From positions 20,719,292 through 20,783,291 of the forward strand of contig OZ316898.1 in assembly GCA_973895155.1 (NCBI GenBank): a DNA stretch of 64,000 bases, read 5' to 3'. Made by a program: the position numbers and the translations under genes. Under the pieces are notes generated by a model that ran no database searches, was not told where the DNA came from, and saw only the letters and a list, made by a program, of their open reading frames with translations. How positions within the stretch are numbered: the stretch's first letter is position 1; every line of letters starts with the position of its first letter. This DNA is from Marsupella aquatica. Lineage: Eukaryota; Plantae; Marchantiophyta. Shown in pieces: positions 1 to 64,000 of the stretch.

Positions 1-3000
1 CAGTGGAGTCTTTGACATGGGCAAACGGCAGGGGCAGGAGGATTCTCAGAGCCTGGAGTACGTTGATGGTGATTTTGTAGCCCTAATAGATGACACTGGC
101 GATAAAGCAGGCTATAACGAAGGCAACCACCACTTGCTGGAAGACTTGCAAAGTCCAAAATACTCCAAGCCTGAGTCTGTGAAGCAGTTAATTCACCTTT
201 CGCCTGCGAAAGAGGATGTGGGGTTTCTACGGAAAGATTTTTCTTTCCTAAAGTCCTCTTCGGACGAGGCTCACAAAGAAGACATTCATCTTTTTCATAA
301 GCAACAAAATGAGTTTGATGCTCGGTGTATGGAAAATCAACAATCGTCCTATGCAAGTGCCGATGCCGATAATTGCGAGCCCCAGTCTGTTCAATTTGAT
401 GAGAAACATCCTGAGGTGCTAGACCTCTCTCCTAACTCTGAAGATATCCGTGAGGTGCCGCCACCGAAGCCTGAGTTTCGAAGTGCGAGTACTTTGTGTG
501 CTGCATTGGAAGAACAGATCGCAGGGCTCATTCAGAAGATTGACAGTGCAATTGAGGAGTCCAGCAAGCCTTTCAGTGCCAGTCCCCAGGAAAGCTTGTT
601 ACTCAAGGACAAACGCTCAATACTTGAAACACAGCAAGACGAGTGTACGGGATCTGTGAGATCAAGTCAGGAGGAAGATTTGATAGACATGCTTTGGGCA
701 GAAGATGGAGAAACCAGCTCTCCAGAAGAATCAAGGGACCAAGACTTTTTGAATAGTAAAGATTGCAGCCAGAGGGAAACGAATGGTGTTGTAAGAAGTT
801 GTAGGTTGAGTGACAGGGGCCTGCCTACATCCGTCCTGGGTCAGACAAGCGATGGATATGATGCCGTGGTCAGGACTTCACGAAGTGATTTGGGAATTGA
901 GAAGCGGATGTTGGAGGGGTCATCCAAGAGAAGTGCCGTGCTACCTGTGGAACAGCTGGATGATCTTGTGCACCTGCATAGTCGAGAGCCAATGAAGAGC
1001 CCACTGAAAATTCCAGTGAAGAGCCCAATGAAGAGCCCAGTGAAGAACCCATTTCTATGGAGCAGAGAAATGAATGCCCACGAGTCACGTCCCGAAGCCC
1101 ATTTCTATTTGGACGCACATTCAAAAACTGACAAATCCAGTGGCCAGGCGAACCCTGATGGAGAGCTCCGGACTGCGCCTTCTGGACGGGAGCATGGTAG
1201 GGATACTCTGGAGGAGTCCAGCAGCAATCATGATGTTGTAGAAAGGACGACAGATTCTCAATTGCTTGCTGCTCTATACAAAGGTTGTGAGCGAAGTTGC
1301 GGTGACTCGGACACTGTGAAAAATTCTTCTGCAATTTTGGTCTCCCCAAAAGTTGAAGCTGGACCAGTTGCGAATGAAGTCTCCGTTCCAAAAGAAACTC
1401 TTGACACAGATGCTACACATTTAGAGGAACGAACTCGAGAAGCCGGAGAGAGTTTAGAATCTGCCAAGAGAGCTCTTCCCTTCGAAGATATGGCTCTGCA
1501 GGACGCTCCTCGTGAGGCAGACATGAGCAACGTCATGTCAAATGGAAATAGCTTGACTCTTGAGGCAAGTGACCAAGCTATTCAGGAACAGGCACACAAC
1601 AGGGACAGGGATGAATCCCCCATCCTTCTGACGTTGACTCGTTCCGAAGTAACTTCACAAGTCCTGAATGAAGTTCCAAATGAGGAGTGGTTGCACAGAA
1701 AGAGCATGCTTCCAAAGGAAGCTTCCAGTGGACCAGTTCGGTCTATGGATCATGTAACAGAGGAACCTCTGGTGGAACTCAAAGAGGAGCCACAAAGCTT
1801 CAAGGAGCCGGAAGGAGAAGTGATGGAGCGCAGTCCAAGTTCCACTCTGTCCTCTGAGCTCTTAGACCCAAAGCTGGAAAAGGAAGATGCTAGTAGCGAC
1901 AATGACAATTTGTTGCGCCATGCTGATATTGGATGTGCGCAAATGTCTGAGGAAGTAGATGTTCATCCGTTGCGGCTGTCTTCTCAAAATGAGTTGTCCC
2001 TAGTTCACACCAGCCTTGTTGCGGGATCTGCTGACGAACCAGAGAGTTCATCTCGGAGAGAAATCCAAGAGGGAAGGAACGTGATGTCGGACGGTGTGTC
2101 GAATGGTATCATATTGTCAAATCAGCTTTCTGAAAGTAATTCAGCTGTATATGGTGTGGAACGTTTGGAAACAAATGCAGATGCTGAAGTCAACGGGACG
2201 GACTTATCTACTGGACAAGAGTGGCAGCAAAGGAGTCCTCGAGGATATGTTGTTTCACCCCCTAAATCACAGATCTCACCACGTGGTGGTACCGGAACAT
2301 CCCATAGGTATGATGAACTTGTTTCCGAGGAAACTTCACCCAGTAAATCACAGGTTTCACCACGCGGTAGTCCTGGAAGACCTCGTACTTATGATGAAAA
2401 TCCTTCAGAGGCAGCAGCAGTTGTACAGGAAATTTGGATGTCACAAGTACGCCCTGACAGTCCTCCTCGTCCTTTTCCCAATGGATCTAGGGAGGACCCA
2501 CAGATGCAGAAGGGGCAATCAACTCAAAGACACGGAGATTCCTTCAAGGGGCAGCACATATCAGTAATCTCTGGGAATGCGGTCTCAAGAGCAGAGTCTC
2601 TTAGAATGGAAGCGAAAGATACAGGAGCGGAGCTAGGAAGACAGGATAGCTCCCTTTCCACAGGCATGGTCGGAAGGGAGAACGTGAGCAGTGAAGCACA
2701 TGTCCTTGATGTAATGAACCCGCAGGAAAGTCAGACCCACTTCAAGGAAGAAGAGTTTACTGAGAATCATCAAGAGGTTACCAGACTTAGTGTTATCAGG
2801 AGCCGCCGGGACCTTCCAGCTGTGAACCTCAAATCTCCGAGCCTGCGAGCTGCATCCAGCAAGGAGACGAAGGCACATCATGAAGACCTTGGAGTGTCTG
2901 CAAATGGAAACGGAGACCTGGGAGCAGAAGAAGACAAGGACAGCAGCGAGGGAAATCAATCAGTGAAAAGACTGCCAATCCATAAAGCAAAGTCAGTCCG

Positions 3001-3864
3001 GACAATTTCTCTAAGTCCTAAGTCTCGGACTCGATCTCCTTCCGAGGAACCTAGCTCTCCTGAAAGAGAAGTGTACACTCCACAAAAGTGCGATGCCTAC
3101 ACAAACATTAGAGTTATTTCACCAGAAAGTCTCCAATGGGATCATAACTCCCCTGGTAAGATGACATTTCATCTAGAGGTTTTGGTTTGTTGTTTTTTCG
3201 ATCATATGCTGCACACAATCCATAGCTGATTACTCGATTGAAGAAGGTTTGGGAACGACATCGAGTTAGAAGGGCTTTGTGGCTTGTATGTCAACGGACA
3301 GACGATATGTTTATCTGTGCATTTTCTTACCTGCCTAACGTGTTTTCTCCTTTTGTAGCAGTTGAGACACCCACCAAGACCAGAAGTTCACCGGCATCTC
3401 TTTCTAGGAACATGACTCTTGCAGAAGCAACAGATACAATTTTGTATTGCAGTTCACTAATGCATACAATAGTCTATAAAGCTGCAGCCTATGCAATTGA
3501 GAAGGAGGAACTTGCAGCGTTGGCATCAACTCCGATTTCGAGTGGAGAGGTTCCCCATTACCCAGGCTTATCTGCGGTTGTTGATACGGACGGAAATGAT
3601 CCTCAAGGGGGCGAAACAGGGAGCTGTAAATCACAAGTGCTGAACAATGGGCCACCTTCTGTTCGACGGGCCTTGTCCTACACAGGGCATCAAACAGTAC
3701 CATTGACACCTGCAGACACCTCCTTGCAAATTCCTGTCGATCAGGTGATAGAGAATGTACATGCTCCGGAGGATGCAGCACAAACTGCCAGCCCAGTCAA
3801 TCGGAAGGATGAGGTCATCCCTGTGAAGGTTTCAAAGGCAAAGTGTGGCTGCACAATCATGTGA
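1..3864 (+). CDS. 3' part of a large Ser/Glu/Pro-rich, probably disordered protein with At1g27850 (BPP7)-like C-terminal motif and CaaX prenylation box; exons <1..3155 and 3359(or 3362)..3864
   Basis: Frame is open from position 2 to a G|GTAAG donor (intron starts 3156). A tandem TAG/CAG acceptor at 3356-3361 joins in frame to ORF 3238..3864. The last exon has MTLAEATDTILYCSSLMHTIVYKAAAYAIEKE and ends KCGCTIM*, resembling (from memory) the LTLEEATDTILFCSS...KCNCxIM end of plant At1g27850-like proteins. The start probably lies upstream of the window. Confidence 0.75.
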
Positions 3865-4405
3865 AAGAGCCGCAGATTGGCAGTCCACTTATCAATTGGT
3901 TGACTGAGAAGATTTGTCCATATTCGTGTAAATGATAATGAGTTGTGGAGAAATTGTTAGGAATCCACCCCCTGGTAAAGTAGTAGAGAACGCTGTTAGG
4001 CTAACTTAACAAAAGTAGCAGAGGTATTTCTTAGGTAAATCCTTTCTTCCAGGTTCTGGATGGTGGGAGTCATTTTTCTGCAAATGTTGAAGTAACGAGG
4101 TGTGATTGTCTTAGTTGAAGGGAAAACGCAGAGACTGCCGGTCACCTATTTCCAAGGTCAACACCGTCACATTTGAATACTGTAGATGGAAGATATTACA
4201 AGAGAGATGCTCAACTTTAAAGGTGCCACTCCCCAGGACTGTCTGAGCATGTAACATCTTGCGAAAATCAATTATGTCACTAGAGTCCAGCTCTGAGAGC
4301 AATCAAAAGTTTTGGGATGAGCAACTTTTCGTTTAGGTTGTGGGGTGAATTTATCTTTCTTTGTCCCAGCCATGTAACATTTCTTGCGAAATCAATTCGG
4401 TACAT

Positions 4406-4550
4406 CCCAAAAGACACTAATCAATCATGAAAAATTCTCTCTCATGTCTGTCTCTTAGGATTTAAGCTTGATACCAATCCCCAAAGACAATAATCAATCA
4501 TGAAAAATTATCCCACATGTCTGTCTCTTAGGATTAAGCTTCATACCAAT
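4406..4550. repeat. ~73-bp direct tandem duplication
   Basis: ccaaagacaNtaatcaatcatgaaaaatt...catgtctgtctcttaggat(t)taagcttNataccaat occurs twice back to back. Confidence 0.8.
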
Positions 4551-7084
4551 TGTTGCTTGAAAAAAATTGAACAGTCACCAATATATTACATACAATCACT
4601 CCTAAGATAGAGATACATATTTCACCCATTTGGGTTACGATCACAAGAGAACAATTTCACTATGCTCTCCTAGTTTGGCTAGTCATCAGCTACTAGATGA
4701 CATGATCATTCTCTAGCTAGTTCTCAATAACACAATAATTTGCATAAAATCCTTGAAACACGTCATAACATCCCAATAAAATTTTAATAATTAAATTGAA
4801 TTTAGAAAGTAGCAAACTCCTAAATTAACTTGTGACTTGCCAAACTATGACAAATTATCCCTGGAGAATCACTAAACACGTTCAAAATCCAATTTTGATA
4901 AAAACTTATATTTTATACTTAGTAAGATATTTAATAATTTATCAAAGTTATATAATAAATAAACAAGTGTTTTCTAAATTAAATTAAATTATTAAAATTT
5001 TGGTTCTCTGGTGAACCAATGGTTTTGGGTGCTTTCTGGGTGCTATTTGTTTTTAAAGTTGTTTTTGGTAAATAGATTACATGGGACTTAAACAATTCTT
5101 TGATGTATTTTGCCAAAGATGTTTTGGAAATAATCACATCAAACGTGAGCATTTCTTTGGTGTTATTTTGTGAAAGGTTTTTTTAAAGAGGTGAAGTAGA
5201 GTATTCAGGCAATTTACACAATGCCACTTAAAAGACTTTCTATTCTTTAGCTTCGTACAGAAGGCATTAATTGAATTCACAAGGCATCAATTGAATTCAT
5301 AAAAATGAGCATAGAGCATGCACATAGTAACAAATGTAAAAGCAGTTTACCTTAAGAATTTGAATTCAATGTTGGTGAAGCAACCACAAAATTAGCTATC
5401 ACAATCATATTGCAATTCATGTTTCTATGTTTACTCAAAGTGACACTAAAAAACTCACACTCTATCGAACTCAAACTGAGAATTCACACTCTATGACCGC
5501 CAGACCAATCTGTAAAAACTATAAAGACATTGACAAGTTCAGCATGCGGCTTTGCTCCCTAATCCTGCTTATTTGTGTTCTGCAACATCACAGTTACCAA
5601 GACTTTAGTCTACATGGTACTAACAAAGAGACACATACTCACATACTTGGAATTCATCAGTCCAGTCCTGGTGAAGGAAATGTCTAATCACTTGTGAAAG
5701 GTGAAACATAGTTGAAGATAGGGTATGTGCATGGCTAACTAATAAGTAAAGATTGTCAGCGAATAAGTAAAGAGAGTAAATACTGTGTACTGTCTGTGCA
5801 TAAGTACTTCAAAATAAAAAATAAAATGAATAGAGGAGTGACAGTGTCTAAGTACTATGTATGTACTATATGTAAATATTTTCAAACAAAAACACACGGA
5901 AAATTACTTCCAAGGAGTACACCTGACTTCCTGACTTAGCTGTACGCTGTTAGAAATTTAAAAAAGTGGGAAAAATTTGGAAAAAAAAGGGACAAAAAAA
6001 AAATCAGACAGGTCATGAGGAAGAACTGTAGGGACAAGGGGACCCAGAAGTCTATTTCAAAAGTGAGGGGCTCCTCAGGGATACCTAGAGGGGCCCCATC
6101 AAGTCTTTTGCTATGCTACCGTCATTCAGGTTTAAGGACCTATGACAAGCCAGTTGGCTCTTCTGCTGAATTTTTACTGTAAAAAGGATATTGTATCTTA
6201 TAAAGTCAAAATTTATGAATTGTAGGCTCTGTCCATAGTTATGTAGTGCCTTTCCCTTTATTTCCAGTTGAGTTATTGTTAGCTGTTGAGTTATTGCTTG
6301 ACTCGCTTGTCTGTCCTACTTTCAAAATGAGAATCTAGTTGTGTTTGGATATAGTAAAGACTTTCATGACTTTTCTGTTTGTATATTTGAGTGCATTAAT
6401 TCTCCATAACACACCCCTTTTTTTTAGGAGAGTATTATACAAAACACCATAAATCTAGTAAAAGTAAAAATTAAATATAATTTTATCATAAAAATAATAA
6501 TTAAATTTAGTCAAGATCTCAAGATGATAACCAGATCTTATATGGTAATACTAACAAAATATCTTTGAATAGAATCTAATATACTTAAAGAATGTATTTT
6601 TTGGCCAATTTCATAGCAACCACTTTTTGGATGACACTTTATTTGAATTTACTATTTTAGGGATTCACTTTTTCTTGTTTGTTATTGAAAAGTCACTCAA
6701 ATTTTTACATATATTAATGTCCTAGTTAGGGGCATTATATTCCACAATGCTCTCTAACCAAGACATTATCCTATTCTTAAATTGGGCAACCAGACAAAGC
6801 TATAAATAAGGGCGATTTTGTAATGTGATATGATCACTTTGAAAAGTGGCGCGAATTGGTGGCCAGCAACAACACTGCTGCAACCTGTTTGGCGGCACTA
6901 TGAGTATTGGCATTCATAATTATGGGGCAGTGTAATTCTAAGGTTTTCTCTTTTGCGGGGAAGATCCTAATAATTTCTTTAGAATTTCCCACATTGCACT
7001 CAATGGGATGTTCTTTATCTGATTCCAGAATTCCAGAATTTCCCAGATTGCATTAATGCTCAGTCAAGATTGCACTAAATACAG

Positions 7085-7249
7085 AGAGGCATGACTTTGT
7101 GGTAGCTCACTTGAATTGAGACTCATAGATCTTGGGTTCAACTGTTGTGGCTGACACTTCCCAACTATTGTGGTTGACTCTTCTCTTTCTGTGGGGTTTC
7201 ACAGATTTCCCTTTAAAAAATTAAAAATTTTTAAAAAAAGAAAAAAAAA
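7085..7249 (+). mobile_element. tRNA-derived SINE with A-rich tail and target-site duplication
   Basis: A-box-like TGACTTTGTGG, B-box-like GGTTCAAC, A-rich 3' tail; flanked by attgcactaaat(a/g)cag at 7069-7084 and 7250-7265; second family member at about 9976-10086. Confidence 0.75.
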
Positions 7250-7887
7250 ATTGCACTAAATGCAGCAATGCAATCTGGGAAATTATATAAAGAAACTGGG
7301 ACATTCCAGAATTTCTTTCTCTGATTTTCCTCATTTGTTTTCTGACTGTTAGATCTCGACTAAGCTAGATTTTGGATCACCCACCTAATCACATCCCCAT
7401 TAACAAGAATCTAACAGTCATACCTTAAATCTAAGGAGATCTGACAGTCAGGAATATATTGGACATTTGGCAAACAAATAAAAACCTCAAAACATAAGCT
7501 GCCCACGTTATCTACACAGGGTGATGGGCATAATTTCATTTGTACAGTCACAGGTACGGTGCTTCGCTCCGTCAGAGAGATACCGTATTTTCCCGTAAGA
7601 TCCAACCCTGATGTTAGTCTCCAACTCTATCTGACTGACCTGGCTTTTTGTGGAAATTCCAGGCAGTCTACAGTAGCGAGAATTTTGCTTGATGGGGCCA
7701 AATCAGCCTTTTTTTAGGTGGCAAAATTTGGCTAGATTCCACTTTTGGTAAAACTTCGCCAGGCTCGTGGTCTTGGATTACTCAGTTTCCCATTCCCATT
7801 CACACCTAGCCACCGACCCAGAATCTTAGGGTTATCCTTAAATCTAGGGACATCTGACAATCAGAATTTAATTTGATTTTTAAAAAG

Positions 7888-8386
7888 CAGCTTTTTATTA
7901 ACCTGTCCCCAAAACTACCTTATATTACTAAAGTGCCCCCAAAACTAAATTAATTGTTAACCTGTCCCCCATTTTCTATCCAGTTTTATATTGCGGTCAG
8001 TATTAACTCGTATACTGGTTCTTGTTGCCATGTGACAGCTCACTATTGGCAAGCCTTGACCCACCACCACCACCTCAGCCCCTCTTCCCCTTCCCCATTG
8101 CCGGGCACAATTGCAGGTCTGGGAGGGGCAAACACCGTCATTTTTTGCTCCACACTCCCCTCACAAACCCAACACTTTTGGCCCTCATTTTTATTCAGGA
8201 AAATACAATAGATGAGGGGGGTGGCAGCAGATTAAGGCTAGCCAATACTAACTTGTCACATGGCAAGAGGAACCCATATACGAGTTAATACTGACCCAAG
8301 TAAAAAATGGGGGTCAGGTTCGTAATTAATTTTGTTTGAATGTTAGTAATATTGGGTACTTTGGGGGACAGGTTAGTAAAAAGTTG
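7888..8386. mobile_element. MITE with long (~170 bp) degenerate terminal inverted repeats (Mutator-like/foldback)
   Basis: Left cagctttttattaacctgtccccaaaactacc...ggtcagtattaactcgtata...ttgccatgtgaca pairs with right tgtcacatggcaa...tatacgagttaatactgacc...ggggacaggttagtaaaaagttg; no clean TSD seen. Confidence 0.7.
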
Positions 8387-8977
8387 TTAAAATATACAAT
8401 AGATGAGGGATGTTTTTAGTATCTTCTGCTTTGCACAAAGGTGACAGTTAGCCTCCTTGGAGCAAAAGAAAGAACCTAGATAATAACACCGGGTCAAATG
8501 CAATATCAATTCAGGCGGACTGTGAGTGGGAAACTCATTTTTTGCAACCTCTTGGGTCTCACTCTTAGATGTTGCCCCCTACTTTCCGTTTAGGTGATAA
8601 GAGAATGACCTCCTGCTTTTGAAGTGTCTAGTTTAGTATGTTCAAAGGGCTTTGGTTAACCCCACTTTGGGATGGGGATTTATTCAAAAGTTGGTCAACC
8701 TATCAAGCTTGAACTCCAAACTCCAAACCTATTGCATCAGGGGACCCAATAGAGAGCAATTAATGAGTTTCCTTGGAAGGCTATCTACTCTGAAAATGAA
8801 TCGATTGGGATCAGAATATACTTTGTTTCATATTAGTAGAAGCCAAGGAAAAACCCCCATCAAGTCATTTTCAATGTTGAATTCTCATCAAAGCAAAGTT
8901 TGGGTTACAACCCCATCCAGATGTTTTTTCCTAGTGGCAAACTGAAATGAATTCGTCTTGCCACTACCTTTGGAACA

Positions 8978-9190
8978 TAGAACTGACTTCGGAATAGCTT
9001 TCTTATTCACTCATCTCCTCTTTGGTGCAATGGTGCTGAATAATAAACTTTCTGAAGGAACTAACACCATACTAAAGTTCTAAAGCCAGAACTAACTTCA
9101 GAATAGCTTTCTCAGTCTCCTCTTTGTTTGGCAAGATGGTGCTAAACAATAAATTTTCTGAAGGAACTCACACCATATTAAAGTTCCTAA
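8978..9190. repeat. ~110-bp diverged tandem duplication
   Basis: gaatagctttct...ctcctctttg...tggtgct...tttctgaaggaactNacaccataNtaaagttc occurs twice. Confidence 0.65.
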
Positions 9191-9242
9191 GTCAAGAGTA
9201 AGCCAACTCTCCATTTTGTTTCCTTGCTAACATTCTCTAAGA

Positions 9243-9586
9243 TGTTAGATATTGCTCTAGTCTTGTGACTCATGAGCTAACCACAATTAGTCTAACTCGG
9301 GTTAGGACTTAGCTAATGTTAGCGGTAGTGTTGTTGTGTATTAAGCCAGGGCTGATGCCAGACTCTAGTGGAACTTAGGCTCATTGTTACGGAGCTAGTT
9401 GAGAGATAGGGAGAGCTTGTGCTGTGGATGCTTGGTATGGTCGGTCGGCCTAGAATGCAATAAAGCTCTTGTGTGTTCCCGTGGATGTAGCCTCATGTGG
9501 AGGTAAACCACATATCTCTTTGTGTTGACTCTTGTGCATTGGATGGTTCATGGGCTTGCAATTGCGAATGTCGTCTATGCTCAACA
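9243..9586 (+). mobile_element. Solo LTR (344 bp, probably Ty1/copia-type)
   Basis: TGTT...AACA termini; perfect 5-bp TSD TAAGA (9238-9242 and 9587-9591); internal ccgtggatgtagcc...aaccacatatctct motif typical of plant copia LTRs; homologs at 40521-40864 and about 31700-32265. Confidence 0.85.
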
Positions 9587-9975
9587 TAAGATACCCATAT
9601 CCTCATTTACTATTCTTGCACAGTATCACAAGAAAGATATCCTGTTGAAGGATTACTCGCACAGCAAGATCACAAGAGGATCATGACACAAAAACCAGAA
9701 TGTTTGGGAGAAACAAATGTTGGAAACATAAAATATGGTCACCAGGCCAAAGAATGGTCACAAGACGACTAAATTAATCTTCTTTTCTCCCTCCTTGGCT
9801 GAGTGTGAATCCTTCACCCTTGCTCATGTTTATCATCTTAGCTCCCTGTTTTTGCTGCATCTGGTCATAATATTATGGACAACCCTTGAATACAAGTTCC
9901 AATTGAAGATCCCACCGCAACTGCTTCACTTGGTGAATATTTTTGGTTATATAAAGTTAGTTATAAAGGGCCCAT

Positions 9976-10086
9976 AGAGGGATGACTGTGTGGTAGCTCC
10001 CTTGAACAGTGAATCATAGGTGGTTCAAATGTTGTGACTGACTATTCACTTTTTGTGGAGTTTCACAAATTCTCCTTTAAAAAAAC
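9976..10086 (+). mobile_element. Second copy of the 7085 SINE family
   Basis: agagggatgactgtgtggtagctcccttgaa...ggttcaaatgttgtgactgac...tttcacaaattctcctttaaaaaaa aligns with 7085-7220. Confidence 0.65.
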
Positions 10087-10483
10087 TATACTACTTAGTT
10101 ATACAGTTATACCGGAGTATCTAATTTGCCAGGTTGTTTTCCACCAGCATTACGACTTTAAATTTGGAAGTTTGTCGTGCGCATACATATCGCTACACAA
10201 CATACATCGCTTGTCACATACATCCAGACATAGTCACATTGCCACATCACAAACACAAGAGAATGGAATACAAGTGGAACTCATGTCCACACATGTCCAA
10301 AACCCACAATTGCTCCCCTAGCTGGGAGTAAGGTCCCCTAACTCTAGCTAGCCATGAGTTCTACAAGGTTGATATACACCTTTTTAGGTGTGAAGATCAG
10401 GAGGCCGGGTGCAAGTGAACCCCATCGATCACCTACCTGCAATCCATATCTGCCAAGAGAACACAAATGATAACTAGTCGGCT

Positions 10484-10624
10484 TCACCGACACTGAGGAC
10501 ACAACCATGATCCACTAGGAATCACCTGCAATGGTGGTGTCAAACATGACATGTGCCATCCTCTAGAACACTTATCACAAATCAACATAGTAGCTGCTCC
10601 CTGAGCAGATCCACACAACATACA
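10484..10624 (-). other. PHD finger (C4HC3) at the C-terminus of the retrotransposon integrase
   Basis: CMLC-x11-CDKC-x4-H-x2-C-x14-CPQC with CLTPPL..IPSGSWLC signature, followed by the terminal TGA. Confidence 0.9.
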
Positions 10625-10829
10625 TTTCAAGCCAGCACGAACATGTGCCAAGCTTGGATCTACTGTACCATCAATGTTGGGAAGGTGACATGGTGCACAG
10701 TTGCGCACATGATCCTTCCAAACCATACCATCGCGTCCCTCCAACATCAGGACACCAGAAGGCAACACTTCACGCACACGTAAGATTGTCCGGCCTGCGG
10801 TCACATCAAGTGTCGTGGGTGCCGTCTAC

Positions 10830-11740
10830 TGCAAATAAATATAATCACTAGGATGAAATCGCCGAATGCTTGCACGGTAACCTCCTCCACGAATAGTGGC
10901 ATACCTCAAAGTATCACGATGTTGGGCAATGGCAAGGTTGTCGAAAGCCATGGGCATCACTCGCTGAAATACCCGTGCTCTCTCTGAACACACCTTGACC
11001 CAAACATCAGGATCATCCAAGTTCACAACTGATGCAGCATCACGACGAATAGCTGCTGGCAAATTTGGCTCTCTACCATAGAGCAAAAAGTAAGGTGAGA
11101 AGGATGCAAGTGATGCTTGCCGACTGAAACGGTAGCCCATAGCTAACCAAGGTAGCTGGAGATCTCAATCTCCCAGATGACCAACCTACAAGCCATACTT
11201 ACGCAATCCTCTCTTCACAGTTTGCACAACTCTCTCAGCTAATCCATCTGCCTCAGGATGATCACGAGAGGTAGTACGATGATCAATCAGAGCTTGTTCA
11301 CACAAACTCTCAAACTCTCCACGGAACTCAATTCCTTGATCAGTCAACACCTCAGCTGGTGCTCCAAAATGACTAAGTACACGATCCAAAAATGTAGCAG
11401 CAACTCCTCCACTGGCTTTATCTGGCAACGCCACTAGCTCAATCCACTTGGAGAAGTGCTCCACCATGACCAAAACATACCGATTATGACGTTGGGTAAG
11501 AGGTAATGGACCAGCAAAATCCAAACTCCAACGATATCCCAAACCCATGATCGGCAACGGGTGCAACTGGGAAGTGGGAGCATTAAATGATGCTCTCACT
11601 CTATCACATACCACACACTTAGCTATCAACTGCTGGACATGAGTGTGCATACCACGCCACCAATATTGTGTCTGCAGCAAGCTGTAAGTGCGCTTTACAC
11701 CAAAGTGACCCAACTCCTCGTGCGCATGTCGCACCAAATG
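10830..11740 (-). pseudogene. Integrase domain (HHCC zinc-binding + DDE core)
   Basis: HAHEELGHFG...CVVC; SLDFAGP / VLTDQG / LAERVVQTVK; FSPYFLLYGREP; interrupted by in-frame stops. Confidence 0.92.
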
Positions 11741-12144
11741 TACTCTCTATGATGGTTTTGGGACCACCAACACTCTACCATCATGCAGTACTCTCAAAAG
11801 ATGGTTTCCCTCCCATCGAAACCTCTTGGCTCTCTGTAGAACCCTGTCACATTCCTTGGCATCAACACTGCCAACAATAGAAACCTAAACCCTGAACCAC
11901 TGCGCAGATATTCTAACACTCTCACATCATTGTGAATATCTTGCTGTCCAGTAGTTACCTCACTAACATCCACATCTGAAGACTCATCATCCACTCCATC
12001 CAATGAGGTAGAGTCCACAGATCCACTGTATGCTGGCACCCAACAAAGAAAGGCAGATGCATGCCATCCTGGCACCATCTCCTTATCTGACTCATCATGC
12101 CATCTGGCTCCAGTCTCATCTTGCTGACTGGTACATGGATTGCG

Positions 12145-12510
12145 GCTTAATCCATCTGCATCCAAGTTCACTTTTCCAGGCCTATGCACCACCTGGAAAT
12201 CATACTCCTGTAACAACAATGCCCATCGTGCAAGCTTCCCTGTAAGCTTGTCAGACTCCATTAACCACTTAAGAGGCTGATGATCAGTGATCAAGGTGAC
12301 GGGGTTACCAAACAAGTAGCAACGAAAGTGTGCAACAGCCCACACTGCTGCCAAACACTCTCCCTCATAAGAGCTATACTTAGCCTCTGCTGAATTGTTT
12401 GATCTACTGGCATAAGCCACAACAAACAAATTCCCTCATCATCCTTCTGAGTTAGCACTGCTCCAAGTCCTACTCCACTCAAATCAGTGTGTAGCTGAAA
12501 TGGTCTGCCT
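12145..12510 (-). pseudogene. RNase H domain
   Basis: FQLHTD.SGVGLGAVL, VAYASR, YSSYEGECLAAVWAV, TDHQPL, ARWALLLQEYDF, DADGLSR; frameshift near 12430. Confidence 0.92.
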
Positions 12511-12622
12511 GAAATGGGTCTTCTCAAAATAGGGGATGATGCCAACCTTTGCTTCAACTCCTGAAAGGCATGCTCCTGGTCATCACCTCAAATCCATTCC
12601 TGATCCAACTTAGTGAGTATGG

Positions 12623-13576
12623 TCAAGGTTTAGCAAGCTGGCTAAATCCTTTAACATACTTCCTGTAGTAGCTCGCCAATCCCAAGAATGCACGAACTCT
12701 ACTCACATCAGTAGGACAAGGAATCTGTGTAATGGCCTCCACTTTAGTCTGCTGTACATCCAATCCCCCTGGGTATATAGTGTGGCCCAAATACTCAATC
12801 TGGTCTTGGAAGAACTTACACTTGCCAGGATGGAGCTTCAACCCATGTGCTCTCAATCTCTCCAACACAATCTGCAAGTGCTGCTGATGTTCTTCCACAG
12901 TAGAAGAATAGACCAAAATATCATCAATATAACATCTGACAAAATCCAAACCTGCAAGGATTCGATCCATGACTCTCTGGAACTCAGCTGGTGCATTCTT
13001 CAACCCAAATGGTAAGAATAACCACTGATACAAATGATCTTTGCCATAAGAATCAATCCCCCAGAATGCTGTCTTGGACCTATCAGCATGCCTAATTGGA
13101 AGCTGATGGTACCCTGCCCTCAGATCCAATGAACTGAAAACCTTTGCATGCCCCACAACATCAAAGATCTCCTCAGGTGTGGGCATGGCATATCGATCAG
13201 ATTTTGTCTGGCGATTAATAAGTCTGTAATCACCACACATGTGCCTATCTGTGTAATTGCCATGCACATCCTTCTTGGCTGGCATCACTGTGGCAGATGC
13301 ATACTCCCCATATGAAATCTCCACCAATCCAGCCTCCAACAAATCTTGAGTTTTGCTTTGAATTAGAGCTCTCTCCATGTCACTATAACGGTATGGTCTA
13401 CGAAAGATTGGCACATCACTAGCCAATTCAATCTGAATACCAGGGCCCTTCAGTGTCCCCAAATCCTTCATGCTGAATGCAAAACAATTCCAATAACTCT
13501 TCAGGAATCGGTGCATGCGACGTCTCTCCTCCCCTGTTAACTTAGGGCCAAGCTGTGGTTCCCAACTCTCCACCAA
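12623..13576 (-). pseudogene. Reverse transcriptase domain
   Basis: DYRLIN, FSSLDLRAGYHQ, KTAF, PFGLKNAPAEFQ, YIDD (12920-12931), KCKF, YLGH, FLGLASYYRKYV. Confidence 0.95.
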
Positions 13577-13807
13577 ATCCCTAATATCTCTTTGTAGGGT
13601 AGAAGAGATAGTCGATGATTGCTATTTAGCAGTAGATTGAGCAGTCTCTTTTTGCTCAACAATCTGTCCAGCCTTGGCCAATCCTGCCATAGGTCCATGG
13701 ACTGTCTGCTCGCCCCCAGCTGTGGTCAATACTGTCTCAGTGGACCGCAAGCTCACCAAGGGACAATCAGTAATTCCAGCAGAGCACATCCGCAACTGTT
13801 CAGCTAC

Positions 13808-14759
13808 TCCCAAGCTGATAATCCAAGTCAAACAATTCAGGTCCATTGCTTGACCAAGAACCTGGCGCCGCAAACCCTCTGACACAGAGGCAACTGCAAT
13901 GGTGCCAGTCAAAAATCCCATAGCACGCTCTCTCTCATCAGCAGTAGGCTCCACTAACTGCTGGAGAGCTGTGTCCCACACAAGTCCAGGGCCACCTCCT
14001 CTGAATGCATATGAAGCAGAGTGGCTGACAAGAGTGGGTAATGCACACGTGGGCGCCCAACTGCATTGACCACTGCCAATGGAGGTCTATCAGGTTGGGT
14101 CACACCCTATGCACGACACCCTGGATCCAAAATATCATCCACCACTAAGGCTGGTGAGCGTGAAATGATGTCAAATGCACGCTTCAGCACCTCACATGGG
14201 ATCAAATTGGTCCACCACAAGCGTGGACGATGTGCACGAGAACCCACATGTGCAGCATCCAATAACACAGCAGGTCCAATCCAAGACCTCACCTGGTGAA
14301 CACTGGCAACAATCCGACTACGATCATCACCTAACAATGGCACATTCTCCAAAATGTATGTTGGAGACTGTGTCTGATGTAGCTGGAGATGATGCAGCAC
14401 CCATAACATCTCCCAAAATAGTGCAGAGCGTGGATCATGAAGTCCATGCCCAACGCCAGCTCTAGATTGGCCTGATATGGCCAACCAGCAATCACCAAAT
14501 CAATGGGGCCAACACGATGCAGATGATCCGCCCCTAGCAATGAAATATCAGCAAGTAGTGCATGCTGATAACCACGAACAGCATCCACTAGCAGCAATTG
14601 TGGATATCTATACACCAACATAGCCACATGCCGCAATGAGACCCTCCGTGTTGTCTCATCTGTCTCCACATACAAATAACGACGCACAGGAATTCCTGCC
14701 TGAAGAACAGCAGCCAATCCAGTGCTAATCCCACCAAAAAGATCCAACAAACAAATACC
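13808..14759 (-). pseudogene. C5 cytosine DNA methyltransferase domain (DNMT3-like motif order) inside Pol, copy 1; inactivated
   Basis: Motif I LLDLFGGI, II YLYVETD, IV IDLVIAGWP(Y)Q, V GLHDPRSALFWE, VI YILENV, VIII AHRPRLWWTN, IX ERERAMGF, X RRQVLGQAM. Catalytic Cys codon is TAT (14475-14477), with 1-bp deletions near 14470 and 14047 and a TAG at 14107. Confidence 0.9.
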
Positions 14760-15149
14760 CTCCGGTGGATATTGCCAAGCAATAGGAGTGGTATCCAATG
14801 GCGAAAGAGTCACAGGTCCATCTGCAAGAGACTGCTCTGCTCCTGACTGTGGTGTAAAAGCATGACGCCATGCATCATGTACCAATCGTGCTGCTGCCTG
14901 TGGCAAGGCCTGTGCAGTGCCCCACACTGGTGGCACAACACTGCCAACAGGTAATCCTCGCATGATGTGCTCCTCATGAGACTCCTCCAATGGTGGAACT
15001 TTGGCTGCATGTGCATTACCCTCAATCAAATCATCAGGTCCAGCAATTACACCACTGAATGCTGCCAAAGACAATGGTGTGGATTTAGGGCCTCCCATAG
15101 GTCCACTAAATCTCACTGGCAATTTGCTCAATCGAGCATCTCCTGACTG

Positions 15150-15520
15150 TCAATCAGGTCTATATGACACTGATTCCTCCCAAAAATCTAAAATAAATCC
15201 CATGGGGTAGAGCACTATACATCCCACCAACACATCATATGACTCTGCCTTAGTCAGAATAGCTCGCGCCTGTATCTGTGAGCTATCTGTGGTATGACCT
15301 TCCTGAATCCTCAAATCAAGAGGTCTCCTGGTAATGTGTTGTGTAGGTGTAGGTCCCCCCAATGAAGTCTGAAAGGGACAATCCTCCAAATCCTCTGGAC
15401 GCAATCCCAATCCATGTATGGCAGACTTCCCCAACATCAAGGGCTGAGCACCAGTATCCAGTAACACTCTCTCTGGCTGGTATACTGCTCTAGAAGGCCC
15501 AACTAATCGGAAGATACCAC
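15150..15520 (-). pseudogene. Retroviral-type aspartic protease domain
   Basis: VLLDTGAQPLML (DTG at 15450-15458) ... YDVLVG. Confidence 0.85.
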
Positions 15521-16382
15521 TCCGATTATCCAATGACACAACACTAGGTTTAAACCTAGTCCTCTCAAATGCAGGGCGTGCTGGTAAATCCACCAACCTC
15601 GTTGCTGCTGCATGCCATGTCTCACTAGTAGCAGTAGGTGGTATGGTCTTCACTGCTTCAACACTGCAAGTTGCTTCTGCATGGGAAGCAACAACTGGAG
15701 TGTCCTCACAGAGTGTAGCTGCCAATCTGAACACTTCTACAGGACCAACTCCCAAGTTCAGCATGTCTGTTGCTGAAAATAATGGGGTGCGTACTATGGC
15801 AGTAACCACCCCCAGCAGGGTACCTGTCATCCCTACTGTATCACTACCGGATTCTGCCAACTTACCCACACGAGGGTTTATCCAAACCGGGTTCATAGAG
15901 GCAGTCTGAACTGTCTCTGACAATGTAAAAGACTGAGGAAGCTTTGTTTGCCGACGTGCATCCCCCCTCTGTGGATCTAGCTCCACTACTGCTCCTCGGG
16001 GCTCAAGAGCTTTGGCTGCCCCACGTGTCAAAGCTGTTGATGCATCAATATGTGCAGTGCCACACATGAATCCCATGGTGGCAAGATCTCCATCAGCTCC
16101 ATAAGATGTGGAAGGACCATGGGATGTGGAAGGTCCATAGGATGTAGATGCCCCATCACCAGAAGTAGGTCTCACCTGGGAACTAGCCATGGCAGCTAGC
16201 TGTTGCTCCAATTGAGCAATCTTAGCATCCTTGGGATATATGGTTACAGTAGGGGCAACGTCACCTCCCTGTCTCCCTGCATGTGGCATGCCACGACCAC
16301 GTCCATCGCCTCTACCTCCTCCTCCTCTTCCTTGATCATGTGTACGGGATCCTCCTCTCCGTAACTCAAGATGGAGTGAGAA

Positions 16383-17595
16383 ACACCTATCCTTGGTGTG
16401 TCCAGGAGCTCCACAGTGATCACACTGTCGCTGATCAGGCGCTGATGCTCCCCCTGATCCTCTATGATCTGGGCAATATCTCTATGCATGATCCCCACCA
16501 CAGGTCCAACATCCTGACTGCTGTCCAGCATAAGAGGGCACAGGTCTCTGGCTGGTAGACTCTCGTGCAATAGGCTTCTCCCTTTGGCTTTTCCGTGCAG
16601 TAGGCTGTGGTGTGGATGTGGATGCAGCCTTTGGTGCTTCCTTGGCAAATCCGGAAGTCACCACCTTCTCATTCACCATATTGAGCTCAATGCGCTCAGA
16701 AAGTGTAAAAACAACTGCTAATGTGGGATCTGCATCCCCAAGCAGAGTGACATCTCTCACTCTACGTCGCAATTCTCTGTCTAGAATTGCATACCAAAAC
16801 TGGACTGCCTGAGCCTCTGTCACTCCCTTGGTGACAGTGATCAATCTGCGCATACGAGTGTATGCCTCACATAGACTCTCTCCAGTCTTGCGCTGGAACT
16901 CCTACAGACCCTTCAACTTATCAGTTCTTACACCCTGATAGTTCTGCTTCAGTACCTCAAAGAATTCCACCACAGGATTAAATGTTGGCGCAACTCCAGT
17001 TCCTGTCACAATCACACCGGCAGGAGTAGCGGTGGATGCTGCTGGAGTGCTGCTGGTGGATGGTGTGCCACTCTGGCTAGTGCTGCTAGAAGAAGCAGCA
17101 GTTGTGGCAATGGGTTGGGCAGCCGCACTAGTGCCATAGGTGATGGACACGTAATTAGGTGACCAATGCTGCCTCCATGCCTCAATCTCAACCAAATGAG
17201 CCTTCCGAAACTCATGGTAGTCATCCATGGGTGGCCCCTCTAAATGCTGAAATAATCTCTTCCATGCCATGAAAGGGGTAAACAATGTGGCGTTACGCAA
17301 TGTCTGCATATCGCACCACATATCAAACTCCTGGATGAAGTCATCCAGATCAATCGTGCCAACTGCACCAGAGTATCATCGTGGGCCCTTTGTAGCCCCG
17401 TACATCTCGTCCATATCCCACAACAAAGGTGCAACCACCTGATGATGAGGAGATGGTCACTGAGTCCTCATCAAAATCATTGTCTGAAGCTGCACTGCTG
17501 ATTGCTACCAATGCCGCTGGCCGAAACTGCGTCCCACTCCGAGTGAAACCGGTCCGTCGTCCATCGGGTAACCCAGCAGCACCAGAAGAATCCAT
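16383..17595 (-). pseudogene. Gag with two zinc knuckles (copy 1)
   Basis: Probable ATG at 17595; FQRKTGESL capsid-like motif; knuckles CWTCGGDHAxRxC and CDHCGAPGHTKDRC (16383-16511), followed by an RGG-rich tract. Confidence 0.85.
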
Positions 17596-17931
17596 GGTGA
17601 CCAACCCTAACCTAATCTATGTGCTAACCCTAAGGGCAATCTGTCCCTATCAGCACCACAAGCACTCACCATGGTGTGTTGGACATCACTCCAACATCAC
17701 CAGGAGAGAAATACACAGCACACTAGAATATCCGGTTGCAAACCCGGATCACTCCTATGGAATCAAGCGCCCATACCGAACCAACATGGCGCATAAACAA
17801 AAAACAAGTGTGGAGAGGATCCAATCAACAAGAATAGTCAAACACTAACTCTCCACACCAAGAGTGATCACACATTGATCAAACAAATATTCATAATGTT
17901 CAATGAAAGGCCTTCATAATAGGCTTCATGA

Positions 17932-19209
17932 TGTCACAATGTTATAGATGAGAAACCATGCAGAATTGGTTCAATCTGTGTATTTAGATGAACTCAGAGC
18001 TATCAAAAACCTCTAAAGAGCCTCTGATTTGGCCCGAAACAAGGCTCTAAGCAAACCAGAAAGTGTATAAAGCCCCTTGGCGTTTGAATCTAAACAACAA
18101 GTTGTGAAAACTTGTGTGTACACAAGGTGGGATGAGAACTTGCCAGTTAAGCGCTTGCGGCTGGGAATAGCCCCGGGATGGGTGACCTCCTCACGCTCGA
18201 TCTCGTGCTTCCCCTCGCGCTCGACCTCGTGCTTCCCCTCGCGCTTATGACCTGGAATAGCCCCAGGATGGATGACCTCGACCTCGCGCCTGCTTGTGCT
18301 CGCGATGGGTGACTTTGCGCTCGCGGTTGGGAGCACTTTCGGGATGGGTGACCTCACGCGTCACCTTATGCGCGCACAGTTATGTGTGTACACAAAACAG
18401 AAGTCGTCGGGCTCAGAAATGGCAACATTTGTCACTCGAAAGCAGTAATTTCCTTCACAAAAACGGCAACGTCGATGGCTCTCGACCTCTGCAAACCTGT
18501 CGCGCACGGTTCTGGGACATTTTGTGAGCGTCCCTTGACAATAAAACACTGCGAGCACTCAAAATTCCAACAGATCTGTCCACAAAACAGCAGTGCGATA
18601 CAAGCAGCAACCTTCGACCATCTCTTTCCAGATCCAGATCTAGACTCCGACTCAATCCAGATCCAGATCTAGACCAGATCCAGATCCAACAACGTTCAAG
18701 CTTGGCCAGAACCAGATCGAATAGCAACAGAGTACTCAAACAATAGAACCAATGATTCAAGAAACATGAATCCGCGTCAAACACAAATCCAATTGATTCG
18801 AGCTACCACGAACCGTCACCGTCAACAACAAACTCAGACTGAGCTTCTGTCTGCACAACAGAGTTTGAAGTTCATGATCTTTCAATGTAATCTCCATACA
18901 ATCGGCACAACGATCCCGGTCAACAATACCCCATCGATCCCGCACCGATCCGATCACACACGTATGTCAAGCCAACGCACCTTGCACTACTCAAGGAATC
19001 CACGTTACACAGCTCACAGCCACCATAGCCACTCAAGCTCCTCTCTCTCCAAGGCTCAACATTGAAAGATGACCTTTCAATGCCTCACAAGTGAGAAGTA
19101 CCCTCTCACACAAACCTGACGGAACCTTATCGGCTCCAATAGCACTCATACCAAACGTACATACTCTAATAACACGATATACTACTACACTACTCAGAAT
19201 GGTGTGACA
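17932..19209 (-). repeat. Putative 5' LTR of copy 1 (~1278 bp)
   Basis: Perfect 7-bp inverted termini TGTCACA...TGTGACA; homologous to 58445-59694. The inner boundary rests on the inverted terminus only, because no paired LTR is in the window. Confidence 0.55.
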
Positions 19210-20699
19210 AGTTGTTTCATGTGGGCTCCCCTTCAGACATACCCCAGCTTGCAGAGGACTCCTATGTTTGCCTTAAAGCACCACTAGTAATGAGGTGCTT
19301 TTGGGTTTTGGGAACTTCTGTGCTTGCCTTAAAGGGCCATTGTCCATGATAAAACCTGGACACACCACATTTAGCCATTTTCAAAAAAACTTTGCTGAAA
19401 TTGTGGAGCAAAGTCTCACCCTAGAAATGTGAAAAGTGAGAAGTATTAGACACTTGACTACACTCTTTACAGTATTTAGTCTCACACACTCTAATTATTG
19501 TGAGGTTATATTTGAGGTAAGTGATGATAATTAGGGTGTGTAACACTAATATAGTATGACACTAATTGTGGTCACAAGTCAAATAGTGTCACACACATTT
19601 AAAGTCTTAAACTAAGAAATGTGCACAATATTTGATTACAATTTACAAATTTTACTATTCAAACATTGAGAAACTTCAGAAACTTATAACTCTTTCCATA
19701 TACAACTCAAACATTGAGCAAACTTCAGAAATTTATAACGCCTCACATTTGCAGTTTGGGGTACTTGAACCACATTGAGCAAACAAGATCATTTTGATTC
19801 ACTTTGATTAACTATATATAGCACATGTTGTCTCACATTAGCTACAAACTAACATTATTTTCAATCTCCTACAATCTGTCCCCTGTGTCTCATCCTTGCA
19901 AGACGGCGTACAACCCCAAGAGAAGAAAGTTGAGATGGCTCCTCACCTGGTTCACCAATATCAGGAGCCACTCGACTCCCTTAAAAATTCACTCGATACT
20001 TCGTTATGGTATTTTGAAGCTCAGGTGTAAGTTGATTTTCAGACAATAAACCATTGACATTTAGAGACAACCCGATGTTTATCATTGAATTTTGTGCATA
20101 AGACATGTCACGTTTGTCAACAGAACTGTTCACCTCAGTTACAGAGTCCCTTGCCAATGTCAAAAATCAATGTTTGCCCTCGTGTTTGCCTGGATATATC
20201 AATTTCCTAGATGTGTCACGTGTTCCAGTCCTCACATTTTTTGGGTTTTCATTTATCATTTTTTGAAATGCAGTGATGATAAGCCAAACAAGATGAAGAT
20301 TAATTGCCAGTGACATTTTGACATAGTCTTGATTCTCTTTCCCTTGTGCTAGCAAATCCAACTATGACGGCCAATCCATTCCCACCATGTTATAAATCTA
20401 TCAACCTCCTTTCACAAAGACTGACAAGGTAAAACACAAAGGAACTTTTTAAGAACATACATACAAAGAGATGTCCTTGGTAGTTTGGATAACTTTGGAG
20501 TGAGAGCACTTTAGGATAATAATATTGTCACCTCTAATTATCAATATTTTTTAATATATTAATTTATTTTCCAAAATTAAGGGTGATGGTAATAGTGTCA
20601 CTTGGAGTGTGTGGCACTAATTGTTTCCTGACATTAAATACTCTGCTACCCCTAATTAGATTCAGCGCGAATGACAATATAGAGGCTCATCCCTGCCCG

Positions 20700-20845
20700 C
20701 AAATTTTTTTCTAAGTGTCAAAGTTGATGAATGAACCCCACTTTTGAGTGGGGTTTGTTACAAAAGAGAACTATGCCAGGCAGGATTCGAACCCCTGCCC
20801 TGTTGGGCCCAAGTCTCTCGACTACCACTCAGGGAGCATCTGCTG
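20700..20845 (-). mobile_element. tRNA-like Pol III head (SINE or tRNA pseudogene)
   Basis: Minus strand gatgctccctgagtggtagtc...gcaggggttcgaatcctgc: A-box-like TGAGTGGT, perfect B-box GGTTCGAATCC with a T-arm stem; no complete cloverleaf; short A-run downstream. Confidence 0.5.
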
Positions 20846-21838
20846 CACAGTTGGTAAGGCTCTTTTAATTATAATTATATTCGTTCTAGTGTCGGGCAAT
20901 GGCTGCAGGCTACAGGCAACCATATCACAAATCGTATGGATTTCAACATTAATATGCATCCATATTGTCAATCATGGTAAATGATATTGTCAATAGTGGT
21001 AAATCTATACGTGACATTAAATGCTGTAAAGAGGGTACTTTGCGTCACTAAGGCTAAACGATAGGCAACGAAGACTGAAGTGGAAATTAAGCATAGGAAT
21101 TCTCCAGCAGCCGTCTTATACTTGAGTGGCGGTCTTGAGGTAGGTGCTGAGTAAAAGAAATGCCACATTAGCATTATGACAGTAGTGCAAACGAAGGTGC
21201 TTGTGGAGCACAAGCTGTCAACACTGCTATGTTCAGTGGGTTGGAAGGTTTACTCAAAAGGTGAGTTTGCTTGTCTTCGGTGGTTGCCCTTCAATTTCTT
21301 ACAGACGAGAGCTGCGAAGAGAACAAGAGCGCCATTGCATCATAGGACATGATAACAAAGCCCATTGACATGGTTCAATTTCCGTTTCCTTTAATATAGA
21401 CAGGTCCAAAACTGGATACAAAACTGAGGGATTGCTTCAGTCCATGTGTCGATAACTTTTGACACGAAAGAGACCCGCAATCAGGTTCGTAACAAATGAG
21501 TATCGTATTTACAGCATAGAATGCGAGACTCCCGAGAGCAGTGGCAGAAAGCCTCGGTAACAAATAATCAGAACTAATTGCGAATCACTTGAGCTTGAAG
21601 TGGGGATCGTTGCTGTCAGAAAAGCTGGACTAACCCTCGTCCATTTCCTAGTAGCGCTCTCCTAAAACCCTATATCTAAGTTGTGCCGACAATGTCATAT
21701 AGAACAAATGGAGCTGTGCCTTCTGAAACCCTACACCGAGCAGTGCAGACGTGTAATGCCGACAGACACGTTAGGGTAGCCAGAGAAATTGAATAACCGA
21801 CTTTCATGGCTTAAAGTCCAGATGCCGGCGCTGAGCTT

Positions 21839-24800
21839 CTAAATGTTAATGTTGCATTGTTGCAGGAATGAGTGGTCGTACTTTACGTACTTGGTCCAAT
21901 AAGGCTTGTACCGAGACATACCAATCTCCAGCCATGGTTTCATATTTCCATTGTAATGAATTACTGAAGCATGTTCAATATCCTTTTGTAAAACACCAGC
22001 GTTGTAACCCAACCCAAGAACATGCCACCGCTTGGGCAATGCGTAGGTCAAGTTATAGAAGGTTATCAAACCTGGAGGTAGAGTTCCTAACTTCCACAGT
22101 GTCCGATCCTCATTCTGTACAGTATCAGGACACAACAGGAACATGTCATGGATTAGAAACAATGTGAAGGAAAAATAAATAAAAACTTACTAATATGCCG
22201 AGGTAGCACTACTCATACCCGCTGGAGACCGCAAGGAGACCAGACAATTGCTCCCACCTGTCCCTTTGATGATTGTCAGGGCAGGACTATCTACTCAAAT
22301 ACATGAGACCAATGACTCACCAGACTCTGCCACTTGTGATAAATGCCGGTTATATCACGTTTCTTCCACTCCACCAAATCGAACAAGTTCATCCCATAAG
22401 CCCATCCGCAAGCCATGGGATCAAAGTTGTTGGCAATGTATGGATGAGAAAAGTTCAGGTATTTGTCAAAACGGTGGAAGCTGGGTCCACAAGTTTCAAC
22501 TGCACCATTTACATTTCCTTGGAGATCCACCTTCCACAAGTCACTCAAATCCCTTTGCACAACCACGTCGTCGTCCAAAAATACAATCTTCGCAAGCGTC
22601 GGGTACGTCTCCGGTAGATAAAAGCGGAGGTGATTCAACATCGACAGGTACTTCGGATTTCGGTATTTCAGATTCGAAGACACACTCGCCAAGTTTGCAC
22701 TGTTTCCAGCTTTGAAGTAGTACTCTTTCATTGAATCGGATTCGAGTTGATGAAGGACTGGACAGTACGAAGTGTTGAGCCATTTGAAGTCATCCACGTT
22801 TTGAACTTCTATGGTTGCCTCACCTGGTGGATTCGCAAGGAACCACATTTTCATGGCTCCGTAATTCATCTTGTCTGTGACCAAGTGAAACACTTGTTTT
22901 TCAGGCTCCTGCACGACCAGGACAATCAGATAACAAAACTGAGAATTTGGAAAGCAGTCGATACATGTTTTGAGGTGAGATGAAGTGAGGAGAGAACCCT
23001 CTCCTCTCCCTACTCACTAAAAAATCTAAAAACTAACACCACCTCAAGCTCAAGGCTGCCCGCCCGGCTTCGAATGGGAGCTGCCTTGCTTTGGAGGGTG
23101 CTGGCATCCTACCTTTCAAAGATCGGAGCGATGACCTCAATCCCTCTACTTTTTAGGCAACACCCCTTTTCAACTCGAAAGCCTCCCGCTCTCATGGTAA
23201 GGAGAAATTCTTCCCATGAGTTAATACGAACCTTTGCGTGGACGATTGTGGAATTGACGACGACTGCCGCTGCAAGAATATTGTCAGAGAAAAGAGCGTA
23301 GTGGTATAGGCTAGGATCCTCGAGCTTTGACGAAGGGAGAAAGTCGCGTTCATCCTCGGGCTGATTATGGTACTCGACGGTCAGCAACATGGAGAGGCAG
23401 TGCAGACCCTTGGGAATTGTCTTCGCTGCCAGTTGACTTAAAAACGTGCTCTGCTTTTTAAGCGTCCGCGCATTTTCTTCGGAAGATTGCAACATCGCCC
23501 GCAATTTCTTTACCATCATTGATTGGTCCCGATGCTGATCCCGTGCCTTCGTCAAAAGACGTCCCATCTGCTTTATCCTGTCCTTCGTGCTGATCCCACC
23601 AAACATGATGCCACGCGTTAGTCGGAGTAGCGACATAATTATTCCATAATTGACTGCATAAAACTCTACTACCGGTTTGGCTTCGCACTACTCAACTGGA
23701 ATTAACTCCAACAAATAAGATAGTACTCATGTGAGAAAAGGGATCCACTAGAGGTCTAGATGAAACCTGCTTGGCAACTCCGCATCCACATTCGCGTCTT
23801 CGAGGATTTTCTGGCTGTCTTTGATTTTCACCTTTAGGTCCCTCAGGAGGCGCGCGTTGTTGCTTGATTCGGCAATAGCCGCATAAGCTCTAGCCATGAT
23901 TAGTTGGTCTCTCATTATGCGGACCATAGAATCGGCATTTTCTACGTCCTCACGCTTCCAAATGCTGTATTTCCCGTCGACTCCTATGTCGATCTCCTTA
24001 GATTTTTTTATTGCCTCTATCTCCGCCTTCGAGTCTTCTTCAGGGTCCTGCCGGATCAGCTCTGTCAGCCTTTTCTCATGCCTACGATGCCTGAGTTGCT
24101 GCAGCAGCACAATCAATATGCATTTCAACATAACAGGAAAAACTAGAGTTTCTTGGGCATGTCTGGCACAAAAGACTTTACTCTGAGGTTATTTACACCG
24201 CACGCGTGTAGTCTCAGGCGGGAAACAGTCACTCTTGAGGCAAAAGACGGCCATACTAGAGGAATGTGCGAAGTACCTTTCTCAGTTGTCGAGCTGTAGC
24301 ATTTATCTCGGGGGTAGATCCACTGCTGGCTAATCCACTGCTGGCTAATCCACCCGTTGCTGAATCACGCAAAAGTATTGAATTATGCACCAGAAACCAA
24401 CATTTCTAACAGTCGCGATTGATAAACTCGGACATTTAAAAGCAGCCAGACATTTTCAAATGGCCACCTATCCAAGGAAGACAAGACAATTGACAAGGGC
24501 GACAACAAAGAATGATAAACAGGAGCACGTATTTGCCACTACCTTCGAGATGAGCCTTCGCTTCTTCGAAGGTGACTGTACGAAGGTCATCACCAGCCTC
24601 AGCCTGGTCCTGAACAACAGATTTTTTCTGACTATCAACCAAGGGTATTGTTTGCTTTACAACCTCAATTTTTGTTCGTTCCTGCTGGATCACGAATGTA
24701 AATCCTGACATGACGACAAAAGTGGAAATGCTCGCTAGAAGATGAAAACATTTCAATGACAAGAAAACGTGCAAAACGAACTAGGACGGTCTAAACCAGG

Positions 24801-26905
24801 ACATCTTGTTCCAGTTTTCCAACACGGTGTAGCACATTTTATCACAGTATTTAGATTTGGAAATGCTCCGGTCTCTAATTCAACTTCAGAGAGGAGAATG
24901 ATGTAGCAGTATAATGAGGCAACACCCTGATTCATGGGAATTGGGTGCGGAGATAAAGGAGCCGCTGTAGTGCTAGACTCGACTATCACGTATGCGAAAA
25001 CGGAATAAGGAAAAACCGAAACTGATTCAATTAAACTTTAAAGCATGCGTTATGCCCATTCTTGAGGATGACATCCAACTGCAGAAGATCAATTGGGAAG
25101 TTCTACCTCCGTCCTTACCGGTATGTTATCAGATGGTTTTCCGCTCACTTCCAGCCGCTCTTCTTGTACCAAAGAAGAAGATAAATCCTTTCGACCAACC
25201 AAGTTGAAGTTTAATGGTGAAGTATCCGCCTCCTTTGAATAAATGACATCAAGTACCTGTAACGTATGACGTAAGAACGCAATTCGAGCGTTAACAACAA
25301 ATGCCGCAGGTCATGCAGGATGTAGACGTTGCAAAACAAACTAATGTCGACATGCTTGAGCAGATTGTCCGGGAATTTGACGATGAAAATAGACACCAAA
25401 CATCTTGGTAAAGAAAGCTCAGTAATGCGTTAAACAACATTATTAGAGCCCTCGAAGATTATAAAGCCTAACGGAGGGAAATTAAAAACCATATCATTCC
25501 ATCGTATGTTTTCCTTAAGAAACATCTTTCTAATTCCTTGACGTGGGGGATAGCAGTAGATTCAGATCGGCTCTACGAAAAATATCCAGTTGGAGAACAG
25601 TTTGAACAGGAATTCTATAATTCTTAGCCTACGATGCCAGGGCGCTCCTCATATCCGAAATTATATACCATTCGAGCTATATCAAACTCTCATCCTACTT
25701 CGAAGGACCGCAAAACTCAAAGGAACTACTGGCTCAAAGGAAGTCCAGAACGATAGCCATGTGGTAAATACCTCTTGGGGAAATAGAGTCTCTATATGCT
25801 GCAGAGCACTGAGCCTTCTTTCCACCTTCTCCTGCAAAATAGGAACATTTTGCAACAGTTGGCGAACAGAAAGTGCCTTGGATGGGAAAGTGCATTTAGC
25901 AAACGTACACCCAAGACATGAGCTAAACGCGACAATTGAGCAGCCACACATTAGACTTCCGCTCAACATTGTCCATGGCATTCGAAGCCACTACAATACT
26001 TTAAAGTGACTTGCACCAAATCTGTGACCATAAGCGCGTACGAATATTTATACTTTCAGTCACTTCTCATCAATTTGAGTTCATTTCACAGAAAGAACGC
26101 TAATAACAACGAAGACCTCAGAACGTTGGACTAAATTAAGCAAGCATCAAGCATGAAAATGGAATGTAGGCAATGGTAGAAAGATGGAGACACTTCGGAG
26201 ATGCTTACCACGGTAGTGAGGTGGTTGCCAAAATCATCACCGCCTGCATTGCAAATACATTGACACGTTATAAACGCGCTAGAATGCACATAAAAGATGC
26301 TCAAGAAATACTTCACAATGAATTATATGGGCTGCTGGACAAGATATGGAGTCCCAATTCTTCGGTAAAATCCTGCCAGTTTGACTTCAGAGTACTAGCC
26401 CAGAACACTAGGGAGCCGTCATGCGACTATTCCGACCGAAGCGCTACGCAATAATGACAATCATGTGGCTCATGTCCCACCTCTACGAAGCTCTACCTTT
26501 CTCAGACCAACAAGGTTGTAGGCGATTTGAAATTGTGCATCTCACTATTCATGTAGGCAGAACTGTCGAGCATAGCGAACGCAAATGACTCCACCGGTGC
26601 AACGGATCACATCCTTAAGGTAAAAACACATATGTCAACTAAGCACACTGAAAGGTTCATGTCTTGTCCTTACCGGCACTGCAAGCATTCGAATGCCTCC
26701 GACTTTAAGTCTACTGGCGATGGCAAGCAGGAATTAGGCACTTACTGAGGAAGCTGGAGGTAGATGCTGTATTGCGCCAAGAGAAGAGGACGAGCGGAGC
26801 AATTACTGTGACTGCAAGCAAGCCAACGAGAGGGGCACATGTGCGCCATCGAATGCCTCTAGTGCGCTGTGCAAAACCAGGCACTGACCCTCTTCTTGGT
26901 GCCAT
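21839..26905 (-). CDS. GAUT1: Galacturonosyltransferase (GT8, GAUT1 clade); coding exons 26746-26905, 26209-26243, 25772-25831, 25119-25256, ~24543-24684, 24277-24359, 23767-24098, 23232-23589, 22321-22908, 21839-22114
   Basis: N-terminal TM anchor; KGLHCLSM, YHYALFSDNILA, YRNPKYLSMLNHLRFYLPE, FLDDDVVVQ (DxD), CGWAYGMN, LWKLGTLPPGL, IHYNGNMKPW; GT-AG junctions keep phase across all exons. Confidence 0.93.
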
Positions 26906-29666
26906 GGAGGGGCTCCAACCCTGCCCCAAGTGACACTGATTCGAAGAGCTACACAGGACTGCCTCTACTCCGGACAACTAACAAACTAATGTCGCGAATG
27001 AGAGCGTTTCTCCAAATCCTTGATAATACGAACAACTGAGCCGAGCGGCCCTCAACCAATCCGTCGACATCCCTGCTCGATGGCCGACTAGCCCAATTCA
27101 TGATGGTCTTGCGCTATCTACAAGCTCAACGAACAATGCCATCCAAACTTCACCTATGGGGCTACTCTCCACACACTTTGGACAACTCCATAAAGAAGGT
27201 TCCCTTCTCGAAATCACATCGAGTTCAAAAGAATTCACCCGCGTTGTCGTCACCTGAGTTCCTTATCCTCACTCCATGCTCTTGTACATCCGATTGCCGT
27301 GCTCTTGGTCCTGCTGTCCAGGAATCCGACCCAGCAACCCGTCTCCTTTTCCCTTTCTCCCTTCCTCCTTGCCTGATGTGGACAGTTGATATATTTACGT
27401 CTCCAAGCCAGCCGAGTGAAAGACCGGCGTGGGGCGACGAAGAGGCAGAGAGAGCGAGAGGGCAAAGAGAGAATCCCAAATGAGCGACAATTTTCCCTCT
27501 CAGCCCAAGAGAATCCAGAAGCCCTCACCTCAGTCCTTGCAAAGCTACACAGGATTGAACAACCAATACCTCTGGCGGGATAGAACGGAGAGGGAAACCC
27601 CTCTCAGCCGGAATGTCCCACACGCCTTGCTTGCCAAGTAACATTCAAACGGACTACTGTACTAAAATAAGGAGACTCATTTTCCCTGCTTTCGTCATCA
27701 TACAATAGCCCTCTCCACAAGTTCGAAAGCGACTGAGTAAGGCCACCAAACATTTGCCCTTGCCGAGCACTGCTCTATGGCCCACCGACAACCTGCACAT
27801 AAAAGTCGACCCCTTGCGACTACTCCAAAAAAAACACCACTGCTGCACCCTCTCACTCGAGAAGCTCGTTCTCAAGCTCGTTGCGCTGCCAACTCAGAAA
27901 CAACTCTCCGCCTCCAAAGACGAGAGAAACAACATTCCTTACAGCCTGACCTCCTGCTAAAACCAGGCCCACAGCTCCTTTGCGTTTGTCTGATTGTCCT
28001 TTCGTTTGTTCGTTCGTTCGTTCGTTCTCGTGCTCAGCAACCCACTCCTCACTGTTATAACAACGCCGCTTTCCTCCGTCCCGCCCCGGCTTCCTCCTGC
28101 CTGCTGTGGTCTGGCCCCGCGTCCCTCCTAACTTCGAGTGATTGCCAGCTCCAGCCCATGGCAGGGCTGTACTTCAAGTGCAGAATTGAAAAACCTTTTC
28201 GCACTAAACCGTCTCCTGGGTCTCGCCTCGCCTCGCCTCGGCAGTCGGCTCTCACTCGACAAGATACTCTTGTAATCATCACCAAACACCAAACGCCTTC
28301 TTCTGATCGGTTCCCTGCCTTTTCTTTCTCTCTCTCCGCAAAACGCAACAGAACAGAGCATCGAAGCTGAGCAAATGCACACCAGGAGAGCACTCTGCAG
28401 TAGCCCTGCTGTCGACAGGCGGACAGTAGCAGCTACTAGCTCTGTGCTCGGTGGCCCCGCCTCGATCTCCTTCGTCCGAAACGTTCTCGCATGCTTCTGC
28501 TCAACTCGGCTCGCCGTCTGACGGTGACGCAAATCGCTCTAACCGCAGTCAATCACAGGATCAGGCATTTCTAACCATGATTAGCGTAGCAGACATATCA
28601 TCATCGCTCGTAATAACCACGCGTGCATCCGTGTCAAGACAAGATACCAACAGCGTCTTCGAATTCACTCTCCCACTGTTCACGACTCACCGTGTTACGG
28701 GTCTGGAGGGTCCCCCTGCTCACTTGGCCGGTATGACTCTGACCGGCTCCGGTACAAATACTCGGGCCTCCACCGCAGTACACCGACCGACCACTCGAAC
28801 TCCACTCGATGCTCGGGTCCGGTGTCACGATTCACATTTCACAAGGTTCAGCAATCACCAGTCACCAGCCGGTAGCTCGCTATTACTCCTCCCGCCCCGG
28901 TACGGGTTTCACTGTCTCACTGCCGTATACCGTACTGTTGAAACAGCATGGGTACCTTTCTGTGCATACGGACCAGCAAAGCAGGTTCCCTGCTGCGTTC
29001 CCGTATAAGAACATTGTCCCGACTTTTGTGTGGCGGCCCCTTTGACACAAAGGGTGACCTGTAAAGAGTAACGCCCCGCAAGAAATTGGCGACCGTGGTG
29101 TTTACAGATACGGCAGAGCAACAGACATGATGATTCTTTCTGTCAGCGGGTTCGGTACTTCCAGCTCCGTAATGTCATTGACCGGGAACGGACTGGCGGG
29201 CACTCACGATCGACCGGGAACGATCACGGTACTAAATCTCTGTACACTACGTGCAATATACGCCGGCAGATAGTGGGAACCAAGAGAAATAAAAATAGGC
29301 GCCGGCAGACGGTGGGGAGCCACGAGATATTAAAAAAAGATTAAAGTTTAATATTTCGAGACAAAAAGTGTAGAATAGACGGATGCCCGGTTTTGTTGTC
29401 TCCTTCGTTTGGGTCTAGCGCAATGGGCCGGCCCCCCGCCCCCGGCTGGTTGTATGAGCTTTGGATAAAGTCGCTGAACCCTCCAAATACTAATTATTTA
29501 ATAAATAATTAAATAACGAGAATAACGAATGAACGAATACATATACAGAATATAAGTTTTTATAAGTTTTTATAAATGAGCTTGCTGTCCGAACCAGGAG
29601 AGACCAGTTCAACTAAAAAGGTAAAACAAAAGTACAATGGTTGGAAAAAGTCGCCTAACCTGCCTA

Positions 29667-30724
29667 TTGTCTTCCCGTGAACATAGCGCCCGGGTGTTGT
29701 GTTGAAATATGGTCAAAACAGGGACTTTAGGCAAAAAAGATGTTTCCACCCAAACACAACGCCATATTAACACAGCGCCCGGGCAGGCGCTGTGTTCAAA
29801 AATGTGCACAAGTGACTATAGGAGAAAGATAACCAGGTTGCAACTACAATGCATTACTGAAAATCGTCCGACACATCCGCTCTTTCAACTTACTAATTCT
29901 ATTGTCCTTTGAGAAATGTAAGCTAATTTCAAAATCCTTCATTCTCGGAGAAGTGTGCGCTGTTTCCAAAATGTTAAGCAGTAATCCGGAAGTATCGATA
30001 TATATTCTTCTGCTGTGTGAACTTTCAACGGACTTTCACATCAACCTCTGACTGATGCCACGGCGTCTCGTCAAAGAAACCCACAGTGCCTATTGCATAA
30101 TTAGGTCTGATGACTCACTTTCTCTATTTCCAATTTTCCATTGCCCTCAAGATCGAGGCACTCCAATAGAAACAAAGCAGTCTCACAAACAGACTACTAA
30201 CATGAAGAAAGATTAAATAATAGAAACTAGCAAATTGGCCACAGTAAACCAAACAATTGTGAAAAGTGGACGAATATGTTTTACTAAGTGATAATAGTAC
30301 ACTTGGTACGTATGGTTTGTCAGGGTTTGTTTTCTATTGCAAATTTGATTTCTCCCCTGGTGTCATCTCAGTGGTTCAATTGTTTACTACACATCCTTTG
30401 ACCTGAGCAAATATTTTTGGGAAGTCAAAAAACTTAAACTTGAACACACTCCTCTCTAATACACATAACTTCTATGTCTATCATTTCTACTTACACCCTA
30501 CATGCATCTCACAGTGCCAAAATTCAAGCACACTACCTTAAATTTCAACACAACGCCCCATTTTGAACACAACGCCCCATTCTGAACACCACGCCACAAG
30601 TCCAAAAAATGAAAACATTGACTTCAAACTCGAACACAACGCCCTGGGCGCTATACTCGAATAGAACGCCCCTTGGCTCACTATTCGAATGTAGCACCTG
30701 GGCCTTGTGTTCAGGGGAAGACGA
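29667..30724. mobile_element. Non-autonomous Tc1/mariner-pogo-like element with TA target site and subterminal aacacaacgccc repeats
   Basis: TA|ttgtcttcccgtgaacatagcgcccggg at left versus reverse complement tcgtcttcccctgaacacaaggcccagg at right, also bounded by TA; repeated aacacaacgcc units near both ends. Confidence 0.6.
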
Positions 30725-31885
30725 TATATAGTAGTAGTAAATAAATAAAACAATGAGAACTATAAGTAACAGACGAATATAAACGAGCTCGCACTTGTAA
30801 GGTGCAGTTGAGGGCAGGCAACCCACCTTTGGGCCAACTGAACCCAGGGTCCGTGGTCAAAGATCAGATTGAGTGAATATTGTTATGTATTTACTCTTAG
30901 TTAAATTATAGTTACTTTGTACGAGACTTTGTAGCCGCAGCTAATCGAGCCATAGTCAAGTGCTTGGTTATAATTAGATGTGCAACTACTTCTTTTATTT
31001 TTCTTGAAAGGAGCACTTTACTTGTACGGCAAATAAAACCCAATAAAATCAGGGAGTCACAGGCCAGAACCGAAAAAGGAACAAAGGCCAAAATCCACAC
31101 CAAGACCAAACACTCTTGGCCAAGAGGGAAAGGGAACAAGATTAAACTAACAGGGAAGGTACTTGAGCGGGTACTTGAGTAACTCACTCAGAGGAACCAG
31201 TTAAGCAGCTAAACCAAAGATGAGGGCCAACTCAAACTGCCGAGGACATGAAGAGATCCAGCCAATAACAAGGATCTGAGCATTTGTAAAACCAGGAAAA
31301 TCTAACTAACGGATTAACTAATTGCCACGGAAAAACCAAATGAATCTAAACTATTCAGCCCTGGATCACAACAAAACTACAAATGAATCCAAGAGACTGG
31401 TACAAAAAAGATCTCAAGGAGGATCAAAGGCCCATAGTGGGCGGTTATCAACAATGAAGCATTCATTTGTCAACTCATAAAGGCCTCCATCACGACTTAA
31501 GTCTCTTATAAACTTTCCAGCCAACTCCTGCCAACAACCTCCCTTCTCTTTATGGCTATTCCACCGGTTCTGCCAAATGATCCGTAAACATAAACAGAAC
31601 TCTAACCAGATTTTCCCCTCTATACACAAGACAAAGAGTAGAAGTGCCTCCATCTCCAAGGTATAGCGAGCTTTCCATGTCTTGCAACTACCACTTACAC
31701 TAGCATACTTAGATAGTTGGGGGAACTTAGGCTCGTTGTTATGGAGCCAATTAGCATATACAAAGAATTCATGCTATGGGGACTCAATATGGCCAACGGG
31801 CTAACTTAAAGTTAAGTAAAGCTCTCTTGTTTGTTCCCTTGGACGTAGCCTCTCGTAAGGTGAACCACCAGTGTCAACTACTTGA

Positions 31886-32219
31886 CAATCTATTCATTAA
31901 AAGTGAATTATTCAAAATATGAACATGTGGGTAATAGAAAGTGTACATTTGGCTTTCAAAACCTGTACAATTGGGCAAGAAATAAAGGTAATGGCCATAA
32001 GATATACCGCCATGTTCATTCTTTATAAATAAACTAGGATGACTCCTTCTAGTAAAGATCATTTTTGTGTCCTCAAGTTTATAATTGACCATTTAGGTGT
32101 AGAATATTGTACTATAGTGTACCTTTTGGGTTTAAAAAGTGCACATTTAGAGACCAAAAAGTGAACATTTAGAGGTCTAAAAGTGAACAAAGTAAAATAC
32201 ACTTTTAATGAATAGAGTG
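31886..32219. mobile_element. Small MITE nested in a degraded copy of the 344-bp LTR family
   Basis: TIR caNtctattcattaaaagtg / cacttttaatgaatagagtg; flanked by LTR-homologous sequence 31700-31880 and 32220-32265. Confidence 0.55.
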
Positions 32220-32769
32220 ATCAATGTGCATGTTGTCTTATGAGTAATGATCATTTTACTCAACAAATCCGACGCCATCGGATCTTGATAGGGGAAACAC
32301 AAACAGCCGTTGGATGCTGAGCAGATAACTTAGGTTACTTTTCTTGACCCACGGACAAAAATGGTGGCAATTTAATACATAGAAAAAAATGGTGGCAACG
32401 TATGTAAGATGGCAATGTAGTAAATCTCAGTTCATTGAAAATGGCCCAAGAAAGACAACCTAGTAAAAGCAAAACAGGTCCACATAGCACAAACACCAAG
32501 TTCAAAAGAAGAGGGTAACCCCCAAAACCTAGAAAGAAGGAATAATAATTATTAATTAATTACCACTCCATTAGTTCACATCTAGTGTCTTAATTACAAA
32601 TGTGACATGGATGTGCTATGAGAGGGCAAGGTGGCTCACTAGTATCCTTTACTAAAGATCTACCATTAATTGTACAAGCTTGAGCATGTGTAACTTCATC
32701 CAAAGCCATTGACAAAAGTGTGCTATCAACATGAATAATGGGTGCAAATGTCTCAAGGTGGATCTTGAA

Positions 32770-33016
32770 AAAACTAACTCAATGCCCGTGCATTGCAAAG
32801 AACACGTCAAGGCAAAGCAAATATGTCAAGGTGAGGCAAACATGTCAAGGCAAGTTTAAATGTTGACTTGAGGCAAAGATATCCAGGCAAAGCAAAGATG
32901 TCAAGGTGAGGCAAAATATCAGGGTGAGGCAAAGATGTCAGGCAAGGCAAAGATTTTTAGGCAAGTTAAGATGTCAAAGTGAAGCGAAGATGTTGAGGCA
33001 AGTTATGATGTCAAGG
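32770..33016 (-). repeat. ~20-bp tandem array (gcaaagatgtcaaggtgag) next to a Helitron-like 3' end
   Basis: About 10 diverged units; minus strand tgcaatgcacgggcattgagttagt resembles the hairpin+CTAG end at 57680-57705; array resumes at 35378. Confidence 0.5.
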
Positions 33017-35377
33017 TGTCACCTGCTTATCATATGATTAACATAATAAATACTGCTTGGTTTCTACTAAAAAACATTGTATCGTATAATGGGGACGTGG
33101 AGGGACGCTATATGGATTAATTTCCTACTAAGGATGAGTAGATTTGTTTCCGTTCCCAAAAATATATTTTTTGATCAAGTCTACCAACTATACATGTACT
33201 CCGCTTTTGATCAAGTCCCATGGACTATCTTGTTCATACTCTTCCTGGCCTTTGGCAAAGTGCTGTCACCACTCGCCCACTCACAAGGTCATCCAAACCA
33301 TGTAAGTTTCTCTAAACATTCATGCTAGGGGAAGAACACAATTGTGCAACAAAGAAAAAGAACACCACACAAGAATTTATGAGAATCCAACCAAATCTAT
33401 ATCTTTTGGTGGCCAACGTAATACATTGCATGGGCAACCCGGCCTCCTGCCTTACGGGACAATGAGCACCTCTCCACCTCCCTACTCCGGATCAATTCCC
33501 TACTCTTGTTGAAGGCTAATCCTCAAAACAACAACACTAGACTGAGTTCCCCCCTACACCTACCGGGGGCTGCCCTTAAATACAAAATAACACACCAAAG
33601 CACACAAGCCCTACAAGGGTGAGGCAGCCACTACCCTAGCTGGCCGTTACCCCCTGGCGACGCCACTAACCTCAAAACCTAACTTACATGCGGCACACAC
33701 ATGTGTCACCAACCTATCATATCCTAAGGGAAACCAGCGGTGCCTTTGATGGTGTCCACTACCACTCCGCTAAACAAGGACTCACTAGAGTCCACCACCT
33801 CCTATCCTATCTATCTATCTTGCCTACCAGCCTCAATCCTCTTGATCGCCACCACCGGTTTGCCGTAAAAGGAGGGGGGCCCCTACAATTGTTGAAACTA
33901 AAATTTTCTCAGAATTCACTTTTGAAAATATCTTAGGAGCCCTGCTCTTCCTTATCATGGATCCGTAAAGGGCTCCCAAAACGGATCCCAAACGGCTGAT
34001 ATATGGTTATTTACATTTTTACGATAATCGGGGCACCGTCTCCCTCCTCTCCATCCGTACAACACACCACCCCGGCTTTGCAAAACATGGATCACATATT
34101 CCGGTATGTGCTTTTACCTTCTCCTTCCCTTGGAAATCCGGGGCCTCCTGTAGTACAGACGTCCCTACACCCTCAAAACTCTTGTATTCTCAAAAAAATG
34201 TGATTCATTATATCTCCTCCGTCTTAGCTCCATTTTGGCCGTGCGACACATCGTTGGAATCAGCTCGACAAGCTCTTTCCAACAAGCCCGTAAACTCCTG
34301 ATTTTGAAATGGTAAAAAATCTGATGCTCGTACAACCAGGGTCCGTACACACGTTGAAAACAAGCACAACAGGAAAGGGTTTAGGGTTTAGGTATGGTTG
34401 GAAACCCCACAAGTGAGAAAAAGAGAAAAAGGGAAAGAAGAAAGTGTGGGGGTCCCTTCTACGGAGTGTGGAAGGGAAAGTGTGGAAGCCCCGGAGTGAG
34501 GAAGGCAAAGTGTGGCAGCCCCTTCTATGGAGTGTTCTTCTACAGAGTGCCCCTTGTACGGAGTGGGAAAGGGAAAGAGAGCAAAACCAGGTGAGGACCA
34601 CACAAAGGGTGAAAGGGGAAAGGGAACACAAGTGTGGGGACCCCTTCCTTCTAAGGGCCCTTCCACCATCACTACTCCAAGATTGCCTATTTTTGTCATT
34701 TTATGGGCATTGAGGTTTCTCAAGATGCTGCTGTTTGATACAGACGTGAACTCAACCAAGGAACCCCAATTTCGCATGGGGCTCATTGAGGGCTTCAAAA
34801 TGAATCCAAACATGATTGTGTTTGGAATAGTAGAGGGATTTGCTTGGTGGGACCCCGAATGGAAATGTTTTACTTGATAGGATACTTGAGTGATCCAGAC
34901 CGTTGATTTACCTTGAATAGACGGACCCAAACTTTCAAGGGTCCTATCAAGTAAAACATTAATTTCCATTTGGGGTCCCACCAAGCAAATCTCTCGGAAT
35001 AGTACTAGCGCAGCAACATTTGTTTTAAGTTTCAATGTTTTCTATATTTTGGTTATTATCCCCGTTTCGCGCCTTATGTGGAGCCTCCGGCCAGCCCCCA
35101 CCCATCCGAGATGCCCACACCTTGACCTCCTTGTACTTGGGCTGTCTTTTGGCCTCCTTGTACCCCCTCAATGGCTCCATTTTTGTCCATCACCGCCCGA
35201 CACCCCTCTCAACTCCGGCCTCGGTTGTTGCATCAATTTATTAGAACTAACACAAATTTAAAATTGAAAAATCCAAACACTTTTGCTCGAGCTTTTGCTA
35301 CACCTACTTGTCTTTCTACTTATATACGCAATTAAATGTCATCACTAACTTACTACCGGGTTTGGGGCCGTGTCACG
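33017..35377. mobile_element. ~2.36-kb solo-LTR-like insertion inside the tandem array
   Basis: Starts TGTCAC, ends ggggccgtgtcaCG (CA>CG assumed); perfect 5-bp TSD CAAGG at 33012-33016 and 35378-35382; no coding domains recognised. Confidence 0.65.
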
Positions 35378-38300
35378 CAAGGCGAGGCAAAGATATGGGG
35401 GTAAAACCCTAAACATCAATACCTGTGCATTGCACATAAGTTGTCATTGGGTAAAATATATCAATGCTTATAAGGTATCATTGCGTAAATGCTAATATTG
35501 TGAAAGAGGTGTCATTGCAGAAATTATGTCGTTGTGCAAAAGATAATGTGGATGAACAGAGTTTGTCATGTAATAGCAATTCAAGAGGGATCCCAGCTAA
35601 TGACGGACTGAGGGAAGAGGGTCAAAGGGGGACCAAGATGAATACCACATTCCACCTCAATACATGCAACGACCAATCCAAATATACTGGCACCTTAATT
35701 AAAGTTGCCCCTCTCTTTCCCCAAAGGTAAAATCATGCCCCACCACACATCAGCCAGCCAAAACCCAAATATAGGATCTCAAAAAACAAAATAACTACAA
35801 ACCCCCCAAAATGTGTCTCCCTACCTATATAAATTCAAAAATGGAAAAGGCAAAACCTCTCCAAAAAGGAAAAATGTATTTAAACCACAACTCTCAGTAT
35901 TCAAGAAGTTGTGGTACTACAGTAGGTATTTAAAAAGTTGTGGTACTGCAGGGCATAAATGGGCAGCAAGGCACAGGAAACAAAAGGTTGGACAAGAGGA
36001 AGAGGAGAAAACAACAGAATTCAATTATTTTTATTCTGAAAAATATTCTCTCATTTTTGAAATGGAAAACACCAGGCTTTTGATCTCCTCAAGATCTTTC
36101 ATTTGTGCCATAAATTGTGTTCTAATCCCACTTCTTATGTGGGCAGAAAAACATTATTAGCAAAACACAATGGATAGCATAGACTTAATTAAGAAGGGAC
36201 CAGATCAACGGCCAGGAAGGCTTGGGATTTGTTTTGTTTTCATTTAGAGACATATTCAGCCATTTTCAAAATGGAAAAAACCCATCAGTAGATCTCATTG
36301 ACATCTTTCATTTGGGCCGTAGATCAACCACTAAGGTGGACAGATGAGATTTATGGAGATGATAATGGTAGACAATGTACATCGGCATGTCCCTTGCATG
36401 CCCACTAGGTATGTAGTTAGGGTTAGTACTTGAGTTAGGTTGCATATGTTCTTCAAGCAAGTCTGGCCATTCTTGAAGCAAACATGCTTTTTAGGAGAAA
36501 GTCTGGACTTGGTTTTCTTAGGGCATGTTTCCCTTTGTCATTTTCAGTTTTTTTTAATCGCTGTTGAGACAAAGTTTTCCAGATAGTGCTCATAGGTTTC
36601 ATGCACAGGATTGAGACAATGATTTGTTAGATGCTCCCGAAAGATCTTGGCATCCGGCCGGTTTTTAGTTCAATTTTTGTACTTTGCTTCTATCTCGCCT
36701 TTTATATACAGAGGGTTACACCTCCACTGCTTACATACCACTTCATTTTCTCTTTTGTGGTTACTTGTAAATGAGATGAGACTTTTCCTTGCATGTTGGT
36801 TGCTAGCGGCTTACACATATGCATTGTTGGGTGACTTGTATATTTTCAATACACTATGACTACGATACTTTATGTCACTGCATTGCTCAAATCTCCTCCT
36901 CCCCCCAAAATTTGGCCAATCAGATTGCACTGTTTGTTTTCCAATTCCTTCCCCCCCCCCCCCCCCTCAAGCAAGTTGCAATGGCTTAAGAATTCGCTTT
37001 TAAGTAAAAAAATTGAAATATTTAAGAGAATATACATTGGTCTAACCAAGGAACTATGTCTTGCATTGGTTGTTGCAATCTTGCATTAGCATCAATTAAT
37101 GAAACTATATATTGCTTTACAATATGCTAACATACATTCCTTTTCAGTGTTATTGTTACACCAACACCCTAGCTGATGGTAGTGTTGTGTTGTGAATTTC
37201 AATATGGTGCCCACCGTGTGATAATCTTTTTCAAGACCCTAGGCATAACTTAATTTGCTTGCGTCCGCTACCTTTTGGATGTTACAAGTGCCAAAAAAAA
37301 TTGTCGTCATGTTTGTGTAGGTTGCTAAAAGAAATCAATGTCGCATTAATTAAGCCATGTGTTTGCATTTGGATGTTGTTGTCCTGTCTTTCCCTCCCAA
37401 GTATGGGCACTAGGCATTCTTCTCATTCACTTTTGGGGCAAAATGAAGCTTTATTGAAATGTCTGAGGCACAACTTGCCTCTCTTGGTTTCCTCTCAGCT
37501 CACCAAAGTCCCAAATCCTGGCTCCATATTCAAATACAATTCATTTCATGAAAATTCTTTTTGCCATACCATTGGCAATAAAATCTGGTCACCAAAACAG
37601 GTTTAAACTGTCAAGAAGCCAACTCAACCAGACTCACCCCAAGAGAGGGAAGAACCCACAAAAGAGCTTTTGGTTACAGACCCCCATTAGGGGTCCTTTC
37701 CAAAATTCCTGGCTCTACAGCGTGCCACATCATCATGGCACGCTGCAAACACGAAAGGACTTGTTTTTGGATGAAATTAAGTTCTGAGTTCATGTTTGTG
37801 GCAACTTCTTTGTAAAAACTGGGACGCCATGCCGTAAAAGAGAATGTAAAAAAACCTACATAATCAAAAGATAAAAAGATTGAGGTAAAACTGTTCCTTG
37901 TAACTATTTTATTTACATTTTTATTATATTCAAAACATAAAATTTTCCCGGTAACAATTTTTGATTTGACATTGCTGAGTCAAATCATAATGAAAACTCA
38001 CGTATAATATGACGTTGGAAAGATCTTGAAGAGACGGTCCTAATGAGCTCATAATTGTCAACATTCGGTAAAAATTGAGTAAGTAATTTAAAAAACATAT
38101 TTTATCCATGATTTTATAATCTATAACGTGAATAGAAATCTTTGTTGCACAACCTCCAAAATGTTGAACTCTTCCATGAGAATGAACCCTAAAATTGACA
38201 GATTTTATCGTACTAAGGAGATTCTGAGTTTTAGAATTTCTTTAGCCTTTTAATGAACTTAACATTGATAGATTTAGTTGAGTTCTGAGTATTATGAATT

Positions 38301-39401
38301 TCCAATGTTCTTTAACTTTCCAATGAGTGGTCATGAGTTTCTAAATTTCTCTAGCTTTAGATCGATTCAGAATTCTACAATTGGAGATTTGTTTCCGTGA
38401 AACTTTTTGTCTCAAACAATTATGCAAGGTTAGGATTTGATGACACCAATAACTTCTCCCTCTTCGTCCCTGTACGTGTAGGAATTGAAAAGTGATTACT
38501 TTCTATACAACTTGAGTGCATCTGACATCCCTTCAGTACCGTGGAGGAAACCATCAAACACCGTTTTGCTAAAGTGGGCAATTAAGCTACCCACACATTA
38601 AACAGTAGTTCACATTGTAGCTGGTTTTGTGATTGATGTTAATTATGGTTGCCTCGGTAAATTTGGAAATTGTTTCAAGTGTCAAGCTTTGACTTGTCCA
38701 TTTTTGAATTGATTTTTCTTTAGATTTGGAGATACATCTGGGCTTCAGTTTCTAGATAACTGCCTCTAAAATAACATGGGGGTCCACGGATTAATTGTTG
38801 TAGAAGCACTAGAGTGTAAGCAAAACACAAAGAGCCAGTTATCCAGCGCATCCTACATCAATGCTTTGGTTGACATCGTTAATGTCATGCGTTCACTCAA
38901 TACGGTCCTTGTCCTGTCATCCCTTGTGTAGGTTTCAAAATTGCATTATAACATGTACTGTTTTTGTGCAAAATTGAGTGTGACAAACACAAAAACAATG
39001 TAAGCAGGTCCAATCATAACTGAGCACAGGACCTCAAAGTATGCTCAAAAACGTATGGTTTCCTTTACAAGTATATATATGGTCTCCTGTATTTCTCCAC
39101 GCATATGCAGGTTGACTATGGTCACCCTCTGTCTTGCAAAGGAGACCGTAGACCCTTAATCCTATAACAATTATGACGGTTGACAAAGCCAACAATGCCA
39201 CTGTCATGAATGATCGGACGATCACAACCCTGATTGATGCCAAAGTGTAAGACACCATTCCATAGCTCCAAGGGGAAAAGGCGATTTACTACTCCAAAGA
39301 CAATTTTTCTTTGCTTTCATTTTGGAGGTTTCCCTGATAGTACAACCAGGCTTTGGACAATTGAGCAAGCAAGATTAAACAACATTGCTGATCTCACCGT
39401 G

Positions 39402-40274
39402 TACACTGAGTTATCATAGAGCACTCGCAAGCAGGGTGTTCTTTCAAATCAATTCTTGAGGAGCTTGAGTCACCAAAATGGAATGAACATGTTTAATCAA
39501 ATATTTTCTGGTACTGTTCACCTTTTTGGTGTTAAGATGCTTAATGTCTATTCCTGCCATAAACTTCTAATGATTTAAATAAAGCATGAATATGTATAAA
39601 TTATATTTCAATCAAAGCTTAAGCTCTCCAAAGTGATTTTTTTCTTTGGTTTTGACAAGGTTCACCCAACAAAGAGATTGCCACATATTAGGCTCCTCTA
39701 CTTGTATTGTGTTAAAAAGAGTTGCAGCTGAAGGCCCTCTCAAGCCTCTTCCTCTACTGCTACAACATTCGAGGACTGTAAGCAAGACACACAACACCTT
39801 TACCTTTATCTACCACGAGCATTACATTCAAGCTGGTCTTGCTTACCGTCCTTCATGAGGTAGAGGTAGAGGAAGAGGCTCAAGACTGCCTTCAGCTGCA
39901 ACTTTGTTTAACACAATACAAGTAGAGGAGCTTAATATGTGGCAAGCACTTTGTTAGGTAAGTCATGTCAAATACAAACAAAAAAGAAAAGAAAATATAT
40001 TGAAGAGCTTAAGCTTTGGCTGAAATACAGTTTATAAATATTCAAGCTATGTATGCATATATTAAAAGTTGATGATAGGAAATTTAACACCAAAAAGGTG
40101 AATACAAAGAAAATATTTATCTCAATAAAAAGGTTAAAACTGTCCATTTTATTTTGATAGTGCTATTATTGAGAGCTTCAGTTTCTAAATTATTGCTACA
40201 TTCTACTTATGAGTGTTATCCTACTAACAACAGAGAATGATCCTCTTAAGAGTGCTCTATGATAACTGAGTGTA
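39402..40274. mobile_element. Foldback element / long inverted repeat (~370-bp arms) with TA-CACT...AGTG-TA ends
   Basis: Paired blocks: tacactgagttatcatagagcactc / gagtgctctatgataactgagtgta; ttcacctttttggtgttaa / ttaacaccaaaaaggtgaa; ctcctctacttgtattgtgttaaa / tttaacacaatacaagtagaggag; ttgcagctgaaggc / gccttcagctgcaa. Confidence 0.8.
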
Positions 40275-40520
40275 GATGTTGAGGAGACAGAAACCAAGTA
40301 GACAACAATAGCGTAGAACTCACCAGAGTAGCAAGACTAAACTCCAGGACAAAGGTAGCTTGCCCACTACAATGTGAAAGAATCTTTCCCCTCCAATTGT
40401 TACAGCAGTGGCCTATGGTTTAATGACCTCTTCATTACTACAGTCTATTGTGTCTAAATGCAGGCTTCCGAGAAGACACCTCAAGCATCCACCTAACCAC
40501 ATTATGCATTATGTAATACG

Positions 40521-40864
40521 TGTTAGGCATTTACTCTTATAGTAGGGTTAGAGTTATGACTGCAACCGTACTTAGGCTAACCTTAATTGCAAACTTGGTT
40601 TGGTTAGTTGTGTGTTGCACACTATATGCTCAAGCAGTGTTTGCTTGGATAGGAGGAACTCAATATCATTTTTACGGAGCCAGTTGAGAGATAGGGAGAA
40701 CTTGTATTGCGGAAACCCGGTATGGCTGACGGGCCTAGAGTGCAATAAAGTTCTTGTGGACATAGCCTTAGCTAAGGTGATTGAACCACATATATCTCTG
40801 TGTTGACTATTTGTTCGTTGGCTAGTTATGGGCTTGTCATTGTGAATGCCGTCTTTGCTCAACA
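40521..40864 (+). mobile_element. Solo LTR, same family and length (344 bp) as 9243-9586
   Basis: TGTTAG...TCAACA termini; clear similarity to 9243-9586; TSD degraded (atacg/atagt). Confidence 0.75.
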
Positions 40865-41325
40865 ATAGTGCACTCAATATCATTTAATATGCACTTCTCC
40901 ATATGTGCATGCTCCACTAATCAGTAAGTACATGTGAAATCATTTAATCAAGTGCCATACACATTAGCTCCTCATACTGCACAATTCTACTGCGTAAGTG
41001 CATGAAACTATTCTAAGTAGGTGTGTGCTTCACTTATCAAAAAATGCTTCTAAGGTATGCATTGCACTATGTGCTTTCTTATAGATGATATGCACTCATG
41101 TACTTGTCTTTCAATGATGTAGACTTGCACTACTCTCAAGACTCTGAATGTTTTGGTGAATTCATAAAGGAAAGTGCTGTCCTGTTAGGGGACTACAATA
41201 TTTGGGGACTACACTACCGGCCTGCAGTTACCCATGGAATGCACTACACATGGTGCACTTATTCATGACATACTGCATATGTCGTTGACCCAATCCTAGG
41301 CTCCACCTAGGCTACATCCTTGACC

Positions 41326-41711
41326 TACACTACTCATCGTAATTAGTGTTAGGCAAGAATTAATGTTACTACAAAATTAGTGTTATTAAAACTAACCTTG
41401 GTAAACTGATTTTGAGTCCAAGTAACAATAAGTTTGCTGGTTTTTCAAAATATTTTTATCTACTTTTGTTTGGATTGCTAGTTAAAAAAGGGGCGCTCTT
41501 GAGTCAAAAGTAACACTAATTTTTGTGGATTTTTCAAAATAGTTATTTTCCCTCTATTTTTCCACTCTTGAGACCACAGTAACACTATTTCATGTGCGCA
41601 GAAATAGTGCTATAAAAAAACTAGTGCGACTAATATTAATTCACAAGTAGACCCTGCAAAATTGGCGCTCTCAAATCAGTGTTAGTCAAATTAATTATGG
41701 TGAACAGTGTA
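41326..41711. mobile_element. Degenerate MITE with TACACT...AGTGTA ends
   Basis: tacactactcatcgtaattagt versus reverse complement tacactgttcaccataattaat; internal tagtgtta/taacacta repeats. Confidence 0.45.
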
Positions 41712-44700
41712 GGTCTCGGAGTGTTTGTTTAGGCCACCCGGATGCGGGGGTGGGGGGGAGGGGGTGTTGGGGCATCTTGCATTGTCTTTTTGAGCCCATC
41801 AGGTTTGTACTCTTTTCCCCACTTGTTTTAGCTGGAGGTATCAAACTGATGCACCATTACCTTTCACTGATTTTATCTAATACATTTCGTTAAGCATGAG
41901 CCAGCTTTCCTATCAATGTTGTACGAGACACCTGCAGGCCCCCGCTCTTCGCAGAAGTTTTGACATGCATAATGAATACCATAATTCACAAAGTAATGGC
42001 CCCTTTCCTTCCTCCTGTAGAGTGTGGACCATTTCACGAGGTAAAGGGGGTAGAAAATACTACTACTGTAGCTGCGGAGTTTTGCCCTCGTGCAACAACG
42101 AACAAGAGTACGTTGTACATTAGTCATTACGACAGGAGCATAGATACGATAGGTACGCACCCTCTGCCCATGACAGTACAGATTTTATATGCATCGAGTG
42201 CCTTCATGATTCAAAGAACAACAACCATATATGATAAGACTCACACTAGTGGCAAGAAAGAGGGCTTCGCACTCATGTATAAACTGGTATAGTAACCACA
42301 TAGCGCTAGCGAGATATGGTGAATCATGTCAGCACTAACGACGCTCTCGGCGCTCTCGGCGGAAGCTTAGATTTGCACATTTTTGTGCTTATCAACGAAA
42401 GCAAGTTGGTCTGCGATCCATCTTACAGTCGCGGATCCCTGATTGTAGTGAACTATCATATTTCATGTGGTAGAGCACTTTCTAGGCATTGTATTGATTT
42501 TCTTGGAAAAGGTCTTGCAACGAAACTTTACAGTTTCTAGCCAATAACGTGAATGTTCAGAACAAACAAAGAAGGAAAAGCCCACAACCGATGTAACTTA
42601 TCGAGTGAATTTATGTTTCCTTTGTAATGAACTTTTACTGACCAATAAACTTCAATATTATAAATGAGCGGGGATCCACATACAGGCGAACGGCGTAACA
42701 GCCAGTAAGCATCAGCTAACTGTCATCATTATAGTCAATTATTGTCCCCAAACTGGCAAACTCCCATTATGCATGCGTATCTGGGCCAGTTGTTTCTGAT
42801 CCCAAGGTGAAACATTGACGGTAACTCTGATTGGTGAGCATTCTTCTGTGTCCGTTTGTGCCTTTGCCTTTGAGTTTGATCGCATAGCATTTTGTTGCAC
42901 TGTTGCTCCTTTTCTGGTCGGAGTTAACCCAAACCTTTGCCATCTACTGTAGTGCTTTTAGAGAAAAAGTAGAAATGGGTTGCTGGCGAGGATGCCAAGA
43001 AAAGTTTAGATCAACGTGCCTGCAGAATATGTCGTATCGCTTTTGGAAGACCCTCAAAAGAAAATGAAGGAATCATCAAATATCACTTCTTCCATTTATG
43101 ATGATTGAAAAATAACGTAGATAATTTTCGAGGACCATTGAAATAACAATTTGCTCGGGTGGGTTCCCTCTTGGATGAAAACTCAAAACCTCCTGCTCAG
43201 GTAGCTGACCGCTGCAGAACCAACACAAGACTGGGGTTCCAACAGGGAAAGAAAATCAATTTCAAGAGATGACTGTTGGAGGTGACACGCCAACTACTCT
43301 AATCTAAGATGACCAGCTGGACCAAAGGCGTGAGAACTCCGAGAAATACTTTGTAAACCTCCCCTCATGAATCTGCACCTGGATTTTTTCAAATCACTAT
43401 TTTCCTAAGCTGTGCGTATATACATAGCTGGACTTTTAGGCTGGGACAGATATTTATTTTGATTGCAACCTTTTGCTTTGTTATACATTTTAAAAATCAT
43501 GAACTACTTCCATATCCTTGACTATTCTTGGACAAAAGGGTGTCTTCGTCCTCTGAACACTACTCTAAAAAAGTGTGTTAGCCAAGATCAACCTAGGCAG
43601 CTAAAACAAAAGAAAGTCTCGCAAAATTGGACTGTAGGTTCGCTACGAGATCTCCATCGACCTCATGAGTCTGAATATATTTATATTGAGATCTGGATAA
43701 GAAGTGGAAATTAAAATCTCAGCCCTCGTTCTAATCATTCAAATTGTAGAAGAAAGGAACTATATAGGACATGGATGAGCGTGTCCAGGAAAGACATTTC
43801 TGCATCATCAGAACCATCTATGGTTCCATGAGTTAGGAAACCAGCCTCATCGAATAGCTCGGACAGCTTCTTCATCAAATTTCTCTAACGGGGCCGAGAC
43901 AAACGGGATGGCACGACCTTGACCCTGTTGAACATATTCTTCTTCTTACGAACTGACATGCTGTCCTCGTCTTTCTTCCACAACTAACTCAGTTACCGAT
44001 GTCAGTGTCAGGACAGGCCTAGCAAGGCAGCTTGATGAAAGTGAAAGTTACGTCCCATTAAAACGCCATATCCTCGTCTTTCATTCACAATCGGTTCTCC
44101 ATCATAGGCAGCTCCACGGAAGGTACGGAATTCATCACGGGCTAAGAAGGCAAACGCTTATTGAGATCATTCAGCTAAGAAACTTTGCTCTCCCTTAAAC
44201 CTTACTGATGACCACTTCCCTTGACTGGACGAGGCTTGCCTTAAGTCTATTTCCATGCTTGCATCATTCCCCAACAATACCTAAATCGTCCACTGGGCTC
44301 ACTGTCATTGCCGCAATAATTCATACTAGTCATACTAACCATAATTAACAGGAATGCCACATCCCTTACTACTTACGACCTTAGTAAATTAGCGGATTCA
44401 GCCCAACTACAATACTTCATGCCGTTATGGCGGGCATCCATTTAATTGCATGGATGAACCCACCGTGTTGTCATTCACATCATACAGTTTACAGTAACAC
44501 TCCATTTGCATTCACAACCCAACACAGCGTGAGAAGAGAGCCGCTGTGGGCGCTATAAACTACGAATCACAACGATCTTATGGCAGTCTCCCATCTAAAC
44601 TTAGCCAAAGAGCTGAAATCAGACCATGGTCAAGCACTGTACAATTTCACAAGTGCTTCATGAGTTCAAGACGCTGCTCACTACAATTCAAGACAAGAAA

Positions 44701-44828
44701 TCGTGAATCATGTTGCATGAAGTGTACTGTGAAGTTATCATCTAGCACGCTTAGTCTAAATGGCCATAATTACACTGAGGACATCTGCTATGAGAGAACA
44801 TCCCACTCGCCTACAAGAATGGCTTTCC

Positions 44829-46136
44829 TTACCCGAAGAGGATTCTCAGTCTTTCAGAGTCGACATGCATCCTTGGAGTAATAGGCTTGGTGAAATCGAC
44901 AATATTGGGGCACTTCTCAGTCACTTTGGCCAAAGCCTTCGGAGATAGTGCCGTGCAGCAGGCCAGGTTCAAACTTTCTAGTTGACCACAGCCACGGGCC
45001 AAATGAGCCAGTCCTCGATCTGACAAGCTAGTTCTCTTCATCTCAAGATGCTTAAGCTTCACCATATGCTTGGACACCACAATGGCTTCCTCATCCCCCC
45101 CGGGAATTGGACCCGTAATAGGATCATTCTGTTTCTGAAGCATGTTGCGTCCTAGCCACACCAACGATTTGCAATGCCGACCCACGGCCTCCAAAGCCTG
45201 GTTCGAAATGTTATAGCAGTCGCTCAAGTCCAACTCCTGAAGGTTGGTACATTTGGCTGCCAGTTTCGTGATCGATTCATCAGTGGTATAGAGGCTGTTG
45301 GGGATGGCGAGTACTGTCAGCAAAGGACACCTGCAGAAAACATCATATGCCCAGGTAAAAAAGAAGCATGTCAAATGAAGGACAACCCTTCCATCCTATT
45401 CAATAATTGGAAAGAGACCTGCAAGCTCAAACGAAGATTGATACTCAAGATAAAGATGATTTGCCAATACGGATAAAACCTTGGACCAAAGTCCACACAC
45501 GCACAAAATTGCAATCTCAAAAGTTGCATTGCATAACCGTTGATTGAATTCCTTAAGATTTGCTTGCCATCGAAACTACGACCTGACCCTAATTCATGCA
45601 ACATTTGATTCGCTTTTGCGATCCACGTCTGAGTCATTCTTGTCGAGAAACACCTGCTGCTTGCAATGGCAATTATTTTCATAGAGGCACCTAATCTCTG
45701 GAGCAAAACAAAAAATTCACAAAACAAAAAAGAGACGAAATCTACTTCTAATCACATCAGATGCTTTTCTGACCACATACCTGTCAGCTATGTAGTGGAC
45801 TGCAGCATCCGAGCAATTCCTCGTCCGCAGCTCTCTGAGCTGACCACAGCTCTTATCCACTGCCTTCATGATAAGCTTCTCCACAGTAGATTCACTCTCA
45901 AACTCCCAAAGGTAATCCTTCTCTGCTCTCTTTTGAAACCAATCTAGAATATCCAGGTACCTCCAGCAAGCAGGGTACGACGAGGCGTTCCTCCACCCTT
46001 TGCAAACCAACGGCAATGTCCTCATTAGGTCCTCAAATGGTAGACGGCAGAATACCTCTGCAAGAGCGTCAGGGTTGAGATTTGCCCACGATGACCCTTC
46101 GTTGGCAGCAACACCTGAGGACGAGGAGGAGTCCAT
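44829..46136 (-). CDS. F-box/LRR protein (FBW2/SKIP1-like); exons 45781-46136 and 44829-45330
   Basis: F-box WANLNPDALAEVFCRLPFEDL..LPLVCKGW; RI-like LRRs (CTNLQELDLSDC, CGQLESLNLACC); AG|GTATGT donor and CAG| acceptor keep frame. Confidence 0.88.
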
Positions 46137-49100
46137 GTCTAACTGAATGCTCTCCAGTTTGAAAGAGATTTGCTTTCAATTCTCCATATCCCTCTTAGAA
46201 ACTATGCAAAAACTCATCGTGCTGAGTTGCTGGTTGGCAAGTTTTGTAGGGCTGACGACTCATCCATGGACTTCTCTCTCTTTGTCTGCTCTACCGGTAT
46301 TTGCCTTCACCATGACAGGCGTCTTTGAAACAGGATTTGACCGCCCTCTTAGAGGAGATTGTCAATCAATCAAACTTGCATTTTTTCCTGTGTAACTACA
46401 GATGTCATTCGACGAGTCTGTGGGTGACTCTCTGGCTTCATTCCGGCATTTCGCGCCGGCAACGGTCCTTAAAAACGCTCTCAGTACCACTCAGGCCACC
46501 GAGACCGATTGCCACCTCAATAACTCACGATTGTCTCTAATAACCTATCAATTGACTTGCGGAATACTTCCATAGATTTAGCTGAAGGGGCGCCTTAAAG
46601 TGGTTGCACCGAACGACTTGCAGAGTAGGCAGCTGGTCTCTTAATCTGCCCCTGACCTGAAGAGCAATCTTCTCTATCGGATCTACACTTGGGCCTCGTC
46701 TTCCTCGACTACGGCGGATGATAACGTGCAGGATATCGGAAATTGTTGGGTGATCTTGCGTGCACCGGAGTACTTGTGGCTTCGATCTCGTCGCCTCTGC
46801 CATCTTCTAAGAACTCCTAGAGAATGTGGTCAAAGTCATCAAGGACTTCAGGTCTCGTCACCTCTGCCATCTTCTAAACTCCTAAAGAACGTGGTCAATA
46901 ATGTCGCCAAGGACTTCGGTTCAGGAATGCCGTAAGTCAGGAGCGAAAAGTCTCTAGACCATGGGTCTGTGGTTCGAACCAGCATATTTTTAAGGTTTTT
47001 TGTTTTTAGCCCATGTGGCGCATGTCAGCCGCTCTAAGGACTAAGGGAGTAGATGCAGGAGATGCTATTCTTTATTGTTTCCTGGATTATATCCTGATAG
47101 TAGAGTCAGATATCCCTACATTTTAATGACTATCATTAGATTCTGGCAAATGGGGTCCATGATTTGGTGGGTAATGACCAGGGTATTTTTAAAGGATATT
47201 CAAAAGATTCTTTATTCAGTTATTTTCCTGACTGTCAGATCTTCCTTGATTTAAGGTTGACCGTAGATTCTGGCTAATGGGGCCTGGGATTAGATGGAAC
47301 AGTACTGTAGCTAATGAGACAGCAAAATAGTAGCAAATTTTGGCAAAAGATATTTGGGGAGGTGGAATCTAGCAAATTTTAGTTCACTAAAAAAACATTG
47401 GTAATGGCATACAAAGAATCTATCCAATTTTAGCCAAAAGTGGCGTGAAATTTGGCAAAAATTTTCCCTCAATGTGCCTTTGACCATCCTCAGGAAAAGA
47501 GGGGCAAGGCCTATGCACTGGGATAGGCTGGCATTGGACAAAGGCCATGTGTAGGATGGGTGACTGGACCACCCAACCAACCCCTCAGTCAGCTGACCCA
47601 AGGGTGGTCAAGCTAGGTCACCTTAGGGGGACCCGGACCATTTGGTTACAACACTGGATGTGATAATAGCCATTGGACGTGAAAAAGCTAACCTTAGTAA
47701 GTTTTCTTAACTCACAAACAAGAACAATGGCTATGAGATAAAGTGAACAACTTCAGTGGAATTGATGTATTATGGTATCTCATACCTCCCAAGTTACAGG
47801 AAAGCACATTTGGCCTTAATTCCAGTTAGTAACACCTGAAACTGGTTTGGACCAAATAGGGAGACCTGGGTTTGATCTGTCTCATGAGGCACCTGTTGCA
47901 GGAATTGGCCCACTCAAACCTGTACTTGGTTTGCAACGGCGTGATATGAAAGTGTCCATGATGGCTTGTGAGGAATTGTCGGCATTTGAATTTGTATTCC
48001 CCCTAAAATTTTGTGTCATTTTATGCCAAATAATGGTGGCAACCTAGTGAATCCCAATTTTGAGGACACAGTGCCCTCTTCCCCAAACCCACCTAATCAA
48101 AAATTGGAAATGTTGGGTCTTGAACTTGAACACAATGTCTCTTCAACCTATCCCTGGGCGTTCAAGCTGGACACTAAGATTGAATGTAGTTCACTTCAAT
48201 TCAACTCAGTCCCTTTACGCCATTCAGTTTCACTCAACTCAATGCAAATGTCACTTGAATACAATGTCCATTTGTACAAATGGATGTCAAAACTCAAATA
48301 GAGCACCATGGAACTCTGTTTAGGGGAAGACAGGAGCCACAAGTAAAAACCTGCTAGTAAGTACATTTAAGTGCATTAGAGAATCTACTTGTAGTGGTAG
48401 TCAATTTAAGAGTAAAGACAATCCAGATTAGAGCATGAAAAAATGCATAGATGGACCACTCCATGAATGTTGCAACCCAGATGGACCAGACCACTTTTGA
48501 CCCAAAAATATCAATTGTTTTACAAAAGAAAATTACTACCTGAGTGTAAAAGCTTTGATTGCAGTTTATCTGGGTTATGGAAGTACTACTGGCCATCTCG
48601 TCAAACATCTAAAGTAGGTCCATCTATTGGCGCTTTAGTTTAATTCCCTGAGCCTTCCTGATGCCCCAGCCCCAGACATTTTTCACTTGAATTTTGTTCC
48701 AAATAAGAATAATAGCACTTTGTGTATTAGACTTGGGTTTGTTGAAGTGAACTCTAGTGTTTGGTCAACCTCACTTAAGCTAATCACCATTAGGGTCTTA
48801 ATGATGATTAGGCAAGACTAGAGTGCCTAGCATATAGAGGGGCAAGGGTGAGCTCCTTGGTGAAGCTCGTGCTCATTTTGTGGGGGCAAGACCCAATGGA
48901 CCACATGTCCCAAAATTTAAGTTTAATTGCAATAACTTGATATAGATAAAATTTGCTATCGTTTTTGGTTTTGGGTATATCCTAGAGGAGTAGATAACCT
49001 GCACTTCCATCAAAGTGACAATGAATTTTTGGTTATTTTGGCTGAGTTTTTCAACATAAAATGCGAAGGGGTAAATTCCATTAGATTAATTTTCATCATG

Positions 49101-50079
49101 TTAATATGATATATTTGGGCTTGTGATTCTTTTCTTCTCCCCCTTCTCTAGTTGCCTTGCAGATGCAACTAAAAACTATTTTAGGATTGATAATCATCAA
49201 GTGATGAGCCCCAAACTCACATGGACCACCAACGTGGTCCACAGGAGCACTGTGTCCAAAATGGTGGTCCATCATGCTTCAGTTTCTAGAATCTGCGCTG
49301 TAATTTACTATCAAAGTTTACCATCACAACCTACTTGCCATAGGCCATAATTTCTCTAGCAACAGATTTTTTTAATTTAATTGGACCATGCTTGTGAGTG
49401 GGGACTGGCATGAAAAGTCTGGGTAGGTGCGTATGCACTAATTTTCAGGCTAGTGTCAACTATCCTAAAAGAGCTCATCTTCCCGCTCTACTGGCTCCCA
49501 TGGAAACTTGACTGACTCATCACAATGGCGTCATGGAACCCCGCATGGGTGATAACTGCAGCCTCATTTCAGTAACACTATTTAATAGGTGCTATACATA
49601 ATCAGTAACTAATCACCCGGACTATTCAACCTCGTTGTACAGGATGACCAAGGTGTGGGTGGGTGTTACTAGGTTGTAATCCCCACCGACCATCTGTTTT
49701 AGTGCTTAATTTTTTTCAGAAAAGATTATCTGGCTACTTAATACCCTTTGTGATTTTTCTCTTTGTAATTTTTCAGGGTGTTCTTAGAGAAGAATGCACA
49801 GTTAAAAGATTTAGATAAACTTGTCATCACTATTCTCCTCTATCTTTACAGAAGTTAGTAAAAATAAAAATCAGGCCAACAAACCTGCACTGTCCACCAG
49901 GTTCAGGTGTACCAAATAGTGCACTTTTTTTTATTTCTTTAAGAAAATTATTGTCTAATTTTAGTAACTTGTCTGCACCAGGTTTTATTTTGAGACATTG
50001 GTAGTTTAAATATATTAAGGTCCTGTTAGCAGAGCATTATCGGAAACCAGCACAATGGCTATGCATTGCACAAAAGGTT

Positions 50080-50255
50080 TTTTTCCCAACAGATATTATT
50101 GTTATGTAAAAGTACTGTTACCGGAAAGGTATTTTTGTGTGAAAGATGTGGTTATCTAAAAGATATCATTTGCATAAAAGGTATCATTGTATGAAAGATG
50201 TTGTGTAAAAGACATAATTATATAATAGATAACCTTGTGTAAAAGATGTTGGCAT
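50080..50255. repeat. Degenerate AT-rich ~18-20-bp tandem array (tgtgtaaaagatgtt-like)
   Basis: Repeated gtNNaaagatNt units; similar tract at about 35460-35550. Confidence 0.45.
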
Positions 50256-51853
50256 ATATAGTGGTCCCCTTATTCTCTCCCCTTCTATGTTTTGCCCAGG
50301 CTTATTTCCTTCTTGATTTTATTTCCAGATTTGTCTTCTTGATTTTTGTTGGCACGGTAAACAGTATAGTTTGTAAGATGACCTCTCTAATAAGTGGCAG
50401 GACCTTGTATTATAGTTTGTGATGCTAGGGCTCCCTCAACACTTGAACTCAAACTCTCATTTTCTTAGGTATTGTAGCCACAATGCACTGTAAGCAGGAA
50501 TTTACTATATATATACAAATTCTCCTCCAGAAGATTATGAAAACAACACACCATGGAGTAGAAAGAGTTAACCTAGCAACCTTTGTATGGTGGTCTTGGG
50601 TTACTAGCTTGTAACCCTGTGACCTAAAAATGAGGAAAATTTGACAAGTGACAAACTGGAAGCTTTTCTGAGCTTATTGCAAGGTAGAGTTCAAGCTATA
50701 ACCCCTACCCAGACCTCCTGTACAGTATGTTATTATTGTCTGGAAGATTACTTTAGAGCAGATTATGGGAATGGCAAGTAGCTCCGGAAATGGTTACACA
50801 TCGGTAATCTGCACTCCCTACAGAATGAGGGTGGCTTTACAAGACATTGGTGGCAGTTCCCACTTTTGTTGGGTCTCCAAGATGTAATCAGGGCCATCCA
50901 TTGGGGAGAAACTGTTGTTCACTTTAGAAAATGTTGGGGGCACTTTCAACCTAACCTGTTGCCGATCATACATGGAATGGAGTGGAGCCCAATTTTTGCT
51001 TATACTTAACACATTTCAGTCCCAAATTTTAGACCACCTCTCTTGGAGTTCTCTTCATTTGGCTCCTTGTTCCATTCCTATTTTGAGTCATTTGCATTAA
51101 AAGTGGACCCACATGCCCTCATCACATTTACTCTTTCAGAAACAAGAAAGTTCCTAGCCAATGAATTATTTGATGTTTAGGTGAAGTGGGTCCCCAAAGT
51201 CTTCTAGAAAATAATTCTAGCACGATTGGCTAGAGTTTGCGATACATTGGGGGCCAATTACATGATTCTAAACCCTCCTTTGGCCCCGGTACACTATCTT
51301 TAGGATGTTAAATGGCCACACTTGCTGGTTAAAAAAAATACTGAAACTATCCCCAAGGTCTTGTAAAGCCACCTTGAGTTTCGGTTTACAATCGCGTACC
51401 TTTTTCTTCCCGTTGCGAGAGGACAGCAGAGCCAGCCATTAAATGACAGCTGTGAGAGCATCGTCCATGCACAAGGAGTGACATATTGATTGATCCCGCT
51501 CTGGTAACACACATTGTGCGTAGGATTGCCTCTCTGGTTCGGTTCGACCGTGCAAATGCGGGGATTGCGAGTATTTTCTTCCGATTCGATTCATTCGAAC
51601 ATGTTGTCATATCTTTGTCATTGATCTGAGTGTAGGTTTTCTCTCGCGGTCCGTGGCTTACGAGTCCCGATTGAGCATATGTTGCGATCAGGACAAGGAT
51701 TACAAGGGTGCGGCATTGAATTCCTGTAGCGGGATTGGACTGTTGAGTCTCTTGAAGAAACTAAGGCGGGCTGGGAAACACATTTTGGCCGACGTTTTGT
51801 TCTGTCTTTTCAGAGGAAGAGAAGGAAAAGGTTTGTGATAGACGCGGGAAAAG

Positions 51854-54800
51854 ATGAGTGTGATAGACATTTTGACCAGGGTCGATGCGCTCTGCAAGAA
51901 GTATGACAAGTATGATTTGGACAAGCAGAAGGATTTGTCGACCACCAGTGGCGATCCCTTCATGCGGCTCTACACTCTCGTCGTTGCTGACTTGGAGGCA
52001 GCAGTGGCGGTTAGTTCTTACTTAAACAAATGCTTTGATTTAGCTTTGAATGCGTTCTTATCTTGTTCACTCATCTCATTCTCCCTCACCTCCCCCGAGT
52101 GTCTCGAAGGAAGTGGCACCCTGTCCGATGTAGTGCTTTTTTCTCTTGCTTTTCTGCCTTCTAGCTTTCAGCCAAACTTGTCAATGCCAGTTCATTCACT
52201 TCATCCTCCCTCCGTTCCTCGGTGGTCGCTTACTCGTGGATTCCTTGATTCTCGTTTTCACAAGTAAGTTTGGCATTTCGGGGCGAAATGTCCATAGTTT
52301 GCAATGCTGCAGCTCAGTGTGCACTATTTGTAATGAATACGACTAGCAGGTGCTTGATCGTGTGAACACATCCGATATCGGTACAGCGTCTCCTCTTTCA
52401 AATATCGCATTTCAATCATCGCATTGCCTTACCTAAGCTGATCCGCAGTATCGTGGCTGCAGCTCCGTACAATTTGCCTTCCCCCTTTAGATGGAATTGC
52501 CCTTATCGTGCCTGAAAAAGATCCAATGCAGTTATCTACTTTACATGCTATCAAGATTTTCCCATTTACAGTCTCGGGGGTAATGACATTAATAGTTAGA
52601 AATGTTCATCTCGCACCCTCCACGAACATGTACTCTCAATAATAATAGAACATTGAGAGAATTTTCAGTCTTCTCTGTTGCCGTTGTCTAGCCAGCCGGA
52701 TGTCATGTACCAATCAGTAACATTTGTTGTTGTCTCAATCGGGCAGAAATCGAATGATGCGTCAGTTGAGAAGAACAGAGCAACGATAGCTACGTTGAAT
52801 GCCGAGGTTCGGCGGCAAAAGGCAGCACTGAAAGCAGAGATTCCTAAGCTTCAGAAATTGGCCTTCAAGAAGGTATGCCGTGCCTCACAAAGACGAGCTC
52901 AGCTTAGCAAACTTCTCGAAGGGACGAACCCACTCTCGGTCTTACCTGTGGCAAGCTTTCATTTCTGAGGAGAAGTTTAGGCTTGAACTAAATTTGGATT
53001 AAGTGACCTTGATTTAACGCAGAAGTATGCCGGAACGGATGAGAATAGGCAGCATTTAACGACAAGCTGCCTTTGTGTTACGAATATTGAATGCAGAGTT
53101 GAATCTATATTTGAAATATGGCACTATTATACTGATCTGACTGTTGCACCTTTCTTTTCACTAGGTCAAGGGAGTGTCGAAGGAGGAACTCGAGACACGA
53201 TCTGACGTCGTGGTGGGTCTAGCTCAAAAAATTGAGGAAATACCCGATGGCTCATCGCTCGGTAAACGAACCAATGGATGGACTGCCGGTTCCAAGAATG
53301 AAATTAAAATTGACGTTATAAATCCGGGTAGGTGTTTGGAATCATCTCACTCATCATGTCTGCAGGGCAATGGTTATGCTACTTAATATCTCCCTGTTCT
53401 CCGTAGAAGTTCTGTAGCCATTGGCTTAATTCCTGCACTGGATCTCTCGCCCTTCAACTGAGGATGATCGACCTTGGTGCTTCGAAAACTATTTTCAGGG
53501 CCTCTTGCTATCCGTCTGTCTTGATTTTCTAACACAGTTTGCTTAGTTTTTGATGCAGACGATATTTTGCAACCAGAACATTACGAGGAGACAGCAGAAT
53601 CCACGGGGTTCCGTAACGAGTATGATCGTCGGAAGCAGCTTCAGGTAGGCTATGCAAAGCTTTTTGAGATTACACCACCAACTGTTGTCCGTAATTTGCG
53701 TGATAGAATGTTGTTGCTCAGTTGTTTCCGGTGGTTCTCATACATCCAGGAACAGTCCATTTAGGGGAATTCTCACTTTTAAGCCCCATCTTTTGCCGAT
53801 GTACGCAGGACATACACCTTGATCATATTTCAGACGGTCTTGCGACTTTGAAAGACATGGCTGGTGATATCAATGAGGTTCGGCCATTTGCAGTCATTGA
53901 AATGTTGTTCTGGTTGACTTATTCCAAGCACGTTTTGCCAAATTTGTGTACCTGCCGCAGAGCTGGTTCGCTGAGTGGAGCGTCGATAATAATTATATTG
54001 GATTCGAATTGACTAGCTAACCGTTGATAGTATTCCTCGGGATTGCTCTTTCCCTAGTAGGTGATGGAATCTTATTCCATCGTCCGGCTGGATTGTTGTG
54101 CAGGAGTTGGATAAACAAGTGCCTTTGATCGACGAAATTGATACAAAGGTCAGTATATGGTATGCAATCGGCTCTCGGAAATTATGTTATCATTTAGTTT
54201 TACTGTGCTTTTGAACCTAATCCCACTTTCATCTGGTGTTAGGTTGATAAGGCTTCGGCAGACTTGAAAAATACCAACAAAAGGTTGAAGGAGGTCGTCA
54301 CGCAGGTGAGCCTGGAAAGAGTCAATGATCAGTCGCATTGGCCCCTTTGCTGCCCTGTTTGTGGGGTTGCAGTGTGGAATTGCTTAGGGTCACTGTAGCT
54401 TGCAACGTGCCGATCATAACCCATATCATTTTTTACCTGGGAAGGAAAATGCGTCTCTTCGTGAAAACAACTGGCTATTACTTACTCGGTCTCAGGTGAT
54501 ATAGTAGTTTCTGCTAAATTGTGATCGTGAGCTGAATTAGGTGCAGCATTCCTGCATCATAAAGTACTAGACATATTTCATTTCCATGAAGTCATTGGGT
54601 GTGAATCGAATCCTGCATCATAAAGTACTAGACAGATTCCTTTTCCATGAAGTCATTGGGTGTGAATCGAATGGAACTCTGAATTAGTATTTTGACCTTC
54701 AATACCAAATTTCCTGTCATGCCGCAGATGCGTTCAAGTCGAAATTTCTGTATTGACATTGTTCTATTGATTATTATTTTGGGGATTGCAGCCTATTTGT

Positions 54801-54965
54801 ACAAGTGAGTTTCTTCTTTCACGATTCCAGACTATGCATTGGCCAGCTTTGAGATTTCATTATTCAGATGCACTGGAAGGCCTCACGAAGACATCTAGAT
54901 TTTGATGTGTAAGAACTGAACTGTATTTACTTTCTGTTGACGTTGCTTGCAGAGTCCTCAAGTGA
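51854..54965 (+). CDS. SYP71: Syntaxin of plants SYP7 family (Qc-SNARE); exons 51854-52009, 52747-52872, 53165-53327, 53559-53644, 53809-53877, 54104-54148, 54243-54305, 54728-54804, 54953-54965
   Basis: MSVIDILTRVDALCKKYDKYD N-terminus; EKNRA..ATLNAEVRR; SNARE QDIHLDHISDGL...ELDKQVPLIDEIDTKVDKA; TM RSSRNFCIDIVLLIIILGIAAYLY; all GT-AG junctions in phase. Confidence 0.95.
54550..54671. repeat. 61-bp tandem duplication in SYP7 intron 7
   Basis: tcctgcatcataaagtactagaca...tttccatgaagtcattgggtgtgaatcgaa occurs twice. Confidence 0.85.
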
Positions 54966-55844
54966 AGTTTTCAACCCCTATTGAAAATACAAGAAATGCA
55001 GATTATTTTTGGAGTTATCGCCTCAGTAACGGACCCAGAAGGATGATGCCGTTTACTTTACTTGTCTCTTTTTTTGTTACGAAGGCAATATGATGATCCC
55101 CTTGCCTTATTGAGGTCAAGCATCTCCCTCATGTATCTCGTTATATCAACAACTGGGTTTTCTTAGCTTTATCCCTATATTTTCGAGTATGGTTTGTAAC
55201 ATATCACTACATCGCTATTGCACTTACAATGAAAAAAACCGTCATATAACTGTTTCCCTTTTATCTTGGACCAAGCCGTGCCTTAACAATAGCTTTCTTT
55301 TGGTTATGCCGAGTTTCGACTGCACCAATCTTGGATCAAGCCCTCATTGTAGCTTTGTGTTTGGTTCTGCTGGGTTGTGACTGCACCCACCTCCTGATTG
55401 GGTCAAATAAGACCTTATCGGGAGTAGTTGGTTCTTCAAGTAAATAGCTTGTATGAATATTTCAGGATATTTAGCCGCAGGTTAGGATTCACTCACTTTT
55501 CAGATGGAAATCCATACTTGATGATGTCAACGGGGAGCATATGACGCGTCACTCAGTCCAAGTATCTTACAGGTCTAATGAATTTGAACAATATTAACCA
55601 TAGCTGATTTTTGTGTGTGCCTTTTTGTCTTCTGCCTCTTTTGTTTCTATGCTGTCATTGGAGACTCGTCCCTGGCCATAAGGCAATTCCCTATTTTACT
55701 GTTGGTACTTTCTTCGGGTTTTTTCTGCTTACTTTAAATCCTGAGCTCGTTTGATCCGATATGGTTGAGGTTTCCTGTTTCATCCACCACGATGTATAGT
55801 ATTTGCTGTTTATATCACAACTGCGGTTTTCTCATTGTAAAGTG

Positions 55845-56092
55845 CACATGTTCACAAATGGGCTTTGAGCCCCACAAAAAGGGGTGAGTGTAAACCCTGT
55901 TTTTGGCAAGTGCTCCAAGGTACTCTCATTGTAAAGTACACAGGTTCAGGAATGGACTTTGAGCTTTGAGCTCCACAAAAGTGAGTGATTGGAAACCCTT
56001 TACATGGCGAGTGCTCCACAGGTTCAGGAATGGGCTTTGAACTCCACAAAAGGGGGTGTGTAAACCCTTTATTTGGCAAGTGCTCCACAAAA
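55845..56092. repeat. Three diverged ~75-90-bp tandem units
   Basis: cacaggttcaggaatgggctttga..ctccacaaaa..gtaaaccct..tggcaagtgctcca occurs three times. Confidence 0.75.
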
Positions 56093-57379
56093 GGAGCAGA
56101 GTGTTTCACCACCTTTTATGGTACATCGAATGGGGCTTTTATAGTGGTGGTGTAGTTTAAGAAAGTCTTGAAAACAAATTCAATTTCGTCGCATCTAATT
56201 TTTGTTTTTTAATTTTAAAATGGAATGAAGAAGACTGACAAGGTTGTCAGGCTTGAACTGAACATTTGTAATTGTTACAGTGAAGAGATCTTTCTTTCGT
56301 GAACTCCGGTACAATTGATGCCGATGAGAAGCACTGGTTACTCAACTTCTGTAAAAGGACTCCATTTGTGAGTGTAGCGAGGAGAACTTCTTGACCGGGC
56401 TCTGACAAAACATGCTTATCCTCAACAACCATGTAGTTGGCAATTTACTCTTGGCTGGTTTCCTCCTCAAGAAAGGCAAAGAATGTTAATTGAATCTCTG
56501 GATGACCTCTTTCTAAAACCTATATGGCCGACAAGGTATCTAACTCTATAATATGTATCTAACTCTATAATATGTTACCCCACCATTATTGGGTTTCGTC
56601 TGCTTACAAAATTTTAAAAGGGTGGGATCCAATCCTGATCGTCCATTTAAAAGATTCTTTTTAATCTCCCTTAGTTGCAAGCAGAATTATCACATTGCCT
56701 CTCCTATCTGACACTAATTGGTATGGTAGAGGCTCACCTACACCTGCTCAAAGTACATGCACAAAGACAAAAAACCTCAGGTACATTTTCAAGAAGGACA
56801 AATGTACTTTAAGGTACCATGGTTATAGGTTGTACTCGAATGTACAATTGATAATGTTCACATATCAAAACTATGACACTATGGAGACACGAGAGATGAT
56901 GGGAGATGGAGGGAAAATGGCTAAGTTTTATTTATTTAAAGGGAGAGAGAAGATAAAAGGAAAACAGAATAAAAGGGAAAAAGTTATTAAGTAGAGACAT
57001 TTTCAAAAGTGGGGAAAAGAGATGGGAGAAAGGGGGATAATTTAGGATTTTAATCTCCCCAAAATAGTTTAAAATATATATTCATATTTGTAAATATATA
57101 CTGTGCCAAAATAATGAGACTTTCACACCCATATACTATGACAAATATTCCTTTGATTTTTCATCGCAATTGCCTTGCAAAATTTGACTTTTATTGTCCC
57201 AAAGAAAGCCTTGGAAGCAAAACAAAGATGGGAGAGGCAAGGGGAAAGGGGGCACATGGATGGGAAAAGAGGGAGGGAGAGGCTTCATCTTGCCCCTTCC
57301 ATTCGCGGGTAAGAGTGGAAAAAGTGCCAATTTATTTTCTCACATCAAAATCTTTTGCTCTACTTTACATTTTTTCTGT

Positions 57380-57705
57380 TCAACATCTTTTTCTCCCCTT
57401 TGCACATGTTTCTCTCCTCGACATCTTTTGCGAACCTCAACATCATTTTTTCACCTTGACATATTTTCTCTCCTCAAATTTTTCTCTCATCTCAACATCT
57501 TTACTCTTGGACACATTTTTCTCACCACATCTTTTTCTCTCCTTGACTTCTTTTATCATGTCTACATTTTTTCTCCTGGATACCTTCTATCACCTCAACA
57601 TTTTTTGCTCACCTCAACATCTTTTATCACCTCGATATCTTTTCTCTCCTCAACATCTTTTATTGCCTCAACATCTTTCGTGTAATGCACAGGCGTTGGC
57701 CTAGT
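57380..57705 (+). mobile_element. Helitron-like 3' end with ~20-bp tandem array (cacctcaacatcttt)
   Basis: Array is roughly the reverse complement of the 32800-33016 units; ends cgtgtaatgcacaggc...CTAGt (hairpin + CTAG). Confidence 0.5.
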
Positions 57706-58444
57706 GCTTTATAACTAGGTCAATTATGATCTATAAACTGTTGTTGAAGGTAAAATCAGCTTGCCTGACCCTCAAATGAAATAATTTGTCCAGTTTGAAC
57801 TTCGAATTTGTTCAACTTACAAAGACTGTTTGGCATCAAAATTCCCCGCTCAAGAACCATCCTTTTTAGTGTGATGAACCCAAGAAACCTGTGGGGACGA
57901 GCTTTAGGAGGTGCACTAGTTATGTGTTTGGGTGTGTTCATTTGTGATTTGACCATGGTATTGCAAATCTTGAAACAAAAGAAAAAGTATATTCTTTTCA
58001 TTTGAATCCTTATTTCTTGTCCCACTTACACGTACCCTAAATGAGAATAAAATATCCCAAAGTGTACTTCCCAAACAATAACAACATTCATACCCACCAG
58101 ACTTGGAGAATGCATGGAGAGATCTATGGAGTGAAATGTTGGATCAGGATCCAAGATCAGTGCTATGTTTACACCAAATGAATTCCCTGCTCAACGGGTG
58201 CCTCATGTGCAAATGCCTCCTCCAAGATTGGTCCTGCCTCCGCTGCTCGCAACCTTCTCAAGTGTTGGATGTGCACATGCGACATGTCAAGTAGCCAATG
58301 AATAATTGTGGCATGCGTTGTATCAGGATCACCTCCCAATAAATGCCTCAACCCCTCCCACTCATCCCACCATTCAAGTGGGACTCAGATTGGAGGTTTG
58401 GCATCTAGTCTCCTCTTCTTGTAATCTACATCGTCGCTTGGATA

Positions 58445-61400
58445 TGTCACACCATTCTGAGTAGTGTAGTAGTATATCGTGCTATTAGAGTATGTACGTT
58501 TGGTATGAGTGCTATTGGAGCCGATAAGGTTCCGTCAGGTTTGTGTGAGAGGGTACTTCTCACTTGTGAGGCATTGAAAGGTCATCTTTCAATGTTGAGC
58601 CTTGGAGAGAGAGGAGCTTGAGTGGCTATGGTGGCTGTGAGCTCCGCTTGTGTAACGTGGATTCCTTGAGTAGTGCAAGGTGCGTTGGCTTGACATACGT
58701 GTGTGATCGCATCGGTGCGGGATCGATGGGGTATTGTTGACCGGGATCGTTGTGCCGATTGTCAGCTCATGATCATGAGCTTCAAACTCTATTGTGCGGA
58801 CAGAAGCTCAGTCTGAGTTTGTCGTTGACGATGACGGTTCGTGGTAGCTCGAATCAATTGGATTTGTGTTTGACGCGGATTCATGTTTCTTGAATCGTTG
58901 GTTCTATTGTTTGAGTACTCTGTTGCTATTCGATCTGGTTCTGGCCAAGCTTGAACGTTGTTGGATCTGGATCTGGTCTAGATCTGGATCTGGATTGAGT
59001 CAGAGTCTAGATCTGGATCTGGAAAGAGATGGCCCTAGGTTGCTGCTTGTATCGCACTGCTGTTTTGTGGACAGATCTGTTGGAATTTTGAGTGCTCGCA
59101 GCGTTTTATTGTCAAGGGACGCTCACAAAATGTCCCACAACCGTGCGCGACAGGTTTGTAGAGGTCGAGAGCCATCGACGTTGCCGTTTTTGTGAAGGAA
59201 ATCGTTGCTTTCGAGTGGAAAATGTTGTCATTTCTGAGCCCGACGACTTCTGTTTTGCGTACACACACAACTGTGCGCGCATAAGGCAACGCGTGAGGTC
59301 ACCCATCCCGAAAGTGCTCCCAACCACGAGCGCGAAGTCATCCATCGCGAGCGCAAGCAGGCACGAGGTCGAGGTCACCCATCCCGGGGCTATTCCGGGT
59401 CGTGAGCGCGAGGGGAAGCACGAGGTCGAGCACGAGGAGGTCACCCATCCCGGGGCTATTCCCAACCGCAAGCGCTTAACTGGCAAGTTCTCATCCCACC
59501 TTGTGTACACACAAGTTTTCACAACTTGTTGTTTAGATTCAAACGCCAGGGGGCTTTATACACTTTTCGGTTTGCTTAGAGCCTTGTTTCGGGCCAAATC
59601 ATAGGCTCTTTAGAGGTTTTTGATAGCTTTGAGTTCATCTAAATACACAGATTGAACCAATTCTGCATGGTTTCTCATCTATAACATTGGGACATCATGA
59701 AGCCTATTATGAAGGCCTTTCATTGAACATTATGAATAATTGTTTGATCAATGTGTGATCACTCTTGGTGTGGAAAGTTAGTGTTTGACTATTCTTGTTG
59801 ATTGGATCCTCTCCACACTTGTTTCTTGTTTATGCGCCATGTTGGTTCGGTATGGGCGCTTGATTCCATAGGAGTGGTCCGGGTTTGCAACCGGACATTC
59901 TAGTGTGCTGTGTATTTCTCTCCTGGTGATGTTGGAGTGATGTCCAACACACCATGGTGAGTGCTTGTGGTGCTGATAGGGACAGATTGCCCTTAGGATT
60001 AGCACATAGATTAGGTTAGGGTTGGTCACCACGGATTCTTCTGGTGCTGCTGGGTTACCCAATGGACGACGGACCGGTTTCACTCGAAGTGGGGTGCAAT
60101 TTCGGCCAGCGGCATTGGTAGCGGTCAGCAGTGCAGCTTCAAACAGTGATTCTAATGAGGACTCAGTGACCAGTTCTCCTCATCATCAGGTGGTTGCACC
60201 TTTGTTGTGGGATATGGACGAGATGTACGGGGCTACAAAGGGCCCACGACGATACTCTGGTGCAGTTGGCACGATTGATCTGGATGACTTCATCCAGGAG
60301 TTTGATACGTGGTGCGATATGCAGACATTGCGTAACGCCACATTGTTTACCCCTTTCATGGCATGGAAGGGATTATTTCAACATTTGGAGGGACCACCCA
60401 TGGATGACTACCATGAGTTTTGGAAGGCTCATTTGATTGAGATTGAGGCATGGAGGCAGCATTGGTCGCCTAATTACGTGTCCATCACCTATGGCACTAG
60501 TGCGGCTGCCCAACCCATTGCCACAGCTGCTGCTTCTTCTAGCAGCACTAGCCAGAGTGGCACACCATCCACCAGCAGCACCTCCAACAGCATCCACCGC
60601 TACTCCTGCCGGTGTGATTGTGACAGGAACTGGAGTTGCGCCAACATTTAATCCTGTGGTGGAATTCTTTGAGGTACTGAAGCAGAACTATCAGGGTGTA
60701 AGAACTGATAAGTTGAAGGGTCTTCAGGAGTTTCAACGCAAGACTGGAGAGAGTCTACGTGAGGCATACACTTGTATGCGCAGATTGATCACTGTCACCA
60801 AGGGAGTGACAGAGGCTCAAGCAGTCCAATTTTGGTATGCAATTCTGGACAGAGAATTGTGACGCAGAGTGAGAGATGTCACTCTGCTTAGGGATGCAGA
60901 TCCCACATTAGCAGTTGTTTTCACCCTTTCTGAGCGTATTGAGCTCAATATGGTGAATGAGAAGGTGGTGACTTCCGGATTTTCCAAGGAAGCACCAAAG
61001 GCTGCATCTACATCTACACCACAGCCTACTGCACGGAAGAGCCAGAGGGAGAAGCCTACTGCACGAGAGTCTACCAGCTAGAGACCTGTGCCCTCTTATG
61101 CTGGACAGCAGTCAGGATGTTGGACCTGTGGTGGGGATCATGCACAGAGAGATTGCCCAGATCATAGAGGATCAGGGGGAGCATCAGCACCTGATCAGCG
61201 ATAGTGTGATCATTGTGGAGCTCCTGGACACACCAAGGATAGGTGTTTCTCACTCCACCCTGAGTTACAGAGGGGAGGATCCCGTACACATGATCAGGGA
61301 AGAGGAGGAGGAGGAGGTAGAGGTGGTGGACGTGGTCGTGGCATGCCACATGCAGGGAGACAGGGAGGTGACGTTGCCCCTGCTGTAACCATAGATCCAA

Positions 61401-64000
61401 AGGATGCTAAGATTGCTCAATTGGAGCAACAGCTAGCTGCCATGGCTAGTTCCCAGGTGAGACCTACTTCTGGTGATGGGGCATCTACATCCTATGGACC
61501 TTCCACATCCCATGGTCCTTCCACATCTTATGGAGCTGATGGAGATCTTGCCACCATGGGATTCATGTGTGGCACTGCACATATTGATGCATCAGCAGCT
61601 TTGACACGTGGGGCAACCAAAGCTCTTGAGCCTCGAGGAGCAGTAGTGGAGCTAGATCCATAGAGGGGGGATGCACGTCAGCAGACAAAGCTTCCTCAGT
61701 CTTGTACATTGTCAGAGACAGTTCAGACTGCCTCTATGAACCCGGTTCGGACAAACCCTAGCGTGGGTAAGTTGGCAGAATCCGGTAGTGATACAATAGG
61801 GATGACAGGTACCCTGTTGGGGGTGGCTACTGCCATAGTACGCACCCCATTATTTTCTACAACAGACATGCTGAACTTGGGAGTTGGTCCTACAGAAGTG
61901 TTCAGATTGGCAGCTACACTCTGTGAGGACACTCCAATTGTTGCTTCCCATGCAGAAGCAGCTTGCAGTGTTGAAGCAGTGAAGACCATACCACCTACTG
62001 CTACTAGTGAGACACGGCATGCAGCAGCAGCGAGGTTGGTGGATTTACCAGCACGCCCTGCATTTGAGAGGACTAGGTTTAAACCTAGTGTTGTGTCATT
62101 GGATAATCGGAGTGGTATCTTCCGATTAGTTGGGCCTTCTGGAGTAGTATACCAGCCAAAGAGAGTGTTACTGGATACTGGTGCTCAGCCCTTGATGTTG
62201 GGGAAGTCTGCCATACGTGGATTGGGATTGCGTCCAGAGGATTTGGAGGATTGTCCCTTTCCCATTCAGACTTCATTGGGGGGACCTACACCTACACAGC
62301 ATATCACCAAGAGACCACTTGATTTGAGGATTCAGGAAGGTCATACCACAGATAGCTCACAGTTACAGGCGCGAGCTATTCTGACTAAGGCAGAGTCATA
62401 TGATGTGTTGGTGGGATGTACAGTGCTCTACCCCATGGGATTTATTCTTGATTTTTGGGAGGAATCAGTGTCATATAGACCTGATTGGCAGTCAAGAGAT
62501 GCTCGATTGAGAAAATTGCCAATGAGATTTAGTGGACCTATGGGAGGCCCTAAATCCACACCATTGTCTTTGGCAGCATTCAGTGGTGTAATTGCTGGAC
62601 CTAATGATTTGATTGAGGGTAATGTGCATGCAGCCGATGTTCCACCATTGGAGGAGTCTCATGAGGAGCACATCATGCGAGGATTACCTGTTGGCAGTGT
62701 TGTGCCACCAGTGTGGGGCACTGCACAGGCCTTGCCACAGGGAGCAGCACGATTGGTACATGATGCATGGCGTCATGTTTTTACACCACAGTCAGGAGCA
62801 GAGCAGTCTCTTGCAGATGGACCTGTGACTCTTTCACCATTGGATACCACTCCTATTGCTTGGCAATATCCACCGGAGGGTATTTGTTTGTTGGATCTTT
62901 TTGGTGGGATTAGCACTGGATTGGCTGCTGTTCTTCAGGCAGGAATTCATGTGCGTCGTTATTTGTATGTGGAGATAGATGAGACAGCACGGAGGGTCTC
63001 ATTGTGACATGTGGCTATGTTGGTGGATAGATATCCACAGTTGCTGCCAGTGGATGCTGTTCGTGGTTATCAGCATGCACTACCTGTTGATATTTCATTG
63101 CTGGGGGCGGATCATCTACATCGTGTTGGCCCCATTGATTTGGTGATTGCTGGTTGGCCATGTCAGGGCCAATCTAGAGCTGGCATTGGGCATGGACTTC
63201 ATGATCCACGCTCTGCATTGTTGTGGGAGATGTTATGGGTGCTGCGTCATCTCTAGCTACATCAGACACAGTCTCCAACATACATTTTGGAGAATGTGTC
63301 ATTGTTAGGTGATGATCGTAGTCGGATTGTTGCCAGTGTTCACCAGGTGAGGTCTTGGATTGGACCTGTTGTGTTATTGGATGCTGCACGTGTGGGTTCT
63401 CATGCACATCGTCCACGCTTGTGGTGGACTAATTTGATCCCATGTGGGGTGCTAAAGCGCGCATTTGACAACATTCCACGCTCACCAGCCTTAGTGGTGG
63501 ATGATATTTTGGATCCAGGGCGTCGTGCACAGGGTGTGACCCAACCTGATAGACCTCCATTGGCAATGGTCAATGCAGTTGGGTGCCCACGTTGTGCATT
63601 ACCCACTCTTGTAAGCCACTCTGCTTCATATGCATTCAGAGCAGGTGGCCCTGGACTTGTATGGGACACAGCTCTCCAGCAGTTAGTGGAGCCTACTGCT
63701 GATGAGAGAGAGTGTGCTATGGGATTTTTGACTGGCACCACTGTAGTTGCCTCTGTGTCAGAGGGTTTGCGGCGCCAGGTTCTTGGTCAAGCAATGGACC
63801 TGAATTGTTTGACTTGGATTATCAGCTTGGGAGTAGCTGAACAGTTGCGGATGCGCTCTACTGGAATTACTGATTATCCCTTGGTGAGCTTGCGGTCCAC
63901 TGAGACAGTATTGACCATAGCTGGGGGCGAGCAGACAGTCCATGGACCTATGGCAGGATTGGCCAAGGCTGGACAGATTGTTGAGCAGGAAGGGACTACT
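58445..64000 (+). mobile_element. Ty3/gypsy DNMT-carrying retrotransposon, copy 2 (5' LTR, Gag, PR, DNMT; runs off the window end)
   Basis: Highly similar (roughly mid-90% by eye) reverse complement of 13640-19209; starts TGTCACACC; putative LTR 58445-59694; zinc knuckles 61118-61246; DTG protease motif at 62174; same reading frame from about 60590 to 64000 with only nonsense substitutions. Confidence 0.93.
62879..63832 (+). pseudogene. C5 cytosine DNA methyltransferase domain inside Pol, copy 2 (catalytic PC intact; two premature stops)
   Basis: LLDLFGGI, YVEID, IDLVIAGWPCQGQSRAG (Cys TGT 63161-63163), YILENV, AHRPRLWWTN, ERECAMGF, RRQVLGQAM; stops at 63005 (TGA) and 63254 (TAG); frame open from 63257 to 64000. 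Confidence 0.92.

What the first reader, a model, noticed from the sequence alone, without database searches (positions are those of the whole stretch)
13808..14759. LTR retrotransposon carrying its own C5 DNA methyltransferase, fused in-frame between protease and reverse transcriptase
Seen: both copies contain the C5-MTase motifs in the linear order I (LDLFGGI), II (YVE.D), IV (GWPCQ), V, VI (ENV), VIII (HRPR..W.N), IX, X. In copy 2 they lie in the same frame as Gag and protease. In copy 1 the DNMT tail runs in frame into RT, with only a TAG at 13622. The domain is therefore part of Pol, not a nested host-gene fragment, and it has no introns. Knowledge: this non-permuted order is DNMT3/bacterial-like, not DRM (circularly permuted). 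Retrotransposon-borne DNMTs have been reported in dinoflagellates and charophyte algae (de Mendoza et al. 2018, recalled from memory); I know of no description in a land plant. Inference: the enzyme is released by the element protease, packaged in the particle and may methylate new cDNA or the integration site, i.e. a self-marking or host-mimicry system. The PCQ..S.AG...G..DPRS.L.E segment looks as much prokaryotic or viral as host-DNMT3-like, so its origin is open.
Basis: partly seen in the sequence, partly recalled or inferred. Interest (0 to 1): 0.95.

Follow-up and report, generated by a model that had tools for sequence, protein, structure and literature searches.

The report
Liverwort retrotransposon carrying its own DNMT3
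These are two broken copies of an abundant jumping gene, likely from a liverwort, whose family carries a DNMT3-like DNA-methylating domain so far described only in an alga; the domain is likely made in bulk with the capsid protein ahead of a leaky stop codon, likely marks the element's own new DNA, and the element's split end repeats suggest it would insert by cutting a junction inside a circular copy.

Summary
Both window copies are dead Ty3/Gypsy elements with a DNMT3-type C5 methyltransferase domain between protease and RT (PF00145 E=7e-9; DNMT3A is the best profile and fold match, far above DRM or bacterial enzymes). Domain order and split repeats match KnitGypsy-Dnmt3 of Klebsormidium (de Mendoza 2018). 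Close relatives occur in Marchantia, Calypogeia and Sphagnum; I found no paper describing them. Three refinements. (1) The TAG at 13622-13624 is not decay: 23 of 24 distinct close relatives keep a stop plus CAR there, and an intact relative has exactly two in-frame ORFs split by TAG-CAG-TTA. The domain ends ORF1 (Gag-PR-DNMT); RT-RH-INT-PHD likely comes by read-through. (2) There is no LTR pair: copy 1 is A-ORFs-B with a 4-bp target duplication, full relatives are A-ORFs-B-A-B. (3) A Tf1-like self-primer site abuts A and a PPT abuts B, so the true LTR is likely B-A with the integrase site inside it. The domain is under purifying selection between lineages (dN/dS 0.12-0.20). Activity and target are untested. 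This scan found the same family earlier on other DNA.

The parts
10173..19209 (-). Copy 1, whole insertion (9037 bp), form A-ORFs-B, ends TGTC...GACA
   Evidence: read joints at 10173, 10309, 18888 and 19210
19210..19213 (-). Target-site duplication, 5' copy (AACT on the element strand)
10169..10172 (-). Target-site duplication, 3' copy (AACT on the element strand)
18888..19209 (-). Repeat A (322 bp); inferred 3' part of U3 plus R and U5
   Evidence: boundaries from joints; A1/A2 pairs in L057, L075, L076, L087
19060..19070 (-). 11-nt stretch complementary to the primer site; predicted RNA 5' end and self-primer
   Evidence: 0 of 2000 shuffles of A reach 11 nt
18877..18887 (-). Predicted primer-binding site directly after A (no tRNA-type TGG start)
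13622..17595 (-). ORF1: Gag (zinc knuckle 16383-16424) - aspartic protease (LLDTG 15450-15464) - DNMT; broken by stops and frameshifts
   Evidence: colinear with Marchantia P0004
13808..14759 (-). DNMT3-type C5 methyltransferase domain, copy 1 (motif I 14730-14747, IV GWPYQ 14472-14486, VI 14341-14352, VIII 14221-14232, IX 13913-13936, X 13841-13855); broken
13616..13624 (-). Conserved stop and predicted read-through signal TAG CAA TCA (UAG-CAR-YYA), preceded by AAA
   Evidence: motif described in PMC3159437
10484..13621 (-). ORF2: RT (YIDD 12920-12931) - RNase H - integrase - PHD finger (10490-10624); broken
10310..10325 (-). Polypurine tract (AGGGGAG) directly before B
   Evidence: same position in relatives
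10173..10309 (-). Repeat B (137 bp), ending CACGACA; inferred 5' part of U3
58445..64000 (+). Copy 2, 95% identical to copy 1, starts TGTC, cut by the window end before RT; primer site altered
62882..63830 (+). DNMT3-type domain, copy 2 (GWPCQ 63152-63166); in-frame stops at 63005 and 63254

Best explanation
These are two dead copies of a multi-copy Ty3/Gypsy retrotransposon, likely from a liverwort, whose family has long carried a DNMT3-type methyltransferase domain at the end of its Gag-protease ORF, likely makes it at capsid-protein level ahead of a leaky stop, and likely uses it to methylate its own new DNA. Steps. Shown: domain order Gag-PR-DNMT | stop | RT-RH-INT-PHD; DNMT3 affinity; purifying selection between lineages; ends TGTC/GACA with 4-bp target duplication; forms A-ORFs-B-A-B and A-ORFs-B. 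Inferred: (1) RNA starts inside A1 and ends inside A2; (2) most ribosomes stop at UAG, giving Gag-PR-DNMT, and a minority read through to give RT-RH-INT-PHD, so the particle would hold many more DNMT than RT molecules; (3) the RNA's first 11-16 nt prime minus-strand synthesis as in Tf1, the PPT primes plus strand, and ordinary LTR-type copying gives a cDNA with LTR = B-nn-A at both ends; (4) integrase recognises the palindromic GACA-nn-TGTC junction inside that LTR: cutting one junction of a two-LTR circle gives A-ORFs-B-A-B, while a one-LTR circle, a double cut of linear cDNA or later B1xB2 recombination gives A-ORFs-B, the form of copy 1; (5) the DNMT methylates the cDNA, probably at CG, so that new copies arrive marked like host repeats, and the PHD finger would steer integrase to chromatin.
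For: DNMT3 type. Same domain order as Klebsormidium KFL_009030040, 46% identical over 260 aa. Conserved stop: 23 of 24 distinct close loci have TAG/TAA + CAR just before RT in RT's frame, the 24th has an insertion in the linker; L047 is intact with ORF1 1369 aa, TAG CAG TTA, ORF2 1047 aa in one frame; the frame is kept although the linker differs in length (about 70, 92 and 132 codons); named homologues end 55-143 aa after the domain, and Marchantia and Sphagnum gene models that join DNMT to RT skip the junction. Selection: dN/dS 0.12-0.20 for window copy 1 against 24 close loci, RT 0.05-0.10 where dS is defined. Retention: summed contig depth over DNMT bins equals that over RT and INT bins in all 4 runs laid. 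Repeats: A-ORFs-B-A-B complete in L057, L075, L076, L087; both internal junction types seen in contigs of the host-like run X1 and of X2. Exact 4-bp target duplication in 5 of 7 elements with both ends (3 short, 2 long). B starts right after the PPT and the A2|B2 junction joins A's end to that start within 0-1 nt. Self-primer: 11-16 nt in 5 of 6 cases, with three unrelated sequences covarying, at most 2 of 2000 shuffles as good; at least 10 nt in 18 of 25 loci with a complete A1, not deduplicated; in L075/L076/L087 it lies about 25-30 nt after a TATAAAA.
Against: No activity data: the isolated KnitGypsy-Dnmt3 domain did not methylate yeast DNA, which the authors call inconclusive (PMC5890265). 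20 of the 23 conserved stops come from one closely related set with CAA-CCC or CAA-CTC, which is not the strict CAR-YYA and is followed by an in-frame ATG; only 3 loci plus the window have the strict hexamer, so there are about three independent lineages. No conserved RNA structure follows the stop (alifold -4.5 kcal/mol). A sister clade (L074-L111) and the Klebsormidium and Closterium proteins have DNMT fused to RT without this stop, so bulk expression is not general. dS is near saturation (pS 0.66-0.74), and the two window copies differ at dN/dS 0.82. L076 has no target duplication and L087 a one-base mismatch. Copy 2 lacks the primer match. The substitution pattern between the copies (CG 0.147, CHG 0.123, CHH 0.029) fits ordinary host methylation and does not point to the element's enzyme. 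Integration from a circle junction was proposed for retroviruses and overturned (PMC11054761).
Confidence: 0.62

Rival explanations
1. Same element and expression, but the DNMT domain acts on something other than its own cDNA, or only binds: it methylates or occupies the integration site or host chromatin, or acts as a self-restraint that lowers the element's activity to the host's benefit.
For: Yeast test of the Klebsormidium domain was negative and the authors list binding, host-benefit and site-marking roles (PMC5890265). The PHD finger is most like CHD4, ATXR5, DPF3, KDM5B and PHF21A fingers, which by recall read unmodified H3 tails, as the ADD domain of animal DNMT3 does.
Against: Catalytic motifs (PC or EC, ENV, RxR) are kept across the family, and two dinoflagellate retrotransposon DNMT3 domains methylate CG de novo. 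A protein made with Gag would be packaged next to the cDNA (inference).
Confidence: 0.22
2. ORF2 is made by re-initiation, an internal promoter or splicing rather than by read-through; the stop is real but not leaky.
For: An in-frame ATG lies two codons after the stop in the Sphagnum-like set, and their hexamer is not the strict motif. In Candida Tca2 the junction alone did not direct read-through and held a minor promoter (PMC2194720).
Against: ORF2 stays in ORF1's frame across three linker lengths; the window, L047, L048 and L053 have the strict UAG-CAR-YYA and no ATG in the three codons after the stop.
Confidence: 0.12
3. The long form A-ORFs-B-A-B is copied directly as a linear DNA by template jumps between the split repeats, as proposed for split-repeat tyrosine-recombinase elements, and is integrated through its ends; the short form is only B1xB2 recombination.
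For: The repeat layout is that of DIRS-type elements (PMC5890265 Fig. 4c legend). All characterised retroviral integrases act on linear ends (PMC11054761). Recombination between B1 and B2 gives the short form with its target duplication intact.
Against: The only primer-like site found follows A1 and the PPT precedes B1, which predicts a B-A LTR; no primer site at the B|A junction was evident. The short form is about as common as the long (8 against 9 distinct loci) although B is only 113-176 bp.
Confidence: 0.3
4. The domain is a passenger: a host DNMT3 fragment captured once and carried without function.
For: Both window copies are broken and differ at dN/dS 0.82.
Against: dN/dS 0.12-0.20 between lineages, comparable in trend to RT at every divergence bin; congruent DNMT and RT trees from green algae to bryophytes; intact ORF in L047.
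Confidence: 0.03

Closest known systems
KnitGypsy-Dnmt3 of Klebsormidium nitens (de Mendoza et al. 2018, PMC5890265; read: main text parts 1-4 of 7, found passages, term search of 3 supplementary files; figures not visible)
   Same: Gypsy domains with an intronless, non-permuted Dnmt3; DIRS-like repeat layout (Fig. 4c legend); purifying selection. K. nitens KFL_009030040, which I take to be a member, has DNMT-RT-RH-INT order and is 46% identical over 260 aa.
   Different: Host is a land plant; the domain ends the Gag-PR ORF before a conserved stop instead of being fused to RT; the primer site, PPT, junction palindrome, target duplication and short form are not described in the text I read.
Tf1/Sushi group and plant Tcn1 chromoviruses (PMC6317226, PMC4600332; passages)
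   Same: Ty3/Gypsy order; primer site complementary to the RNA's own 5' end; Tj1 also has a stop after gag.
   Different: They have ordinary paired LTRs and a chromodomain, no methyltransferase; here a PHD finger follows integrase. Clade membership on RT was not tested (no reference rows).
SymbioDIRS-Dnmt3 (PMC5890265)
   Same: Dnmt3 in a retrotransposon polyprotein with A-ORFs-B-A-B repeats; shown to methylate CG in yeast.
   Different: Tyrosine recombinase instead of a DDE integrase; here TG...CA ends and 4-bp target duplications.
Tobamovirus-type read-through signal UAG-CAR-YYA (PMC3159437; passages)
   Same: Window context AAA-UAG-CAA-UCA fits the consensus, including the 5' adenines; no downstream structure needed.
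   Different: Here it sits after protease and DNMT in a retrotransposon; the Sphagnum-like set has CAA-CCC.
Animal DNMT3A/3B catalytic domain and host plant DNMT3
   Same: Best profile (90 bits) and fold match (TM 0.71/0.82).

Membership tests
KnitGypsy-Dnmt3-type retrotransposon | Gypsy domain order PR-RT-RH-INT | tested here: met
KnitGypsy-Dnmt3-type retrotransposon | Intronless, non-permuted Dnmt3-related domain in the element's coding region | tested here: met
KnitGypsy-Dnmt3-type retrotransposon | DIRS-like repeat layout A-coding-B-A-B | tested here: met
   Family form in L057, L075, L076, L087 and both junctions in runs X1 and X2; window copy 1 itself is the short A-ORFs-B form
KnitGypsy-Dnmt3-type retrotransposon | DNMT in the same uninterrupted ORF as RT (Pol) | tested here: not met
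   Conserved stop between DNMT and RT in this clade; fused in KFL_009030040. Hence a variant, not a plain member
KnitGypsy-Dnmt3-type retrotransposon | DNMT and RT group with the Klebsormidium element | tested here: met
   Same side of the main split in both trees (support 99 and 94), midpoint-rooted, no outside reference rows
KnitGypsy-Dnmt3-type retrotransposon | [quoted passage not shown] | tested here: met
   dN/dS 0.12-0.20 between lineages, dS near saturation
DNMT3 subfamily of C5 methyltransferases | Closer to DNMT3 than to DRM, DNMT1/2 or prokaryotic enzymes | tested here: met
   Profile bits 73-90 against 48-59 (DRM), 23-42 (bacterial, DNMT2); Foldseek top 50 ranks shown are all DNMT3. 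No tree with host DNMT3 was possible
DNMT3 subfamily of C5 methyltransferases | SAM-dependent de novo cytosine methylation | not testable with these tools
   needs an assay
Canonical LTR retrotransposon | Identical LTRs at both ends | tested here: not met
Canonical LTR retrotransposon | TG...CA ends, target duplication, PPT | tested here: met
DIRS/Ngaro tyrosine-recombinase elements | Tyrosine recombinase, no DDE integrase | tested here: not met
   rve and H2C2 integrase domains
Tf1/Sushi (Tcn1) self-primed chromoviruses | Primer site complementary to the RNA 5' end | tested here: met
   the RNA start itself is predicted, not mapped
Tf1/Sushi (Tcn1) self-primed chromoviruses | Chromodomain after integrase | tested here: not met
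   PHD finger instead
Tf1/Sushi (Tcn1) self-primed chromoviruses | RT falls in the Tcn1 or Tf1 clade | not tested
   no reference RT sequences were held
DRM (domains rearranged) | Circular permutation of motifs | tested here: not met
   linear order I-X

The most novel reading that the evidence does not exclude
An ancient green-lineage clade of self-primed Gypsy elements, alive until recently in liverworts and mosses including Marchantia, packs a stoichiometric de novo DNMT3 into its particle through a leaky stop, pre-methylates its cDNA, and integrates it by cutting a palindromic site in the middle of its own LTR on a circular intermediate: the circle-junction route once proposed and rejected for retroviruses.
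Probability: 0.35. Interest if true: 0.87.

Novelty: new variant of a known kind. Interest (0 to 1): 0.62.

Why it matters
The family is present in Marchantia polymorpha, a transformable model with methylation mutants, so the open question from 2018 (what a retrotransposon does with its own DNMT3) becomes directly testable in a land plant. A stop that leaves the methyltransferase on the Gag side means it would be made at capsid level, which argues for a job on the packaged nucleic acid. The permuted LTR with an internal TG/CA junction predicts a DDE integrase that works on a circle junction, unlike any characterised retroviral integrase. Practically, LTR finders that need paired terminal repeats will miss these elements, and at least a dozen Marchantia gene models with a PF00145 match are these elements, not host methyltransferases.

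Tried and rejected
No whole genome is held for this window, so intact copies and copy number in the host could not be counted; contig depth about 2,000-fold over unique flanks in run X1 shows a multi-copy family but is no copy number. A site-by-site check of the stop among the host's own copies was not obtained and stays open; 13622-13624 is absent from the 40 differences shown, but 932 rows were not shown. Sequencing runs: no RNA holder listed. IMG/VR scan: 31 loci of 133 candidates, all partial phage-type matches at 28-45% identity, none with the full domain; a viral or bacterial origin was rejected, although the Atlas lists two phage clusters at 0.96 just under a streptophyte cluster at 0.97. 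Conventional paired LTRs and a tRNA primer site: not found; no tRNA gene in the window. RNA structure after the stop: none conserved. CpG depletion (O/E 0.19-0.51 in coding parts against 0.45-0.60 in flanks) and the transition pattern were not used as evidence for the element's own enzyme. Two homologue searches aimed at host DNMT3 rows for an outgroup returned none. One search covered only proteins of 581-2000 aa, so it could not show fully fused polyproteins; the stop argument rests on DNA loci. Literature: searches; term look-ups in 10.1101/363937, PMC11982613, PMC9940879, PMC6317226, PMC6673714 and PMC11042837 gave no description of a DNMT-bearing or split-repeat Gypsy in a land plant.

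Full report
The observation. The window holds two copies of one element in opposite orientation, 95% identical over 5590 bp: copy 1 on the minus strand (19209 to 10173) and copy 2 on the plus strand from 58445 to the window end. Copy 1 reads Gag with a zinc knuckle, aspartic protease, a C5-methyltransferase domain, then RT, RNase H, integrase and a PHD finger. Copy 2's domain, read with X at its two stops, passes the PF00145 cut-off (36 bits, E=6.8e-9). Both copies are dead: copy 1 has GWPYQ at motif IV, two one-base gaps and a stop in the domain; copy 2 has stops at 63005 and 63254.

Host. No genome is held. A GT8 glycosyltransferase gene in the window is 88-97% identical to a Calypogeia fissa protein in 6 of 7 matched exons (68% in the seventh), against 47-77% for the rice protein. 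The strict cut-off showed only 4 proteins and no moss or hornwort, so 'liverwort' is likely, not shown.

What the domain is. Against solved structures the single sequence hits DNMT3A, 3B and 3C in 29 of 30 rows (best E=8e-10) and M.HaeIII last. A 25-sequence profile scores DNMT3A 90 bits, DRM 48-59 and M.HhaI 42. A model of the intact domain of locus L045, 68% identical to copy 2 (pLDDT 94), matches DNMT3A best (E=2e-18, TM 0.71/0.82), and all rows shown are DNMT3. Phage contigs give only partial matches of 28-45%. The Atlas ranks a streptophyte cluster first (0.97) and two phage clusters just behind (0.96), which does not discriminate. The domain is DNMT3-derived; no tree with host DNMT3 could be built.

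Distribution. 46 longer homologues include at least 15 Marchantia polymorpha models (up to 71% identical over the full domain), Calypogeia (70%), Sphagnum, Mesostigma and Closterium; the profile adds Klebsormidium KFL_009030040 and Chromochloris. 228 clusters at 50% identity reach E<=1e-30. Among 207 stored proteins with the domain, 105 have no RT, RH or integrase match, 63 have it after RNase H and 22 before RT or RNase H, and 17 show only DNMT-INT. A DNMT tree (105 chosen rows: named, RT-bearing or long proteins and 10 loci; FastTree, midpoint root) splits exactly by position, 52 against 53 rows; an RT tree of 68 rows needs one change of the same label, support 94. The window element sits in a 13-row clade (support 100) with Calypogeia, Sphagnum and Marchantia rows. 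The domain has travelled with the element for a long time. dN/dS of copy 1 against 24 close loci is 0.12-0.20 with dS near saturation; all-pair medians fall from 0.48 to 0.16-0.20 with divergence, as RT falls from 0.47 to 0.07-0.09; the two window copies differ at 0.82, as expected for decay after insertion. Contig depth over the domain equals that over RT and integrase in four runs.

The stop is native. The element strand reads AAA TAG CAA TCA at 13627-13616, the tobamovirus read-through consensus UAG-CAR-YYA with the favourable 5' adenines (PMC3159437, passages). Of 80 metagenome loci fetched (best 80 of 339 confirmed), 57 cover both the domain's end and RT's start. In the close group, 23 of 24 distinct loci have TAG (18) or TAA (5) plus CAR just before RT in its frame; the exception carries an insertion after the same stop. 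Nineteen read CAA-CCC, one CAA-CTC, two CAG-TTA and one CAA-TCA, so the set amounts to about three lineages with the window. L047 is fully intact: 1369 codons, TAG CAG TTA, 1047 codons, one frame. In the distant group 0 of 23 have this signal and 11 have no stop in the linker; the Klebsormidium and Closterium proteins are fused too. So in this clade the methyltransferase ends the Gag-PR ORF, and the replication enzymes likely come by read-through. Re-initiation at an ATG two codons after the stop is a rival for the Sphagnum-like set; Tca2 shows that such junctions can mislead (PMC2194720, passages).

The ends. Copy 1 has no LTR pair yet is a complete insertion: TGTC...GACA with AACT duplicated on both sides. 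Contigs of the host-like run X1 and of X2 join 18888 to 10309 and 10173 to 19210, and four loci show the whole layout A-ORFs-PPT-B-nn-A-B. Among loci with a complete B, 11 (9 distinct) are long and 10 (8 distinct) end after one B; 4 others are partial. Exact 4-bp duplications flank 5 of 7 elements with both ends. The B|A junction is GACA, two bases, TGTC. B begins right after the polypurine tract; directly after A1 lies a stretch complementary to 11-16 nt inside A, in three unrelated sequences, and in one family about 25-30 nt after a TATA box. That is the Tf1 self-priming arrangement (PMC4600332 and PMC6317226, passages). Primer site after A and PPT before B define an LTR of B-nn-A, whereas integrated copies end at the junction inside it. 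Cutting one junction of a two-LTR circle gives the long form; a one-LTR circle, a double cut or B1xB2 recombination gives the short form of copy 1. This is inference; the circle-junction model failed for retroviruses (PMC11054761, passages).

Comparison with print. De Mendoza et al. 2018 (PMC5890265; main text parts 1-4 of 7; passages; term search of three supplementary files) describe KnitGypsy-Dnmt3 with Gypsy domains and DIRS-like repeats, call it an acquisition in the K. nitens lineage, surveyed Selaginella and Physcomitrella but not Marchantia or Sphagnum, and saw no activity of its domain in yeast. Their figures and supplementary figures were not visible and may show termini. PMC12344493 (passages) repeats the finding for 'streptophytes and dinoflagellates'; its supplements, which I did not open, may hold land-plant rows. 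Ten searches found no land-plant description, read-through signal or internal integration site for this family; subscription journals and Repbase are outside the library. After reaching this reading I looked up the scan's notes: seven earlier unreviewed findings describe the same family on other DNA with much the same conclusions; they are not independent support.

Verdict. A new variant of a known kind. The captured DNMT3 is published for an alga; its spread into bryophytes, the read-through arrangement, self-priming and the permuted LTR are not, as far as I could find. Interest 0.62.

Noticed in passing
P0039, P0054, P0173 (Chromochloris) and others: A large sister clade carries the same DNMT between RNase H and integrase, some with an added G-patch or Tudor-like domain; it separates cleanly from the PR-DNMT-RT clade in both trees, implying one relocation or two captures.
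   Followed up: partly
L074-L111: A second family in the same metagenome set has DNMT fused to RT without the stop but the same split repeats and self-primer; one linker codon is CAG in 17 and TAG in 7 of 24 loci, probably a deamination hot spot.
   Followed up: partly
window 19060-19082 (minus); L057 repeat A: The predicted primer stretch is also one arm of a local hairpin with the sequence just upstream, which could mask the 3' copy of it in the RNA; not seen in the L075 family.
   Followed up: no
window 58755-58775: Copy 2 has 18 nt around the A end and primer site replaced by 8 nt that look like an inverted copy of neighbouring sequence.
   Followed up: partly
window 9370-9586 and 40655-40864: A second, very high-depth repeat (over 1 million summed depth in X1), about 220 bp, 75% alike between the two places; not identified.
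   Followed up: no
window 17716-18867: The 5' untranslated region has 10- to 50-fold lower contig depth than the coding region and short internal repeats, so subfamilies differ there.
   Followed up: no
window 21845-26905 (minus): Host GT8/GAUT glycosyltransferase gene, closest to Calypogeia fissa among four proteins compared.
   Followed up: partly
window 44829-46175 (minus) and from 51842 (plus): Host F-box/LRR gene and an exon that by recall resembles the N-terminus of a SYP7 syntaxin (no Pfam hit).
   Followed up: no
window 39583-40048 and 7984-8307: Inverted repeats of 61-131 nt with short spacers, MITE-like.
   Followed up: no
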